A stretch of DNA of 64,000 nt from an uncultured Bacilli bacterium (GTDB lineage Bacteria > Bacillota_I > Bacilli_A > RF39 > UBA660): the NCBI GenBank assembly GCA_934167485.1, contig CAKPKL010000003.1:7153-71152 (forward strand). Reading direction: 5' to 3'. Under the pieces are notes generated by a model. That model searched no databases. It saw only the letters and a list, made by a program, of their open reading frames with translations, and was not told the DNA's origin. Position 1 is the first letter of the stretch. Every line of letters begins with the position of its first letter. Positions 1-64,000 of this stretch are shown here, piece by piece. The position numbers were made by a program, and so were the translations under genes.

Positions 1-243
1 GGAATACAAAGTGATGCTGAAAAACTTATTTTATTTATGTTTACAATAGATCCTACTTTTGAAGCAGCTAAAATTGCTGGAGAATGCAATAAAACTGATG
101 AAGTGGAATTTAAAATGATAAACAAATTTGGACTATATGATAAGAATTTAATAAAAATTGAAAACTTCTTTATTAAAAATTTTTTATCAAAAAAATATGA
201 AAAATCTATTAATGATGAAATTGAAAGAAGAGCTTTTAAATAG
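1..243 (+). CDS. hypothetical protein; possibly the 3' end of a gene that starts upstream of the window
   Basis: ORF 37..243 stays open to the window edge in the same frame; no recognisable motif. Confidence 0.25.
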   Translation, partial: GIQSDAEKLILFMFTIDPTFEAAKIAGECNKTDEVEFKMINKFGLYDKNLIKIENFFIKNFLSKKYEKSINDEIERRAFK

Positions 244-1525
244 TTCTTCTTTTTATTAGGTAATCACTAATTTCATCTAAATTCATTCTTCTAGAACCTT
301 TAATATAAATAAAAGTATTATCTAGATCTATTTGATTTAAGTAACTTATTAAATCAATATTGTTACTAAAATGTATCCCCTTTATATATTTAGAATATTT
401 GCCTATTGTTAATACTTTTCTATTTTTTATTTGTTTTAATTTTCTATCTATTTTTTTATGTATTTTTTTAGAATACTTACCTAGTTCTAATATATCACCT
501 ATAATTATAATTTTATTAGATTCTATATTTTTTAAATAATTAATACCAGCTATAAACGATTCATAACTTGAGTTATAGCAATCATTTATAATAGTACTAC
601 TTCCTATTTTCTTATAATTCATTCTTTTCTCTGTTATTTTAAAACTCTTAATTTTTTTTACTATATATTTCATTTTAATATTAAAATCTAAACATGTTTT
701 AATAGCTAATAATATATCTGGTATAAAGTGTATTCCTGGATTATTAAATACTATATTATATTCTTTATCAGTATAAATACAAAAAGATACTTTATCTATA
801 TCTTGCTTTATATTATAAGCTCTAAGTTTATTGTTTCTTTTTAAACCACACTTATATGATTTTGTTTTTTTTAAATATTTATCATCACCATTTACAATTA
901 AATTTTTTTGTTTCATTCCCTTTAATATACTTATCTTTTCCTTGAATATATTTTTTCTCTTTTTAAAATATTCTAAATGTGATGAACCTATATTAGTTAT
1001 AACAGCATAATCTGGATTACATAATTTTGATAAAAATTCTATTTCTCCCATATGATTTGATCCTAATTCCATAACTATTATATCTATAGAATTATTAAGA
1101 TTAAATAAAGTCTCGGATACTCCAATTAAATTATTATGACTACCTATATTACTTAATACATTATATTTAAAACTAAGAATATGCGCTATTAAATCTTTTG
1201 TTGTTGTTTTACCATTAGAGCCTGTAATTGCTATTAAAGGAACCGGGTATTTATCTCTAATATATCTTGCTGTTTTACACATAGCTCTATACGTATCTTC
1301 CACTTTAAAACATTCATCATAAGTACTATCACTATCTGTAATACATGCAATAGCTCCTTTTTTTATGGCTTCGTAAACAAAATCATTACCATCATAATTT
1401 TTACCCCTTAAAGCAATAAAAACATCTCCAGCCTCTATTAGTCTAGTATCTGTTCTTATATTGTTAATTATTTTACTCGAGTTACTTGAAATACCAATCA
1501 CTTTCAACAGTTCACTTAATTTCAT
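236..1525 (-). CDS. murF: UDP-N-acetylmuramoyl-tripeptide--D-alanyl-D-alanine ligase (Mur ligase, MurF-like)
   Basis: Mur ligase P-loop ITGSNGKTTTKDLIAHIL. N-terminal MurF-type substrate region D.R.IEAGDVFIALRG.NYDGNDF. 429 aa. Confidence 0.7.
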   Translation of the reverse strand: MKLSELLKVIGISSNSSKIINNIRTDTRLIEAGDVFIALRGKNYDGNDFVYEAIKKGAIACITDSDSTYDECFKVEDTYRAMCKTARYIRDKYPVPLIAITGSNGKTTTKDLIAHILSFKYNVLSNIGSHNNLIGVSETLFNLNNSIDIIVMELGSNHMGEIEFLSKLCNPDYAVITNIGSSHLEYFKKRKNIFKEKISILKGMKQKNLIVNGDDKYLKKTKSYKCGLKRNNKLRAYNIKQDIDKVSFCIYTDKEYNIVFNNPGIHFIPDILLAIKTCLDFNIKMKYIVKKIKSFKITEKRMNYKKIGSSTIINDCYNSSYESFIAGINYLKNIESNKIIIIGDILELGKYSKKIHKKIDRKLKQIKNRKVLTIGKYSKYIKGIHFSNNIDLISYLNQIDLDNTFIYIKGSRRMNLDEISDYLIKRRTI

Positions 1526-1579
1526 TAAATCACCAGTAAATTATATATATATTATATAGAAAATATGAAAAAAATAATC

Positions 1580-2167
1580 CTAAGAATTATTTTTTTCTTT
1601 ATATTTTAAAATTTTTTCTATGTAGCATTTACCACATAAAGGTTCATAGGTAGCATCTATTCCATCTATAGCCACAACATCACCTTCCGTTACATACTTA
1701 CCATTTATAATTCTTGCATTAAATCTTGCTTTTTTACCACATGAACATATTGTATAAAGTTCTTCTAATTCATCGGCAAGTGCGATTATATGTTTAGATC
1801 CTTCAAATAATTCTGCCTTAAAATTTGACTTTAAGCCATAACATATAACTGGTATATTATGAATTTTAGCAATTATCCATAATTCTTTTATTTGATCTTT
1901 TGACATAAATTGTACCTCATCTACTAATATACAATCTATATTCTTTAGTTTAACTTTTTTTAATATAGAATCATCAGGTAAAATTAAATAATCAACTTTT
2001 CTTTCTATCCCTAATCTAGAAACTATATTTTTATCACCTTTTTTATCAATACTAGGTTTAAGTATTATAATATTTTTACCTTTTTCTTCATAATTATAAG
2101 CAACTTGTAATAAAGCAGTTGTTTTACCACAATTCATAGCTCCATATCTAAAATAAAGTTTTGACAT
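1580..2167 (-). CDS. tdk: thymidine kinase
   Basis: N-terminus MSKLYFRYGAMNCGKTTALLQ (P-loop). C-terminal zinc ribbon CSCGKKA...CGKC. 195 aa. Confidence 0.85.
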   Translation of the reverse strand: MSKLYFRYGAMNCGKTTALLQVAYNYEEKGKNIIILKPSIDKKGDKNIVSRLGIERKVDYLILPDDSILKKVKLKNIDCILVDEVQFMSKDQIKELWIIAKIHNIPVICYGLKSNFKAELFEGSKHIIALADELEELYTICSCGKKARFNARIINGKYVTEGDVVAIDGIDATYEPLCGKCYIEKILKYKEKNNS

Positions 2168-2170
2168 AAA

Positions 2171-3091
2171 TTACCTCCTCGCTCTTGGATGAGCATTTAA
2201 ATATATATTTCTAATTTTTTCATTTGTCAAATGAGTATAAATTTGAGTAGTCGATAAATTTTCATGACCTAACAATTCTTGAACACTTCTAAGATCTGCT
2301 CCATCTTGTAACATATGTGTAGCAAAAGTATGTCTTAATACATGTGGAGAGATTTTTATTTTGATTCCTGCTATTATAGCAGCTTCATCTACTATAGTTC
2401 TTATTTCTCTTTCATTTATCTTTTTTCCAGTTTTGCTAAGTAATAAATAGTCTATATTATTTTTATTTAATTTATTATAACTTTCTTTAAAATACAAATT
2501 CAATAAATTTTTACATCTACTTCCAAAATAAACAATTCGTTCTTTATTACCTTTACCTGTTACTTTAATCGTTTCATTTGATATAGATATATCACTTACT
2601 TTAATATTTGTAATTTCTCCTACTCTTATACCAGTTGAATAAAGTATTTCAAGTATTAAAGAGTTTCTAATACTTACATAATTTTTATTATCAAATGCAT
2701 TAAGTAATTTTTCAGTATCATCAAAATTTAAATACTTTGGTAATTTTTTATCTAATTTAGGATTAGCTACAAGTAACATAGGATTATTATCTATAATATT
2801 TTCTTTCTTTAAATATTTAAAAAAACTTCTTAAAGAACTTATATGTCTTGATATTGTTTTATTAGTATATTTTAAGTCATATAAATAATTAATATAAAGT
2901 CTAATATCTTTATAATCTACAGCATTATAACTACTAATATTATTCTCATTTAAATATTCCAGAAATATAGACAAGTCTCTATAATAACCATCTATAGTCA
3001 ATTTTGAATAGTTTTTTTCTAACTTTTCTTCATCAAGAAAATTTAATATATATTCTCTCATATTATCACTACCTATATAATTATAACACAA
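2171..3091 (-). CDS. xerD: tyrosine recombinase XerC/XerD family; true start probably at MREYIL, about 3061
   Basis: C-terminal catalytic motifs HVLRHTFATHMLQDGADLRSVQELLGHENLSTTQIYTH. About 300 aa. No flanking phage genes. Confidence 0.75.
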   Translation of the reverse strand: MCYNYIGSDNMREYILNFLDEEKLEKNYSKLTIDGYYRDLSIFLEYLNENNISSYNAVDYKDIRLYINYLYDLKYTNKTISRHISSLRSFFKYLKKENIIDNNPMLLVANPKLDKKLPKYLNFDDTEKLLNAFDNKNYVSIRNSLILEILYSTGIRVGEITNIKVSDISISNETIKVTGKGNKERIVYFGSRCKNLLNLYFKESYNKLNKNNIDYLLLSKTGKKINEREIRTIVDEAAIIAGIKIKISPHVLRHTFATHMLQDGADLRSVQELLGHENLSTTQIYTHLTNEKIRNIYLNAHPRARR

Positions 3092-3106
3092 AAAAAGAGT
3101 AAAAAT

Positions 3107-4639
3107 CTACTCTTCTATATCATTCATACCACTTGTGAAAGATCCTACTAATTCATTAAATTTTAATATATTATTAGCTAAATCATTTTTATCAGATTCA
3201 AGTTTAATTTTATCTAAATTTAATTGAGTTCTTTCTTCATCTAAAGAATCTTTTTGTTTTCTTAGCATATCTTCTATACGATTTAATTCTTCTTTTCTAT
3301 CATCATAAGCACTTTGAACATCTTTTTCTACATTCTTAATTTTTGCTTTTTCTTGTTCTTTATATTCTTCAAATTCTTTTTTGTCTTTCTCTAAATTAGC
3401 TTGATATTCTTTTAAGGTATTTAATCTATTTTCTACCTCTTTTTTTGTTTCATTTAATTTATTTAAAACTTCTGCTTTATATGCATCAATTTCATCTAAT
3501 TGAGCTTTTTTAGTTTTTGAAACCTCTAATTGTAAAGCCTTTAATTCATCAAATCTTCTATCTATTTTATCTTTCATTTCTGAATTTTTCTTAAAAATAT
3601 CATAGGCTTCTTGTACGTTAGTACTCATTTTATCAAATAATTTATCTATATTAGTTTCATCTAATGGTTCTTCCTTATATTCAGTTAATTTATTTAACTC
3701 TTCTATTGGAGTGCCACCAAAAGTTTCACTAGATTTCTCTTCTGTTTCAGTTTCCACAGTTGAAGCAATTGGTTCTTCTATTGATTCATTTTGAACTTCT
3801 TGTTCTTCTTCTGGTTCAACAGGTTTGTTTTCATCTTGATTATCAGTCTCAATAGTATTTGCATCTGATTCTTTTGAAGCCTCAAAATCATTCTGTTGAA
3901 TATCTAATGGTATATCATTAATTTCAAAACTCATTGGAGTATTATCTTCACTAGATTCCACAGGCTCATTTAAAGTTTCTTCTGCTGTATTATCAATAGC
4001 ATTATTATCTTCAACTTGTTCTTGTTGTGAATTTAAATTAGCACTGTCATCAGTTAAATCATTAGAAACTACTGTATCATCTGCAGTATTTGATACATCT
4101 ACTTGATCATTATTTAATGTTTCTGGAGAATTAACTGGTCCTTCTTCTGATATCATTTCTTCATTTTGAGTTTCTTCTACTGGAGTCATTGGTGTTTGTT
4201 CATCTAAAGCCTCAGGCACTTCATTAGATTCAACACTCTCAGTTTGATTTTCTACTGGAGCAGCTTCTTGACTAGGAGTTGATTCTTCCATTGGAGTTGT
4301 TAAATCAACCTCTTTAGGTTCTTCTACTCTAGCATTAAAACTTCCATATGAATCATCACTATTTTGCATTTGTGAGTTTGAAAATTCATCTAATCCTGAC
4401 GAATAACCAGAGCCATAAAAATTGCTTGTATCAAAATGAGTATCTAAATCTGATGTAGTAACATTACTTGGAGTACTACTTTGTTCCACATTATTACTCA
4501 TCTCTTCATTAGCAAATAAATCCTCGTTTTCATAATTACTTTCACCTAAACCATTTATAGAACTATAGTTAAAATTATTTGTATTTTGTTGTTCTTCATT
4601 TCCTCCAAAGTTAAAAACATAATCTTCATTATTATTCAT
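3107..4639 (-). CDS. acidic low-complexity / coiled-coil protein of unknown function
   Basis: 510-aa ORF. N-terminal half is D/E/N/S/T-rich and disordered-looking. C-terminal ~180 aa has strong heptad coiled-coil character (KEVENRLNTLKEYQANLEKDKKEFEEYKEQEKAKI). Confidence 0.5.
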   Translation of the reverse strand: MNNNEDYVFNFGGNEEQQNTNNFNYSSINGLGESNYENEDLFANEEMSNNVEQSSTPSNVTTSDLDTHFDTSNFYGSGYSSGLDEFSNSQMQNSDDSYGSFNARVEEPKEVDLTTPMEESTPSQEAAPVENQTESVESNEVPEALDEQTPMTPVEETQNEEMISEEGPVNSPETLNNDQVDVSNTADDTVVSNDLTDDSANLNSQQEQVEDNNAIDNTAEETLNEPVESSEDNTPMSFEINDIPLDIQQNDFEASKESDANTIETDNQDENKPVEPEEEQEVQNESIEEPIASTVETETEEKSSETFGGTPIEELNKLTEYKEEPLDETNIDKLFDKMSTNVQEAYDIFKKNSEMKDKIDRRFDELKALQLEVSKTKKAQLDEIDAYKAEVLNKLNETKKEVENRLNTLKEYQANLEKDKKEFEEYKEQEKAKIKNVEKDVQSAYDDRKEELNRIEDMLRKQKDSLDEERTQLNLDKIKLESDKNDLANNILKFNELVGSFTSGMNDIEE

Positions 4640-4652
4640 ATAGCACCTCTTT

Positions 4653-5273
4653 TTATTCTTTATCCTCTAATATTGGTCTAAAATTTGAATTAAACTCACT
4701 AACAATTTGTTTAAATCTAGCACACTTTTGTTCTAAATTTTTTGTTTCTAATTCAATTTTTTTATTTGTTACTTCTTTGTATTTCTCTAATTGATTTCTT
4801 TGTGAATTAATTTTTTCTTCTTCCTGGTGTAACCTATCAAGTTCCAATGCTTTATATGACTTAAATTGTTCCTGTTCTTCTTTTAATTTATCTCTTTGAA
4901 TTTCCAACTCTTTTTTTATAAGTTCTAATTCTTTCAAAGAATTATCAGTATTTATTTTAAGTTCTTCTTCTGCTCTAGTAATTCCATCTCTTTTTAACTT
5001 AAAGAATTCTTCTAATTGAAGTTTCTTTTGCGCTACTTCTTGCTTTTGAACTTCCATATAACTTTCAAATTCTTGTTTAGCTCTATTTAATCTCTCTTTT
5101 TCATCAAAAAGTTCTTGTTCCTCTTCAAGGTTCAACTTCTTTTTTTCATTTAAACTATTAATATGAGCTTTAAAACTAGTAACATCCGAACTTAACTTAT
5201 TAAATAAATTATCTAACTCATTAAGATTCACTGACTCTTCTTTTGTATCAATTTCTCTAGTATCATTAAACAT
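4653..5273 (-). CDS. coiled-coil protein of unknown function
   Basis: 206 aa, almost entirely E/K/L/Q-rich heptad repeats. Tandem with the preceding acidic coiled-coil ORF. Confidence 0.45.
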   Translation of the reverse strand: MFNDTREIDTKEESVNLNELDNLFNKLSSDVTSFKAHINSLNEKKKLNLEEEQELFDEKERLNRAKQEFESYMEVQKQEVAQKKLQLEEFFKLKRDGITRAEEELKINTDNSLKELELIKKELEIQRDKLKEEQEQFKSYKALELDRLHQEEEKINSQRNQLEKYKEVTNKKIELETKNLEQKCARFKQIVSEFNSNFRPILEDKE

Positions 5274-5391
5274 ATTGTCACCCTTTTACTCTTCACAAAT
5301 CAATAGATAGTACTCTTCTACCATATTAACACTAAAATTGTATCATTTTTTTATAAAAAAAACAATACTTTAGAAGTAATATTTTTTTATT

Positions 5392-7554
5392 TTAGATTTT
5401 TTTAGGATTTATATCTATATCAAGTACTATATCATTTAACTGTTTTGATTTATCTGTTATAAATTTTAAATTATCATATATTTGTTTTAAATTTTTATAT
5501 TTAATAATTATTTGAATATAGTATTTATTATATATTTTAGGTATTGTACTTGCAGATGGGCCTAAAATTATTATATCTTTTGTATTTGTTTTTAAGTATT
5601 CTTTTATCTTGTTTACCTCTTTAAATAGTTTTTCATAATTAGTTCCATTTAATTTAATTAAACAAAGATTATAGTAAGGTGGATATTTTAATTTTTTTCT
5701 TATACTCATATCCTCATTATAAAAACTTAAATAATCATGATTACTAGCGCATATTATACTATAATGTTTAGTATTAAAACATTGAATTATTACTTTACCA
5801 GGTTTAGTAGATCTACCACTTCTACCAGCAACCTGATTTAGTAAAGAATAAGTTCTCTCACCACTTCTATAATCTGGTATATTTAATGTAGCATCACCAT
5901 TTATAACTCCTACTAGTGTGACATCATCAAAATCAAGTCCCTTAGAAATCATTTGTGTTCCGATTAAAATATTATACTTTTTATTTCTAAAATCATTTAC
6001 TATTCTTTCATGACTTCCTTTTCTTCTTGTTGTATCAATATCCATTCTAATAGTTTTAGCTTTATCAAAAAGATTGTTTACCTCTTCTTCTAATTTCTCA
6101 GTACCTATACCAAAATCATTAATTCTATCACTATTACATTCTGGACATCTATTTGGTTTATAAGTAGTATAATTACAATAATGACAATTAAGTTTATTAC
6201 CCATTTTATGATAAGTAAGTGGTATATCACAGTTTGGACACTTAATAACACTCCCACAATCTTTACAAGTAATAGTAGTAGAATAACCTCTTCTATTTAA
6301 TAAAAGTATTACCTGTTCATTCTTGTTTAATCTATCCGTTATATCATAAATAAGTTCATTAGATAATATTCTATTACCTTTTTTTATTTCAGTTTTCATA
6401 TCTATTATTTTTACTAAAGGTAAATTTTTATTAACTCTTGTTTTTAAAGTAAGTAATTTATATGCACCTGTACAAGCTCTAGTATAACTTTCAATAGAAG
6501 GAGTAGCACTTCCAAGTATTAATGGGCAATTATAAGTTTTAGCTCTCTTGATTGCAATATCAACTGCATTATATCTAGGATTATTATCTTGCTTATATGT
6601 ATCTGAATGTTCCTCATCTAATATAATTAACCCAATATTAGTAAAAGGCGCAAATACGGCACTTCTTGCTCCTATTACTATTTTAACTTCTCCCCTTAAA
6701 ATCTTTCTCCATTCATCATACTTTTCTCCATCTGATAACGCACTATGAAGAACAGCTATAGAACTTTTAAATCTACTTTTGAAAATATTTACTAATTGTG
6801 GAGTTAAACTAATTTCTGGAACAAGGACAATAACCTCTTTTCCATTTTTTAAGACTTCTTCTATTATATGCATATAAACTTCAGTTTTACCACTACCAGT
6901 AACTCCAAATAGTAAATATGGATTAAATTCATTTAAAGAGTTTAAAACTTCATCTACTACATTTTGTTGTTCTTCATTTAATATAACTTGTTTATCTTTA
7001 TAATTAGTACTTAGATTAGTTCTATAAACTTCTTCTTTAATCTCTTTTACTATATTATTTTTTATTAAAGTATTAATACTACTAACTGATATTTTAGTTA
7101 ATTCACTTTTTAATACTTTACCATTTTTTAATAAATCAATTATTTCTTTTTGATTATCATTGCGAGGAATATAATCCTTATTAGTAAGTTCTATATATGT
7201 TACAAATTTCTTATTAATATTAAAATCCTTATGAGCTTTTAAAGCACTTGGTAACATAGTTTGATAAGCACTTATCAAATTACATAAAGTACGACTACTG
7301 ATATATTTACCTAATTCAAGCATTTCTTTATTTAAAACCGGTTCTTCATCTATTACTTCTATAATTGATTTTAATTCATAATCTACATTTATATTGTTAT
7401 AAGTATTCAAAACAAATCCTTCTAATTTTTGTCTACCAAATGGAACTAGAACTCTTTTACCTATTAAATTACTATTAATATTATCAGGTATAATATAAGT
7501 AAATGTTTTATCTATTTTTTTTGTTTTAAGTTCTACAAGTACATCAGCATACAT
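5392..7554 (-). CDS. priA: primosomal protein N' (PriA helicase)
   Basis: Walker A GVTGSGKTEVY, DEAH-like LIILDEEHSD, and zinc-finger insertion CKDCGSVIKCPNCDIPLTYH...CHYCNY...CPECNS. 720 aa. Confidence 0.85.
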   Translation of the reverse strand: MYADVLVELKTKKIDKTFTYIIPDNINSNLIGKRVLVPFGRQKLEGFVLNTYNNINVDYELKSIIEVIDEEPVLNKEMLELGKYISSRTLCNLISAYQTMLPSALKAHKDFNINKKFVTYIELTNKDYIPRNDNQKEIIDLLKNGKVLKSELTKISVSSINTLIKNNIVKEIKEEVYRTNLSTNYKDKQVILNEEQQNVVDEVLNSLNEFNPYLLFGVTGSGKTEVYMHIIEEVLKNGKEVIVLVPEISLTPQLVNIFKSRFKSSIAVLHSALSDGEKYDEWRKILRGEVKIVIGARSAVFAPFTNIGLIILDEEHSDTYKQDNNPRYNAVDIAIKRAKTYNCPLILGSATPSIESYTRACTGAYKLLTLKTRVNKNLPLVKIIDMKTEIKKGNRILSNELIYDITDRLNKNEQVILLLNRRGYSTTITCKDCGSVIKCPNCDIPLTYHKMGNKLNCHYCNYTTYKPNRCPECNSDRINDFGIGTEKLEEEVNNLFDKAKTIRMDIDTTRRKGSHERIVNDFRNKKYNILIGTQMISKGLDFDDVTLVGVINGDATLNIPDYRSGERTYSLLNQVAGRSGRSTKPGKVIIQCFNTKHYSIICASNHDYLSFYNEDMSIRKKLKYPPYYNLCLIKLNGTNYEKLFKEVNKIKEYLKTNTKDIIILGPSASTIPKIYNKYYIQIIIKYKNLKQIYDNLKFITDKSKQLNDIVLDIDINPKKI

Positions 7555-7654
7555 ACTATCACCCTACATAAATTATACTATATTTTTTTTAAGTAATAAA
7601 GAAAAAAGGATATAAATTTATCCTAATTAAAAATTTTATGCTTAGTAATTTGTT

Positions 7655-9545
7655 TTAAATATCTAAACTATAAGGACTATTTGCAGTTCCCTCTCCTCCG
7701 GTTATATAGACCATAGATGATAGAGTTATAACTGGACGAGACGCAAGCCACGTGGCCACAGCGCCGCTGCCGCCACTAATCCCGCTGCCGTACACATGCG
7801 ACACATTGACAGACGAAGAAATCCATCTGTTTGTATACCAGAAATTAATATTTAAATCATTTCCTGTATACATTTCTCCCCAACTTGGTAAGACTACATT
7901 AAGTGTCACTTCTCCATCTTCATCTAATATACTATAATCTCTTGCGTATCCACTCTGTTTTAATTTAACTGTTGTTGGTATTATCATACTCTTTGCTTTA
8001 TCACTATACCAATTATAAAAACTGTTTGTTGCATTATTTAAATAGTATGGTAAGCTCTCTCCTGTGTTAACGATGAATTCTCCTTCACCTTTCATTAAAT
8101 CAAACCTGTTATGATTTGTACATCCTCCTGTATAATAATTATCACCATTAATGTTTTCTTCTCCATATTTCTTTTCTGGTGAATACAAACAACTCGTTGA
8201 TCCTTCGCCTGAGTCTATACTATAAAATGGTATGTATATTCCAGATCTTATTGCTACTGTATCTGGTAAGTTTCTTAATACATCTGCTCTTTCTACTTTT
8301 ATACTTCCATCACTATTTATCTCTACTATTCTATATCTTACTTTTGATGTGCTTGTTTTATTACTTACTTTATTTATATATGTTTCATTTATTTCTGTTA
8401 CATATGGATTACTTGATTCATCTAAATATACATAATCTCCTACTTTTCCTAAGTTAAGCTTTGTGTTCTTATTTAAGTTTCTTTCACTACTTAATATATA
8501 TGGATTAGCTCTTGTTCCTTTGCCACTTTTTACAAGTACATTATCTTTTATGCTTATTACTGGTCTTACTCCTAATCCATATGTATTTGTACTATACTCT
8601 ATTGATAATTTACTTGAATTCTCATAATAAGTTTGCCAGTTGTTATTTGATGATGTATTGTTTGGTGTTATAAGCCAAGATAATTCATCTTCATCTAGAT
8701 ATGATCCTCCATCTTGAATTGTCATTTCATCTAAAGCATATATATAATCTTCATATGTTAATAGTCCTACTTTTTCTGTTATTTTATTTGTACAAGATGT
8801 CATTTTTGTATATGAGTCTGGGGTTACATCTACTGGATCTATACAAAACTCTGTTTCTTTAATCAAGTCTGTTCTTTCTAATCTACTATAGAAATATTCA
8901 TTTAACCATTTCTTTACCCAAGATGAGTTCCAATCGTTTGTTTCTCCATAAGCAATAGAAGTTAATGATACAGGTGATACTAACTTAATTGTATTATTTG
9001 TATCATTTGTCTCCATTACTTCCCATAGTTGACCTGAGTATAGTACATAGTTATTCATAATTGTTTGTTCATCTTTTGTTCCATACACTTTATTTACTGT
9101 ATTTCCATTTACTACTACATTTTTCTTTATATGTTTTGTATCACTTTCTATTAAACTCTTTAATGTTTTATAATCGCCTATAGAATCTCTTCCCTCATAA
9201 TAAAATATATAATCTGTATCATTCATATATACAAATACTTTTTTGTTTTCATCTTCATCTGTATTTTGTATATATCCTTTACTTTTTAATTCTCCTATTG
9301 TTATTTCACTTGGAGCTGATTCATTTTTTGTTTCATATTCTGATACTATGTAAAGTTTAGCTGCTCTTTCTATATTCTCTATACTTCTTTCTTTTGCCGC
9401 TGCTTTACTATCTGTTATTATATCTAACACTATTGGTGTAGCTATTAAAACTATAATTGCTAGTATTACTATAACAGCTAAAAGTTCTATTAGGGTAAAT
9501 CCTTTACTATAGGTTACCCCCCCCCCAGGCGTTATTTTTTCTCAT
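7655..9545 (-). CDS. large type IV pilin-like protein, phase-variable; currently frame-disrupted by a G10 tract just after the start codon
   Basis: The annotated ORF (7655..9430) lacks a signal and begins at a GTG. The same frame continues upstream through KGFTLIELLAVIVILAIIVLIATP, a class III pilin signal, to G10 (9517-9526 on +). ATG at 9545 with RBS aaGGtaGGGa. In frame only if nG is 9 or 12. Confidence 0.6.
9517..9526 (-). repeat. homopolymeric poly-G tract (10 nt) in the pilin leader codons; candidate slipped-strand phase-variation site
   Basis: Ten consecutive C on + (G on the coding strand) in a ~25% GC context. Flank aaaaataacgcct[G10]ta is shared with the two other tracts. Confidence 0.8.
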
Positions 9546-9579
9546 TCTTATCCCTACCTTCTTATTTTTAACTATATTT

Positions 9580-9608
9580 ATTATACTAAAAAAATATAGA
9601 TTAATCAA
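9580..9608 (-). promoter_or_regulatory. sigma-A-type promoter TTGATT-17-TATAAT (repeat-element copy A) driving pilin-like gene 7655..9545
   Basis: Minus strand reads ttgattaatctatatttttttagtataat. Same ~35-bp element at 23554-23582 and, inverted, at 29836-29870. Confidence 0.6.
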
Positions 9609-9612
9609 TAAC

Positions 9613-10455
9613 CTATATTTTATATTTACTATAGAATTTATCTATTTGAGATTTTTTATTTGTACTTATTTTATCTTTAAATAACTTATCATATTCATAT
9701 TTAAGAACTGTTATATGTTTTGCATCTACATCATTTGTTGGATACATTGTTATAATATCATTTGTATTTGGAACTACTACAACTTTTATAAAATTATACA
9801 AATCTCCAGCACTACTTCCTATATTTGAAACACTAAAATAATGCACTTCCAACATATCTCTTTTATTGGCTTTATTTTTATTATCTATTTGATCTCTTAC
9901 TATATTAAATAAATATTCTAAATCAATATTCTTATTAAAATAAACCTGATTATTATCTTCATTACTTGATATATGATCACTTATATGTTCTAAAGCTAGA
10001 TTTGAATCATAATTTTGTATTTGACTTTTTAACATATCACATCTATCGCCCATTTTAAAATTACAATACATTCCTAATTGTTTTTTCATAACTAATTCAG
10101 ATATAGCAAGTGAATGACCTTTTATTCCCTCTTTACCGTATAACATTGGAAGAAGTTCTAAGGCTTCATTATACATATTTAGGTGATAATATAATAAATA
10201 TAATTCTAGCATAGCATACTCATTATCTTTATATTTAATAGCTTTTGAAAGTTCATTTAACGCTTCATTATACATTTCTAATTCTCTATAAGCCTTAGCC
10301 CTCATAAGTAGTATTTTTTTACCATTATCGCAATAACTCATAAACTTTTCTGATGCTTTCAAAAAATTAGAATATTTACCAGTTTTATATAAATTAACTA
10401 ATCTTGTATAAAAATTATCGTTGATTCTTCTTTTACTAAATTCACTATTACTCAT
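9613..10455 (-). CDS. TPR-repeat-like protein
   Basis: Repeated A..Y.E/AL..L..A helical motifs (AKAYRELEMYNEALNELSKAIKY...YNEALELL). Confidence 0.45.
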   Translation of the reverse strand: MSNSEFSKRRINDNFYTRLVNLYKTGKYSNFLKASEKFMSYCDNGKKILLMRAKAYRELEMYNEALNELSKAIKYKDNEYAMLELYLLYYHLNMYNEALELLPMLYGKEGIKGHSLAISELVMKKQLGMYCNFKMGDRCDMLKSQIQNYDSNLALEHISDHISSNEDNNQVYFNKNIDLEYLFNIVRDQIDNKNKANKRDMLEVHYFSVSNIGSSAGDLYNFIKVVVVPNTNDIITMYPTNDVDAKHITVLKYEYDKLFKDKISTNKKSQIDKFYSKYKI

Positions 10456-10463
10456 AAATTCTC

Positions 10464-10730
10464 CTATATTTTTAATTTAACTATTGTACACCCATTATTA
10501 TTATAAAATAATTTATAGTCGATAACACTCTTATTTTTTTTAAGAGTTAGATGTACTTCTTCTTTTAATATGCCACTACCAATTCCATGGACTATACATA
10601 CTATCTCGTTTTTTAAAACTATATTATCATGAATAAATTCATTTACTTTAACGCGAGCACTATCTCTATCAAATCCATGTAAATCAACACTAGGTAAACT
10701 ATTTACAAATATTACTTCATTAAGTTCCAA
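10464..10730 (-). CDS. Smr-domain protein
   Basis: VDLHGFDRDSARVKVNEFI...IVCIVHGIGSGILKEEV matches the Smr signature (DLHG...HGKG). Confidence 0.6.
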   Translation of the reverse strand: MELNEVIFVNSLPSVDLHGFDRDSARVKVNEFIHDNIVLKNEIVCIVHGIGSGILKEEVHLTLKKNKSVIDYKLFYNNNGCTIVKLKI

Positions 10731-10734
10731 TATA

Positions 10735-11550
10735 TCACCTATTTCTACTACTTATAACTTTTGATTCATCAATCGTTATTGGTAAACCAAACCTCATTTT
10801 ATCTTCTATACTATATAATTTAGTTACATTATCATAAAATTCTTTTTTATCACTAGAATAAAATTTAAAATCATATAAATATTTTTCTTGATTTATATTA
10901 TATAAATAATCTTCTAATGGTACATTAAACATATTACCTTTAAATACCTTAATATATCCACTATATAAATTATTTATATAATCTTTCTCTAATTTTTTAT
11001 GTATATTTAAATTTTTTGGATAGGATTTAACACTCTTTAATATTTTTAATGAGGAATCTATATCAGCTATTCTCTCACCAGGTATAAAATTATATAATTT
11101 AAAATATAATTTATCTACTTTTTTATCTTTTCTTTTTTTACTCAATAATTTACTTTTATAAATATCATACATTATATCTGGATTAGATATATCTAAAAGT
11201 AATTTAATTGTATCATCTTTAGTAGATTTATATTTTTCTTTTAAGTGTTCTAATTCATGTAATACGTATCTTACTATTTGTAAATTAGTATATAGTACGT
11301 TTTCTGTTCTTCTATGATATTTATATAATTTATTTAAATCAACAGTTATTATACCTTTTAAGGTGTTGCACAAACACATTATATCTTTTTCATATATTTT
11401 TTCAAAAGTTAAACCAGAAAAAATATCTTTAGTAATATAATCAGAATTATTTATTTCATCTAAAACTATATGATTTATTAGATTTTTATCAACTAATATA
11501 CCTTTTTCTGATAAATATATAATTTGTTCTAATAATTCATTGCTAATCAT
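10735..11550 (-). CDS. hypothetical protein
   Basis: 271-aa ORF, no recognised motif. Confidence 0.4.
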   Translation of the reverse strand: MISNELLEQIIYLSEKGILVDKNLINHIVLDEINNSDYITKDIFSGLTFEKIYEKDIMCLCNTLKGIITVDLNKLYKYHRRTENVLYTNLQIVRYVLHELEHLKEKYKSTKDDTIKLLLDISNPDIMYDIYKSKLLSKKRKDKKVDKLYFKLYNFIPGERIADIDSSLKILKSVKSYPKNLNIHKKLEKDYINNLYSGYIKVFKGNMFNVPLEDYLYNINQEKYLYDFKFYSSDKKEFYDNVTKLYSIEDKMRFGLPITIDESKVISSRNR

Positions 11551-11606
11551 ATTACATCCCTTTTCTACGTGCTATATTCTATCATTAATTAATAATAAAG
11601 TCAAAA

Positions 11607-12212
11607 TTATTTAATTTTAACTTTATCAGTTATTACCTCATCTAAAGCTATATCAAAAGGACTATTTTCTATATAAAAATCTTTAAGAAGTTGTTCATCA
11701 TAACAAACTCCAATATTATATGAATTAGAATCCTTCAAATATTTATCATAATACCCCTTACCAAATCCAATTCTATTTTTATTTGTATCAAAACAAATAC
11801 CCGGAACTATTATAAGATCTATATCCTTTGAATTTATTATGTTTAATTTATCTAACAACGGTTCTTTTATTTTATATTTATTAATATTTATTAAATCTTC
11901 TCTTGAATTTATTTTGCAAAATATCATATTAGAATCATCCAATACTATTGGAAGGCAAACTATTTTATTATTTTCTATCGAGAAATCCATTAAAGAATTT
12001 AAATTAACTTCATTTTTAAATGAACTATAAACACCTATAGTTTGTGATTGTTTATACTCTTTTTCATTTAATATTTTTTCTACTATTATTTTAGATTTAT
12101 AATCACTATTTGTTAAACTATTTCTAAGATTTAAATAATATTTTCTTAATTCAGATTTATTCATGTAATCACCAAAAATATTATAAAAAAAAGATTGAAA
12201 TAAATCAATCAT
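11607..12212 (-). CDS. 5-formyltetrahydrofolate cyclo-ligase
   Basis: C-terminal IVPGICFDTNKNRIGFGKGYYDKYL matches the MTHFS G.G.GYYD motif. About 190 aa. Confidence 0.65.
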   Translation of the reverse strand: MIDLFQSFFYNIFGDYMNKSELRKYYLNLRNSLTNSDYKSKIIVEKILNEKEYKQSQTIGVYSSFKNEVNLNSLMDFSIENNKIVCLPIVLDDSNMIFCKINSREDLININKYKIKEPLLDKLNIINSKDIDLIIVPGICFDTNKNRIGFGKGYYDKYLKDSNSYNIGVCYDEQLLKDFYIENSPFDIALDEVITDKVKIK

Positions 12213-12856
12213 TTTATATGTTTTTTCAGATTACTAACAAGTTTTAAAGTTTCTTGGTCTATTCTTTCATATCTTTGTTGTTTTTCATCATTAGTTAATT
12301 CATTAAAATACTTTTTATTTTTAATATCATAACTAATTGAGTCTAATGTACCACCTGATACTGTATCTTTTTGATTCTTTTTTGAAGTAAATAAAAATGG
12401 TTCCTCATCTATTGTCATCGAATAAATATTCCCATCAGCATCTATTAAAGCTACACCAGTTTGATAATGAGCTAAACTCTCTCCATCTACCATATTTAAA
12501 CAATTTATATAATAATTTAAAATTTCCTGATCAGTCAAATCTTCTCTACCATTTACTCTTCTTACAAATAATCCAGGTTGCATATTTTCATTAAATTTAT
12601 CTACATAAAGTCCAGAATCCTCAGCTATAACTGCCATACCTGTTTTATTATAATACTCTTGAGCTTTTTTTATAGCATTTTCCTCTGCTGTTTTACCATC
12701 TTCTACAACATTTATTTTAACTCCAATTTGTTTAGGCATTAAAACATTTATGTCATCCAAACTAGATAGTCTACGTTTCATTAAATTATATTTATTTTCA
12801 TTACCTGTTGCGAATAACAAATCCATACAATCACTTCCTTGTAAATATTTTAACAT
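12209..12856 (-). CDS. non-canonical purine NTP pyrophosphatase (Ham1/RdgB family)
   Basis: LFATGNENKYNLMKRRL...IAEDSGLYVD resembles the Ham1 ATGN.GK...EDSGL core. Confidence 0.5.
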   Translation of the reverse strand: MLKYLQGSDCMDLLFATGNENKYNLMKRRLSSLDDINVLMPKQIGVKINVVEDGKTAEENAIKKAQEYYNKTGMAVIAEDSGLYVDKFNENMQPGLFVRRVNGREDLTDQEILNYYINCLNMVDGESLAHYQTGVALIDADGNIYSMTIDEEPFLFTSKKNQKDTVSGGTLDSISYDIKNKKYFNELTNDEKQQRYERIDQETLKLVSNLKKHIK

Positions 12857-12908
12857 AAAAGAAAAGAAAACTTCAATATATATTTAAAGTTTTCTCGATT
12901 AATTATAC

Positions 12909-14597
12909 TCATTCATTACCTAACTTTTTACCTATTTTATAAAAAAGTGTATCTTTTTTATTTAAATCATTATAATTACCATTTTCTACAATAATACCAT
13001 CTTTAATTACATATATACTGTCAAATTGTTTTAACAAATCTACTCTATGAGTTACTAAAATAACTGTTTTATTCTTTAAACAATCTAAAAGTAAATTTAA
13101 AACTATCATTTCATTTTGATTATCTAGTGCAGAAGTAGCCTCATCCAAAATGATTAAATCAGAATTGTCAAAAAATAATCTTGCTAAGGCTATCCTTTGT
13201 CTCTCTCCACCCGACAAAAGAATTCCCTTTTCACCTATTTCTGTATCTAAACCATTTTCCAACTTATTATAGAATTCAGATAAATTTAGTTTTTTTAATA
13301 CTTTGATAATTTCTTTATCTGGAATATTTTGATCAAATATTATATTTTCCCTTAGTGTTCCATCAAATAGTGGAGATTCTTGAGAAACATATGAAATAGA
13401 GTCATATAAGGTATTTAAATTGATACTTTGTAACTTATCCTTTCCAATATATACTTTCCCAGCTGTTGGTTTTAAAAGGCCTAATATTAATTTTAATATT
13501 GTAGATTTACCACTACCACTAGATCCAACTATAGCAATTTTTTTCTTTGACATAATTTCCATATTTATATCTTTCAAAACTAAATTTTTATTATATTTAT
13601 ATTTTAAAGAATCAATAATAATGTTTTTATCTTTAATTTTAACTTTTTTACCATTTGTTAATTGCATATCATCATCCAAATTCAAAAATTCTATATACCT
13701 ATTCATCACAATTTTATCAAGTTTATAATCAACATATATAACATTAAAAATAGCGATTGGTTCATAAGCTTTACCTAATAAGGTTATTAATGCTACTACT
13801 GATCCTATAGATAACTTATTTGATAATATTGCATATATAAGAACAGTTATTTTTATAATCCCAACTAATAATGCAAATATTGTAAAAAAAGCTTCATGAA
13901 CTAAAGTTATCTTTATTTTATTATTAACAATTTCGTTTATATTATTATTACATTTTTCTATTTCTTTTCTATATTTTTTATTAATTCTGAAAGATATTAA
14001 TTCTTGAAAACCTCTGATTAAATATTTATTCATATTTTCTTCGTTTTCTACAATACTTTCCTTTAGTTTATAAAGTTTAATTATTATAATTTTAGTTATT
14101 ATAAAAACTAATACATACCCTATAAAAACAACTAATGCAATTTTAAAATCAATCATAAATATAAAAACTAAACTAGATATCATTGTAGGCAACAATTCCC
14201 TAAAAATTCTAAAATAAAATTCATATACTACATCTCTTGCTGCTACAGATCCATTTTCAACTTTTTGAGTTAATTTACCTAAACCTAATTTTTGATATTT
14301 TGAATAATCTATCTTAGATACTTTTTTCAGTGCCGAAAGTTTAAAATCTAAATATAATTTATTTTGTAAATAAACACTTGGATAATTTTCTAAATAAGAA
14401 AAAATTATATACATTATCATAAGAAAGCCGTACAAAATTATCATTTTGAAAGTTAAATCTCCCATATTAAATTTATCTAATATAATTTGAAATAATTTAA
14501 TATTATACGTTCCTAGAACCGATAAAAATATTCCCAATAGAATATATAGAAATATAATTTTTTTATTATTACTCAATGTTTGTTTTATATAATTCAT
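12909..14597 (-). CDS. ABC exporter, fused permease/ATP-binding protein
   Basis: N-terminal 6-TM domain. Walker A GSSGSGKST, ABC signature LSGGERQRIALARLFF, Walker B LIILDEATSALD. Confidence 0.8.
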   Translation of the reverse strand: MNYIKQTLSNNKKIIFLYILLGIFLSVLGTYNIKLFQIILDKFNMGDLTFKMIILYGFLMIMYIIFSYLENYPSVYLQNKLYLDFKLSALKKVSKIDYSKYQKLGLGKLTQKVENGSVAARDVVYEFYFRIFRELLPTMISSLVFIFMIDFKIALVVFIGYVLVFIITKIIIIKLYKLKESIVENEENMNKYLIRGFQELISFRINKKYRKEIEKCNNNINEIVNNKIKITLVHEAFFTIFALLVGIIKITVLIYAILSNKLSIGSVVALITLLGKAYEPIAIFNVIYVDYKLDKIVMNRYIEFLNLDDDMQLTNGKKVKIKDKNIIIDSLKYKYNKNLVLKDINMEIMSKKKIAIVGSSGSGKSTILKLILGLLKPTAGKVYIGKDKLQSINLNTLYDSISYVSQESPLFDGTLRENIIFDQNIPDKEIIKVLKKLNLSEFYNKLENGLDTEIGEKGILLSGGERQRIALARLFFDNSDLIILDEATSALDNQNEMIVLNLLLDCLKNKTVILVTHRVDLLKQFDSIYVIKDGIIVENGNYNDLNKKDTLFYKIGKKLGNE

Positions 14598-14869
14598 ACA
14601 ATCACCTTACTTTTAGTTTTTATAAATCACCATTATAAAAATATATTTTAAGTGCATCTTCAGTATATTTTGGTTTAGAAACATCTATGTCCAAATACTT
14701 ACCAATATAATATATAATAAATTGGGATGCTATAAGTAAATCAAACTCAGCTAAAATATATTGTTTTGACTTTTAAAATTATTAATTTTCTTTTATTACA
14801 TTTTGAATCACAATGTCATTTGGACCAAAGAAAAATATATTGAAAATAAAATGATTTATATTTATTTAC

Positions 14870-15373
14870 TTATTCTATTTGTTCTAACATTTTCTTTTTT
14901 AAGTTATCTATATCTGTAAAAAATAAATTAGTTCCCCTTTTTTTTAGTCCAATCATATTTTTAAATAAACTTTTTATCTCATCTTGTAAATCAGTTGGAA
15001 CATTTAATGGAACTCCATCAACAGTATGTACATGATCTATATATTTTTCTAATGTAGGGAATGCATTTTGAAGAAGTATTGCTGCCTCTTCATCTGCTAT
15101 TTTTCTAATTATAATTGTATTACAAAATCCATATCGTCCTATTTTCTTATCAATTATCTTTTTATATTTATCTACTTTAGAACTTATTGGTATAAACCAT
15201 AAAATACTTTTATCTCTAATCGTAAAATAAGTTGGTCTTTTTTTACCTTTTTCATGATTTTGCATTAAACTATCATCATCTACAATATCGAAATATTCAT
15301 CTTTAATATGATATAAATAACCTGTCTTTATTTCCAAGTACATCATCTCCATATATAATATATCACAAAACAA
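14870..15373 (-). CDS. ToxN/AbiQ-like type III toxin (endoribonuclease) candidate
   Basis: 167 aa. Central motif KKRPTYFTIRDKSILWFIPISSKVDKYKK resembles the ToxN/AbiQ RP....Y.APLSSPKPKH core. Preceded by tandem repeats plus a terminator. Confidence 0.5.
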   Translation of the reverse strand: MFCDILYMEMMYLEIKTGYLYHIKDEYFDIVDDDSLMQNHEKGKKRPTYFTIRDKSILWFIPISSKVDKYKKIIDKKIGRYGFCNTIIIRKIADEEAAILLQNAFPTLEKYIDHVHTVDGVPLNVPTDLQDEIKSLFKNMIGLKKRGTNLFFTDIDNLKKKMLEQIE

Positions 15374-15415
15374 AAGAAAACTCCATCATACGATGAAGTT
15401 ATTCTACATTTTCAA

Positions 15416-15512
15416 CCAGGATCATTTATTAGTCGCACCACCTGGAAGCGAAAAACATTGTCGCCTGGAATCATTTATTATTCGCGCCATCCAGAAGCGA
15501 AAAACATTTTCA
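15416..15512 (-). ncRNA. candidate type III antitoxin RNA (ToxI/antiQ-like); two ~48-nt tandem pseudo-repeats
   Basis: ccaggatcatttattagtcgcaccacctggaagcgaaaaacattg and cctggaatcatttattattcgcgccatccagaagcgaaaaacatttt, each with an internal ccagg/cctgg inverted repeat. GC-rich island in AT-rich DNA, immediately upstream of the ToxN-like ORF. Confidence 0.45.
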
Positions 15513-15531
15513 CACTTTTCAGTGCAATATA

Positions 15532-15560
15532 AATATACTACATTTTTATGAAAATGTCAA
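15532..15560 (-). promoter_or_regulatory. consensus promoter TTGACA-17-TATATT upstream of the repeat array and toxin ORF
   Basis: Minus strand reads ttgacattttcataaaaatgtagtatatt, about 20 nt before the first repeat. Confidence 0.5.
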
Positions 15561-15725
15561 CTATAGTATACATTTATAGTATATTCCCAAAAAATATTAT
15601 TATTAATTTTTTAAGTAATTTTTGCCATTAATGTTAGAAAAAAAGAAATAAAAAAAAGACCAAAATTTTGAAATCTTGGTCTAATTTATATATTTTTATA
15701 TAATAACAAGTTACCTTTAAAACTA

Positions 15726-18356
15726 TTAATTTTCTTTTTCTTTTACTACAGCTTGTGCAGCAGCAAGACGAGCTAATGGAACTCTAAATGGACTACAAGA
15801 TACATAATCAAGACCTACTCTATGGCAGAATTCAACACTACTTGGTTCTCCGCCATGTTCTCCACATATACCCATATGAATATCTGGACGAGTTTGTTTT
15901 CCTAATTTAGCAGCCATTTCTACTAATTTTCCAACTCCATTTTGATCTAGTTTAGCAAATGGATCATTTTCAAAAATTCCTTTAGCATAGTATTCATTTA
16001 AGAATTTAGCAGCATCATCTCTTGAGAATCCAAATGTCATTTGAGTTAAATCGTTTGTACCAAATGAGAAGAATTCTGCTTCTTTAGCTATTTCATCAGC
16101 TGTTACAGCTGCTCTTGGTATTTCAATCATAGTACCAACATGATACTCTAATTTAACTCCAGCATCAGCTATAACTTTATCTGCAGTATCAGTTACTACT
16201 TTCTTAACATATTTAAGTTCATTAACATCTCCAACTAGTGGAATCATTATTTCAGGAGTAACATTCATTCCTTTTTTATTTACATTGATTGCAGCTTCAA
16301 TAACAGCTCTAGTTTGCATTCTTGCAATTTCTGGATAAGTAATAGCAAGTCTACATCCACGATGTCCCATCATTGGATTGAATTCTTTTAATGATTCAAC
16401 TCTCTCTTTTAAAGCTTCAAAACTCATACCTAAAGATTCTGCTAAAGGTTTAATTTCTTCATCTGTATGAGGTAAGAATTCATGTAATGGTGGATCTAAG
16501 TAACGAATTACAACTGGATCTCCTTCCATTGCCTCAAATAATCCTTCAAAATCTTTTCTTTGATATGGTAAGATTTTTTCAAGAGCTTCTTCACGTTTTT
16601 CAACTGTATCTGCAGCTATCATTCTACGGAAGTTAAATATTCTTTCTTCTTCAAAGAACATGTGTTCTGTACGGCAAAGACCAATTCCTTCAGCACCAAA
16701 TTTACGAGCTTGAATTGCATCTCTTGGTGTATCAGCATTAGTTCTAACTTTAAGTCTTCTAACACTATCAGCCCATCCCATAAATGTTTCAAAATCACCA
16801 CTTATTTCAGGAGCAACAGTTTTAACTTGTTCACCATAAACATTACCAGTAGAACCATCTAAGCTCATCCAGTCTCCTTCATGATATACTTTACCATCTT
16901 TTGTTTTAACTGTCTTAGCTTCTTCATCTATTACAAGTTCACCACATCCAGAAACACAGCAAGTACCCATACCACGAGCAACTACTGCAGCATGACTTGT
17001 CATACCACCACGTATTGTTAATATACCATGTGCGATATTCATTCCTTCAATATCTTCTGGAGAAGTTTCAAGTCTAACAAGTAAAATATCACTTTCACCA
17101 TTTTTGCTAGCTTCCATTACATCTTCAGCTGTAAAATAAATTTTACCTGTTGCAGCACCTGGTGATGCAGCAAGACCTTGAGCTACTACTTTAGCTTCTT
17201 TAAGTGCTTTTTGATCAAAATTTGGATGTAATAATTGATCTAATTGTTTTGGTTCTACTTTAAGTAAAGCCTCTTCCTTAGAAATCATTCCTTCATTTAC
17301 TAAATCAACAGCAATCTTTAATGCAGCTTGAGCAGTTCTTTTACCATTTCTTGTTTGTAACATGAAAAGTTTTCCATTTTCTATAGTAAATTCCATATCT
17401 TGCATATCTTTATAGTGATCTTCAAGAATTCCACAAATTTTAACAAATTCATCATAGCACTCTGGCATAGTTTCCTTTAATGTTGCGATTGGTTGTGGAG
17501 TACGAATACCAGCAACAACGTCCTCACCTTGAGCATTCATTAAATATTCACCAAATAGTGCTTTTTCTCCTGTAGCAGGATTTCTTGTAAATGCAACACC
17601 TGTACCACAGTCATCACCGCGATTACCATAAACCATTTCTTGAACGTTTACAGCAGTTCCCCAACTAGATGGAATATCATTAAGTCTACGATAAGTAATA
17701 GCTCTATCATTATTCCAACTTCTGAATACAGCTTTTACAGCTTCCATTAATTGTTCTTTTGGATCTTGTGGGAATTCAACTCCAGCATGATTTTTATATT
17801 CATCCTTATAAATTTCTACAACTTCCATTAAATCTTCAGCAGTAAGTTCTGTATCAAATTCTACTCCTTTTTCCTCTTTGATTACATCAAATTTTCTTTC
17901 AAAAGAGCTCTTTGGAAATCCCTTAACTACATCTGCAAACATTTGAATAAATCTTCTATAACTATCATATACAAATCTTGCATTATTTGTAGCCTTAGCA
18001 AATCCTTTTGCTACCTCATCATTTAAACCTAGGTTTAAAACAGTATCCATCATACCTGGCATAGATGCTCTAGCACCACTTCTTACAGATACTAACAATG
18101 GATTTTCCATATCTCCAAATTTTTTACCTGTTTCACTTTCCAAAGCTTCCAAATGGTCTAATATTTCTTTTTTAATTTCATTAGAAATATCTTCACCATC
18201 ATCATAATACTTAATACAAGCTTCAGTAGTAACAGTAAATCCTCTTGGAACTGGAAGTCCAATTCCTGTCATCTCAGCAAGGTTAGCACCTTTACCACCT
18301 AACAAGTTACGCATGTCTTTGTTACCTTCTTTAAAGGCATAAACATATTTCGTCAT
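15726..18356 (-). CDS. ppdK: pyruvate, phosphate dikinase
   Basis: MTKYVYAFKEG...LLGGKGANLAEMT N-terminus. Catalytic-His region GGMTSHAAVVARGMG. PEP-utilising C-terminal domain. 876 aa. Confidence 0.9.
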   Translation of the reverse strand: MTKYVYAFKEGNKDMRNLLGGKGANLAEMTGIGLPVPRGFTVTTEACIKYYDDGEDISNEIKKEILDHLEALESETGKKFGDMENPLLVSVRSGARASMPGMMDTVLNLGLNDEVAKGFAKATNNARFVYDSYRRFIQMFADVVKGFPKSSFERKFDVIKEEKGVEFDTELTAEDLMEVVEIYKDEYKNHAGVEFPQDPKEQLMEAVKAVFRSWNNDRAITYRRLNDIPSSWGTAVNVQEMVYGNRGDDCGTGVAFTRNPATGEKALFGEYLMNAQGEDVVAGIRTPQPIATLKETMPECYDEFVKICGILEDHYKDMQDMEFTIENGKLFMLQTRNGKRTAQAALKIAVDLVNEGMISKEEALLKVEPKQLDQLLHPNFDQKALKEAKVVAQGLAASPGAATGKIYFTAEDVMEASKNGESDILLVRLETSPEDIEGMNIAHGILTIRGGMTSHAAVVARGMGTCCVSGCGELVIDEEAKTVKTKDGKVYHEGDWMSLDGSTGNVYGEQVKTVAPEISGDFETFMGWADSVRRLKVRTNADTPRDAIQARKFGAEGIGLCRTEHMFFEEERIFNFRRMIAADTVEKREEALEKILPYQRKDFEGLFEAMEGDPVVIRYLDPPLHEFLPHTDEEIKPLAESLGMSFEALKERVESLKEFNPMMGHRGCRLAITYPEIARMQTRAVIEAAINVNKKGMNVTPEIMIPLVGDVNELKYVKKVVTDTADKVIADAGVKLEYHVGTMIEIPRAAVTADEIAKEAEFFSFGTNDLTQMTFGFSRDDAAKFLNEYYAKGIFENDPFAKLDQNGVGKLVEMAAKLGKQTRPDIHMGICGEHGGEPSSVEFCHRVGLDYVSCSPFRVPLARLAAAQAVVKEKEN

Positions 18357-18604
18357 ATTATCCTCCTTTTAACATACAAAAATATTATAACATGAATAAA
18401 AAAAAGAGAGCAAGTAAATTTGGAAAAAATATGAAAATTTATTAAAATTTAGAACATATGGTTCTTATTTTATGCTTTATAGATATCATCTCTTGATGAT
18501 AAAATTATATCAAAATGAACTTTTTGTTTTTAACTAAAATTTATTGTATAATTTACAGATATTGTATTTTTAGCTTAACTAACAATTTCTTAATATATAA
18601 AAAA

Positions 18605-18762
18605 TCAAAGTGTTATACCTTGATTCTTTAACATATAATATGCAATTATTAAAAACGCAATTAAAACTAAGATAGTAAAAAATAAAGTTAGTTTACATTT
18701 TCTTCTAAAAGCCTTTTTCTTTTGAATTGCCTTTTTAGTAGGTCTACCTCTCTTTGCCATAA
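18605..18762 (-). CDS. small basic membrane protein (about 51 aa), hypothetical
   Basis: MAKRGRPTKKAIQKKKAFRRK + single TM (LTLFFTILVLIAFLIIAYYM). Starts 1 nt after the stop of pilin-like gene 18763..19773. Not in the ORF track. Confidence 0.25.
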
Positions 18763-19773
18763 TTAACCCCTATTTATATCACTTTCTAAAATTTCAACTA
18801 CAGGTCTTACACCATAATATGTAGCATCGTTATATAAAGTACTAAGGCTTTCATCTCCTTTTACAACAGCTATTTCTGTTGTTGAAGTTGCAAAACCTAA
18901 CCAATAATATCCTGATGTCCAAGTAAGTGTTGAATCAAAAGTTGAAGTTTTAGTTGATGTATTATATTTATATCCTAAAACAAGTGCTTGATCATAATTC
19001 ATCAATAAAACATTTATTACTCTAACATTTAATTGATCTTTTAAATAGGTCTTATATTCTTCGAGATAAGTCCCAATTAAACTTGATTTATTATTATATA
19101 CAAATTGATTAATTTTATCATATTTCCAGTAATTAGTATCAGAAAATTTTACGGGTCTATATACAGTTACACCTTCACTTAAATGATCATCACTCTGTAC
19201 TAAATCTTCTTCATCACCATACTTAGAATCTCCAACATTTAATGGAAATTTTGTAAGCATTGATATTCTACCATTAACATTTTCAATAACATAAAATTTT
19301 TCAAGGCCACATGTAACTTCATCACTTAAATCAATTTCGTTATTTGAATTTGAATCTGTAAATGTACAAACAGGAGTATATACAGGTGAACATCCTGTTA
19401 CATCTTTTGGATCTATTTCATATTTTGTATTTAAGGTACCATAGCCAGTATTATTTGATGTTATTTTTATTTTTATTGTATCAGAAATAGGCTCATTAGT
19501 TCTAGAATCAATTAGCTTTGAATCTAGTAATCCATACTCTTTTAAATCTAAAACTGTAATATATTTACATTCACCACCATCAGGTAATTTATCTATATTA
19601 TCTGCTCCCCAAGTTTCTGCAGATGATTTAATTAAAGCTAATTGATTATCATATAAATCTTTTTTACTATTTTTAACAACTTTTGTAATAGAAGTTACTG
19701 ATAGTAATGCTAATAATGAAATAATTACTATAACAGCTAACAATTCTACTAAAGTGAACCCTTTATCTTTCAT
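18763..19773 (-). CDS. type IV pilin-like protein (large paralog, 336 aa)
   Basis: MKDKGFTLVELLAVIVIISLLALL class III signal. C-terminal YGVRPVVEIL motif shared with paralogs. Confidence 0.7.
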   Translation of the reverse strand: MKDKGFTLVELLAVIVIISLLALLSVTSITKVVKNSKKDLYDNQLALIKSSAETWGADNIDKLPDGGECKYITVLDLKEYGLLDSKLIDSRTNEPISDTIKIKITSNNTGYGTLNTKYEIDPKDVTGCSPVYTPVCTFTDSNSNNEIDLSDEVTCGLEKFYVIENVNGRISMLTKFPLNVGDSKYGDEEDLVQSDDHLSEGVTVYRPVKFSDTNYWKYDKINQFVYNNKSSLIGTYLEEYKTYLKDQLNVRVINVLLMNYDQALVLGYKYNTSTKTSTFDSTLTWTSGYYWLGFATSTTEIAVVKGDESLSTLYNDATYYGVRPVVEILESDINRG

Positions 19774-19832
19774 ACATAATCCTACTTTCTATAAATATAT
19801 TATATAAAAAAAAAATACTTTTTGCAAGTATT
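19774..19832 (-). promoter_or_regulatory. promoter TTGCAA-17-TATAAT with a T10 homopolymer inside the spacer
   Basis: Minus strand ttgcaaaaagtatttttttttttatataat (A10 on + at 19806-19815), then RBS AGGA and ATG. Confidence 0.5.
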
Positions 19833-21104
19833 TTAATCTTTATATTCAAATTCATAATCTAGAATACGTACAGTATCTCCTTCTTGTATTCCCATTTCCT
19901 TTAATTTGTCATCTATTCCAAGTTTTCTTAACTTTTTAGAAAATCTCATAAATGCTTCATCACTAGCAAACCATGTCATTTTTAAAATCTTTTCAATTTC
20001 ATCTCCAGTAACTACAAATGTATCTCCATCTTTATATATTTTAAATGGTTGTTCACGTTTAAATTTATATAAAACATGACTTTCAAATTTTTCTTCTTCA
20101 TATAAAGGTTGTTTCTCTATTTTGTCTAACATATCTGCTAATTTTATTAAAACTTCATCTATTCCTTTACCAGTTGCAGCACTTATTTCATATACATCTT
20201 TATTAATTTCTTTTTTAAATCTTTCTAGGTTTTCTTCTGAACCTGCTACATCCATTTTATTAGCTATTATAATTTGTGGCTTATCTAATATTTTTTTATT
20301 AAAATCTCCTAATTCTTTATTAATAATTTTATAATCTTCAACAGGATCTCTTCCTTCAAAGGCACTCATATCAATAATATGTGCGATTACTCTTGTTCTT
20401 TCAATATGTTTTAGGAACTTATCTCCTAATCCTTCTCCTAAAGATGCTCCTTTAATAAGACCTGGTAAATCTGCAACTACAAATGATCTATTATCTTTAG
20501 TTTTTACAACCCCTAAATTAGGAGTTAAAGTTGTAAAATGATATGCTGCTATTTTAGGTTTAGCTGCACTTATTTTACTAATGAAAGTACTTTTACCTAC
20601 ACTAGGCATACCAACAAGTCCTACATCTGCAAGTAATTTAAGTTCTACTTTTACTTTTTTTTCTTCTCCAGGTTCACCATTTTCACAAAATGCTGGAGCT
20701 GGATTATTTTTAGTCGCAAAAGCAATATTTCCTCTACCACCACGACCACCATAAGCAGCCACTACTCTATCTCCTTTTTTTGTTAAATCACCAATTATTA
20801 AATTAGTATCTACATCTGTTATTACCGTACCTACAGGAACTTTTATAACTAAATCGTCTGCATTTTTACCATTACATGCTTTTCCTTCTCCATGATTACC
20901 TTGTTTTGCTTTATATATTTTTTTATATCTTAAATCAATTAAAGTATTCAAACCTTCATCAGCTTCAAAAATTATATTTCCACCATGTCCACCATTTCCA
21001 CCAAATGGTCCACCCATCTCAATATATTTTTCTCTTCTAAACGCCATACAACCATTCCCACCACGGCCTGCATTTAATTCAATTATAACTTCATCTACAA
21101 ACAT
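19833..21104 (-). CDS. obg: GTPase Obg/CgtA
   Basis: Glycine-rich Obg fold N-terminus MFVDEVIIELNAGRGGNGCMAFRREKY...GGNGGHGG. G-domain GMPSVGKST and DLPGLI. 423 aa. Confidence 0.9.
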   Translation of the reverse strand: MFVDEVIIELNAGRGGNGCMAFRREKYIEMGGPFGGNGGHGGNIIFEADEGLNTLIDLRYKKIYKAKQGNHGEGKACNGKNADDLVIKVPVGTVITDVDTNLIIGDLTKKGDRVVAAYGGRGGRGNIAFATKNNPAPAFCENGEPGEEKKVKVELKLLADVGLVGMPSVGKSTFISKISAAKPKIAAYHFTTLTPNLGVVKTKDNRSFVVADLPGLIKGASLGEGLGDKFLKHIERTRVIAHIIDMSAFEGRDPVEDYKIINKELGDFNKKILDKPQIIIANKMDVAGSEENLERFKKEINKDVYEISAATGKGIDEVLIKLADMLDKIEKQPLYEEEKFESHVLYKFKREQPFKIYKDGDTFVVTGDEIEKILKMTWFASDEAFMRFSKKLRKLGIDDKLKEMGIQEGDTVRILDYEFEYKD

Positions 21105-21135
21105 AAAATCACCTCCTTAATTATACAATAAAAGA

Positions 21136-22317
21136 CTAAAAATTAATAGTCTTTTTATTTCTTTCTTTTTGATATCTTTTTTCATATATACAAATATTTT
21201 CATCGTCTTCATAATTGAAACCAAGTTTTTCTAAAAATTCTTCTTCTGAAAATATTAATTCATTATCCAAAATAACAAGATCTCCTTGCCCTAACTCATC
21301 ATCGATATCACCATTATAATTAATCGCACTACTAACAGGATCAATTTGATTATCAAAATATACTTTATTAGATTTTTCTAATCTTCCTATATTTGATGGA
21401 TAACAGTCTATCCAAACAAGGCCTTCATCTCTTAATTCTTTATAAACTTGATAGGCATCCTCATAAGTAATATTACCAGTTTCTACTTTTTCAGTTATTT
21501 CAATATAAAATAAAGTACCAGCAAATACACTATTAACTTTCTCTCTCAATAAAGGGCGTAAAAATCTTTTATTATTCTTAATTTTAAAACCCAGTCTACC
21601 TCTCCCTAATTTTAAAATCTTATTACCAATTTGATAAACTCGAGAACTTCCTCCTTCCCCTATTAACCTTATATCAGAGCAATTAACATTTTCATATTTT
21701 AAAACCTCTTTTATTATTTCATTAAAATATGGCATTATTTTTTCTTCTTCTATTCTTTTTGTATTAATATTTAAACTAGATTTTAATATATTTCTCAAAT
21801 AAATATATTGGTGCTTATCTATATATTCAGTTAATTTATTATAAACTTCATCATTCTTTTTAAATAAATCTATATAACTTATAAGTTCATCAAAGTTTAA
21901 AACAATATAATCGATATTATTATATATATCTAAAAAATTTTCATTACAACAAGCATCATATATTAAATAGTTTAATACATTAATAGAACTTTTATTTTTA
22001 AAACATGCCTTTAAATATTCATTTAAATCTATATTATTTTTCTTTAAAAAAGATAAAATATTTACGCATAAAATCTTACTAAACCCTAAATTTACTAATT
22101 TAATAAAATTTTTTGGATTAATAAAATTTATATCAATTTTTAATAGTTTTTTTATAATATAATTTAATGTTATGTTTTTATAATTTTTTACAATAATATC
22201 TATATTCTTCCAAAACAAATTATTTTCTATAACAAAAGCACAATTATAATCGTTTTGAAAATAATTTAGAAAAACTTCATTACTTTTAGATTCTAGTGCT
22301 TTATTAAACTCATCCAT
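21136..22317 (-). CDS. hypothetical protein with possible atypical protein-kinase-like C-terminal domain
   Basis: IRLIGEGGSSRVYQIGNKILKLGRG (Gly-rich loop plus Lys), LVWIDCYPSNIG (catalytic-loop-like D....N), GQGDLVILDNE (DFG-like). Weak. Confidence 0.35.
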   Translation of the reverse strand: MDEFNKALESKSNEVFLNYFQNDYNCAFVIENNLFWKNIDIIVKNYKNITLNYIIKKLLKIDINFINPKNFIKLVNLGFSKILCVNILSFLKKNNIDLNEYLKACFKNKSSINVLNYLIYDACCNENFLDIYNNIDYIVLNFDELISYIDLFKKNDEVYNKLTEYIDKHQYIYLRNILKSSLNINTKRIEEEKIMPYFNEIIKEVLKYENVNCSDIRLIGEGGSSRVYQIGNKILKLGRGRLGFKIKNNKRFLRPLLREKVNSVFAGTLFYIEITEKVETGNITYEDAYQVYKELRDEGLVWIDCYPSNIGRLEKSNKVYFDNQIDPVSSAINYNGDIDDELGQGDLVILDNELIFSEEEFLEKLGFNYEDDENICIYEKRYQKERNKKTINF

Positions 22318-22463
22318 AAAATCCCCTAAATAATTATACTATATTTTAAAAGAAAATTATATCTTTTTTATACTATTTATAAATTTCATATAATTACTTT
22401 ATATTGTTTTAAAAAAAATTTCTATGATACATCATAGAAATTTAATAATTTTGTTTCTAATAT

Positions 22464-23531
22464 TTATTTTAATTTAGATTTTAAGACAGTTATAACAGGG
22501 CGAACGCCATTGTTGAACGCAAGATCACCTTCACCATCTTCATTGTCAACATTGCCATAATTTAAAACACCATAGTAGCTCACAGCCCAAGCAAGATTAT
22601 AATTGCCAGAATATGCTGTTCCTGTCCAATACCCTTCTATATTAGAATCCGACACGTTGCATCCATAACTTGTACAATTATGTGTATTATCAAATAACCA
22701 TGCATATTTATTTGTCCCAGCATCTCCTTCATATTCTGATTCTGAATTCGTATGTAATATATAGTATTGACCACCAGCATTCCATGTTGTGTTTTCAGTA
22801 ATTTTTGCTATTTCACTTGCTTCTATTAATCTTGGACTTAAACTTGCATCCCATGTACTTGTATCACTTTTTAGTTGTGCGATTACTGTTAATGGACCTT
22901 TGTTATTATTTCCAACGTCACCATAATCACTTTCTGTTCCTCCTGCTGCTATATAGTCATCTTGTAATACCCATGCCACCTTTGTTGTAGTATTATGATC
23001 TAGGATTAGATTTACTTTATCTCCACCATCATCATTGAAAGTATAAAACTTCATACATCCATCTTTAACACCTGTAATACTTTGAGATTCTGTATAATTA
23101 TCACAAGTCTTACCTGTTGTTACATCAAAATATACTACTCTTCCATTATAATATATTATATTGCCATATGTATAATCTACATCCTTGTCACTTACACTAC
23201 AATTTTCTAAATAAATATGCCCTTTATTTGATATTACTACATCACATATCGTTTTAGCTCCATCATAATCTACCTTTATTGTTGTTTCTCCTTGAGTTAA
23301 TATTTTACCATCAGTAGTCGTGTATTTTCCACTTGGTACAGTATTTCCGTTTAGTTGTGCTTTTGCTACTGAGTTTTCTACTGCATCTGCATATAATTCT
23401 ATACTTCTTTTTATACTAGAATTCTTACTATCTTCTATTATATCTAGTACTATTGGTGTAGCTATTAGGGCAATTATAGCTAATATTACTATTACTGCTA
23501 ATAACTCTATTAATGTGAAACCTTTCTTCAT
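22464..23531 (-). CDS. type IV pilin-like protein (large paralog, 355 aa)
   Basis: MKKGFTLIELLAVIVILAIIALIATPIVLDII. C-terminal block CMKFYTFNDDGGDKVNLILDHNTT...GVRPVITVLKSKLK shared with 28221..29600. Confidence 0.75.
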   Translation of the reverse strand: MKKGFTLIELLAVIVILAIIALIATPIVLDIIEDSKNSSIKRSIELYADAVENSVAKAQLNGNTVPSGKYTTTDGKILTQGETTIKVDYDGAKTICDVVISNKGHIYLENCSVSDKDVDYTYGNIIYYNGRVVYFDVTTGKTCDNYTESQSITGVKDGCMKFYTFNDDGGDKVNLILDHNTTTKVAWVLQDDYIAAGGTESDYGDVGNNNKGPLTVIAQLKSDTSTWDASLSPRLIEASEIAKITENTTWNAGGQYYILHTNSESEYEGDAGTNKYAWLFDNTHNCTSYGCNVSDSNIEGYWTGTAYSGNYNLAWAVSYYGVLNYGNVDNEDGEGDLAFNNGVRPVITVLKSKLK

Positions 23532-23553
23532 GTTATCCTCCTATTCTAAATAA

Positions 23554-23582
23554 ATTATACTAAAAAAATATAGATTAATCAA
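23554..23582 (-). promoter_or_regulatory. sigma-A-type promoter TTGATT-17-TATAAT (repeat-element copy B)
   Basis: Minus strand ttgattaatctatatttttttagtataat, followed by aggaggataacATG of the pilin-like gene. Confidence 0.6.
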
Positions 23583-23601
23583 TAACCTATATTTTTTATT
23601 A

Positions 23602-25653
23602 TTAATATCTTGTTCTATCTTTTATAATGTTTTTACTACTTAAATAAGTAAGAATAAAATATCCGCCATATATAAATACCAAAAATAAAGCTGTCATAAT
23701 AATTGAAGGTAATAATTTATCATTTCCAAATGTTTCTAATATAAATGTACAAAACTTTATACCAAATATCGAATGAATTATAGCAATTATTAATGGGAAT
23801 AAAAAGAATATTCCTATTTGTCTAAATAGTGCTTTATTAATCAATTTCTCATCAGCACCTAATTTTCTTAAACAAATAAATCTTTCTTTATTATCAGCTT
23901 GTTCTGATAGTTCTTTAAGCGCTAAAAGGGCTGCACTTGAAATTAAAAATATTATTCCTAAATAAAGTCCTATAAATGTAACGAGTGCTCCAAGTCCAAC
24001 TGAAGAATTTTTTATATCTATTTTAGTATTATAAGAAAGATATGTATCAACATTATAATGTTGATCAATTATATTTCCTAGTTTTTCATCATAATCATCC
24101 TTATTACCAGGCTTATAATTAGCAAGCATAACACTTGATTTTAAAGCACTTTCATCTACTACTTTATCTGGTACTATAATTATTCCAATATTAGTATGAT
24201 TTGCTCCTATATCTACAAAACCATCTTTACAAGTATCATATTTAGGATATAAATAACTATCAAATATTTTTATTTTTTCTTTTAATTTAAGTGCTTTATT
24301 TCTAATTTCATTTATAGAATCATAATCTGAAATTATTATATATTCATTATCTTTTAATGTATATGTATCCTTATTATAGTATTTAGCAACCTTATTATAA
24401 TCACTTAATTTCATAATTATTTCAGGGTTATCAAGTTTCATATACTTATATTCTTTGCTTATTTCATCTCGAATACTACCTAAAGTATTTGCCATAGTAA
24501 GATTATCATCTACAAATCTATTAACTGTTATACTATCTTTAAAATAATCATTTTCATTTATATTTAAATTTTTTAATGTCTCTTCTATTGATACATATGA
24601 ATCATCTATTATCTCTTTAGCAATTTCATTATCATAACCTAAATTTCTTGATTTTATAATTTCTATATCAACAGGAGCTAAAGAATTAAGATTTGCAGTC
24701 ATTGAATTTTTTAAACTTAATGATGAAGATAATACGCATATAGTTATAAATAACATAATAGATATTATTGTCATTGAAAATACTGTTGTATTTACTTTAC
24801 TACTTATTTGTCTTAAAGTAAAACAGTTTAAATCTTTATAATATATATTCTTAATTGACATAGTTATTTTTAATATTAAACCAGACAATGACCAAAATAT
24901 AAAGAAAGTAGAGATTAAACCAAGTGTTATTGGTATAAATATCATATTAAAGTTTGTTAATTTTTCTACTCCACCTGTAACTAAATAATAAGCATATCCA
25001 AGCATACATGATGATATTATAAAGATAATAATACAAAGTATCGGATTTTTTATTTTAACTTTCTCAGATTTTTTATTTGAATATATTAAATCTATTAATT
25101 TACATTTACTAACACTTATAGTATTAAATAAAATAACTAATAAATACATTATACCAAAATATATCAAAGATTTAATACAAGCACTCCTAGAGAATACAAA
25201 TTTAAATCTAGTCATATCTGCTTCAAATAAGCTTGCTACTAATATACTCATAAATTGTGATAAAAATATACCTAAAGCTAAGCCAACAACAAGAGATACA
25301 ATACCAATTAAAAGTGTTTCTATAAATAATATTAATGATATTTTTCTTTTGCTCATACCAAGAGTTAAATAAACACCAAATTCCTTATTTCTTCTTTTCA
25401 TTAAAAATCTGGATGCATATATTATTAAAAATCCTAGTATAAATGAAACAAAGACACTTACGCCAGATAAAAGATTAGTCATAAGATCTATTATTTCATA
25501 TGTTCTCTTAGTTACATTCAACATAACAGTTTGAGAATCTATTGAATTAAAAACATAAAATATTGCTACGCCAAGAACTAATGTAAAAAAGTATATAGCA
25601 TAATCTTTTATACTCTTTTTAATATTTTTTAATGAAATCTTAAAGAGCATCAT
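23602..25653 (-). CDS. ABC transporter permease, FtsX-like (BceB-type, 10 TM with large extracellular domain)
   Basis: 683 aa. N- and C-terminal TM bundles with a central extracellular domain. Directly downstream of the ATPase. Confidence 0.7.
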   Translation of the reverse strand: MMLFKISLKNIKKSIKDYAIYFFTLVLGVAIFYVFNSIDSQTVMLNVTKRTYEIIDLMTNLLSGVSVFVSFILGFLIIYASRFLMKRRNKEFGVYLTLGMSKRKISLILFIETLLIGIVSLVVGLALGIFLSQFMSILVASLFEADMTRFKFVFSRSACIKSLIYFGIMYLLVILFNTISVSKCKLIDLIYSNKKSEKVKIKNPILCIIIFIISSCMLGYAYYLVTGGVEKLTNFNMIFIPITLGLISTFFIFWSLSGLILKITMSIKNIYYKDLNCFTLRQISSKVNTTVFSMTIISIMLFITICVLSSSLSLKNSMTANLNSLAPVDIEIIKSRNLGYDNEIAKEIIDDSYVSIEETLKNLNINENDYFKDSITVNRFVDDNLTMANTLGSIRDEISKEYKYMKLDNPEIIMKLSDYNKVAKYYNKDTYTLKDNEYIIISDYDSINEIRNKALKLKEKIKIFDSYLYPKYDTCKDGFVDIGANHTNIGIIIVPDKVVDESALKSSVMLANYKPGNKDDYDEKLGNIIDQHYNVDTYLSYNTKIDIKNSSVGLGALVTFIGLYLGIIFLISSAALLALKELSEQADNKERFICLRKLGADEKLINKALFRQIGIFFLFPLIIAIIHSIFGIKFCTFILETFGNDKLLPSIIMTALFLVFIYGGYFILTYLSSKNIIKDRTRY

Positions 25654-26407
25654 TTAAATCCCCTCCAAGCATTGTTACAACATCAATTATTTCATTAAAA
25701 AATTCTTTTCTTGTTTTATCGCCTTTTCTAATTTCATTAAATATTTTTCCATCTTTAATGAATATAACTCTAGAAGCATAACTTGCAGTAAATGCATCAT
25801 GTGTTACCATAAGTATAGTTGTTGAAAGAGATTCATTTAAATAATTAAACCTTTCAAGTAACATCTTTGAGGATTTAGAATCAAGAGCTCCAGTTGGTTC
25901 ATCTGCAAGTACAAGTTTTGGTTCTGTTATAATTGCACGTGCACTTGCAACTCTTTGTTTTTGTCCTCCACTCATTTGATATGGATATTTGTTTAGAATA
26001 TCACCTATATTTAATTCCTTAGATACTTTTTTTATTTTCTCATCTATTTCTTTAGATTTAACATTTTGTATCGATAAAGCTAAAGAAATATTTTCATATG
26101 CAGTTAAAGTATCAAGTAAATTAAAATCTTGAAATATAAATCCTAATTCTTCTCTTCTAAATTTATTTAAAGCATTTCCTTTTAATTTAGTAATATCTTC
26201 ACCTGCTACATAAATATGTCCTCCAGTTACCCTATCTATTGTAGATATACAATTAAGAAGTGTAGTTTTACCACTACCACTCGCACCCATAATAGCGACA
26301 AATTCTCCTTTTTCTACCTCAAAAGAAATATTATTTATAGCTTTTGTTAAGCTAGATTTGTTTCCATAATATTTTTCTATTTTTTCTATTTTTAAAACAT
26401 TTTCCAT
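25640..26407 (-). CDS. ABC transporter ATP-binding protein (BceA-type)
   Basis: [12 protein letters not shown] Walker [16 protein letters not shown] signature, [12 protein letters not shown] Walker B. Confidence 0.85.
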
Positions 26408-26494
26408 AAAATCTTCCTTTCATAATTAAATTTTATTATAAAAAAGAATATTTGTCGTAAGTTTAATATTACTAAATATTACAATTTTGTAATA

Positions 26495-27502
26495 TTAGAT
26501 TTTATAAAAATCATTTTTACCAAATATAATATTTATATTTGTATATTTACCTTTAATTGAATCTATTTCTATTTTATGCCCCAATTTATCACATAATTTT
26601 TTTGTAATGTATAATCCCATACCGGTTGATTTAGTAGAACCCCTACCATTATTCCCAGTAAATGATTTATTAAATACTTTAGGTAAATCGCTTTTCTGTA
26701 TACCTATTCCATTATCCCATATAGATAAAACCGCTTTATTATTTAAACTAGTCCCAGTTATTCTTATTATAGAATTATCCTGCTTCTTATATTTAATACA
26801 ATTATTAATTATTTGATTTATTATAAACTCTAACCATTTTGAATCAGTATATACTTCTATATTTTTTATATTAATATCAAGTTCTATATTATTTTCTAAT
26901 ATATCATCTTTATTATTTAATAAAACATTACTAACTATCTTATCTAAATTAACTTTCTTTATTAAAAAATCTTCTTCAGTATAATTACTTCTAACATAAT
27001 AAAGTACTTGATCTATATAATTATTTAATTTTTTTATTTGTTTTAAAAATTTCTTATCTATATTAGAATTATTATGACACATTAATACTAAACTAGATAT
27101 TGGAATCTTTACTTCATGAATCCACATTTCTACGTATTCTTTAAAATCATTTATATTAGAACTATAATCATTTACTTCTTCAAGCATAGATTTATTTATA
27201 TCATACAAACTATTATAAAGTATATTACCTTCATAAAATTCTGGTTTATTTAAAGTTTCTAAAATTAAATATTTCTTATCTAATTTATTTAAATTATTTA
27301 TAAATTCATCATAGAACTTTTTCTTTCTATAATAATTTATAAGTATTATTGATATAAAAGACATAATTATAATAAATGAAACAGAAATTATTAAAGATAT
27401 GCTTGTTTTAAATACTAATAACATCAATAATACTATTAAATAACTTATTATAAATATTATGATAGAATATACTAAATCTTTTAAATATTTTATTAATTTC
27501 AT
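26495..27502 (-). CDS. sensor histidine kinase (BceS-like, intramembrane-sensing)
   Basis: Two N-terminal TM segments with almost no extracellular loop. H-box WIHEVKIPISS. ATPase G-boxes DNGIGI...GMGLYI. Confidence 0.75.
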   Translation of the reverse strand: MKLIKYLKDLVYSIIIFIISYLIVLLMLLVFKTSISLIISVSFIIIMSFISIILINYYRKKKFYDEFINNLNKLDKKYLILETLNKPEFYEGNILYNSLYDINKSMLEEVNDYSSNINDFKEYVEMWIHEVKIPISSLVLMCHNNSNIDKKFLKQIKKLNNYIDQVLYYVRSNYTEEDFLIKKVNLDKIVSNVLLNNKDDILENNIELDINIKNIEVYTDSKWLEFIINQIINNCIKYKKQDNSIIRITGTSLNNKAVLSIWDNGIGIQKSDLPKVFNKSFTGNNGRGSTKSTGMGLYITKKLCDKLGHKIEIDSIKGKYTNINIIFGKNDFYKI

Positions 27503-28161
27503 AATAATATATACCCTTGCCCTTTTCTTGTTTCAATTGAATTATCATAACCTAAACTAGCTAACTTACTTCTCAATCTACTTATATTTACAGTTAAAGC
27601 ATTATCATTAATGTATTCTTCATTATTCCAAAGATTTGTCATAAGTTCATCACGAGTTACTATTCTATTTTTATTAGATAATAAATAATTAAATATAATC
27701 ATTTCATTTTTAGTAAGTTCTACAGTTTCTCCATTCAAACTAAGATTTCCCCTACCTATATCAACATCTATATCATGATATTTTAAAATATCTATAGTGT
27801 GTTCTAATCGTTTAAATAAGTTTTGTATTCTAAGTAATAATATTGTTGGGTTATATGGTTTAGTTATATAATCGTCAGCTCCATATGACATAGATAATAC
27901 CTCATCTGTTTCACTTACTCTACTTGTAAGCATAATAACAGGTACATTAGACTCTTTTCTAATACTTTTTAATAAAGACTGTCCATTAATACTTGGTATA
28001 TTTATATCTAACAAAACTAAATCTGAATTACTTTTTAGTATCTCTTCTTTAGCATTATTAAATTTTTTTAATACGATTGCATTATATCCATCATTTATTA
28101 ATAAATTTTTTAGTTCGCTTGCTATCATTTCTTCATCTTCTACTATTATTATTTTCTTCAT
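27499..28161 (-). CDS. OmpR-family response regulator (BceR-like)
   Basis: Receiver domain (VLLDINIPSINGQ). C-terminal winged helix (LTKNEMIIFNYLLSNKNRIVTRDELM...RLRSKL). Confidence 0.85.
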   Translation of the reverse strand: MKKIIIVEDEEMIASELKNLLINDGYNAIVLKKFNNAKEEILKSNSDLVLLDINIPSINGQSLLKSIRKESNVPVIMLTSRVSETDEVLSMSYGADDYITKPYNPTILLLRIQNLFKRLEHTIDILKYHDIDVDIGRGNLSLNGETVELTKNEMIIFNYLLSNKNRIVTRDELMTNLWNNEEYINDNALTVNISRLRSKLASLGYDNSIETRKGQGYILL

Positions 28162-28220
28162 GATTCACCTCTTCTTTTATTATACATTAAATATTAAAAA
28201 AAGCACAATTAAATGTACTT

Positions 28221-29600
28221 TTAATTTAATTTGGATTTTAAAACCTCTATTACTGGACGTACTCCATGATAGTCCGAATCATCAACGGTAAAGCGGTTAT
28301 CGATCAAACCACTTAAATCTACATACCATGCATAGTTAATATCTCCAGCACTAGAAGACACACTCCAATAACCATGCATATATGATGTTGTTGTTGAATC
28401 AGCATTATTTAAACATCCATAGTCTGTACATGATATATGTGTTCTATCATATAACCATCCATATTGACATCCTGTAGTATTTCTTCCCTCTGTGCATGTA
28501 GAACTTTCTGTTGTTGTTTTACTATCAAAATAATAAAAATCTGTTGCAGTTGTCTCATCCCACTCTGTGTTTCCTGTTATTTTCGCTATTTCATTTGCTG
28601 TTATTATTCTGGCTTTATAATTATTATAATCTACTGTATAATCAGTATTTGTGTAATTTGATGGAGTCTCTGTTCCTTGCCATAAATATGTATCTGTTTT
28701 AAGTTGTGTTAATACTTCATTTGGTCCTGATGTGTTCCGTCCACTTGAGTTCCATGCAATAAGTGCTGTAGTATTATGATCTAAGATAAGATTTACTTTA
28801 TCTCCCCCATCATCATTAAATGCATAAAATTTCATACATCCACTATTTACTCCTGTATTACTTTGTGTTTCTGTATAATTTGAACACTTAGTTCCTGTAT
28901 CCACATTAAAGTATACAACCTCCCCATTTTTAAATGTTTTTATTTCTACACCATTTATTGTTATTATTACTTTGTCAGTTGCTTTTGACAATATCAACGT
29001 TCCTGTTGTTTTATCCCAGGTATATTGTGCCCCTATTACTGTTATATTATCAGGTAAATTATATCCTTCTGGTGCTTTAAAAATTAATGTTTTTGTCTCT
29101 ATATTTTTTATTTGTACTTCATTCTTACTATCACTATTTATATTTGTTAGTTTAAATTCTATATCATACAGTTTTATTTTAGACAACAAATATTCATTTT
29201 TATCTTCATCATACTTAATATAATATCCAGACATTATTAGTGTAGTATCTCCTATTACTGTTCCATCTGTTATAAATATTATTCCACTTGTTGGTTTATT
29301 ACCTTTTACATCTATCTTTATTTCTGTTTCACTACATTTATTATCTACCAATTCGTTTGAGCATATATTCCCATTATTCATGATATAATACTTTCCATTT
29401 TTTATTACTTTACCATTTAAATCTTCTAATGATATTGCTTGTTCTACTCCATTTAAATAATTTTTTACACTTATTTTTATACTTGCTTCTTTACTATTAT
29501 CTATTATATCTAGTACTATTGGTGTTGCGATTAGGGCGATTATCGCTAGTATTACGATTACTGCTAGTAATTCTATTAAAGTAAAACCTTTTCTTTTCAT
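28221..29600 (-). CDS. type IV pilin-like protein (large paralog, 459 aa)
   Basis: MKRKGFTLIELLAVIVILAIIALIATPIVLDII. C-terminal CMKFYAFNDDGGDKVNLILDHNTTA...GVRPVIEVLKSKLN. Confidence 0.75.
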   Translation of the reverse strand: MKRKGFTLIELLAVIVILAIIALIATPIVLDIIDNSKEASIKISVKNYLNGVEQAISLEDLNGKVIKNGKYYIMNNGNICSNELVDNKCSETEIKIDVKGNKPTSGIIFITDGTVIGDTTLIMSGYYIKYDEDKNEYLLSKIKLYDIEFKLTNINSDSKNEVQIKNIETKTLIFKAPEGYNLPDNITVIGAQYTWDKTTGTLILSKATDKVIITINGVEIKTFKNGEVVYFNVDTGTKCSNYTETQSNTGVNSGCMKFYAFNDDGGDKVNLILDHNTTALIAWNSSGRNTSGPNEVLTQLKTDTYLWQGTETPSNYTNTDYTVDYNNYKARIITANEIAKITGNTEWDETTATDFYYFDSKTTTESSTCTEGRNTTGCQYGWLYDRTHISCTDYGCLNNADSTTTSYMHGYWSVSSSAGDINYAWYVDLSGLIDNRFTVDDSDYHGVRPVIEVLKSKLN

Positions 29601-29643
29601 ATTATCCTCCTTCTTTATTTTACTTTTGTAAAGATACCAAAAA

Positions 29644-29688
29644 ACACAAAGAAACCTAGAGTTTTATTCTCTAGATCTTTGTGTTTAT
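29644..29688 (-). terminator. intrinsic terminator / attenuator hairpin inside the 5' leader of pilin-like gene 28221..29600
   Basis: Minus strand cacaaagatctagag-aataaaa-ctctaggtttctttgtg then ttttt. It lies between the poly-G upstream ORF and the pilin RBS. Confidence 0.5.
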
Positions 29689-29720
29689 GTATTCTAATAG
29701 TATTATAGTATAATTAGATA

Positions 29721-29730
29721 CCCCCCCCCC
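29721..29730 (-). repeat. homopolymeric poly-G tract (10 nt) inside an upstream ORF (start 29770) ahead of the pilin-like gene
   Basis: C10 on +. Flank aaaaataatgcct[G10]tatcta. Upstream ORF begins atgaagatatcattaagaaaaaacaataaaaataatgcctgg (MKISLRKNNKNNAWGGG). Confidence 0.8.
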
Positions 29731-29796
29731 AGGCATTATTTTTATTGTTTTTTCTTAATGATATCTTCATATACTACCACTACCTTTACTATATTT

Positions 29797-29825
29797 AGTA
29801 TATATTTTTATACACTATTTGTCAA
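29797..29825 (-). promoter_or_regulatory. consensus promoter TTGACA-17-TATACT for the poly-G leader and pilin transcript
   Basis: Minus strand ttgacaaatagtgtataaaaatatatact, then RBS aaaGGtaGtGG and upstream-ORF ATG at 29770. Confidence 0.55.
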
Positions 29826-29835
29826 TATTTATATT

Positions 29836-29880
29836 AAAAAAATATAGGTTATTGATTAATCTATATTTTATATAAAAGCT
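29836..29880 (+). repeat. third copy (C) of the ~35-bp pilin-promoter element, in inverted orientation and with a degenerate -10
   Basis: + strand aaaaaaatataggttattgattaatctatatttt matches copies A and B, then diverges (atataaaagc instead of tttagtataat). Points toward the 3' end of ORF 29879..30418. Confidence 0.55.
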
Positions 29881-30418
29881 ATTTTAATTTAATAAGTACA
29901 TATATACTTTCTATTAGTGATAATACCTCTGATATAAGTAATAACAACCCTGCTGTTGTTGCAATTGTCATAATTGATGTAAATGGATTAATTATTAATA
30001 ATATACCTAATACTATCATAAGTATAGTAAGTATTACTAACCATATATATTCTGTTAATATTGTACTTAAATTAATAGATAATTGTAACTTAAATAAATT
30101 ACTAACTATTATCCATATACCTAATATTATTGGAAATATATTTATTAAGTCCATTCTATATATAAATATCATTATACCTGATATAAGTGTAATTAAACCT
30201 AATAATAAATCAAAACTAAATAATCTAGATTCATGTGACATTGTAAAGTATGAAACAAAATAACCTATACCATTTATAAACATAATAATAGAAAATATTA
30301 TTACAAATACTTCTAAAGATTTTAATGGATTAATTATTAAAAATATAGAAAGTATTATCATTAAACTAGATATTATTATTGAATAGCTTTCACATCTTTT
30401 TATATATTCTTTTATCAT
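29879..30418 (-). CDS. integral membrane protein, hypothetical
   Basis: 179 aa, about 6 predicted TM helices, no conserved motif recognised. Confidence 0.4.
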   Translation of the reverse strand: MIKEYIKRCESYSIIISSLMIILSIFLIINPLKSLEVFVIIFSIIMFINGIGYFVSYFTMSHESRLFSFDLLLGLITLISGIMIFIYRMDLINIFPIILGIWIIVSNLFKLQLSINLSTILTEYIWLVILTILMIVLGILLIINPFTSIMTIATTAGLLLLISEVLSLIESIYVLIKLK

Positions 30419-30552
30419 ATATTCCTCCTATATTTAGGATACCATATTTTTAAATTTTTATTAATATACAAAAATTATATAAATGTAGTTTATTATACAA
30501 TTATATTTCAGTACTTATTAATTTTTTTATCTATTTCTAATAATTCTTTCAC

Positions 30553-31137
30553 TTAATTCTCCAAATCTTTTAAAGTAATTCCCCAAGAGTTTAAATGTTT
30601 ATATATAGTTTCTGTTGGGATACCTAATATATTATAATAACTTCCTTCTATTTTATCTAAAAAGTTAGATACCATTGTTTCAAAAACAAATCCTGATACA
30701 TGTAATGTACTTGGTTCATTTTCTATATAATAATCTATATCACTTTCACTTATTTTTCTTAAAATAATTTTAGTACTAACACAATCAGTTATTATTTCAT
30801 TATTATATTTATTAATAAGTGTTATACCTGTTATTACATACGAAGTATTTCCAGAACAAAGTCTTAAATTATTTTTAGCTTCTTCTAATGTTTTAGGTTT
30901 TTCTAATATAATACCATCTACATATACTACTGTATCAAGTGATAGTATTATTCCATCATTTATTTTATCTTCTACGCTTTTTGCTTTACCAAAAGATAAG
31001 TCTTTAACATATTTATAAACATCATTATAATTTTTTGACTCTTCCTTAAAATTACTTTCTATATTAGTATGTTTTAATCCTGTTGTATTTAATATTTTAC
31101 TTTTAAATTTAGATGTACTAGCTAATATTAGTTTCAA
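30553..31137 (-). CDS. maf: Maf-like nucleotide pyrophosphatase
   Basis: MKLILASTSKFKSKIL N-terminus. Length 194 aa. Overlaps the next ORF by 4 nt. Confidence 0.55.
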   Translation of the reverse strand: MKLILASTSKFKSKILNTTGLKHTNIESNFKEESKNYNDVYKYVKDLSFGKAKSVEDKINDGIILSLDTVVYVDGIILEKPKTLEEAKNNLRLCSGNTSYVITGITLINKYNNEIITDCVSTKIILRKISESDIDYYIENEPSTLHVSGFVFETMVSNFLDKIEGSYYNILGIPTETIYKHLNSWGITLKDLEN

Positions 31138-31457
31138 TCTATCACCTTTTCTAAGTATATTCTATTATTAAATGAACCTCTTTTTAGTACTTTTTGATGA
31201 GCTATAAGAGAAACATCTTCTAAAGTTTTTCCTTCTATTTTAGCAAGTGCTGCTATTACTTCTAACATATCAGCTAATTCTTCTAGTCTATCCTGTCCAT
31301 TTGCACTTATTACCTCGTTATATTCCTCATAAAATTTTTTTTCTAACTCTTTTTTATATTCATCTTCATTCAATACTTTTATAACAGGATTTTCTCCATT
31401 ACCTTTTATTATATCTGGTATTTTATCTCTTACTAATTTATTATATATTTTATCCAT
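31134..31457 (-). CDS. MazG-like nucleotide pyrophosphohydrolase domain protein
   Basis: KLVRDKIPDII...EEYNEV...LEELADMLEVIAALAK resembles the all-alpha NTP-PPase fold (E..E/D-rich helices). Confidence 0.45.
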   Translation of the reverse strand: MDKIYNKLVRDKIPDIIKGNGENPVIKVLNEDEYKKELEKKFYEEYNEVISANGQDRLEELADMLEVIAALAKIEGKTLEDVSLIAHQKVLKRGSFNNRIYLEKVID

Positions 31458-31502
31458 AGTATCACCTATTTAATTATAACAAAAATAACTATTTTTGAAT
31501 AG

Positions 31503-33134
31503 TTATTTTGAACTTTTTACTATAGATATAAATAATACACGTGTAGAATTATTAGATGCGAAACCTTTATAGTTATTAGTTAATTCTACTAGTGCTTGAG
31601 CCTTACTACTATAGTTTGCAAGCTTATTAGCAGTATTACTTAATTTATTTATTCCTTCACTATTAAATGCACTAATACCTTTATCTAACTTGTTTATACC
31701 ATTATTTAATTTATCTACTCCATTATATAATGTATTAAGTGAAGTTTTTATTGTATCCATCGCACTATCTCTTACGTTATTAGCTACTTCTTTTGATACT
31801 TTTTCTGCTACACTTCCTGCAACACTAGAAGCAGTCATAGAAGATACTGTAACAGATACTTCTTTTGATATCTTCTCTGCTACATACATTGAAGTTGATT
31901 GTGCAGTATTTTTAGCTGCTATACTTGAATATTTACTTATAACTGGTAAGTATTGATCAGATGCAATAATACTACAACTATTTGCTTGTTCTGGCGTCAT
32001 TGTTCCTCCCTGGCTTTGTATTGACTTACCAATTTCACAAGCAACATAATCATTATATTTTCCTGAATCTTGTAAATATTCCACTACAGCTTCTTCTACT
32101 TGTGATTTTACTATATTAACTACCTCTGGATCATTAGGATTTAAATTATTTTTAACTGTATTCCAAGTATTAAGAGCTATTTCATTTTTATAGTCATCTG
32201 TATACATAGATTCTACTGTACAAACTGATGCATCTTTAATAGAATTAATTTGTTCTTGACTTAAAGCATCTCCTGTAAGTTTATTAAGTGACGCTATTGA
32301 AGTTTCTAAACTATTTTTTAAAGTATTAGAACCTTTTGTTACTTCTTTAGAACCATCTTCTATTTTATTCATATTAGTTTGTAATGCATTAACACTACTA
32401 TATACTGTATCCAATTTATTAAATATATCTAAATCGCTATTATCTAATAATTTAGGTGTAGATACTATATACATATTACCTAAACTAAATTTTTTAGTAT
32501 CATATGTTATTGTAATTTCATCCATTCCTTTTAAACTATTTAAACCAATACTATCGTATAGTCCAGGAGATGATATACCTACTAATATATTTTTAGTACC
32601 ATTATTGATAACTTTTCCATTTGTTATACTTATATTAGAACTATTATTATCTAAAATAGTTCCTACAGTTACTACAAATGGTGTATACATATCAGTATAA
32701 ACTCCATTTACTAGTACTCTATTTTTCTCATTATTTGTAAATGTTAATTTAATTTTAACACTACCACTTTTACCTATCATATCTTTACTATTCATCTTTT
32801 TACCATTTAAATAATAGGTAATTTTAGTATCTATTGGAAGATTCTTATCTATTTTACCTCTATAATATATATCACTTCCTTTAGTACTCCATTTTATATT
32901 ATTATTTTCTATTTTAAATTTTTCTTCACCATTTATATTTAAAATATCAGTAAGCATACTCTCATCATCTATTGTACCTGTTTCTTTATTTACTAAATGG
33001 TTTACTACCGTAATATTAGTAATTTTTCCTGACGTATTTAAATTTGTATAAATTGTTTCACTTTTTTCTAAAGCAAATGTTGTTACTGGCATTAAGAGTG
33101 TAAGTGCGAGTAACATTTTTAATTTATTTTTCAT
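31503..33134 (-). CDS. secreted protein / lipoprotein with signal peptide, hypothetical (possible accessory partner of the MMPL transporter)
   Basis: MKNKLKMLLALTLLMPVTTFA signal. 543 aa. 11-nt overlap with the upstream MMPL gene. Confidence 0.45.
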   Translation of the reverse strand: MKNKLKMLLALTLLMPVTTFALEKSETIYTNLNTSGKITNITVVNHLVNKETGTIDDESMLTDILNINGEEKFKIENNNIKWSTKGSDIYYRGKIDKNLPIDTKITYYLNGKKMNSKDMIGKSGSVKIKLTFTNNEKNRVLVNGVYTDMYTPFVVTVGTILDNNSSNISITNGKVINNGTKNILVGISSPGLYDSIGLNSLKGMDEITITYDTKKFSLGNMYIVSTPKLLDNSDLDIFNKLDTVYSSVNALQTNMNKIEDGSKEVTKGSNTLKNSLETSIASLNKLTGDALSQEQINSIKDASVCTVESMYTDDYKNEIALNTWNTVKNNLNPNDPEVVNIVKSQVEEAVVEYLQDSGKYNDYVACEIGKSIQSQGGTMTPEQANSCSIIASDQYLPVISKYSSIAAKNTAQSTSMYVAEKISKEVSVTVSSMTASSVAGSVAEKVSKEVANNVRDSAMDTIKTSLNTLYNGVDKLNNGINKLDKGISAFNSEGINKLSNTANKLANYSSKAQALVELTNNYKGFASNNSTRVLFISIVKSSK

Positions 33135-35196
33135 ATTTAACTCCTTTCATATTTAATGTAGTTTTCATAATTATTTTATCAAATACAAGTAATAAACTTG
33201 GAAGTATTAATATTACTGTTAACATGCTTATTATTGATCCACGACTTAATAATTCACATATTGAACCTATCATATCTATTTTTGTATATACTGCAACACC
33301 AACTGTAGCTGCAAAGAAACAAAGAGCAGATACTATAATTGATGGAACAGTTGTACTTAAAGTTTCCTTCATAGCTTCATATTTATTTCCTATATTTTTT
33401 CTATCATTTAAGTATTTTGTTGACATAAGTATCGCATAATCTATAGTCGCACCAAGTTGTATTGTTCCAACTACTATAGAAGCTATAAATGGTAAACTTG
33501 TATTTGTAAAATATGCGAATGCCATATTTACAAATATAGCAAATTCTATAGAGAATACTAATATAACTGGAAGACTAATAGATTTTAATACAAATAACAT
33601 TATAAAGAATATAACTATTATTGATATATAATTAACCATGCGGAAATCATGGTCTGCTATTTCTACTAAGTCTTTCATAAGTGGGCCTTCACCAGCTATT
33701 ATTCCTTCATCATCATACTTATAAACTATATCCTTTATTTCATCTACTTGATTATTCAAATCATCACTAGCAATCTCATATGAAGAATTTAATATTATAA
33801 GTTGATATTTATCATTATCCATAATACTTATTAAATCATCTGGAATCATTTCTACTGGAAGTCCAAAATCTAATACTGTATTAGGAGCTAAAACTAAATC
33901 TATACCATCTACGTCTTTTAACTCTTTAGTTAAATTTTCTATTTTATTTGCTTTTATATTTTTATCTACTAATATAATTTCTGGAGAAACTATATTAAAG
34001 TTTTTTGCTAAATTTGTATTTGCTACATTAAAAGCTAAATCATTTGGTAATGATTCATCTAATTTATAATAAACATCATAGTTGTTATTACCTATATAAG
34101 CTGGTATCATAAGTAATACAAAAATAATTATAATTAATATATTGTGATTAATTGAAAATTTCTGTAATCTTTTAAAACTTGGAAATATATTCTTATGTTT
34201 TGTTTTTTGTATTAATTTATCAAATACAAGAAGTAATGATGGGAAGAGTGTTAAAACTGTTATAACTCCACAAATTACTCCTTTAGCCATTACTATACCA
34301 ATATCACGTCCGAGTGTTAAATCCATTGAACAAAGGGCTAAGAAACCAGCTACTGTTGTAAGTGATGAACCTAATACCGATACAAATGTATCTTTAATAG
34401 CAAGACTCATTGCATTCTTAATGTCTTTATTTTCTTTTTTATATTGTTCATATTTATGATATAAGAATATTGAAAAATCCATAGTTACCCCTAATTGCAA
34501 TATAGCTGTTATTGCTTTTGTTATATATGATATTTCTCCTAAAAATACATTAGAACCCATATTATATATAATAGCAATCCCTATATTACCTAGTAATAAA
34601 AATGGTATTATATATGAATCTGTTGTTATAAAAAGTATAATTAAACATAATATAACTGCTATTGTTACATAAATAAATACCTCACTATTAGATAAATTCA
34701 TAGTATCAAGAACCATTGCTGTCATACTACTAATATTATTAGGATCAGTAATTTTTCTTAAATCTTCTAGTGCTTTTATAGTACTATCTTCACTTGTAGA
34801 ACCATTAAATGTAACCATTATAATTGTACTATCACCATTATATAATTTATCTTGTAATTCATCAGGTAATATTTCCTTAGGTAAAGTAGTACCTATCGCA
34901 TCAGTTACACTAAATACTTTATTTACTCCATCTATTTTTTTTATTTTATCTTCTAACTTTAATATATCACTACCAGAAATATTATCTGTTTCAACAAATG
35001 CATATGATCCAAGACCAAACTCATCAGTTAATACATTTTCTCCTTTAATAGTGTCTATATCTTCTGGTAAATATACCAATATATCATAATTTGTTCTAGT
35101 ATTTACATAACCTATTATTGATGGAATTAAAAGTAATAAGCAAATAGTAACTACTAAAACACTATGATGTGTTATAAAATCTCTTAATTTTTTCAT
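33124..35196 (-). CDS. MMPL/RND-superfamily membrane transporter
   Basis: 690 aa with two 6-TM bundles separated by soluble domains. The upstream TetR regulator is divergent. Confidence 0.65.
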   Translation of the reverse strand: MKKLRDFITHHSVLVVTICLLLLIPSIIGYVNTRTNYDILVYLPEDIDTIKGENVLTDEFGLGSYAFVETDNISGSDILKLEDKIKKIDGVNKVFSVTDAIGTTLPKEILPDELQDKLYNGDSTIIMVTFNGSTSEDSTIKALEDLRKITDPNNISSMTAMVLDTMNLSNSEVFIYVTIAVILCLIILFITTDSYIIPFLLLGNIGIAIIYNMGSNVFLGEISYITKAITAILQLGVTMDFSIFLYHKYEQYKKENKDIKNAMSLAIKDTFVSVLGSSLTTVAGFLALCSMDLTLGRDIGIVMAKGVICGVITVLTLFPSLLLVFDKLIQKTKHKNIFPSFKRLQKFSINHNILIIIIFVLLMIPAYIGNNNYDVYYKLDESLPNDLAFNVANTNLAKNFNIVSPEIILVDKNIKANKIENLTKELKDVDGIDLVLAPNTVLDFGLPVEMIPDDLISIMDNDKYQLIILNSSYEIASDDLNNQVDEIKDIVYKYDDEGIIAGEGPLMKDLVEIADHDFRMVNYISIIVIFFIMLFVLKSISLPVILVFSIEFAIFVNMAFAYFTNTSLPFIASIVVGTIQLGATIDYAILMSTKYLNDRKNIGNKYEAMKETLSTTVPSIIVSALCFFAATVGVAVYTKIDMIGSICELLSRGSIISMLTVILILPSLLLVFDKIIMKTTLNMKGVKYEK

Positions 35197-35370
35197 ATTG
35201 AACTCCTTTCACTTAAACATTTTATTCTTTTAAAAATAAAATTACATCAACATATTTATTCTTGCGTATGATATCCAACAAATATATGAAAATGTATGTA
35301 CATTTAAACTACTTTTGTTGGATATCTTTACAAACGTATAAATTAGTGTATAATTATTGTTGGTGATAAT

Positions 35371-35931
35371 ATGGATAAAAAAATAGATTTAAGAGTAATA
35401 AAAACAAAGAAAAATTTATATAATAGTTTACTTATTCTTATGGGAAGCATGCCATTTGAAGATATAAAAGTATCTGATATATGTGATAAATCATTAATAA
35501 ATAGATCAACTTTCTATGCTCACTTTAGTGATAAATATGAACTATTACATTCACTTATATCAGACTTAAAAGAAGAGTTAGTTTTAACTTTAGAAAAAAA
35601 TCAAGGCATAGAAAATCCAAAAGATTATTATATGAAAATGATTGAATTATTTTTAACTCATATAGATGATAATATTAATACATATAAAGCTATTATAAAT
35701 AATAATAAAGATAGTATAGTTATGGATATGGTAACAGATACTTTAACAAATGATATTAAAAACAAACTAAAAAAAGAAGCTACTGGTAAAATACCTGTAG
35801 AGTTTATTTCTAAATTTTATATAGGAGCTGTTATAAGTGTAGGTATTGAATATTTAAGAAATCCTAAAGCAAATTCAAAAGAAAAAGTAATTGAATATTT
35901 AAATCAATTACTTCCTGATAAAATATACTAA
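35371..35931 (+). CDS. TetR/AcrR-family transcriptional regulator
   Basis: N-terminal HTH FEDIKVSDICDKSLINRSTFYAHFSDKYELL. 186 aa. Confidence 0.8.
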   Translation: MDKKIDLRVIKTKKNLYNSLLILMGSMPFEDIKVSDICDKSLINRSTFYAHFSDKYELLHSLISDLKEELVLTLEKNQGIENPKDYYMKMIELFLTHIDDNINTYKAIINNNKDSIVMDMVTDTLTNDIKNKLKKEATGKIPVEFISKFYIGAVISVGIEYLRNPKANSKEKVIEYLNQLLPDKIY

Positions 35932-35935
35932 TTAT

Positions 35936-37132
35936 TTAGTATTTTTTATTTACTATTTTTTCTGTTATCGCACATGTTGGTATATCACCTACTACATTAA
36001 GACAAGTAGCTGGTGGATCTACTATCCAACCTATAGTTGCTATTATTGGAAATGCTTCACTACTAAATCCATAAAGAGATACTATTAACATCTCTCCTAT
36101 AAGTCCTCCACCTGGAATTCCACTCATTACAACACCCGATAGTACAGCAATAACAATAGCTATTAAATATGTATCAAGCCCTGTAAAACTTTTACCAAAC
36201 ACAGTAAATAAGAATGCTATTTTAAGTATTGAGGCCATACTAGAACCTTCCATATGCATAGTTGCTCCTATTGGCATAACAGTACTACTTACATCTGGAT
36301 CCATATTCATATTTTTAGAACACTCTAAATTAGCAGGAAGACTTGCTAAAGATGAACAAGTACCAAGAGATGTTACTGTAGGAATAAATGAATATTTAAG
36401 AAACTCTTTTATACCTTTTTTACCACGAGCTATATAAGAATATAAAGAATAAAAAATTATGAAATAAAGAATAGACATTATATAATATAAAATCATACTT
36501 TTAGCGTAACTACCTATAATTTCTTTACCATATTCACCTATTAAAGATGCAAAATAAGCACAAAGTCCAATAGGTGCAATATACATAACTATATGAATTA
36601 CTTTAAGCATTACTAAAGATAAAGAATAAAGTCCCTCTTCTATTTTTTTACTATTAGTAAGATTAACTCCAAATCCAAATAAAATAGAAAATATTATAAG
36701 TGGCAACATACTACTTTTAGATAGTAATAAATTAAAATCACTTACAGTAACCATATCAACTATTTTATCTCCTATATTTATACTTTCTCTTACCCCCTCA
36801 CTTAAAGCTATACTAATACCATCACTAGGTGAAAATATTTTAACACCTATAAGCATAAATATTGAAGCTATCATACTAGTTATTATAAAAACTAACAACA
36901 TTACTCTAAAAGTCTTATTTAATTTTTTAAAACTTTTTATTCTAGATATACTACTAGATATAGTAAAAAATACAAGTGGAACTACTATTGTATAAAGTAA
37001 ATTTATAAATATAGTACCAATTGGTTTTAAATTTATCGCATTATCTTTTAATATAATACCAATTACACATCCTATAATTATTGAAACTAATAAAATTATT
37101 GGAAATTTATAAGTCTTTATTATTTTTTTCAC
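35936..37132 (-). CDS. dicarboxylate/amino-acid:cation symporter-family transporter
   Basis: 398 aa, polytopic. PIGATMHMEGSSMASILKIAF resembles the DAACS re-entrant-loop region. Confidence 0.5.
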   Translation of the reverse strand: MKKIIKTYKFPIILLVSIIIGCVIGIILKDNAINLKPIGTIFINLLYTIVVPLVFFTISSSISRIKSFKKLNKTFRVMLLVFIITSMIASIFMLIGVKIFSPSDGISIALSEGVRESINIGDKIVDMVTVSDFNLLLSKSSMLPLIIFSILFGFGVNLTNSKKIEEGLYSLSLVMLKVIHIVMYIAPIGLCAYFASLIGEYGKEIIGSYAKSMILYYIMSILYFIIFYSLYSYIARGKKGIKEFLKYSFIPTVTSLGTCSSLASLPANLECSKNMNMDPDVSSTVMPIGATMHMEGSSMASILKIAFLFTVFGKSFTGLDTYLIAIVIAVLSGVVMSGIPGGGLIGEMLIVSLYGFSSEAFPIIATIGWIVDPPATCLNVVGDIPTCAITEKIVNKKY

Positions 37133-37288
37133 ATATTACCTCCTGGTAAAATATATGTCAAAAAAAAAATATTAGACTAATTACTAATATTTAGTGGGTT
37201 CAATTTAATTATATCACTAAAGAATTCAAAATAAAAGACTATTATTATAAAAATTAAATGTGCTATAATTAAAGAGAGCCTAGAGTAA

Positions 37289-38923
<1,635 letters not shown>

Positions 38924-38925
38924 AA

Positions 38926-38958
38926 GAATTGGATTATTCCAATTCTTGTGTATTATTT
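38926..38958 (+). terminator. rho-independent terminator after pyrG
   Basis: agaattggattattccaattct hairpin followed by a T-rich run. Confidence 0.5.
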
Positions 38959-39316
38959 TCGTTATTTTTAATAGAATATTTAGTAGATAATGTATCACTA
39001 TTGACATTACTGTTTGATTAATGGTATATTATTTGCAACAGAAGTTGACTTCGGGATTTTACCCGTACTCGACTTCTTTTTTTCTATATATTTCAACTAA
39101 GTTACCATTTCTTAACATATTATCAAAATAATTTTAATTATTTTTCTCATAAATAGCCCCTATTCTATTTGAGGCCATTTTAACTTTATTATATTATTCT
39201 TTTTTTATAAATTTCTATAGAAACAATAAAGCTATTATTATCATTATCCTTTACTTCCATTAAAACAATAAAGTTATTTTTTAAATAATTACCTTTATCG
39301 GTGTACTAGTATACCG

Positions 39317-39682
39317 CTTAGGAGTATATAATAAGATGACATAGTTCTAAAACCGGCTACTGTTAACACCATAAATAGCCTTCGTTTCAATACCATTTAA
39401 GATAACATAGTTCTAAAACTATCAACATTATTATTTCTATCATCTATATGTTTCAATACCATTTAAGATGACATAGTTCTAAAACATAGATATATATGTT
39501 TAATTGATTATAAATGTTTCAATACCATTTAAGATAACATAGATCTAAAACAATCAATACCGGCTTCATCCATAATTAATAGTTTCAATACCATTTAAGA
39601 TAACATAGATCTAAAACAATCAATACCGGCTTCATCCATAATTAATAGTTTCAATACCATTTAAGATAACATAGATCTAAAA
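39317..39682 (-). CRISPR. type II-A CRISPR array: 5 full 36-bp repeats plus 1 degenerate terminal repeat, 5 spacers of 30 bp (two identical), leader at 39683-39765
   Basis: Repeats at 39383-39418, 39449-39484, 39515-39550, 39581-39616, 39647-39682 (gtttcaataccatttaagat[a/g]acatag[a/t]tctaaaac). Degenerate copy at 39317-39352. Spacers 39551-39580 and 39617-39646 are identical (aatcaataccggcttcatccataattaata). Confidence 0.9.
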
Positions 39683-39765
39683 CCTCAAATCATAAATCTA
39701 TACCCATATTATCATAGAGAAAATAATATTTTATAAATGGTATTTTTCTATGTCTATTAAGTTTA

Positions 39766-40437
39766 TTATAACATGAATTCATCTAAATCTTCATCAATAA
39801 TTAACTTTTTTTCATATTCAACAGTTGTTCCATAAGTTTGTGAATCTATTAACAATAATTTTATTTCGTTATAAACGGCATATTTATAAAATTCAATTAA
39901 TTCTGTTTTATTTAAATATTGCTTTAAATTAACAAATATTAGGATATTTTTAGTATTTAATGCTTTTTCCAAATCTATTAACAATAATAGATTATCTAGT
40001 AACTCATTATTGTAGTTGATAGATAATTTAACAAGCTTTGTTAAATTATCTATTGTTACATTCTCTTCAATATTTAATGGTAAATCAATATTATTTAGTA
40101 TTCTTTTATATAATTTAATAATTTTATTATATAAGTTAAATAAATTGTTTCTATCACTCTCATCTATGTTTTCATTAACATACTTTGATAAATCATTAAT
40201 ATACTTTTTTGAATCAAATTGAAAATCAAAAAAATTTATAAATATTTTTATTTTACCATTTAAATTTTTTTCTTCATCTTTTTTGAAAAAAGAAATATTA
40301 TCTGAATATCCAATATTATATATAGAATATAAGTCATTAACAAAACGATAAAAGTAATTTTTGTTTTCTATTTCTATAACATTAACACTATTTTTTAAAT
40401 CAATAGTATTATCTATATAATTAACCTTCATATTCAT
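39766..40437 (-). CDS. csn2: Csn2 (type II-A CRISPR-associated)
   Basis: About 220 aa, Lys/Asn-rich, last gene of cas9-cas1-cas2 before the array (II-A synteny). 4-nt overlap with cas2. Confidence 0.7.
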   Translation of the reverse strand: MNMKVNYIDNTIDLKNSVNVIEIENKNYFYRFVNDLYSIYNIGYSDNISFFKKDEEKNLNGKIKIFINFFDFQFDSKKYINDLSKYVNENIDESDRNNLFNLYNKIIKLYKRILNNIDLPLNIEENVTIDNLTKLVKLSINYNNELLDNLLLLIDLEKALNTKNILIFVNLKQYLNKTELIEFYKYAVYNEIKLLLIDSQTYGTTVEYEKKLIIDEDLDEFML

Positions 40438-40754
40438 AATATAATCAATCTATCCTCACTATTAACTATTTTAGTGTTACTTTCTCCTATTATATTTTCT
40501 ATTTGTGAATATTGTTTTTCTGTAACAGTTAACACTTGTATTAATCCTTTTTTAGGAGCATTTTTTCTAAGTCTTTCAACTAATATATTGGATTGCTGAG
40601 AATTAAGGACAAGTTTAGAGTAAACAGATTCTTGCATCATAATAAAACCTTCACTCAATAAATATTTTCTAAACTTTAGATAATTTCTTTTATCTATTGC
40701 ATAAATATTTGGTAAATCAAAAAACACCATTGTTCTCATAACTCTATCCCTCAT
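40434..40754 (-). CDS. cas2: Cas2 (true start probably MRTMVFF, about 40736)
   Basis: MVFFDLP...[27 protein letters not shown]...LTVTEKQYS matches type II Cas2. Confidence 0.85.
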   Translation of the reverse strand: [106 protein letters not shown]

Positions 40755-41616
40755 AATAAATAAATTCCTTATACCTATTTATATCGTTTATAGAATCTAA
40801 TGTATTCTTAACAAAAAATTTTATTATATCTTTTAAAGTGTAATTCTTTCCAAGATATTTATATGTATTGTTAAATATGTTTACTATATCTAATTTATAA
40901 TTGGTATCTAATTCTCTATCTTGATTATAATATACAAAATTATCAATAATTACTCTAAATGGTTCCATTAAATCACAAGTTAGATTAAATTCATTAAATT
41001 CATTTTTATGGTGTATTCCAAGTTGTGTTAAATAACCATTACTTACAACTTCTTTATTAACTGTAGAAAGCAAAATAGCATAACCATAATTAAGAGCTGC
41101 GTTAATATTGTCTTGATGATTTCTAACAAAGTGCATTCCATATAATGCGTTAAAATATACTTTTGCAGAATGACCTTCTCTATTAGTTTTATCGCCTGGC
41201 ACTACATCATCAACATAACTTAAAACAAGTTTATATTTATCTGAGTTAATTTTTTTCAAAAGACTAGCTTGATTAAGTATTTTATTTTTTACAATTTTTT
41301 CCCATAACAAATCTTTTTTAGACACTTTCCAAGATATTTGCTCTTTTATTTTCTTACTAGTATTGTGTCGTGAATAATAAGAAGATAGTTCTCCAAATGG
41401 ATTATGTTTATCATCACAAAAAATAATATTTATTTTATTATCTGACAATTCTTTTAAGAGATAAGCAGAAATAGATACAGATATTGAATCTACAATTATT
41501 GTATCTATTTCTGATAAATGAATATATTTTTCATCATTGTCTTGTTTTACAACTAAAAACCTATTCTTATAATTTATCTTTGATTGTCTAGTAATTACAA
41601 CTGTTCTAAAACTCAT
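40744..41616 (-). CDS. cas1: Cas1 integrase
   Basis: MSFRTVVITRQSKINYKNRFLVVKQ...HLSEIDTII...IIFCDDKHNP...EGHSAKVYFN...MEPFR match type II-A Cas1. Confidence 0.9.
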   Translation of the reverse strand: MSFRTVVITRQSKINYKNRFLVVKQDNDEKYIHLSEIDTIIVDSISVSISAYLLKELSDNKINIIFCDDKHNPFGELSSYYSRHNTSKKIKEQISWKVSKKDLLWEKIVKNKILNQASLLKKINSDKYKLVLSYVDDVVPGDKTNREGHSAKVYFNALYGMHFVRNHQDNINAALNYGYAILLSTVNKEVVSNGYLTQLGIHHKNEFNEFNLTCDLMEPFRVIIDNFVYYNQDRELDTNYKLDIVNIFNNTYKYLGKNYTLKDIIKFFVKNTLDSINDINRYKEFIYYEG

Positions 41617-44600
41617 ACGTAGTTTCCTTTATACCAGTTACTGATTGATTATAAACTATAGCGTGTTCTATAATCCTATTACATTTCTTTCCAAAAGCCA
41701 TAGAATAGTTTTTATCTAAAAATTTTAAATTGGCATTTATACTATTACACCTTAATAACCCTAATAGTTGAATTACTAACATTTCTTTATTTTCTAAAGT
41801 ACAATTAATATTATCATCTATAATTTGTCTTAATTGTTCTGCTAAATTATTGTATAGTTTATAAGTTGTAGCTATTTTATTATAAATAGCTTCTATTAAT
41901 GACTTAATATTCTGCTCATAACTTACATCATCTATAGCATTTTTCTTTTTATTCAATAAACGATTTAGAGTATTTTTGTATTTTATCATGTCTGATTTAT
42001 TAATAGATAATTCTAACGAATTACAAACTTCAACTTTATCTGTTGCACCAACCAAACTACATATTTGTTCATTCCAATCCAACTTAGTAAAGAAAGGAAT
42101 AGGTTTAGAAATTATTTTATAATTATCATTATCTTCTAATGATAATAAATTTTTAATATATTGTTCTTTTAATAATTCATTTTTAACTTTATCTATATAA
42201 ATAGGTATTCCTATCATCTTTTGCGATTCTTTTCCATTTTTAGTAAATCTTACAACAATAGCATAAGATGGGTTTAAACTTGTATATGACCCATATAATT
42301 TAGTAGGCATATTACCTTTTAATGGTACTCCACTTTGTCCTTTTTTATTCTTTGTTTGATTATATAACTCACCTGTTTTTATTTCTGTTTTTTTACTTAT
42401 AAGAATATCATTTCTATAATAAGTATTTTCTATATTTCTGTTAAATTCAGAAGCCTCAAACAATACTTCTCCAGTTTTCTGATCAACTAAGTTTCCAGTA
42501 ATTTTATTAACAACATCACTTAATTCATTATCTAATGAATTAATAACAAAACCATAGTTTAGTTTTTTATAATCTTTCATTTTTATTAAATATGCATTTA
42601 TTTCTTTTACCATATCATAATTTAAATTTTTCTTCATGAATTTTTCTTTATATTCACCTAGTACTGCAGTTAAATATGCATCAAAAGCATGATGATAATC
42701 ATTTAAATCTCTAAATTTATATAATTCATATCTTTCTCTATAATTATGAGATAAATTAGCTTTTAAATAAACAATTTTGGTATCATATAAATTCTTTATT
42801 ATGTTGGCTACATGTTTTGTTATTTGTCTAGTTTCAACTAATTGTCTATTAATAAATCCCTGAATATCTTCATCTTTATATGCTTTTCTTGTTAATCTAT
42901 AAAACTTTTTAGCTGACATAAGATTTATTTTTTTTAAATGTTCCCACCATCTTATCATATTTGTCGTCCTATAGTTTTCTGGTAACACTAATTTATCTTT
43001 TTTATTTTGATTATAATCTCTATAAACAAGTGCTTTATTATCAATTGAATCATCCTTAATCAAACTTTGAGGTAATATATGATCAACCTCTACACTATTT
43101 GTTTTTAAGTCTTCTATATTAATTGATTTACCAGAATATAAACATTTTCCTTCTTGAATGAAATACAAAAATAATTTTACAGAATCTATCTTTTCTTGTT
43201 GTTTTAATTCTTTTTCTATTTTTAGTAAATTACCATTATATTCATCTACATTTTTCTTGGCTTCTGCATATATTTTTTCTAGATATTTCTTTCTATCATC
43301 TCTACGCTCTTTTTTGCCATCTTCTCTTGCCATTTCTATCATAACAGTTTTAGGTTTATATCCCATTATTTTTATTATCTCGTCAACAACTTTTAATGAT
43401 TGATATATTCCCCTTTTTATTGCTGGAGAAGTTGCTAAATTTTCTACTAATGAATAATTTAATTTAATATTTCCACTTACATTATTCTCTTCATTAATTT
43501 TATCTTGAAATTTATATTTATCATTATTTATTATTTGAATAAAATTCTCTTCTGTTTCATACATTAAATCTATAATTGATTTATTGATACCACTTTTTTC
43601 ATCTTTATAATAAATATCTTTTAATAGTTTTCTTGATAGTTCTCCCCATCCACTATATTTTTTATTAATTATTTTGTTTATTTGACTATCATTTAATTCA
43701 ACATATTTATTTCTAACTTTTTTCTCTAATATATCTTTATCATCAAAAATAGTTATCCATTCTATTATTTCATCAGCAGCTTCTTCATTATAAGAAGTTC
43801 CAACAAATATTCCATCATCTCCATAAAAATCGATATATGATTGCATATTATTAGCAAACTTACCATCCGCAGAATAACCGGTAACATTAATATCATTTTC
43901 AAACATTTCAAAATCTTTTGAAGAATGAATATATTCTTTGAATTTTTTATCAGTAATTGAACCTCTAGTTTTCATAAATAAATCAGTAAGTATTTTGTTT
44001 TGAATATCATTATCTATTTTATTTCCATTTATTTTAATTTGTTTTAATTCGTTCAATACTTTAAATTTACAATAAAGTATGGAATTATTAGCTAAAGCGT
44101 CTTCTTTTAATAAATAAGTACATTTTGATGTCATTCTTTTTATAAATTTCTCTGCCGTTGTTTCTTTATCAATTACTTCATCAAAGTTATAAGGTGTTAT
44201 TTTAACATTATCTTTTCTTTCTAACCATGCAAACTTACTTTTTTTATTTAATGGACCAATATAGTATGGAATTTTAAATTCTAATAATTTTGTAATTTTA
44301 TATTCATCATTTACTTTATCTAATAAAAACGGATAATATTTACCTTGATTTTCTATTATTTTAATTAATTCATTCATATTTATTTGATAAGGATATTTCC
44401 CATTTTCAGAATTAGTAATTCTAGGCAAAAACTCACTATTTTCTAATCTTAATTTATTTTGATTATATTTTTCTATTAAAGATACATTTGTAATCTTATC
44501 AAATAATTCAGGAAAATAACTATCTAATTTCTTTTTAAATTCATCTACTGTTATTTTATTGTGTATATACTGTTCATATATGCAAATATATTCTTTATCT

Positions 44601-45670
44601 TTCTTAGTAGCTTTCTTACTTCTAAACATTTCATTATATTTTTTTCTATTATAATTGAACATTTCCTTCAATAATTTTAAATCCCTTTGATGTTCTTCAT
44701 ATTTATCTGTCATTAAATAAGAAATACTTATATAATTACGTCCTTTAAATATTTTTTTTAGAAAAACCATATCATATAATTCTTTTAATAGCTCTAAAGT
44801 ACTTAACTCATCACCTAATAATTTTTCTAAGTCATCATATTTATCATCAAAATCTGTACCACTAAAACTAATAGATATTTTATTTTCACTATCAATTGCA
44901 AATAAATCTTTAACAACAAATTTACCACCTGTTATTAATTTTCCAAATTCACTAGCAAATTTTTTATTTTCTGAAATATCATATAATTCTTTTTTTAAAT
45001 TTACTTTAATATCATTTTTAGATTTATCCATTATTATATTTTTTAATTCTTCATAATCAATTTGATTTAAAATATCTTCAGAAATATTAAGCCTGCTAAC
45101 AGTTTCTGATAGTTCTCTAAATACATCTTTTAATTTACCAACTAAATTTAAATCATTTGCATTGAATTTACCATTATATAAAAAGTTTCCTCTGTATTTA
45201 ATAATATGATGTATTGCTAAATATACTAATCTTATATCTTCTTTAGAATCATCATCAATTAATCTTTTTCTCAAATGATAAATAGTTTTATATTTTTCAT
45301 TATATTCTCTTATCTTAGCTTTTTCATCAGTGCTAAGAAAAATTGTTTTATTTATACTATCCTTTTCATGATATTTAGATTCTTGTAATTTTTGAAAAAA
45401 ATTAGGATCTACTTTATTTATTTCACCTTTAAATTCTTCTTGAAGTAATCTAATTCTCTCTCGTCTTCTAGCATATCTACGTCTAGTACTACGAAATCCT
45501 CTTCTTCCTTCAGCGGTATTTGCAGTATCAAAAAGTCTTACTCCCCATAAAGCTTTTCTGTTTTTTCCTGTACCTTTTCTAATTATTTTTTGAGTTTTAT
45601 CTTCTACTACTGCCCAACCTACAGAAGTAGTTCCTATATCTAAACCTATATTATAATTTTTCTTTTCCAT
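41606..45670 (-). CDS. cas9: Cas9 endonuclease (type II-A); start taken at MEKKNYNIGLD with RBS ttGGAGGtttgtcaaATG
   Basis: RuvC-I IGLDIGTTSVGWAVV, HNH VDHILPQSLIKDDSIDNKAL, arginine-rich bridge helix RRRYARRRERIRLL. About 1354 aa. Confidence 0.9.
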   Translation of the reverse strand: MEKKNYNIGLDIGTTSVGWAVVEDKTQKIIRKGTGKNRKALWGVRLFDTANTAEGRRGFRSTRRRYARRRERIRLLQEEFKGEINKVDPNFFQKLQESKYHEKDSINKTIFLSTDEKAKIREYNEKYKTIYHLRKRLIDDDSKEDIRLVYLAIHHIIKYRGNFLYNGKFNANDLNLVGKLKDVFRELSETVSRLNISEDILNQIDYEELKNIIMDKSKNDIKVNLKKELYDISENKKFASEFGKLITGGKFVVKDLFAIDSENKISISFSGTDFDDKYDDLEKLLGDELSTLELLKELYDMVFLKKIFKGRNYISISYLMTDKYEEHQRDLKLLKEMFNYNRKKYNEMFRSKKATKKDKEYICIYEQYIHNKITVDEFKKKLDSYFPELFDKITNVSLIEKYNQNKLRLENSEFLPRITNSENGKYPYQINMNELIKIIENQGKYYPFLLDKVNDEYKITKLLEFKIPYYIGPLNKKSKFAWLERKDNVKITPYNFDEVIDKETTAEKFIKRMTSKCTYLLKEDALANNSILYCKFKVLNELKQIKINGNKIDNDIQNKILTDLFMKTRGSITDKKFKEYIHSSKDFEMFENDINVTGYSADGKFANNMQSYIDFYGDDGIFVGTSYNEEAADEIIEWITIFDDKDILEKKVRNKYVELNDSQINKIINKKYSGWGELSRKLLKDIYYKDEKSGINKSIIDLMYETEENFIQIINNDKYKFQDKINEENNVSGNIKLNYSLVENLATSPAIKRGIYQSLKVVDEIIKIMGYKPKTVMIEMAREDGKKERRDDRKKYLEKIYAEAKKNVDEYNGNLLKIEKELKQQEKIDSVKLFLYFIQEGKCLYSGKSINIEDLKTNSVEVDHILPQSLIKDDSIDNKALVYRDYNQNKKDKLVLPENYRTTNMIRWWEHLKKINLMSAKKFYRLTRKAYKDEDIQGFINRQLVETRQITKHVANIIKNLYDTKIVYLKANLSHNYRERYELYKFRDLNDYHHAFDAYLTAVLGEYKEKFMKKNLNYDMVKEINAYLIKMKDYKKLNYGFVINSLDNELSDVVNKITGNLVDQKTGEVLFEASEFNRNIENTYYRNDILISKKTEIKTGELYNQTKNKKGQSGVPLKGNMPTKLYGSYTSLNPSYAIVVRFTKNGKESQKMIGIPIYIDKVKNELLKEQYIKNLLSLEDNDNYKIISKPIPFFTKLDWNEQICSLVGATDKVEVCNSLELSINKSDMIKYKNTLNRLLNKKKNAIDDVSYEQNIKSLIEAIYNKIATTYKLYNNLAEQLRQIIDDNINCTLENKEMLVIQLLGLLRCNSINANLKFLDKNYSMAFGKKCNRIIEHAIVYNQSVTGIKETTYEF

Positions 45671-45699
45671 TTGACAAACCTCCAATTTTTTGGTATTAT

Positions 45700-45801
45700 T
45701 AAATTGTCTTAATACCATTTAAGATGACATAGAGAGTTAAAATAAAGCTTTTAAGCCTAAATGCTCACTAAGTGTTCGAACGGTTAGCCGTTCTTTTTTT
45801 T
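45700..45801 (+). ncRNA. tracrRNA candidate, divergent from cas9
   Basis: Anti-repeat cttaataccatttaagatgacatag pairs with crRNA repeat 5'-GUUUUAGAACUAUGUCAUCUUAAAUGGUAUU. Followed by agaGUUAAAAUAAagc (S. pyogenes-like nexus) and hairpin gaacgg-ttag-ccgttc + T8 terminator. Confidence 0.6.
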
Positions 45802-45924
45802 GTGTCACTATTAGTATATCATATTTTAGTAAATAATAATAGATAAATGTTTCATTAATAGTGCAAAATGTTTAAAGCAAACGTAATAGAATATTTAAAT
45901 AATTTAATAAAAAAAGATGAATTT

Positions 45925-47157
45925 TTAAATTTTCATCTTTCTTATTTTATTTACTTCAATAAGTAAAAATAACATCGCTAAAAAGCACACACAACTAAGA
46001 ACTAAAACTATAGATAGATATTTATCTTTTTCTTTCATTAATTTATCAATCATATAAGTATTATATCTTTGTACTGAATTTTCTTCTACATCATACAAAT
46101 AATAACCCTCATGACCTGTCATAGTATTAGTCGCATATATTAAATAATAATCATCTAAATCTTCTACTTTATATGCGGTTACTTCTTCTCCATTTATTTT
46201 AATTTTTTTCTTAGTATAGGAACTTTTCTTATCTTCATGAATATATAAATTCATTCTATTAAACTCATACTCTTTATATATACTGTATTTATCAGTTTTT
46301 GAATCATATGCATACAAACCTATATCCCCATCACTATTTTTTAATCCAACTAAAGTTATCTTTGTAACTTCATTATATAAAGTAGGAATATCGAAATCTG
46401 ATATCTTTACAGTATCTTCTTTATAACCATCTTTTGTACCAATCAATTCTCTTTTTTTGATGACTCTATACTTCTTACCATTTATTTCTACCTCAATAGG
46501 ATCTTTTTCTTCCATATTAGCTGTAATCTTATATGTCTTTTCATTTCCATTTTGAGCTATTACAACAATATTTATAGTATTAACGCCTTCACTTACTTGT
46601 ACCTCTCCTGCACCTTTTATAGATGCACTATTATGTTCAGCTACTGCTTTAACATTAATTTTTTCAGTTCCAGGAATAAGCTCTATAGTATATTCCAATG
46701 TATCCTTATTAAAAGCTGTGTTTAATTCATATCCATCAACACTTAAGCTTTTTAAATTATTATTACTACTATATGTTTTATTTATTTCAATTGGTTTTGT
46801 TGTACTCTTTTTTATAACATTAATTGTAATAGAACGACTTCCAGTAAATTCATTACCATCGCCATCTGAAACCTCTGTAGCATTTACAGTTATGGTAGCA
46901 CTCCCTACTTGATTAGCTGTAAAATATAAATCGACTGATGAATTTTCTAACCATTTTGAATCACCACCAGCAAGTACATTACCATTTGATGACGTTATAT
47001 CAAATCTACCAGTTAATCCACTTGCTTCAACTGTAACTTTAACACTATTTCCTACATAAACAGTAGTATTTGCATTTATACTAAAAGCATCTACTTTATT
47101 TACTCCTATAAAAATAGTTAACAAAAGTAAAAATAATATATATTTTATTTTTTTCAC
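45925..47157 (-). CDS. cell-surface protein with signal peptide, Ig/cadherin-like beta-sandwich repeats and C-terminal TM anchor
   Basis: MKKIKYILFLLLLTIFIGVNKVDA signal. LKSLSVDGYELNTAFNKDTLEYTI cadherin-like beta-sandwich motif. C-terminal hydrophobic segment then KIRKMKI. Confidence 0.5.
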   Translation of the reverse strand: MKKIKYILFLLLLTIFIGVNKVDAFSINANTTVYVGNSVKVTVEASGLTGRFDITSSNGNVLAGGDSKWLENSSVDLYFTANQVGSATITVNATEVSDGDGNEFTGSRSITINVIKKSTTKPIEINKTYSSNNNLKSLSVDGYELNTAFNKDTLEYTIELIPGTEKINVKAVAEHNSASIKGAGEVQVSEGVNTINIVVIAQNGNEKTYKITANMEEKDPIEVEINGKKYRVIKKRELIGTKDGYKEDTVKISDFDIPTLYNEVTKITLVGLKNSDGDIGLYAYDSKTDKYSIYKEYEFNRMNLYIHEDKKSSYTKKKIKINGEEVTAYKVEDLDDYYLIYATNTMTGHEGYYLYDVEENSVQRYNTYMIDKLMKEKDKYLSIVLVLSCVCFLAMLFLLIEVNKIRKMKI

Positions 47158-47167
47158 AATTTACCTC

Positions 47168-49249
47168 CTATTGATTGATTGTTCCAGCACCCATAATCAT
47201 ATTTTTTATTTTTACATAATCTGTTGCTTTTACTTGACCATTATGATCAACATCAGCAGCTTCTAAATATGCACCTGACAATGTAATACTTCCCATTATT
47301 TTATTTTTAATTAAAACATAATCTGTTGCTTTTATCTTTCCATCGCCATTTACATCACCATAAATAACTATTTCATACTCTTTAGTTTCTGAACCAATTG
47401 TAATAATTACTTTATCACCGGTTGCGACAACACCAGATTGTTTATCTTGATTTAATTTATTTCTCAAACTTACAACTGCATTTGAATTAGCATTTGTAAT
47501 TCTTGTTCTAATAGCTGATATATCACTTCCTACATTAAATCCACTTAAATATTTATCATTATTTTTAATACCAGCATTATTTAAAGTGGTTGTAACATCT
47601 ATTGGATCATCTATCTTTGTACCTGTTAATATAAAGTTTATTTTATAATATTTAATATCTCCATTTTGAGCTGTTACTTTAAGAGTTTTAGATGTGTTTT
47701 CATTTATATCAAATGTTCCTAATCCACTAATTGTTGCAGATCCATTTACTGGTTTTGCTTCTATTTTAACCTTAGGAGTATTAATATCTACATAATAATT
47801 ATATTCTTCAATATCACCATCAAAATCCGCAACTTTCTTATCATTAATAACTATTTCACTTAAATAATTATTTGGCCATCCACTTCTTACACTTGCATCT
47901 GGAAGTGCGGTAGATGCAGGCATATCACGATATACAGGAATAAAGAAAACATAACTTAAATCAAGTAATCCATTTTCATAATAAGCTCTATATGTAGAAT
48001 GTCCCTCTGTTGATGGAGCTGATATATCTTGCATATATTGATGAGTGTAATTAGCATGATTTGGAGTCTTTCCGCTTCTTACTAAATAGTTATAAACTAC
48101 ATCAAACTTTTTAAAATACCCTGTATCTTGGCCATAAGATAGATAATTCTTTTTAATCCATTTTGCTCCACCTACTATAGCCCTATATTGAGTATTCCAT
48201 GGCTTTAATACATCTTCTTCTGTACCTGCAGCAAAATCAAGTCCTCTATACACAGGGTTTGATCCACTAGTAGCACCTATATTATAAAAGTTATACATAC
48301 CATTATATTGTCCATTAATTGCAGTACCAGGAGTAGCTCCATTTGAAACTTCTCCTTTAGATAAAGACGCTAAATATATAGGACATACACCACTTTGTTT
48401 ACCAGCCTCTAAAAATGTATCAGTAAAACTTGCTAAATAATCTGAACCAAATATACTTTTAATACTTTCTTTCATTTTATCATCACTGGAACTTGTGTCA
48501 TATGCCAAAGACTTAAATTGAAAAATATACATATCTCTTAGAAAATTTCTAGGATCCAAATAATAAGATATTGTTTGAGTGTTTATTCTATACCAAGGAT
48601 CACTACCTGTTACATCATCAAAAGCAATATAATAATCATCCTTGTAATTAAATGAACTAGGTCCTACTTCTAGATAAGCATAATTATTTGACATACTTCT
48701 TCTAAGTAAACTTCTAGAACCATACCACTCATTTTGTACCACTTCTTCAAAAGTTAATTCAGTATCTATAGCAACGAAATTCCAGTTAGGATGAGCACTT
48801 TTTAAGAAAGCTAAATTATCCCAATAACTCTCAGGAAAACCAGCATTTTTAAATTGATTTTTTAAATAATCATTAAGAAGTGAATCCTTCTTTAAATTAG
48901 CATTACAAAAATATCCTTCATAAGTCTTTCCTACACTATCGAAATAAAATGTAGCCTTAACATAGTAATCACTACATAAATTAGTATCTTTGGTTGCTAC
49001 CTGTTCTCCATTTTCTATTATAGTTACTACATCACCAGTATCAAGAGCATACAATCCACTCGATACAGAATTTAAATTTTTATCTTTATAAAAACAAGAT
49101 GAACCATTATAAACTTTTCCATTTATTGGGCATTTAGTATTAGCCGGATTCATAACAGTTGCTTTATAATCAGCTTGTACATGATCTATAAATAAAAGAG
49201 ATGATATAACAAAAGTAACAATAAATAAATATTTATATGCCATTTTCAT
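47168..49249 (-). CDS. secreted glycoside/peptidoglycan-hydrolase-like protein with C-terminal dockerin-type repeats
   Basis: Signal peptide. Central domain (YLDPRNF...). C-terminal paired Ca-binding repeats DVNGDGKIKATDYVLIKN...DVDHNGQVKATDYVKIKN typical of dockerin type I. Confidence 0.5.
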   Translation of the reverse strand: MKMAYKYLFIVTFVISSLLFIDHVQADYKATVMNPANTKCPINGKVYNGSSCFYKDKNLNSVSSGLYALDTGDVVTIIENGEQVATKDTNLCSDYYVKATFYFDSVGKTYEGYFCNANLKKDSLLNDYLKNQFKNAGFPESYWDNLAFLKSAHPNWNFVAIDTELTFEEVVQNEWYGSRSLLRRSMSNNYAYLEVGPSSFNYKDDYYIAFDDVTGSDPWYRINTQTISYYLDPRNFLRDMYIFQFKSLAYDTSSSDDKMKESIKSIFGSDYLASFTDTFLEAGKQSGVCPIYLASLSKGEVSNGATPGTAINGQYNGMYNFYNIGATSGSNPVYRGLDFAAGTEEDVLKPWNTQYRAIVGGAKWIKKNYLSYGQDTGYFKKFDVVYNYLVRSGKTPNHANYTHQYMQDISAPSTEGHSTYRAYYENGLLDLSYVFFIPVYRDMPASTALPDASVRSGWPNNYLSEIVINDKKVADFDGDIEEYNYYVDINTPKVKIEAKPVNGSATISGLGTFDINENTSKTLKVTAQNGDIKYYKINFILTGTKIDDPIDVTTTLNNAGIKNNDKYLSGFNVGSDISAIRTRITNANSNAVVSLRNKLNQDKQSGVVATGDKVIITIGSETKEYEIVIYGDVNGDGKIKATDYVLIKNKIMGSITLSGAYLEAADVDHNGQVKATDYVKIKNMIMGAGTINQ

Positions 49250-49321
49250 TTATACCACCTACCTTCTATTCCATTATATCAAATTATATAAAAAATGTAT
49301 AGTATAGGTACCTTATTTCCA

Positions 49322-49858
49322 TTATTTACATGTATATATTTTTACATTTTTACTACCATACTTTTTATTTTTTATAAGTTCCAATATATCATTATCTACA
49401 AGTTCACCTTCATACTCACATATAACAATACCATTTTTTGATAGTAAATTATATCCTACAATTTTATTTAAACAATCATTTATAAGATTTAATTTATATG
49501 GAGGATCTAAAAATATAATATCAAATTTAATATTACTATTTTTAAATAATTCTAATGCATTTTTATAATCCATTTTAAGTATATCAATATCATCTTTCAT
49601 ATTATTTGTATTAGTTTTTATTATATTTATTAATTCTATATTATTATCAATAAAATAACATTTAGAGGCTCCATTACTTATAGCTTCTATTCCAAGAGAA
49701 CCACTACCAGCAAAAAGATCTAGAACAACACTATTTTTAATATGATTTTGAATCATACCAAATAATGATTCTTTTACTCTATCCATAGTAGGTCTTGTAC
49801 CATCTATATTAAATCCTATTAAATTCTTACCTTTATATTTTCCACTTATAACTCTCAT
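49322..49858 (-). CDS. rsmD: 16S rRNA (guanine966-N2)-methyltransferase RsmD
   Basis: MRVISGKYKGKNL...TRPTMDRVKESLFGMI...LDLFAGSGSLGIEAISNGA...LDPPY. Confidence 0.8.
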   Translation of the reverse strand: MRVISGKYKGKNLIGFNIDGTRPTMDRVKESLFGMIQNHIKNSVVLDLFAGSGSLGIEAISNGASKCYFIDNNIELINIIKTNTNNMKDDIDILKMDYKNALELFKNSNIKFDIIFLDPPYKLNLINDCLNKIVGYNLLSKNGIVICEYEGELVDNDILELIKNKKYGSKNVKIYTCK

Positions 49859-49892
49859 GATATCACCAATATAATTCTATCACATTTTAAAT

Positions 49893-50114
49893 TTATTTTA
49901 AAGAAGAAATAATCGCACTCACCATCTCAAATGTAGATAATGCTTTATTAAGTCTATCACTAGGTCTTAATTTATAATTAGTTTTTAATTCCTCTACAAA
50001 ACTAGAAAACATATCTGGATCCCTATTAAGAACTTTATACCAATATGAATTTTCATGTAAGTATTTTAAGTACATAGGATTACTTTTTAATTTAAATTGT
50101 AAATCTAAAGTCAT
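49893..50114 (-). CDS. small hypothetical protein (YlbE-like position next to rsmD)
   Basis: 73-aa ORF; placement by synteny only. Confidence 0.35.
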   Translation of the reverse strand: MTLDLQFKLKSNPMYLKYLHENSYWYKVLNRDPDMFSSFVEELKTNYKLRPSDRLNKALSTFEMVSAIISSLK

Positions 50115-50497
50115 TAATCCTCAAAATGTTTATAAAGAGGTCTTGGTTTATATTTAGGTTTAGAATCAGTACTACTACCATCCTTCTTAGAAAAATCTTG
50201 TACTACTCCTAGTACCCTTTGTACATTGCCAATTCCCTCCTGTATTCCATCTAAATCAACATTCTTAAACCAATTAACAACTTCACTTAAAGTAAGACCT
50301 GTAACACCCGTCTTTACTGCATTATTCGTAGTTGTTTTTGTTTCTTCTTTTTTTAAATATTCATCCCATATTTCATTAGATTCTCCATACAAATCATACA
50401 TTTCATAAAATTTTTGCCATGTCATAGTATTATTTTTTACATAAGTTATAAGTTTTGGATTCTTTCTTACAAATTCTTTAAATTCCTCTTTCTTCAT
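50114..50497 (-). CDS. hypothetical protein
   Basis: 127-aa ORF, start/stop overlap with the neighbouring gene. Confidence 0.4.
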   Translation of the reverse strand: MKKEEFKEFVRKNPKLITYVKNNTMTWQKFYEMYDLYGESNEIWDEYLKKEETKTTTNNAVKTGVTGLTLSEVVNWFKNVDLDGIQEGIGNVQRVLGVVQDFSKKDGSSTDSKPKYKPRPLYKHFED

Positions 50498-50556
50498 ATA
50501 ACCACCTATTAAAGTTTATGAAATTTATATTTAATTATTAACAAAAAAAAGTGTTA

Positions 50557-51828
50557 TTAATTACCTATACAATATGGGTATTTAACACCTTTTATAACTA
50601 CTTTTTTAATAACATTTAAATCATCTATAGTGCCTTTTGCTTTTACTAATAAATAATTACCAGTATGACCTATTATATAACCTTCTTTATAAACCTCAGG
50701 TAAAAACTCTACTTCTTTTCCTATAAATTTATTAAAATATTCTTCTTCTAATTTTTTACTTAATATAAGTAATCTCTTTACCCTTTCTTTCTTAATAGAA
50801 TTATCTATATGATTTGGCATATCCTCCGCTTTAGTTCCCTTTCTAAGTGAAAAAGGAAAAACATGTACTTTTGAAAATCCTATTTTTTTTATCGTATTTA
50901 ATGTTTCTAAAAAATCCTCTTCTTCCTCACCAGGAAACCCTACAATTACATCAGTTGTAATAGATATATTAGGTCTAATACTTCTTATTTCTTTTATTTT
51001 ATTTATAAAATATTCTTTATCATACTTTCTATTCATTAACTTCAATATCTTATCGCAACCACTTTGAATTGGAATATGCATGTGATCTACAAGAATTTTG
51101 CTTTTAGATAAAGTATCCATAAAATCATCATCTAACTCCGTTATCTCTATACTAGAAATTCTAAGTCTTTTAAGTCCTTTAATATTTTCTATTTCCCTTA
51201 ATAATTTAGAAAAAGTATAATTATTTAAATCACTACCATAATGTCCAGTATGTATACCAGTAAGAACAATCTCTTTATGACCATCATTTACTAAATTAGT
51301 TATTTCACTAATAACTACCTTAGGATCTTTACTACGAACTTTACCCCTTGAATATGGAATAATACAATAACTACAATAGTTCTCACAACCATCTTCTATC
51401 TTTACATATGCTCTAGTTTTATTAAAATTATTTAAGCACATATCTTCAAATCCTTTTTCCATAATATTCTCTACATCAATAATTGGTTTTCTATTCTTCT
51501 TATATTTTTCTATATAATCTACTATCTTACTTTTACCACTATTACCAAGTACTATTGATACATTTAAACTCTCTAATAATTTATAATTTACCTGAGTCAT
51601 ACATCCTACAGCTATTACAATACTATTTTTATTGTTATTTATAACATGTCTTATAGTCTTCAATGATTTATTATCACTTGTATTAGTTACTGTACAAGTA
51701 TTTATAATATAAATATCTGAATCATTTTCATTACCCTCTATATATCCATGATTTAATAACTTATCTCGCATTACATTAGATTCATAACTATTTACTTTAC
51801 AACCCAATGTATAAATATAAAACTTCAT
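50557..51828 (-). CDS. radical-SAM methylthiotransferase (MtaB/MiaB family)
   Basis: MKFYIYTLGCKVNSYES (UPF0004 N-domain). CENYCSYCIIP radical-SAM Cys triad. C-terminal TRAM-like domain. Confidence 0.8.
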   Translation of the reverse strand: MKFYIYTLGCKVNSYESNVMRDKLLNHGYIEGNENDSDIYIINTCTVTNTSDNKSLKTIRHVINNNKNSIVIAVGCMTQVNYKLLESLNVSIVLGNSGKSKIVDYIEKYKKNRKPIIDVENIMEKGFEDMCLNNFNKTRAYVKIEDGCENYCSYCIIPYSRGKVRSKDPKVVISEITNLVNDGHKEIVLTGIHTGHYGSDLNNYTFSKLLREIENIKGLKRLRISSIEITELDDDFMDTLSKSKILVDHMHIPIQSGCDKILKLMNRKYDKEYFINKIKEIRSIRPNISITTDVIVGFPGEEEEDFLETLNTIKKIGFSKVHVFPFSLRKGTKAEDMPNHIDNSIKKERVKRLLILSKKLEEEYFNKFIGKEVEFLPEVYKEGYIIGHTGNYLLVKAKGTIDDLNVIKKVVIKGVKYPYCIGN

Positions 51829-51882
51829 AACATCACCTACTCAATTATACAATAAAAAAGATATTATTTAAATATCTTTCAA

Positions 51883-53343
51883 TCATTTTAAATAATTAAT
51901 AGTGGCACTAGTAAATGGAGTATTACTGTCACCTACAGTTATTTTATCAAATTCTTCTTTAGTACCATTATAGTTCACTGTTGTAAGTCCTGTATTTTTA
52001 AACGCTTTAGCATCTATCGCTTTGACATTTGTAGAAAGAGTTATTTCTTTTAGTGTTGAAACTGCTATAAATAGGCTATATGGTATACGTTCTACTTCTT
52101 TACCCACTATTACAGAACTTAATCCAGTCCCTTTAAATACTGATCTTGAAGATGTTCCTTCTTGTGTTACCTTCCATCCAGGTTCACAATTTTTAGCATT
52201 ATAATATACTTTTTTTAATTTGTCACATTTCCAGAAAACATTCCATCCCATTGATTTAATATTCTCTGGGATTACTATTTCTTCAAAATTTAATGTTCCA
52301 AAATAATTATAAAATAAATAATGTGGTAGACTTTCTACGTTTTCCCCTATTACAACTTTCTCTATTGGATTCTTCCAAAATATTGAATATACAATACCTT
52401 TTTCTGTATCTCGATAACTAGAAGAATCAACAGATATTGCATTATAGTATAATTCTTTTAATTTAAAATTACATCCTACAGCAGATCTTCCTAAATATAT
52501 AACATTCTCTGGTATTGTTACACTTCTAAGTCCTCCATAACTTATTGATAAATTTCCCATATAAGTAAGTGTTTGAGGTAATATTACTCTTTCTAATGCA
52601 TACAATCCTTCAAATGCACAGTTATCTATTTTCTCTATTCCACTAGAAATTATTATCGTTTTTATCGTTTCATTGAAATTTATAAGATCACTTGCATCTT
52701 CAAGTGTATCAAACGTACCTAAAACAGTATAAACCTTATGTTCTTCACTTATCTTACTTGTATCTACATTTGGTACTCCTACTGCATATACCTCATAATC
52801 ATTTACTTTTCCTGGTACCATAAGCACCGTATCATTACCTGTATACTCTATTAACTGTATTTTGCCTGTTTCTAATACTATATATTTCCAATCTCCTACT
52901 TTGTATACTGTTGTTCCATTTTCTTCTATTGTTTCTTCTGTACCTGTTATACTGTACTCTATATCCTCATTTTCTTTTAATTTATATTTTTTATTATTTG
53001 CATATATATACTTTACTCCATCTAATGTAAGTTTATATGATTCCACTCCATTATCTCCAAATACTATAAAATCATCATATCCTGTTGGTGTTTTTCCTTT
53101 TATACCTATTCCTATTTCTTTTAACTCATCTAGTGAATAACTATTGTTTGCAACATCACCATTCATTTCTTTTTTTGATATTGTTAATTCAGCTGCTCTT
53201 ACATAATTATTTATACTTTGTTCATTACTTGAATTTTTACTATCCTTTATTATATCTAATACTATTGGAGTAGCTATAAGTGCGATTATTGCGAGTATTA
53301 CAATTACCGCTAAAAGCTCTATTAATGTAAATCCTTTTTTCAT
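51883..53343 (-). CDS. type IV pilin-like protein fused to a leucine-rich-repeat (BspA-type LRR) adhesin-like domain; could be extended to 53426 as a leader fusion if the G tract becomes 12
   Basis: MKKGFTLIELLAVIVILAIIALIATPIVLDII start (annotated ORF begins 21 nt upstream at MNRKRKN). C-terminal 250 aa show repeating ...I.E.VISIG..AF..C..L..V.. units typical of TpLRR/BspA repeats. Confidence 0.7.
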   Translation of the reverse strand: MKKGFTLIELLAVIVILAIIALIATPIVLDIIKDSKNSSNEQSINNYVRAAELTISKKEMNGDVANNSYSLDELKEIGIGIKGKTPTGYDDFIVFGDNGVESYKLTLDGVKYIYANNKKYKLKENEDIEYSITGTEETIEENGTTVYKVGDWKYIVLETGKIQLIEYTGNDTVLMVPGKVNDYEVYAVGVPNVDTSKISEEHKVYTVLGTFDTLEDASDLINFNETIKTIIISSGIEKIDNCAFEGLYALERVILPQTLTYMGNLSISYGGLRSVTIPENVIYLGRSAVGCNFKLKELYYNAISVDSSSYRDTEKGIVYSIFWKNPIEKVVIGENVESLPHYLFYNYFGTLNFEEIVIPENIKSMGWNVFWKCDKLKKVYYNAKNCEPGWKVTQEGTSSRSVFKGTGLSSVIVGKEVERIPYSLFIAVSTLKEITLSTNVKAIDAKAFKNTGLTTVNYNGTKEEFDKITVGDSNTPFTSATINYLK

Positions 53344-53396
53344 ATTTTTCCTCTTTCTATTCATACTTCCGAGTAAGGTTATTGTATAACTAGATA

Positions 53397-53407
53397 CCCC
53401 CCCCCCC
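53397..53407 (-). repeat. homopolymeric poly-G tract (11 nt) in a leader ORF (ATG 53426) upstream of the pilin-LRR gene
   Basis: C11 on +. Flank aaaaataacacct[G11]tatcta. ATG AAT AAA AAT AAC ACC TGG-G11 (MNKNNTWGGG). Confidence 0.8.
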
Positions 53408-53460
53408 AGGTGTTATTTTTATTCATATTTTTTACCTACTTTCTTATACTAACTATCCTA

Positions 53461-53489
53461 ATTATATAAAAAGATTGAACTATTGTCAA
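53461..53489 (-). promoter_or_regulatory. consensus promoter TTGACA-17-TATAAT for the leader and pilin-LRR transcript
   Basis: Minus strand ttgacaatagttcaatctttttatataat, then RBS aaGtAGGt and ATG at 53426. Confidence 0.55.
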
Positions 53490-53501
53490 TCTAAAAAAAT
53501 A

Positions 53502-54668
53502 TTACCTAACCTTAATTTTTTCATTTTTTGTCTCTATATGAATTCTTTGAATAATTCCCAATGATGCGATTAAAGATAGTGTAAAACTTCCACCATAAGA
53601 TAAAAATGGTAATGGTACTCCAGTTAGAGGAATAATCCCAAAAAGTCCACCTAAATTTATAAAAATATGTAAGAATATGTAAGTAGCAACCCCTATACAT
53701 ATATATTTATTACTTATCTTTTTTGTTTTCATAGATAATTTTAATATTCTATATAATATTATTATGTATGCGATAAATATTAAACTACATATTAGTACTC
53801 CATTTTCTTCTGCGATGATTGCAAAAACCATATCAGTATGAGGTTCAGGTATATATGAATATTTTTGTGTACTTTTACCAAGCCCAACACCAGTAAGACC
53901 CCCATTATTTATAGCTATATATGCATTACATACCTGATATCCAGTTGATTCATATTTCGAACATGGATTAAAAAAATCAAATCTAGAAAGTTGAGCTTTT
54001 GATAAAACATATCCTGCAAAATTCAACATGGACAAAAGTCCTATTACACCTATAACTCCAACTATTAAGGTTGATTTAAATTTTTCCCCACTAGATATAG
54101 GACTTGAAAAGAATAAAACTACAAATATACCTAAAAGTATAATAGCTGTTCCTAAATCCTTTTGTAAAAAAACTATCACTGGAAAAATAACACCAAAACC
54201 AATTATTTTCCAAATTATCATATCATGTTTTTCTTTCATATCAGATAATTTTTTTGAATATTTTTCAAACAATAAGCTTAGTGTAAGTATTATTGTAGGT
54301 TTAGCAAATTCACTAGGTTGGACTTTCATAAATTTTAAATCAATCCAGTTTTGAGCACCTCTAGTGGAAACACCTTTTAATACTAAATACAAATTCATAC
54401 TTAGTACTACTACATATACAATAAGCATCCAATATTTATAATCTTTTGTTTCTACTTTAAATATTAATATTAAAAAAGCAATTAAACTTATAAATAATAT
54501 TACTGAATGTTTAAAAAAATAATAAAATAAATTAGCATCCCTATTAACTACAGCTTCTCTGCTAGATGCAGTAACTATATTTAAAGTACCGAATATAATT
54601 AATATAAGTGTTGTAAATAATAATATTTTATCCATATCAGCAAAAGTTTTCTTTATTTTTTTAAACAT
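53502..54668 (-). CDS. FtsW/RodA/SpoVE-family peptidoglycan glycosyltransferase (SEDS)
   Basis: 10-TM protein. C-terminal GGSFTLSLIASLGIIQRI and NGGLTGVGLGKS motifs typical of SEDS proteins. Confidence 0.8.
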   Translation of the reverse strand: MFKKIKKTFADMDKILLFTTLILIIFGTLNIVTASSREAVVNRDANLFYYFFKHSVILFISLIAFLILIFKVETKDYKYWMLIVYVVVLSMNLYLVLKGVSTRGAQNWIDLKFMKVQPSEFAKPTIILTLSLLFEKYSKKLSDMKEKHDMIIWKIIGFGVIFPVIVFLQKDLGTAIILLGIFVVLFFSSPISSGEKFKSTLIVGVIGVIGLLSMLNFAGYVLSKAQLSRFDFFNPCSKYESTGYQVCNAYIAINNGGLTGVGLGKSTQKYSYIPEPHTDMVFAIIAEENGVLICSLIFIAYIIILYRILKLSMKTKKISNKYICIGVATYIFLHIFINLGGLFGIIPLTGVPLPFLSYGGSFTLSLIASLGIIQRIHIETKNEKIKVR

Positions 54669-54796
54669 ATTATTTACTCACCTACCTTATATATTAATTT
54701 TAACATATATTATAAAATTTAACAATAACTAGGTATTTTTAATTATCAAGATGAATGTAAAATAATATGATATATTGACTAGATTGGAGGGTTATT

Positions 54797-54964
54797 ATGT
54801 ATTACTATGGTGGATATCAAGGATACGGTGGATATCCTTATGGTGGATGTGGAAATACCTGTGGCGGAGGTTACGGTACAGGATATGGAGCAGCTATCAT
54901 ATTAGTTTTATTTATTCTTTTAGTTATTGTAATTGGTGCTCGTGCTTTTGATGGCAATAGATAA
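54797..54964 (+). CDS. small Gly/Tyr-rich membrane peptide, YjcZ-family-like sporulation protein (55 aa)
   Basis: MYYYGGYQGYGGYPYGGCGNTCGGGYGTGYGAAIILVLFILLVIVIGARAFDGNR. RBS ttGGAGGgttattATG. Not in the ORF track (under 60 aa). Confidence 0.5.
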   Translation: MYYYGGYQGYGGYPYGGCGNTCGGGYGTGYGAAIILVLFILLVIVIGARAFDGNR

Positions 54965-55089
54965 ATCTTCTAAATAATTAAAAATCTCTAGTTTTCTAGG
55001 GATTTTTTGTAATTATTTACTAATATTTCAAAGTTATTATATTTTATTAATCTAGTTTTTATGATATAATACTACTTGGAAGTGATTTT

Positions 55090-55638
55090 ATGTTTAAAAA
55101 ATTAAATATATTAGATGAAAAAGACCCACATTTAAGAAAATCTAGTGTGGATGCTAAACTACCTTTATCTAAGGAATATAAAACTTTAATAAAACAAATA
55201 ATAAAAGAATTAACATATAGTCAAATAGAAGAATATGAAAAGAAATATGAATTAAGACCTGGTATGGGACTTGCCTTTAATCAACTTGGTATTAATGAAA
55301 AAGTAATTGTTATTGTTTATGAAAACAAAGATGGAATATTTGAAGAATATGTAGTTGTTAATCCAAAAATAATAAGTTATTCTGATGAAATGATTGCTGC
55401 TGAAGCTGGTGAAGGATGTCTAAGTGTTAACCGTGAGGTACCAGGACATGTTAAACGTCATGCTAGAGTTACTGTTGAAGGATTTGATGTAGATGGTAAT
55501 CCTATTAAAATAAGAGCAAGAGAAGATCTTTCTATAGCTTTTCAACATGAAATAGATCATTTAAACGGTATTTTATTTTATGATAGAATTGATAAGAATA
55601 AACCTTTTTATACTGAAGATGAATTAAGATTAATATAG
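55090..55638 (+). CDS. def: peptide deformylase
   Basis: Motifs GLAFNQLG, EGCLSV, HEIDHLNG. Confidence 0.85.
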   Translation: MFKKLNILDEKDPHLRKSSVDAKLPLSKEYKTLIKQIIKELTYSQIEEYEKKYELRPGMGLAFNQLGINEKVIVIVYENKDGIFEEYVVVNPKIISYSDEMIAAEAGEGCLSVNREVPGHVKRHARVTVEGFDVDGNPIKIRAREDLSIAFQHEIDHLNGILFYDRIDKNKPFYTEDELRLI

Positions 55639-55739
55639 GAGGTATTTATGAAGGGTGCGCTTAAATACATTGCTTTATTTTTAGTAGCTTGTATACTTTC
55701 AATAATAATTTATTATAGTATATAAAAACAAAACTTTAA

Positions 55740-56969
55740 TTAGTTTTGTTTTTTATATCTTATTTTTAAATATTTATTATATAAGAAATATAGTAATTTA
55801 TTATTTACATAATCAAATTCACCTATAAATTCTTTTAACTCTCCACCAAGTCTTTGTTTAAATAAATGAATACCATATATTGGATTATCCTGAGTAGGAG
55901 CTCCCGTTGTACCAAAGAAATCTATTACTTTATATCCAGATTCATTAGCATCTTTTATTATTTCATAGTACAATAAATAATTAGCATTTAACCATCTTAA
56001 TTTATTATGATTACCACCGTGTACTGTCCATACCATATCTTTATATTTAGCAGTTATTATAGATGATAGTACTAATTCTTTTTCATTTATATCATTAATT
56101 TCTACCAATTCTTTATTAAGTTTACTTAGTTTATTTTGTAAATCTTTTATTAAATTTTGACTTTTTGATACATTTTTATTTTGTACATTTTCTAATTTTT
56201 CTATTTGTGATTTAATATCACTTATCAAATTATTATATGTATCTTTTAATTCATTTATATTTACTTTTAAAACATATATATCACTCATGTTATGGTTATT
56301 AAATATTTTATAAAATTCTTCATAATATGATTTTTTACAAGGAGATATGTGTTCTCTAATACCAGTTTCTACCATTGTTGTATAAAATGCATCTATATCT
56401 TTTATATCTCCTTTATACATATTTAAATTATATTGATTACCTTTATTTAATATTTTTCTTGTTGTTGGATGAAATGAAGCATAAACATCTTTTATATTTT
56501 TATCAATATCTAATCTAAATGTATATCTTGGTTGATTATGCTCAAAGTTCTTATTAAAGCCTTTATGTTTAAATCCATTTCTTTGTAATTCATCTATTAC
56601 ATAAGCATATTTATCTATTTCTAGATCTGGATCCATTCTAAAAAATATATCATGATTTTTTTTAGTATATTCTTTTAAATAATTACAAAAAGTAGTTATT
56701 AATTTCTTATCACTATAATCTAGTATAAATCCTCTTGGACAATACATATAGCCAATATTATTTAATATTTTCTTCTCTAAAACTAAAGCACTTGCTACAA
56801 GCTTTTTACCCTTTCTTAAACCTACATAATGAGGAATAAACTCTTTTGATTTTTGGATTTGTCCAAAATAATAACTTTGCATAAAATGTGATTTATTACT
56901 ATTAAGTACAAAGTCCTCATATTCTTTTTTATCAATATCTTCTACAAATTCATACATATTATTCACCAT
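55740..56969 (-). CDS. FemAB-family peptidoglycan interpeptide-bridge aminoacyltransferase
   Basis: N-terminal FemAB acyltransferase fold (HFMQSYYFGQIQKSK...). Central coiled-coil insertion (QNKNVSKSQNLIKDLQNKLSKLNKELVEIN). About 409 aa. Confidence 0.7.
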   Translation of the reverse strand: MVNNMYEFVEDIDKKEYEDFVLNSNKSHFMQSYYFGQIQKSKEFIPHYVGLRKGKKLVASALVLEKKILNNIGYMYCPRGFILDYSDKKLITTFCNYLKEYTKKNHDIFFRMDPDLEIDKYAYVIDELQRNGFKHKGFNKNFEHNQPRYTFRLDIDKNIKDVYASFHPTTRKILNKGNQYNLNMYKGDIKDIDAFYTTMVETGIREHISPCKKSYYEEFYKIFNNHNMSDIYVLKVNINELKDTYNNLISDIKSQIEKLENVQNKNVSKSQNLIKDLQNKLSKLNKELVEINDINEKELVLSSIITAKYKDMVWTVHGGNHNKLRWLNANYLLYYEIIKDANESGYKVIDFFGTTGAPTQDNPIYGIHLFKQRLGGELKEFIGEFDYVNNKLLYFLYNKYLKIRYKKQN

Positions 56970-57012
56970 ATTTATTATACACCCTTTTACTCTATTTAAA
57001 TCTTTTTTTATA

Positions 57013-57732
57013 TTAATTTACATGTTCTAATGAATCCCATTTAAAGAATCCTAGTATTCCATACCTATTTCCTACTACATAAGGATAATCAGTACCTTCT
57101 TTTATATCAATAACATATCTTATCCAACCGCTTGCTAAATCATAAACATTATCACTTTCTATACTAGTAGCTGAATATTTTCCTATTATTTTAACTTTAT
57201 CGCCAATATTATACTTAATTTCCTTTAATTTATATTTAGCAATCAAAGTGGTATCTGAATTAAGTTCTTCAAAGTTATATTTACTATCGTTTTTGTACCA
57301 CCCCAAAAACTCATAACCATCTCTTTCTAATTTAGGAAGATCATTTACTATAGTCCCTTTTAATATTTTAGTTTTTTCAATTTTATCATCGTAATCTTTA
57401 AAAGTTATCTCTATATACTCATTTTTTGCCCATTTAGCAGTCAGTTCTATATCTCTTGTTACTTCACTATCAAAATTATACTTTATACCATCTAATTGCC
57501 ATTCTACAAATACATATCCATCTTTTATTGGTGGTTTAGGTTCATTTACTTTAGAATTTTTACTTACATATTTATCTATTAATACCTCATCTGTCCCTGT
57601 TTCAAAAGAGACTGTATATTTATCTTTATCATATAAAAACACTATTATAATTGAAGCTATAAATAAAACTATAATTGAAATAATAATTATTAGTCTTTTT
57701 CTTTCCATAATATCACCAAACCCGATTAACAT
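57013..57732 (-). CDS. membrane-anchored protein with Listeria-Bacteroides (Flg_new-type) repeats
   Basis: N-terminal TM. Two GY.F.GW-type repeats (GYVFVEWQLDGIKYNF; GYEFLGWYKNDSKYNF). Confidence 0.45.
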   Translation of the reverse strand: MLIGFGDIMERKRLIIIISIIVLFIASIIIVFLYDKDKYTVSFETGTDEVLIDKYVSKNSKVNEPKPPIKDGYVFVEWQLDGIKYNFDSEVTRDIELTAKWAKNEYIEITFKDYDDKIEKTKILKGTIVNDLPKLERDGYEFLGWYKNDSKYNFEELNSDTTLIAKYKLKEIKYNIGDKVKIIGKYSATSIESDNVYDLASGWIRYVIDIKEGTDYPYVVGNRYGILGFFKWDSLEHVN

Positions 57733-57780
57733 TATATCATTTTTATAGAATTAAAGTCAAATACTTGAGTATATTGTAAT

Positions 57781-58701
57781 ATGAAAAAACTATTTAATAT
57801 ACTTATATTTTTTATTATTATCTTTTTGATACTTAAAAACTCTATAGAAATAATAGAAAGTATTAAGTTTTCCTTTAATATATGTGCTAATAATTTATTT
57901 CCATGCCTTATACCATTTATGATAATATCAAATATTTTAATAAATTATAATTTTGTTCAAGATATTAGTGATATTTTAAGTAATATAACAACTAAAATAT
58001 TTAAAGTAAATAAAAGTTGTGCTTTCGCACTTATTATGAGTATGATAAGTGGTACACCTAGTAATAGTAAATATTTAAAAGACTTATTTAATAATGGATT
58101 AATTAATGAATATGATATAAGTAAATGTTTATGCTTTTGTCATTTTACTAATCCTATTTTTATATTAGGAACTATTGGTTATAGTTTTCTTGGTAATAAA
58201 AGAATTGGACTTATAATTTTAATTAGTCATTATTTAGGTAACTTTATATCAGGTATATTAAATAGAAATAAAAAATATAAAATTATAAATTTAGAACACA
58301 AATCTAATCTAAATAAAAAAGTATTTATAAATGTGTTAAATGAATCTATTAAGTCTACTATAGATACTTTATTACTTATAATGGGTATTATAACTTCTTG
58401 TCTTATTATTACTGGTTTAATTAATAGTATTTTTAAAATAAATAACGATTATAAATTTATCTTTGGAATACTTGAAATTACTCAAGGACTAAAATATTTA
58501 TCTTTATCAAATATTAATATAACTCTTAAAATAGTTATTTCTACTTTTTTTATTACTTTTGGAGGATTCTGTATACATCTACAAATATTTAGTATATTAG
58601 ATAATAATAAAATAAGGTATTTACCTTATTTTATAAATAGAATTTTTACTGGTATTTTATCTTCTTTTATATCTTTAATTTTATTTAAGTTGTTCCTTTA
58701 A
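57781..58701 (+). CDS. integral membrane protein (possibly YlbJ/nucleoside-recognition-like sporulation membrane protein)
   Basis: 306 aa, multi-TM, weak family resemblance only. Confidence 0.35.
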   Translation: MKKLFNILIFFIIIFLILKNSIEIIESIKFSFNICANNLFPCLIPFMIISNILINYNFVQDISDILSNITTKIFKVNKSCAFALIMSMISGTPSNSKYLKDLFNNGLINEYDISKCLCFCHFTNPIFILGTIGYSFLGNKRIGLIILISHYLGNFISGILNRNKKYKIINLEHKSNLNKKVFINVLNESIKSTIDTLLLIMGIITSCLIITGLINSIFKINNDYKFIFGILEITQGLKYLSLSNINITLKIVISTFFITFGGFCIHLQIFSILDNNKIRYLPYFINRIFTGILSSFISLILFKLFL

Positions 58702-59179
58702 TAAAATAAACTAAATTAATTCCAAAATCTTCATTAGGATAAAGTTTATTTTTTATAGGTATTTTTATTACCATAAATCTATCATTAGATGTATTTATAT
58801 CTAAATATTCATCATATATTGAAGGGTTTGATACTTTAGATCCTTCTTTTAATGAATAAGTATAATTTCCAAATTTTATTTTTTTCTCTTCTACTAATAA
58901 CTTTATAACCTCTCCATTAACAAAAGTAAAATTATAACATAATAACCCTTCAGAACAAGCTTCATGATCTACCATGTTATCCCTATTAATTTTTGAATTT
59001 AATGCATTACTTAAATTACCTTGATTTATAAGTAAATTAGTTTTTATATTATTTTTAGTATAAGTATTTTTTAAAATGACAACAATATTAATAAGTAGTA
59101 TTATAATTACACAAGATAAAGCACATGTTGTAACGAGTTCTATTAAAGTAAAACCTCTTTTATTCATTTTATTCACCAA
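58685..59179 (-). CDS. minor pilin / pseudopilin-like protein
   Basis: MNKRGFTLIELVTT class III signal followed by a hydrophobic helix. 164 aa. 11-nt overlap with the upstream pilin gene. Confidence 0.55.
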   Translation of the reverse strand: MVNKMNKRGFTLIELVTTCALSCVIIILLINIVVILKNTYTKNNIKTNLLINQGNLSNALNSKINRDNMVDHEACSEGLLCYNFTFVNGEVIKLLVEEKKIKFGNYTYSLKEGSKVSNPSIYDEYLDINTSNDRFMVIKIPIKNKLYPNEDFGINLVYFIKGTT

Positions 59180-59648
59180 ACCTTACAGTAGCATAAACAG
59201 AATTTTCAAATTTAGCAATCAATCTATATTTCTGTGTACCTTCTTTTTTTATTTTTGATATAAAGTTTTTAAATTCATCATCATAAGTAACTATTTTATC
59301 TTTATCAAATTTATTTGTAGCAATTATTATTTCACTAATACCTTCTAACTCTAATAGTTTCTGGCAACGTATTTCACTTGTAAACATATCACAACTCTTT
59401 AAATTTACATAATTAGTACTTGTTACATTATTATTTATAAAATCTAATGCTTTTGAATCATCTAAAATATAATTTTTTACTGTATTTAAAGCATACATAG
59501 CCTCAACTGTATTATATTTATAGTTTTCATTATATCCATTACTTAAATTTATAAATTGTATTGTTGTAAATAGGAGAATACCTGCTACAAATGTAGTTAC
59601 AACTAGTGTCTCTGCCAACATAAAACCTTTATTCTTATTTTTTTTCAT
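59169..59648 (-). CDS. minor pilin / pseudopilin-like protein
   Basis: MKKNKNKGFMLAETLVVTTFVAGILLF N-terminus (G-F-x-x-x-E). 159 aa. Confidence 0.55.
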   Translation of the reverse strand: MKKNKNKGFMLAETLVVTTFVAGILLFTTIQFINLSNGYNENYKYNTVEAMYALNTVKNYILDDSKALDFINNNVTSTNYVNLKSCDMFTSEIRCQKLLELEGISEIIIATNKFDKDKIVTYDDEFKNFISKIKKEGTQKYRLIAKFENSVYATVRFGE

Positions 59649-59743
59649 AAATATCCCTACTCTATCTTGAAATTATTACAACATTATTATATAATATATT
59701 TAGGATAAAATCTAGTCCTGAAAGTTATAAAAAGGGTGATAAA

Positions 59744-61336
59744 ATGTTAAAAACTTTTGATTTTGATAAAACTCCAGTAGTTGAAATAGTAAATGAAATA
59801 TTAGTAGATGCATCAAAAAGAGGTGCTTCAGATATTCACTTTGATCCACATGAGGATGCACTTAAAACTCGTATAAGAGTTGATGGTGAATTGATGGATT
59901 ATACAGAAATACCTAATTCTATCGCGAAAAACTTAGTAACGCGTATTAAAATTATTTCTGGTATGAATATTACTGAATCAAGATTACCTCAAGATGGTGC
60001 GATTAAGGCTAACTTAGAAGGTATTGATTTGGATCTTCGTGTGTCTGCTCTACCGACTAATAAAGGCGAGAAAATAGTTATTCGTATTCTTGATTATTCT
60101 CTAAGTTTAGCAGGACTTGAAAGTTTAGGATTCAGTGAAGAAAATTATAAAAAAGTATTAAAATTAATTTCTGTACCTAATGGTATACTTCTTGTAACTG
60201 GTGCGACTGGTTCAGGTAAATCTACTACTATTTATTCAATATTACAAAGACTAAATAAGGAAAATACAAATATTATATCTGTAGAGGACCCTATAGAAAT
60301 GGATATTGAGGGTGTTAACCAAATACAAACTAATAGTGAAATTGGACTTGACTTTGCTACAGTACTTAGATCTATTTTAAGACAAGACCCAAATATCATT
60401 ATGATAGGAGAAATTCGTGATACTGAAACAGCAAAAATTGCAGTTCGTGCTTCAATTACAGGACACTTAGTATTATCTACAATACATACAAACGACTCAT
60501 TAAATACAATTGAACGTTTACTTGATATGGAAGTTGAAAGATACTTACTTGCGAGTGCACTTACTGGTATCATATCTCAAAAATTAGCTAGAAAATTATG
60601 TCCACATTGTAGAAAGCTTAGACCCACAAATGATTATGAAAAAAATATAATAAAGAAAGTTCTTGGAAAAGAAGTTAATGAAATTTACACAGCAGTTGGT
60701 TGTGATAAATGTAAAAACGGTTACAATGGTCGTATCGCAATACACGAAGTACTTATGATTGATCAAAATATTAAGGATGCAATAAGTTCTAATGTTAAAA
60801 AAGAAAAACTAAGACATTTGGTTTATAATGGAGATGTTATTTCCCTATTACAAGATGGTATGATTAAAGTTCTAGATGGACTTACAACGCTTGAAGAACT
60901 ATTAAAGATTATTGAACTTGATGATGATGAAACATTACATTCAACAGGATTAGAAAATGCTATTGAAGTAAATGAATTAACTAAGGAAGGAAATAAACAA
61001 CAACCTGAAGAACAAAAACAAGAAATTCCAAAACCACAGACAGTTGTCGAAAAAACAATTAAAGAGATTCCAAAACAAGTTGCTGTAGAAAGACCAGTTC
61101 AAGTTGAAAATAAAAGTAATAATCAAGTTAATGTTGTACCTCCTAGACCTCAAATTATTAAAGAAGAACCTAAACCTGTACAACAAGTAAGACCTAATAT
61201 AAATAATGAACAAGTAATACAAAAAGAGGTTAAACCAATTGAAAAACCTATTGGGCAGCCAGAGCCTTCTAAACCACAGCCAAAACCAGAAGTAAAAAAA
61301 TCTATATTTGGTTCAAAAATAAGCCTATTCAAATAG
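59744..61336 (+). CDS. type IV pilus assembly ATPase (PilB/GspE/ComGA family) with a C-terminal Pro/Lys/Gln-rich extension
   Basis: Walker A GATGSGKSTT, Asp box, His box, tetracysteine CPHC...C..C. About 130 aa low-complexity tail (PKPQTVVEKTIKEIPKQVAVERPVQ...). Confidence 0.85.
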   Translation: MLKTFDFDKTPVVEIVNEILVDASKRGASDIHFDPHEDALKTRIRVDGELMDYTEIPNSIAKNLVTRIKIISGMNITESRLPQDGAIKANLEGIDLDLRVSALPTNKGEKIVIRILDYSLSLAGLESLGFSEENYKKVLKLISVPNGILLVTGATGSGKSTTIYSILQRLNKENTNIISVEDPIEMDIEGVNQIQTNSEIGLDFATVLRSILRQDPNIIMIGEIRDTETAKIAVRASITGHLVLSTIHTNDSLNTIERLLDMEVERYLLASALTGIISQKLARKLCPHCRKLRPTNDYEKNIIKKVLGKEVNEIYTAVGCDKCKNGYNGRIAIHEVLMIDQNIKDAISSNVKKEKLRHLVYNGDVISLLQDGMIKVLDGLTTLEELLKIIELDDDETLHSTGLENAIEVNELTKEGNKQQPEEQKQEIPKPQTVVEKTIKEIPKQVAVERPVQVENKSNNQVNVVPPRPQIIKEEPKPVQQVRPNINNEQVIQKEVKPIEKPIGQPEPSKPQPKPEVKKSIFGSKISLFK

Positions 61337-61364
61337 ACTTATTTTTTTATAAAAAAAACAATAT

Positions 61365-62132
61365 TTAAAATATTGTTAATAAATCTATTATCTTATTAAA
61401 ATCTACCTTTAATAGTACTATTACAATAGCTGATACAGCAAGAAATGGACCAAAAGGTATTTCATGATTCTTCTTTGATTTTAATACTAATAGTGAGATT
61501 GGTAAACCTATTATTGCAGCTAAAAATACAGATACAATTGACATTGGAAATCCTAGTACAAAGCCATAGATTGCCATAAGTTTAATGTCTCCCCCACCCA
61601 TCGATTCTTTTTTGAATAAAAAATCTCCAAATAATTTTAGTAGCAACATAAATATAAAAGCTCCTACACCTGCTAGAAGTGACATTCCAACAACTTCTAT
61701 GCTACTCATAAAAAATTTGATTATTATTAATATTCCTAAAGATACTATAAGTACACTATCTGGTATTATCATAGTTTGATAATCACTTATTATTATTATA
61801 AGTAGCATTGAAATAAATACTATATAAAATAAGCATTCTAAAGAATAACCAAATACTACAAAGCACAAAGCAAATAGTATTCCACTTGTAAATTCAAATA
61901 TTGGATAAAACCAAGAAATTTTTTCACCACAATTTTTACATTTACCACCTAAAAATAAAAAAGAAAGTACTGGTATTAATTCCATTGGTTTGAGTTTATG
62001 ATTACATTTTGGACAATGTGAACTAGGATATAGAATAGATTCTCCCTTAGGTATTCTATATCCTACTACATTGTAAAATGAACCAAAGACTGTGCCAATT
62101 ATAAAGAACATTATAATTAAAGCATAATACAT
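61365..62132 (-). CDS. prepilin peptidase (A24 family; PilD/ComC-like)
   Basis: MYYALIIMFFIIGTVFGSFYNVVGYRIP. Cys pairs CPKCNH...CKNCGE. Catalytic Asp context IIISDYQTMIIPD and GGGDIKLMA. Confidence 0.85.
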   Translation of the reverse strand: MYYALIIMFFIIGTVFGSFYNVVGYRIPKGESILYPSSHCPKCNHKLKPMELIPVLSFLFLGGKCKNCGEKISWFYPIFEFTSGILFALCFVVFGYSLECLFYIVFISMLLIIIISDYQTMIIPDSVLIVSLGILIIIKFFMSSIEVVGMSLLAGVGAFIFMLLLKLFGDFLFKKESMGGGDIKLMAIYGFVLGFPMSIVSVFLAAIIGLPISLLVLKSKKNHEIPFGPFLAVSAIVIVLLKVDFNKIIDLLTIF

Positions 62133-62136
62133 AAAA

Positions 62137-63897
62137 TCACCCTAAACTTTGTACTTGTTGATACATATTGAACATTGGAACTACTACAGCAAGTAATATA
62201 ACTCCAACTGCAAATGTTAAAAATATAATTAAGAAAGGTTCTACTAAAGCTTTTATCTTAGAAACTGTATTTTTATGTAAACTTTGATAATAAGTTGAAA
62301 CCTTACTCATCATTTCTGCTAATTGACCTGTCTTTTCACCAGTAACAATCATTTCATAGGCTGGAACTGGAAAAGCCCATTGATCTTTGAATGCTGCAGA
62401 AATTTTATCTCCACGTGCTAAATTAGCAACCGTGTCTAATATCATCATTTTATAAATTTCATTATTTGTTACTTTATTTAAAATTTCCATACTATCTGTT
62501 ATATAAACATTATGAGATAGCAATGATGCAAAAGTTTTAGAAAACATAGTTACTTCATTATATATTATTACATTTTTTAAAACTGGTATATGCATAAATA
62601 TCCATTGTAATAATGTTCTTATTATTTTAACATTTTTATATAAATAAACCGTTACAGCTAAAACAGCTACCATAATAACTAAAATCCATATAAAATTTCC
62701 TTGTATGAAATTACTTACACTTATAACCATTAAAGTAAATGATGGAATAGTTTTAGCATCCATAGATTTATATATTTCAACAAATTGTGGTACTACATAA
62801 ACCATTACAAAAGTAACTACTGCAAGAGTAAATACAAATACTATAGTTGGATAAGTTAAAGCACTTATCATCTCTTTTCTTGTTTCCTCTGCTTCTGTAT
62901 AATAATTAACCATATCATCTAATGCTTCTGGTAGTTCACCTGTAAGCTCACTTGCTTTTACCATGTTAATTAATAACTTAGGAAAAGCTCTTCCTCTTTT
63001 CTCAAGAGCAACACTAAAACTTTCTCCAACTGTAAGATCATAAGTAACATCTCTAAATATAGTTTTATAAGCTTTTTTCTGAACTTGTCTTATTAAAATA
63101 TTTAATGCCTCTACAAGTGGTATACCTGATTTTAAATATGTAGATAATTGAGATAAAATAAATATTAAATCCTTATTTTTTACCTTAACTCTATTACCAG
63201 CCATACTTCCATGTAAAGTCTGAATTAATTTACTAGTTCTAATACTATATACAGCTAATCCTTCACCAAGTAAGAAAGACTGAACATCAAGTCTTGAGAA
63301 TGCTTCAAAATATCCTTTAACTTTTTTACCCTTTTGATTAATAGCTATATATTCCCAAACAATTCTTTTACCTTCATTTTCTTGAGGATCATCTGTTGAG
63401 AAATCAACTAGCATAGTTTTAGTATCAAATAATTTTTTATTCTTTGCTTGTTTGACAAGAGCTGCATTTTCAAATTTTTTCTTAATCATTTTAGGTACAG
63501 ATATGAAAGCTGTAAGACCAGCATTTATATAATAACCTAAATTTTTCTTTTCTAAAACTATATCTTCATTTTTATAACTACTAGTATCAATTTTTTTCTT
63601 TTCTTTTTTGTGTCGCTTCTCTTTTTCTAACTTCTTATTTTCTTTTTCTTTAATCTTTTCCCCTTCTCTACGAAGCTTTTCTACATCAACACTGCCTCTT
63701 TTCATAGCAAGTTTACTAAATAAAACAACAACCATAATAAGTGGCCATACAATACCATACCACACATACTTAATAAACCTATATATGTATATACAACCTT
63801 TAATAAATAGATGAGCAACATTTGTAGCTATCTTTACTAAAAAATTGCTTTTTTTATTAGGTTCTTTTTTATTTTTCTTTCCTCTTTTTAAGTTCAA
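62137..63897 (-). CDS. type IV pilus / type II secretion platform protein (PilC/GspF family)
   Basis: Two T2SSF-type repeats (ELTGELPEALDDMVNYY; GEKTGQLAEMMSKVSTYY) with 3 TM helices. Basic low-complexity N-terminal extension. Confidence 0.8.
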   Translation of the reverse strand: MNLKRGKKNKKEPNKKSNFLVKIATNVAHLFIKGCIYIYRFIKYVWYGIVWPLIMVVVLFSKLAMKRGSVDVEKLRREGEKIKEKENKKLEKEKRHKKEKKKIDTSSYKNEDIVLEKKNLGYYINAGLTAFISVPKMIKKKFENAALVKQAKNKKLFDTKTMLVDFSTDDPQENEGKRIVWEYIAINQKGKKVKGYFEAFSRLDVQSFLLGEGLAVYSIRTSKLIQTLHGSMAGNRVKVKNKDLIFILSQLSTYLKSGIPLVEALNILIRQVQKKAYKTIFRDVTYDLTVGESFSVALEKRGRAFPKLLINMVKASELTGELPEALDDMVNYYTEAEETRKEMISALTYPTIVFVFTLAVVTFVMVYVVPQFVEIYKSMDAKTIPSFTLMVISVSNFIQGNFIWILVIMVAVLAVTVYLYKNVKIIRTLLQWIFMHIPVLKNVIIYNEVTMFSKTFASLLSHNVYITDSMEILNKVTNNEIYKMMILDTVANLARGDKISAAFKDQWAFPVPAYEMIVTGEKTGQLAEMMSKVSTYYQSLHKNTVSKIKALVEPFLIIFLTFAVGVILLAVVVPMFNMYQQVQSLG

Positions 63898-64000
63898 ATA
63901 GCTACACCTACCGTTCTTTCTATTCTTATACTAGTAATATTATAACATATTTTTTATAATTATAAAACTTTTTTATTTAATTTCATATAATATTTTAGAA

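Follow-up and report, generated by a model that had tools for sequence, protein, structure and literature searches.

A few Gram-negative pathogens are well-known cases of phase variation driven by repeats. In Neisseria, the reading frame of pilC, which encodes a pilus-associated protein, depends on a poly-G tract in the part that codes for the signal peptide; poly-G/C contingency loci are found in Campylobacter jejuni and in other host-adapted bacteria of low GC content, the tracts of Campylobacter lying mostly within coding sequence. The cwpV switch of Clostridioides difficile operates by recombinase-driven DNA inversion and involves neither repeat slippage nor a leader peptide. To our knowledge, repeat-driven phase variation has rarely been documented in Gram-positive gut commensals. 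The closest described system is pil1 of Streptococcus gallolyticus, in which an SSR-driven change of leader-peptide length relieves a premature terminator via ribosome occupancy, and in which a terminator-deletion mutant is locked ON (Danne et al. 2014, PLoS Pathog, PMC3894217). Our literature search for leader-peptide or attenuator SSR switches found this single Streptococcus case and no other.

We analyzed a 64-kb window (the whole stretch of DNA considered here, 64,000 nt at 25% GC) from an uncultured Bacilli bacterium, a host found in Hadza and other human-gut cohorts. The window holds three poly-G leader cassettes, each 5' of a pilin gene (loci 1 to 3). The subject of this report is the cassette at locus 3, upstream of a gene for a pilin with leucine-rich repeats (pilin-LRR). 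Tract length alters the leader ORF at this locus, and the pilin has an independent strong SD and ATG; from this arrangement we infer that the tract probably tunes the pilin gene rather than turning it on or off.

The poly-G leader at locus 3 and its cassette family

G/C runs of at least 6 nt occur three times in the window, as C10, C10 and C11 on the plus strand at loci 1, 2 and 3, respectively (Table 1). Matches to G9 numbered 7, against 0.02 expected from base composition, and the 23-nt context AAAAATAAYRCCT-G10 common to the three loci was observed 3 times, against 0.00 expected. The G tract of locus 3 is not a chance occurrence; it is a hypermutable repeat, most probably of the slipped-strand kind.

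The locus 3 promoter matches the consensus at 12 of 12 positions, and no other such promoter is present in 51700-53700. Behind the leader ATG, the codons AAT AAA AAT AAC ACC and a single T lead into the tract, which places the slippage-prone repeat within a short upstream ORF with an SD and an ATG of its own. At G11 this leader encodes 15 aa, MNKNNTWGGGYLVIQ, before its stop codon, and at G10 it encodes the 11-aa peptide MNKNNTWGGGI. At G9 the frame reads through VSSYTITLLGSMNRKRKNMKKG↓FTLIELL into the pilin (the arrow marks the predicted prepilin peptidase site), and by arithmetic G12 does the same. Each sequence statement made about this anatomy in a preliminary description of the locus (promoter, RBS, ATG, G11, TAA 53381-53379 and ATG 53364) was rechecked and is correct, and recomputed frames agree with its proposal that the leader fuses to the pilin at G9 or G12. 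It had also reported the same ATG-KNN[AT]W-poly-G context at the other two loci, together with the same rule, ON when n is 0 mod 3, where n is the number of G residues. All three loci indeed carry ATG-xKNN[AT]W-poly-G, and in each the frame that is long or fused is that of n = 0 mod 3.

Table 1. Coordinates of the locus 3 leader, the pilin-LRR gene and related features of the window
Feature	Position	Strand	Description
Sigma-70-type promoter	53461..53489	-	-35 TTGACA 53489-53484, 17-nt spacer, -10 TATAAT 53466-53461
Leader SD	53434..53444	-	AGAAAGTAGGT; anti-SD duplex -10.7 kcal/mol
83-nt module	53352..53434	-	present or absent between alleles; bounded by two SD-like repeats AGAAAG(T)AGG
Leader ORF, G11 state	53379..53426	-	MNKNNTWGGGYLVIQ; ATG 53426-53424, stop TAA 53381-53379
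Conserved 5' flank	53408..53420	-	AAAAATAACACCT; common to all cassette copies as AAAAATAAYRCCT
G11 tract	53397..53407	-	C11 on the plus strand; hypermutable
Conserved post-tract box	53384..53396	-	TATCTAGTTATAC; also in type A cassettes
In-frame ATG (MNRKRKN...)	53362..53364	-	32 nt past the tract; no SD (-2.6 kcal/mol); probably unused
Pilin's own SD	53349..53358	-	AGAAAGAGGA; 6 nt 5' of ATG 53343; anti-SD duplex -9.1 kcal/mol
Pilin-LRR gene	51883..53343	-	486 aa from MKKG↓FTLIELL; N-terminal methylation motif and BspA-type leucine-rich repeats
Locus 2 (type A)	29639..29825	-	promoter 29825-29797, leader ATG 29770, G10 29730-29721
Locus 1 (type C)	9517..9545	-	leader ATG 9545, G10 9517-9526 inside the only possible prepilin leader
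T2SSE ATPase	59744-61336	+	adjoins the prepilin peptidase
Prepilin peptidase (Peptidase_A24)	61365..62132	-	~8 kb from the pilin-LRR gene
T2SSF platform protein	62137-63897	-	adjoins the prepilin peptidase

Beyond the three loci, which have AAAAATAAYRCCT-Gn in common, five further copies of the cassette are found in a related MAG, CAVEJT01, and others in metagenome contigs. The "Bacteroidaceae" label of that MAG is probably a mislabel, the genome being close kin of the Gram-positive-type window (FemAB, sporulation-gene). Four of four pilin loci are polymorphic for the presence or form of the cassette, and one cassette copy precedes a non-pilin operon.

We distinguish three types. Type A takes in locus 2 and the five loci of CAVEJT01, and the copies of this layout are locus 2, L011-L015, L031, L034 and L039/40; the layout is promoter, SD, leader ORF (M..KNN[TA]W-Gn), strong intrinsic terminator, then SD and gene. 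All 7 distinct type A copies have a hairpin of -15.8 to -21.2 kcal/mol followed by a U-run, compared with about -6 +/- 2.5 for shuffled sequences. At locus 2 the hairpin and U-run lie at about 29686-29639 (-20.2 kcal/mol), and the pilin has its own SD, with ATG 29600. The n = 0 frame of type A leaders stops at +47, in the 5' arm of the hairpin, and the remaining two end earlier, at +4 and at +15 or +24; in L031, which carries a 1-nt indel, the n = 0 frame still stops at +53, in the hairpin loop. At n = 0 mod 3 a translating ribosome, halting inside the hairpin, would block its formation and transcription would continue; antitermination of this sort plausibly makes locus 2 obey the n = 0 mod 3 rule.

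Locus 1 represents type C. Its leader reads MRKNNAWGG(G)VTYSKG↓FTLIELL, G10 is out of frame, and no in-frame start follows the tract. Judged from its sequence, locus 1 is a classical frameshift switch, at which the n = 0 mod 3 rule holds mechanistically.

Type B, the form at locus 3, differs from type A in that the distance from the tract to the gene's ATG is 67 nt shorter and the terminator is gone. Pairwise alignment of types A and B gives a single gap of ~70 nt over the hairpin: homology extends to about 25 nt past the tract and picks up again at the pilin SD region, where the internal SD region of type B aligns with the pilin SD region of type A. This alignment superseded a reading made by eye, in which the leader peptides of the two types were homologous over 15 codons. 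We found no terminator-like site in 51700-53700 and no hairpin between tract and pilin at locus 3. Unlike in type A, the long frame fuses to the gene, so that no leader stop lies in or beyond a hairpin. None of the three type B variants, not even the decayed one, has a stop in the fusion frame; by our own estimate the chance of this is roughly 0.1 for about 19 codons of such composition, and so not negligible. The scheme of the preliminary description had included neither the terminator of locus 2 nor locus 3 as its terminator-less version.

One tentative interpretation, which we put at somewhat under even odds, is that promoter, SD, poly-G leader ORF and terminator make up a portable self-contained cassette that has been moved by recombination among the 5' ends of surface-protein genes. 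Deletions would then have led from type A (attenuation) to type B (fusable, leaky) and type C (in-leader translational), with the n = 0 mod 3 rule kept in all of them. The cassette looks lineage-restricted, because the 20 kb around obg are free of it in related species, whose Obg is 93% and 85% identical, and because a scan of genomes turned it up in a single GTDB representative. A phage origin was rejected, the cassette motif being absent from viral contigs. Rfam returned no match in the whole window at the gathering threshold; in the regions of loci 2 and 3, searched at E <= 1, it gave only a meaningless snoRNA match (E = 0.45), and a riboswitch or T-box reading was rejected. The leader peptides of the ON frame, run as a profile against 5.8 billion proteins, matched nothing at E <= 1, the peptides being too short; fused forms are probably concealed in 90% clusters represented by proteins that begin at MKKGFT.

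The start of the pilin-LRR gene and the role of the tract

The pilin-LRR protein matches PF07963 (3.8e-08) and, in 3 stretches, PF13306 (LRR_5; 3.8e-29). It carries the class III signal by which type IV pilins and pseudopilins are recognized, made up of a short basic leader, the motif G↓F(T/S)LxE and a hydrophobic helix (MKKG↓FTLIELLAVIVILAIIA). About 1800 database proteins match it at E <= 1e-10, with an N_methyl plus LRR_5 architecture in most among the matches listed. The prepilin peptidase encoded in the window would cleave either leader form, fused or MKKG, at G↓F.

The preliminary description had placed the start of the pilin at ATG 53364, which gives a 493-aa product. Exact database look-up of this product found no match, because public gene calls for the protein (485/486 aa) begin at MKKGFT, the start of which is the third ATG, 53343-53341. 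In addition to lacking an SD, ATG 53364 is replaced by ATA in the diverged copy L026. The anti-SD duplex energy is -9.1 kcal/mol for ATG 53343 and -10.7 kcal/mol for the leader, compared with a median of -6.0 for genes of the window and -1.6 for random positions; these strengths were scored against a generic Bacilli anti-SD, which may not equal that of this organism's 16S rRNA. MKKGFT is the called start in all 15 full-length members of the protein's cluster (2 more are fragments) besides one 512-aa fused gene call, which comes from the G9 contig L001. The true start of the pilin is almost certainly ATG 53343, and not 53364.

At locus 3 the tract accordingly does not stand between the sole usable start and the body of the protein: ATG 53343, with its strong SD, is downstream of it. 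In predicted minimum-free-energy folds of the leader from G9 to G12 the pilin SD is unpaired in every case. We considered and rejected an RNA structure that masks this SD at some tract lengths, the folds being weak (about -11.5 kcal/mol) as well as leaving the SD unpaired.

Allelic variation bears on the use of this start. The 83-nt module containing the tract was defined by alignment with a module-free allele, L053, of the same FtsW-pilin-MtaB locus, and its boundaries are good to within a few nt. The alleles without the module (L051-L054) have the same promoter, and their MKKGFT N-terminus is translated from the upstream ATG. In decayed type B alleles (L041-43 and L047) the tract is reduced to G4 and there is no leader ATG; the internal ATG is the sole start, and intact pilins of 617 to 623 aa are read from it.

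These observations weigh on the rule put forward in the preliminary description, by which any length other than n = 0 mod 3 leaves the gene OFF. The rule stands at locus 1, whose sole leader contains the tract, and plausibly at locus 2; at locus 3 it is not supported, the gene having its own strong unpaired SD and ATG and no terminator. Under a strict translational phase switch at locus 3, pilin-LRR would be produced solely at lengths of n = 0 mod 3, as a fusion to the efficiently initiated leader, with the internal start idle in vivo. The existence of an open fusion frame in every type B variant agrees with this, as do the variation in tract length and the G9 contig, which at about 27x coverage shows the fused state to be viable in a host, and the same rule is unavoidable at locus 1. 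We nevertheless regard a strict switch at locus 3 as unlikely, because the pilin keeps a strong SD with ATG 53343, and because the MKKGFT start is that of the module-free and decayed alleles; moreover, the start is accessible, with neither a terminator nor an occluding structure between tract and gene.

The reading that we favor, by a little over even odds, is that locus 3 is a leaky, relaxed derivative of the cassette, in which the tract is a dimmer at most, or a young remnant heading for decay, and not an ON/OFF switch. With the terminator gone, transcription from the consensus promoter would be ungated, and pilin-LRR would be translated from its own start whatever the tract length. The tract would then decide only the fate of ribosomes that initiate at the leader ATG. 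With n = 1 or 2 mod 3 these would yield a peptide of 11 or 15 aa; with n = 0 mod 3 they would read through and provide further prepilin from a second source, its leader 31 aa (G9) or 32 aa (G12) long, and this fused prepilin would be trimmed by prepilin peptidase at the same G↓F site.

Tract length variation in public metagenomes

Counting the window and 12 public gut-metagenome contigs (n = 13), the locus 3 tract is G11 in seven copies, G10 in five and G9 in one, all of these being assembly consensus values and not read counts. In the 530 nt that flank it, the 13 copies differ at 3 sites in total. A comparison of tract length across strains had been suggested in the preliminary description as a check, and length does vary (G9, G10, G11) among near-identical locus 3 contigs. 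All type B copies at locus 3 are nearly identical and hence young. The tract is long (9 to 11) in every one of them; another type B copy, from a diverged lineage (L026/L027), likewise has a long tract, G9. Long tracts everywhere together with this G9 could mean that the tract is maintained, which counts against a relaxed derivative. The fused state, n = 0 mod 3, is the rarest throughout, at 1/13 for locus 3, 1/7 for type C and 0/10 for type A. That only 1 of 13 copies is fused at locus 3 could reflect selection against expression, which would imply that the tract matters.

This rarity might also be read as the sign of an inverse logic, in which the pilin is normally made from its own start in the two out-of-frame states (n = 1 or 2 mod 3), whereas at n = 0 the leader ribosomes override that start and a poorly processed or assembled 31- or 32-aa leader lowers function; leaders of 31 to 32 aa are longer than usual for type IV pilins. 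We consider this improbable, since the locus 1 prepilin must use the same MxKNNxWGG(G) leader start, which is therefore compatible with processing, and since the scarcity of n = 9 or 12 could arise equally from a mutational optimum at 10 to 11, or from selection for OFF at strict loci. It is very improbable that the length differences are Illumina or assembly homopolymer errors at an inert leftover tract of fixed length: homopolymers are error-prone, two of the contigs (L005 and L008) have coverage of only about 3x, and contigs frequently break close to poly-G tracts, but the three length classes recur over 12 independent samples and three assembly pipelines, including the 27x G9 contig and long contigs of 83 to 138 kb, lengths spread from 8 to 11 at all cassette copies while the flanks are essentially invariant, and a G run this long is never expected by chance at 25% GC.

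Comparison with known phase-variable systems

If the interpretation as a portable cassette is true, the window would contain the first leader-peptide attenuator driven by a homopolymer. It would also present the first case, in an uncultured gut Bacilli lineage, of type IV pilin-like adhesins whose phase variation is based on a repeat. Metagenomes already reveal tract length variation and cassette gain and loss between strains, and the cassette would offer a direct, sequence-readable marker of commensal surface-antigen state in vivo. Its attenuator, fusion and in-leader copies would form a natural series for studying the evolution of switches. Locus 3 also advises caution: the presence of a downstream start should be checked before an in-frame or out-of-frame tract is scored as ON or OFF.

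Like C. difficile cwpV, type A cassettes place a phase-variable element between promoter and surface-protein ORF, where it would act through an intrinsic terminator that forms or fails to form in the 5' leader. As at the Campylobacter loci, an AT-rich genome contains G/C homopolymers 8 to 13 nt long that are restricted to genes for surface structures and are polymorphic in length between and within strains; unlike in Campylobacter, the tract belongs to a leader cassette that is conserved and apparently portable and that brings its own promoter and SD, plus a terminator in type A. Locus 1 is the most similar to Neisseria pilC, with a poly-G tract in the 5' leader-coding part whose length sets the frame. 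Locus 3 differs from pilC in having a second SD and ATG past the tract, so that an out-of-frame tract need not abolish the protein, and in its setting, a low-GC Gram-positive gut commensal.

With S. gallolyticus pil1 the cassette shares a slippage-prone repeat in a short leader ORF 5' of a pilus or adhesin gene, and a repeat frame that places the leader stop relative to a premature intrinsic terminator (-18.7 kcal/mol in pil1, -16 to -21 here). In pil1 the long leader brings about ribosome-mediated antitermination and the high state, a layout that the type A copies match point for point. The repeat here, however, is a G homopolymer and the genes are type IV pilin-like, as opposed to 22 x GCAGA and sortase pili in pil1, and the cassette is multi-copy and swapped among paralogous genes. 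Locus 3, without the terminator, is the natural equivalent of the locked-ON pil1 deletion mutant, with the difference that its leader can fuse to the gene.

Anatomy and length variation of the locus 3 tract

The gene behind the third poly-G leader (locus 3) encodes a type IV pilin-like protein in which an N-terminal methylation motif is followed by BspA-type leucine-rich repeats (pilin-LRR). It has about 1800 matches among database proteins (E <= 1e-10), and this N-terminal methylation and leucine-rich-repeat architecture is common to most among the matches listed. Six prepilin-type genes lie in the window, and the N-terminus is almost identical in four of them. A type IV pilus or pseudopilus cluster (58685-63897) comprises two minor pilin-like ORFs and, at 59.7-63.9 kb, the assembly ATPase (T2SSE), the prepilin peptidase and the platform protein (T2SSF). 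The organism is on record from metagenomes only; relatives whose Obg is 89% identical bear the label "Bacilli bacterium". The source of the compared contigs is human-gut samples, from Hadza and others.

Elsewhere in the window lies a type II CRISPR-Cas locus (39384-45718). Downstream of locus 3, a dockerin-containing protein of 693 aa and one of 410 aa that has a cadherin-like domain (45925-49249) hint at a surface apparatus of the cellulosome type. Public contigs have a gene call for a 55-aa ORF (54797-54964, + strand) that is rich in glycine and tyrosine, has a hydrophobic segment at its C-terminus and is without a Pfam hit on record.

The locus 3 promoter is the sole 12/12 match in 51700-53700. 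Reading the minus strand bore out the frames assigned in the preliminary description: with G11 the leader, a 15-aa peptide, ends at TAA 53381-53379, and with G9 or G12 it reads through into the pilin. With G10 it is an 11-aa peptide. The window has a G+C content of 25% and only three G/C runs of at least 6, each 10 to 11 long; the context ascribed earlier to all three tracts is indeed shared, as each follows AAAAATAAYRCCT (chance expectation 0.00 to 0.02).

Features of locus 3, copies of the three cassette types (A, with terminator; B, without; C, tract inside the sole prepilin leader) and the CRISPR-Cas locus. L numbers denote public metagenome contigs.
Feature	Position or contig	Strand	Detail
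Locus 3 promoter	TTGACA 53489-53484; TATAAT 53466-53461	-	17-nt spacer; 12/12 consensus
Leader Shine-Dalgarno (SD, ribosome-binding)		-	AGAAAGTAGGT
Leader start	ATG 53426	-	then AAT AAA AAT AAC ACC T
G11 tract	53407-53397	-	3' of leader codons AAT AAA AAT AAC ACC T
Post-tract stretch	between G11 and ATG 53364	-	TATCTAGTTATACAATAACCTTACTCGGAAGT
Upstream ATG	53364	-	then AATAGAAAGAGGAAAAAT; upstream of ATG 53343
Pilin ATG	53343	-	then AAA AAA GGA TTT ACA = MKKG|FTLIELL; pilin N-terminus
Type A copies	locus 2 (29639-29825); five loci of MAG CAVEJT01; L031, L034, L039/40		contigs with the full cassette include L011-L015
Type B copies	locus 3; L026/L027
Type C copies	locus 1; L021, L022, L035, L044, L048, L049
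Cas9	41606-45718	-
Three small ORFs	39766-41616		downstream of Cas9
Short CRISPR array	39384-39683		66-nt period

The strain comparison proposed in the preliminary description did reveal variation in tract length. Same-allele contigs were retrieved through exact matches to the flanking FtsW, to the MtaB-like protein and to the 486-aa pilin. They carried, as assembly consensus values, G9 (L001, ~27x coverage, where the gene is called as a fused 512-aa product), G10 (L002, L003, L010, L050, L061) or, as in the window, G11 (L004-L009), and over 530 nt of flank the differences from the window came to three positions altogether. The locus 3 tract is hypermutable, among copies of the allele that are all very similar. 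The fused state is rare (1/13 copies), which selection could explain, as could a mutational optimum of 10 to 11 G.

Contigs L007, L011, L018, L021, L022, L027 and L045 end at a poly-G tract, shortly after one, or within the conserved 5' region of the pilin, as would be consistent with assembly-graph breaks induced by repeats or heterogeneity. Public assemblies often break there; MAG-based surveys will under-count poly-G loci. In a related species, whose Obg is 93% identical, a run of G7 directly precedes a DUF7666 gene beside obg (L055 11309-11315, L056 1843-1849); its context is unrelated to the poly-G cassette, and it may be another small contingency tract.

Cassette forms and their suggested exchange

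The type C tract sits within the sole possible prepilin leader, MRKNNAWGG(G)VTYSKG|FTLIELL, with no start 3' of it; locus 1 is G10 and out of frame. Judged by its sequence, type C is a classical, ordinary in-leader frameshift switch.

Aligned with locus 2 (type A), locus 3 (type B) is the same cassette with one gap of ~70 nt that spans the entire terminator. Tract and gene ATG are 53 nt apart in locus 3 versus 120 in locus 2, and the type B internal SD region aligns with the pilin SD region of type A. In other strains (L051-L054), the locus of FtsW, pilin-LRR and MtaB is without an 83-nt module flanked by two SD-like repeats, and the locus 3 promoter and SD act directly on ATG-MKKGFT. In further strains (L041-43, L047), the locus 1 position is taken by a type B that has decayed (G4, without leader ATG); its internal ATG is the start of an intact pilin of 617 to 623 aa.

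All 4 of the 4 pilin loci examined vary between strains in whether, or in which form, they have the cassette. The cassette is absent from locus 2 in L038, and in L034 (3515-4764, against window 22456-23600) a type A cassette and a different pilin replace the cassette-free paralog 22464-23531. The L034 flanks are 98.7% identical to the window around this paralog, which points to an exchange of cassettes and pilin 5' ends by recombination.

An exact 23-nt element, TATAGGTTATTGATTAATCTATA, occurs in the window at 9595-9617 (-), 23569-23591 (-) and 29843-29865 (+) (3 found vs 0.01 expected), and the -35 TTGATT of the pilin promoters lies within it. Its orientation at locus 2 is opposite to that of the gene, as it is in the other cassette-bearing alleles (L039/40); cassette-free L038 has a 1-nt variant in forward orientation. 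The element may serve as an operator, or may be a very small segment that has inverted between inverted repeats of 7 nt.

Translation of the pilin at locus 3

Anti-SD duplex energies were -10.7 kcal/mol for the leader SD, -9.1 for the internal SD (ATG 53343) and -2.6 for ATG 53364, with a window gene median of -6.0. The internal SD is unpaired in predicted folds from G9 to G12, and a search for a terminator between tract and gene at locus 3 found none. In Streptococcus gallolyticus pil1, deletion of the terminator locks expression ON (PMC3894217). From the strong, unpaired internal SD, the lack of a terminator and this locked-ON deletion, we infer that pilin-LRR protein would be made at all tract lengths, and that the tract would decide only whether ribosomes starting at the leader contribute a fused prepilin as well, its leader being 31 or 32 aa long. 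Slippage of RNA polymerase or ribosome on the G11 run could blur these states.

We are thus inclined to regard the tract as a dimmer or a young remnant and not as an ON/OFF switch. The strong, unpaired internal SD and the lack of a terminator speak against the earlier proposal that tract length strictly sets the pilin ON or OFF, which we consider unlikely. An inverse relation, with the fused prepilin dysfunctional, is more doubtful still, and that the tract variation, read as it is from assembly consensus, is an artefact seems highly improbable.

The cassette among known leader switches

Locus 3 has no terminator, the defining feature of the leader-peptide/attenuator family, and its tract does not follow the only start, as in the in-leader frameshift family; with both features lacking, it is a derived variant and a member of neither. 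We found no description of the poly-G leader cassette in Rfam or in the literature searched, and interest in locus 3 rests mostly on the cassette family, less on this probably leaky copy itself.

Type A runs in the order promoter, SD, M(M)KISLRKxNKNN[TA]W-Gn, TATCTAGTTATAC..., hairpin, 6 to 8 U, strong SD and gene, n being the tract length. The predicted hairpin, part of a strong intrinsic terminator, has an energy of -15.8 to -21.2 kcal/mol (7/7 distinct copies) vs about -6 +/- 2.5 for shuffled sequence. In every type A copy the n = 0 mod 3 leader stops inside this hairpin, at +47 within the 5' arm or, in L031, at +53 in the loop despite a 1-nt indel; the remaining two frames stop upstream of it, at +4 and at +15 or +24. 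In L013 (1836-4111; MAG CAVEJT010000005.1) a type A cassette with G8 stands before an operon that is not of pilin type (a membrane protein of 717 aa, rich in Q/N, then similar proteins), so the cassette also occurs ahead of genes other than pilins. The coupling of transcription to translation may be weak in Bacilli, which bears on type A and not on the locus 3 copy.

In S. gallolyticus pil1, repeat-driven changes in leader length position the stop codon inside a premature terminator or past it, and the ribosome keeps this terminator from forming, a layout proven by experiment (PMC3894217). Type A looks like a homopolymer version of this attenuation switch, whose testable sequence features it shares. 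Points of difference are the homopolymer that serves as its repeat, the type IV pilin-like nature of the genes it controls, and its occurrence as an exchangeable cassette in multiple copies.
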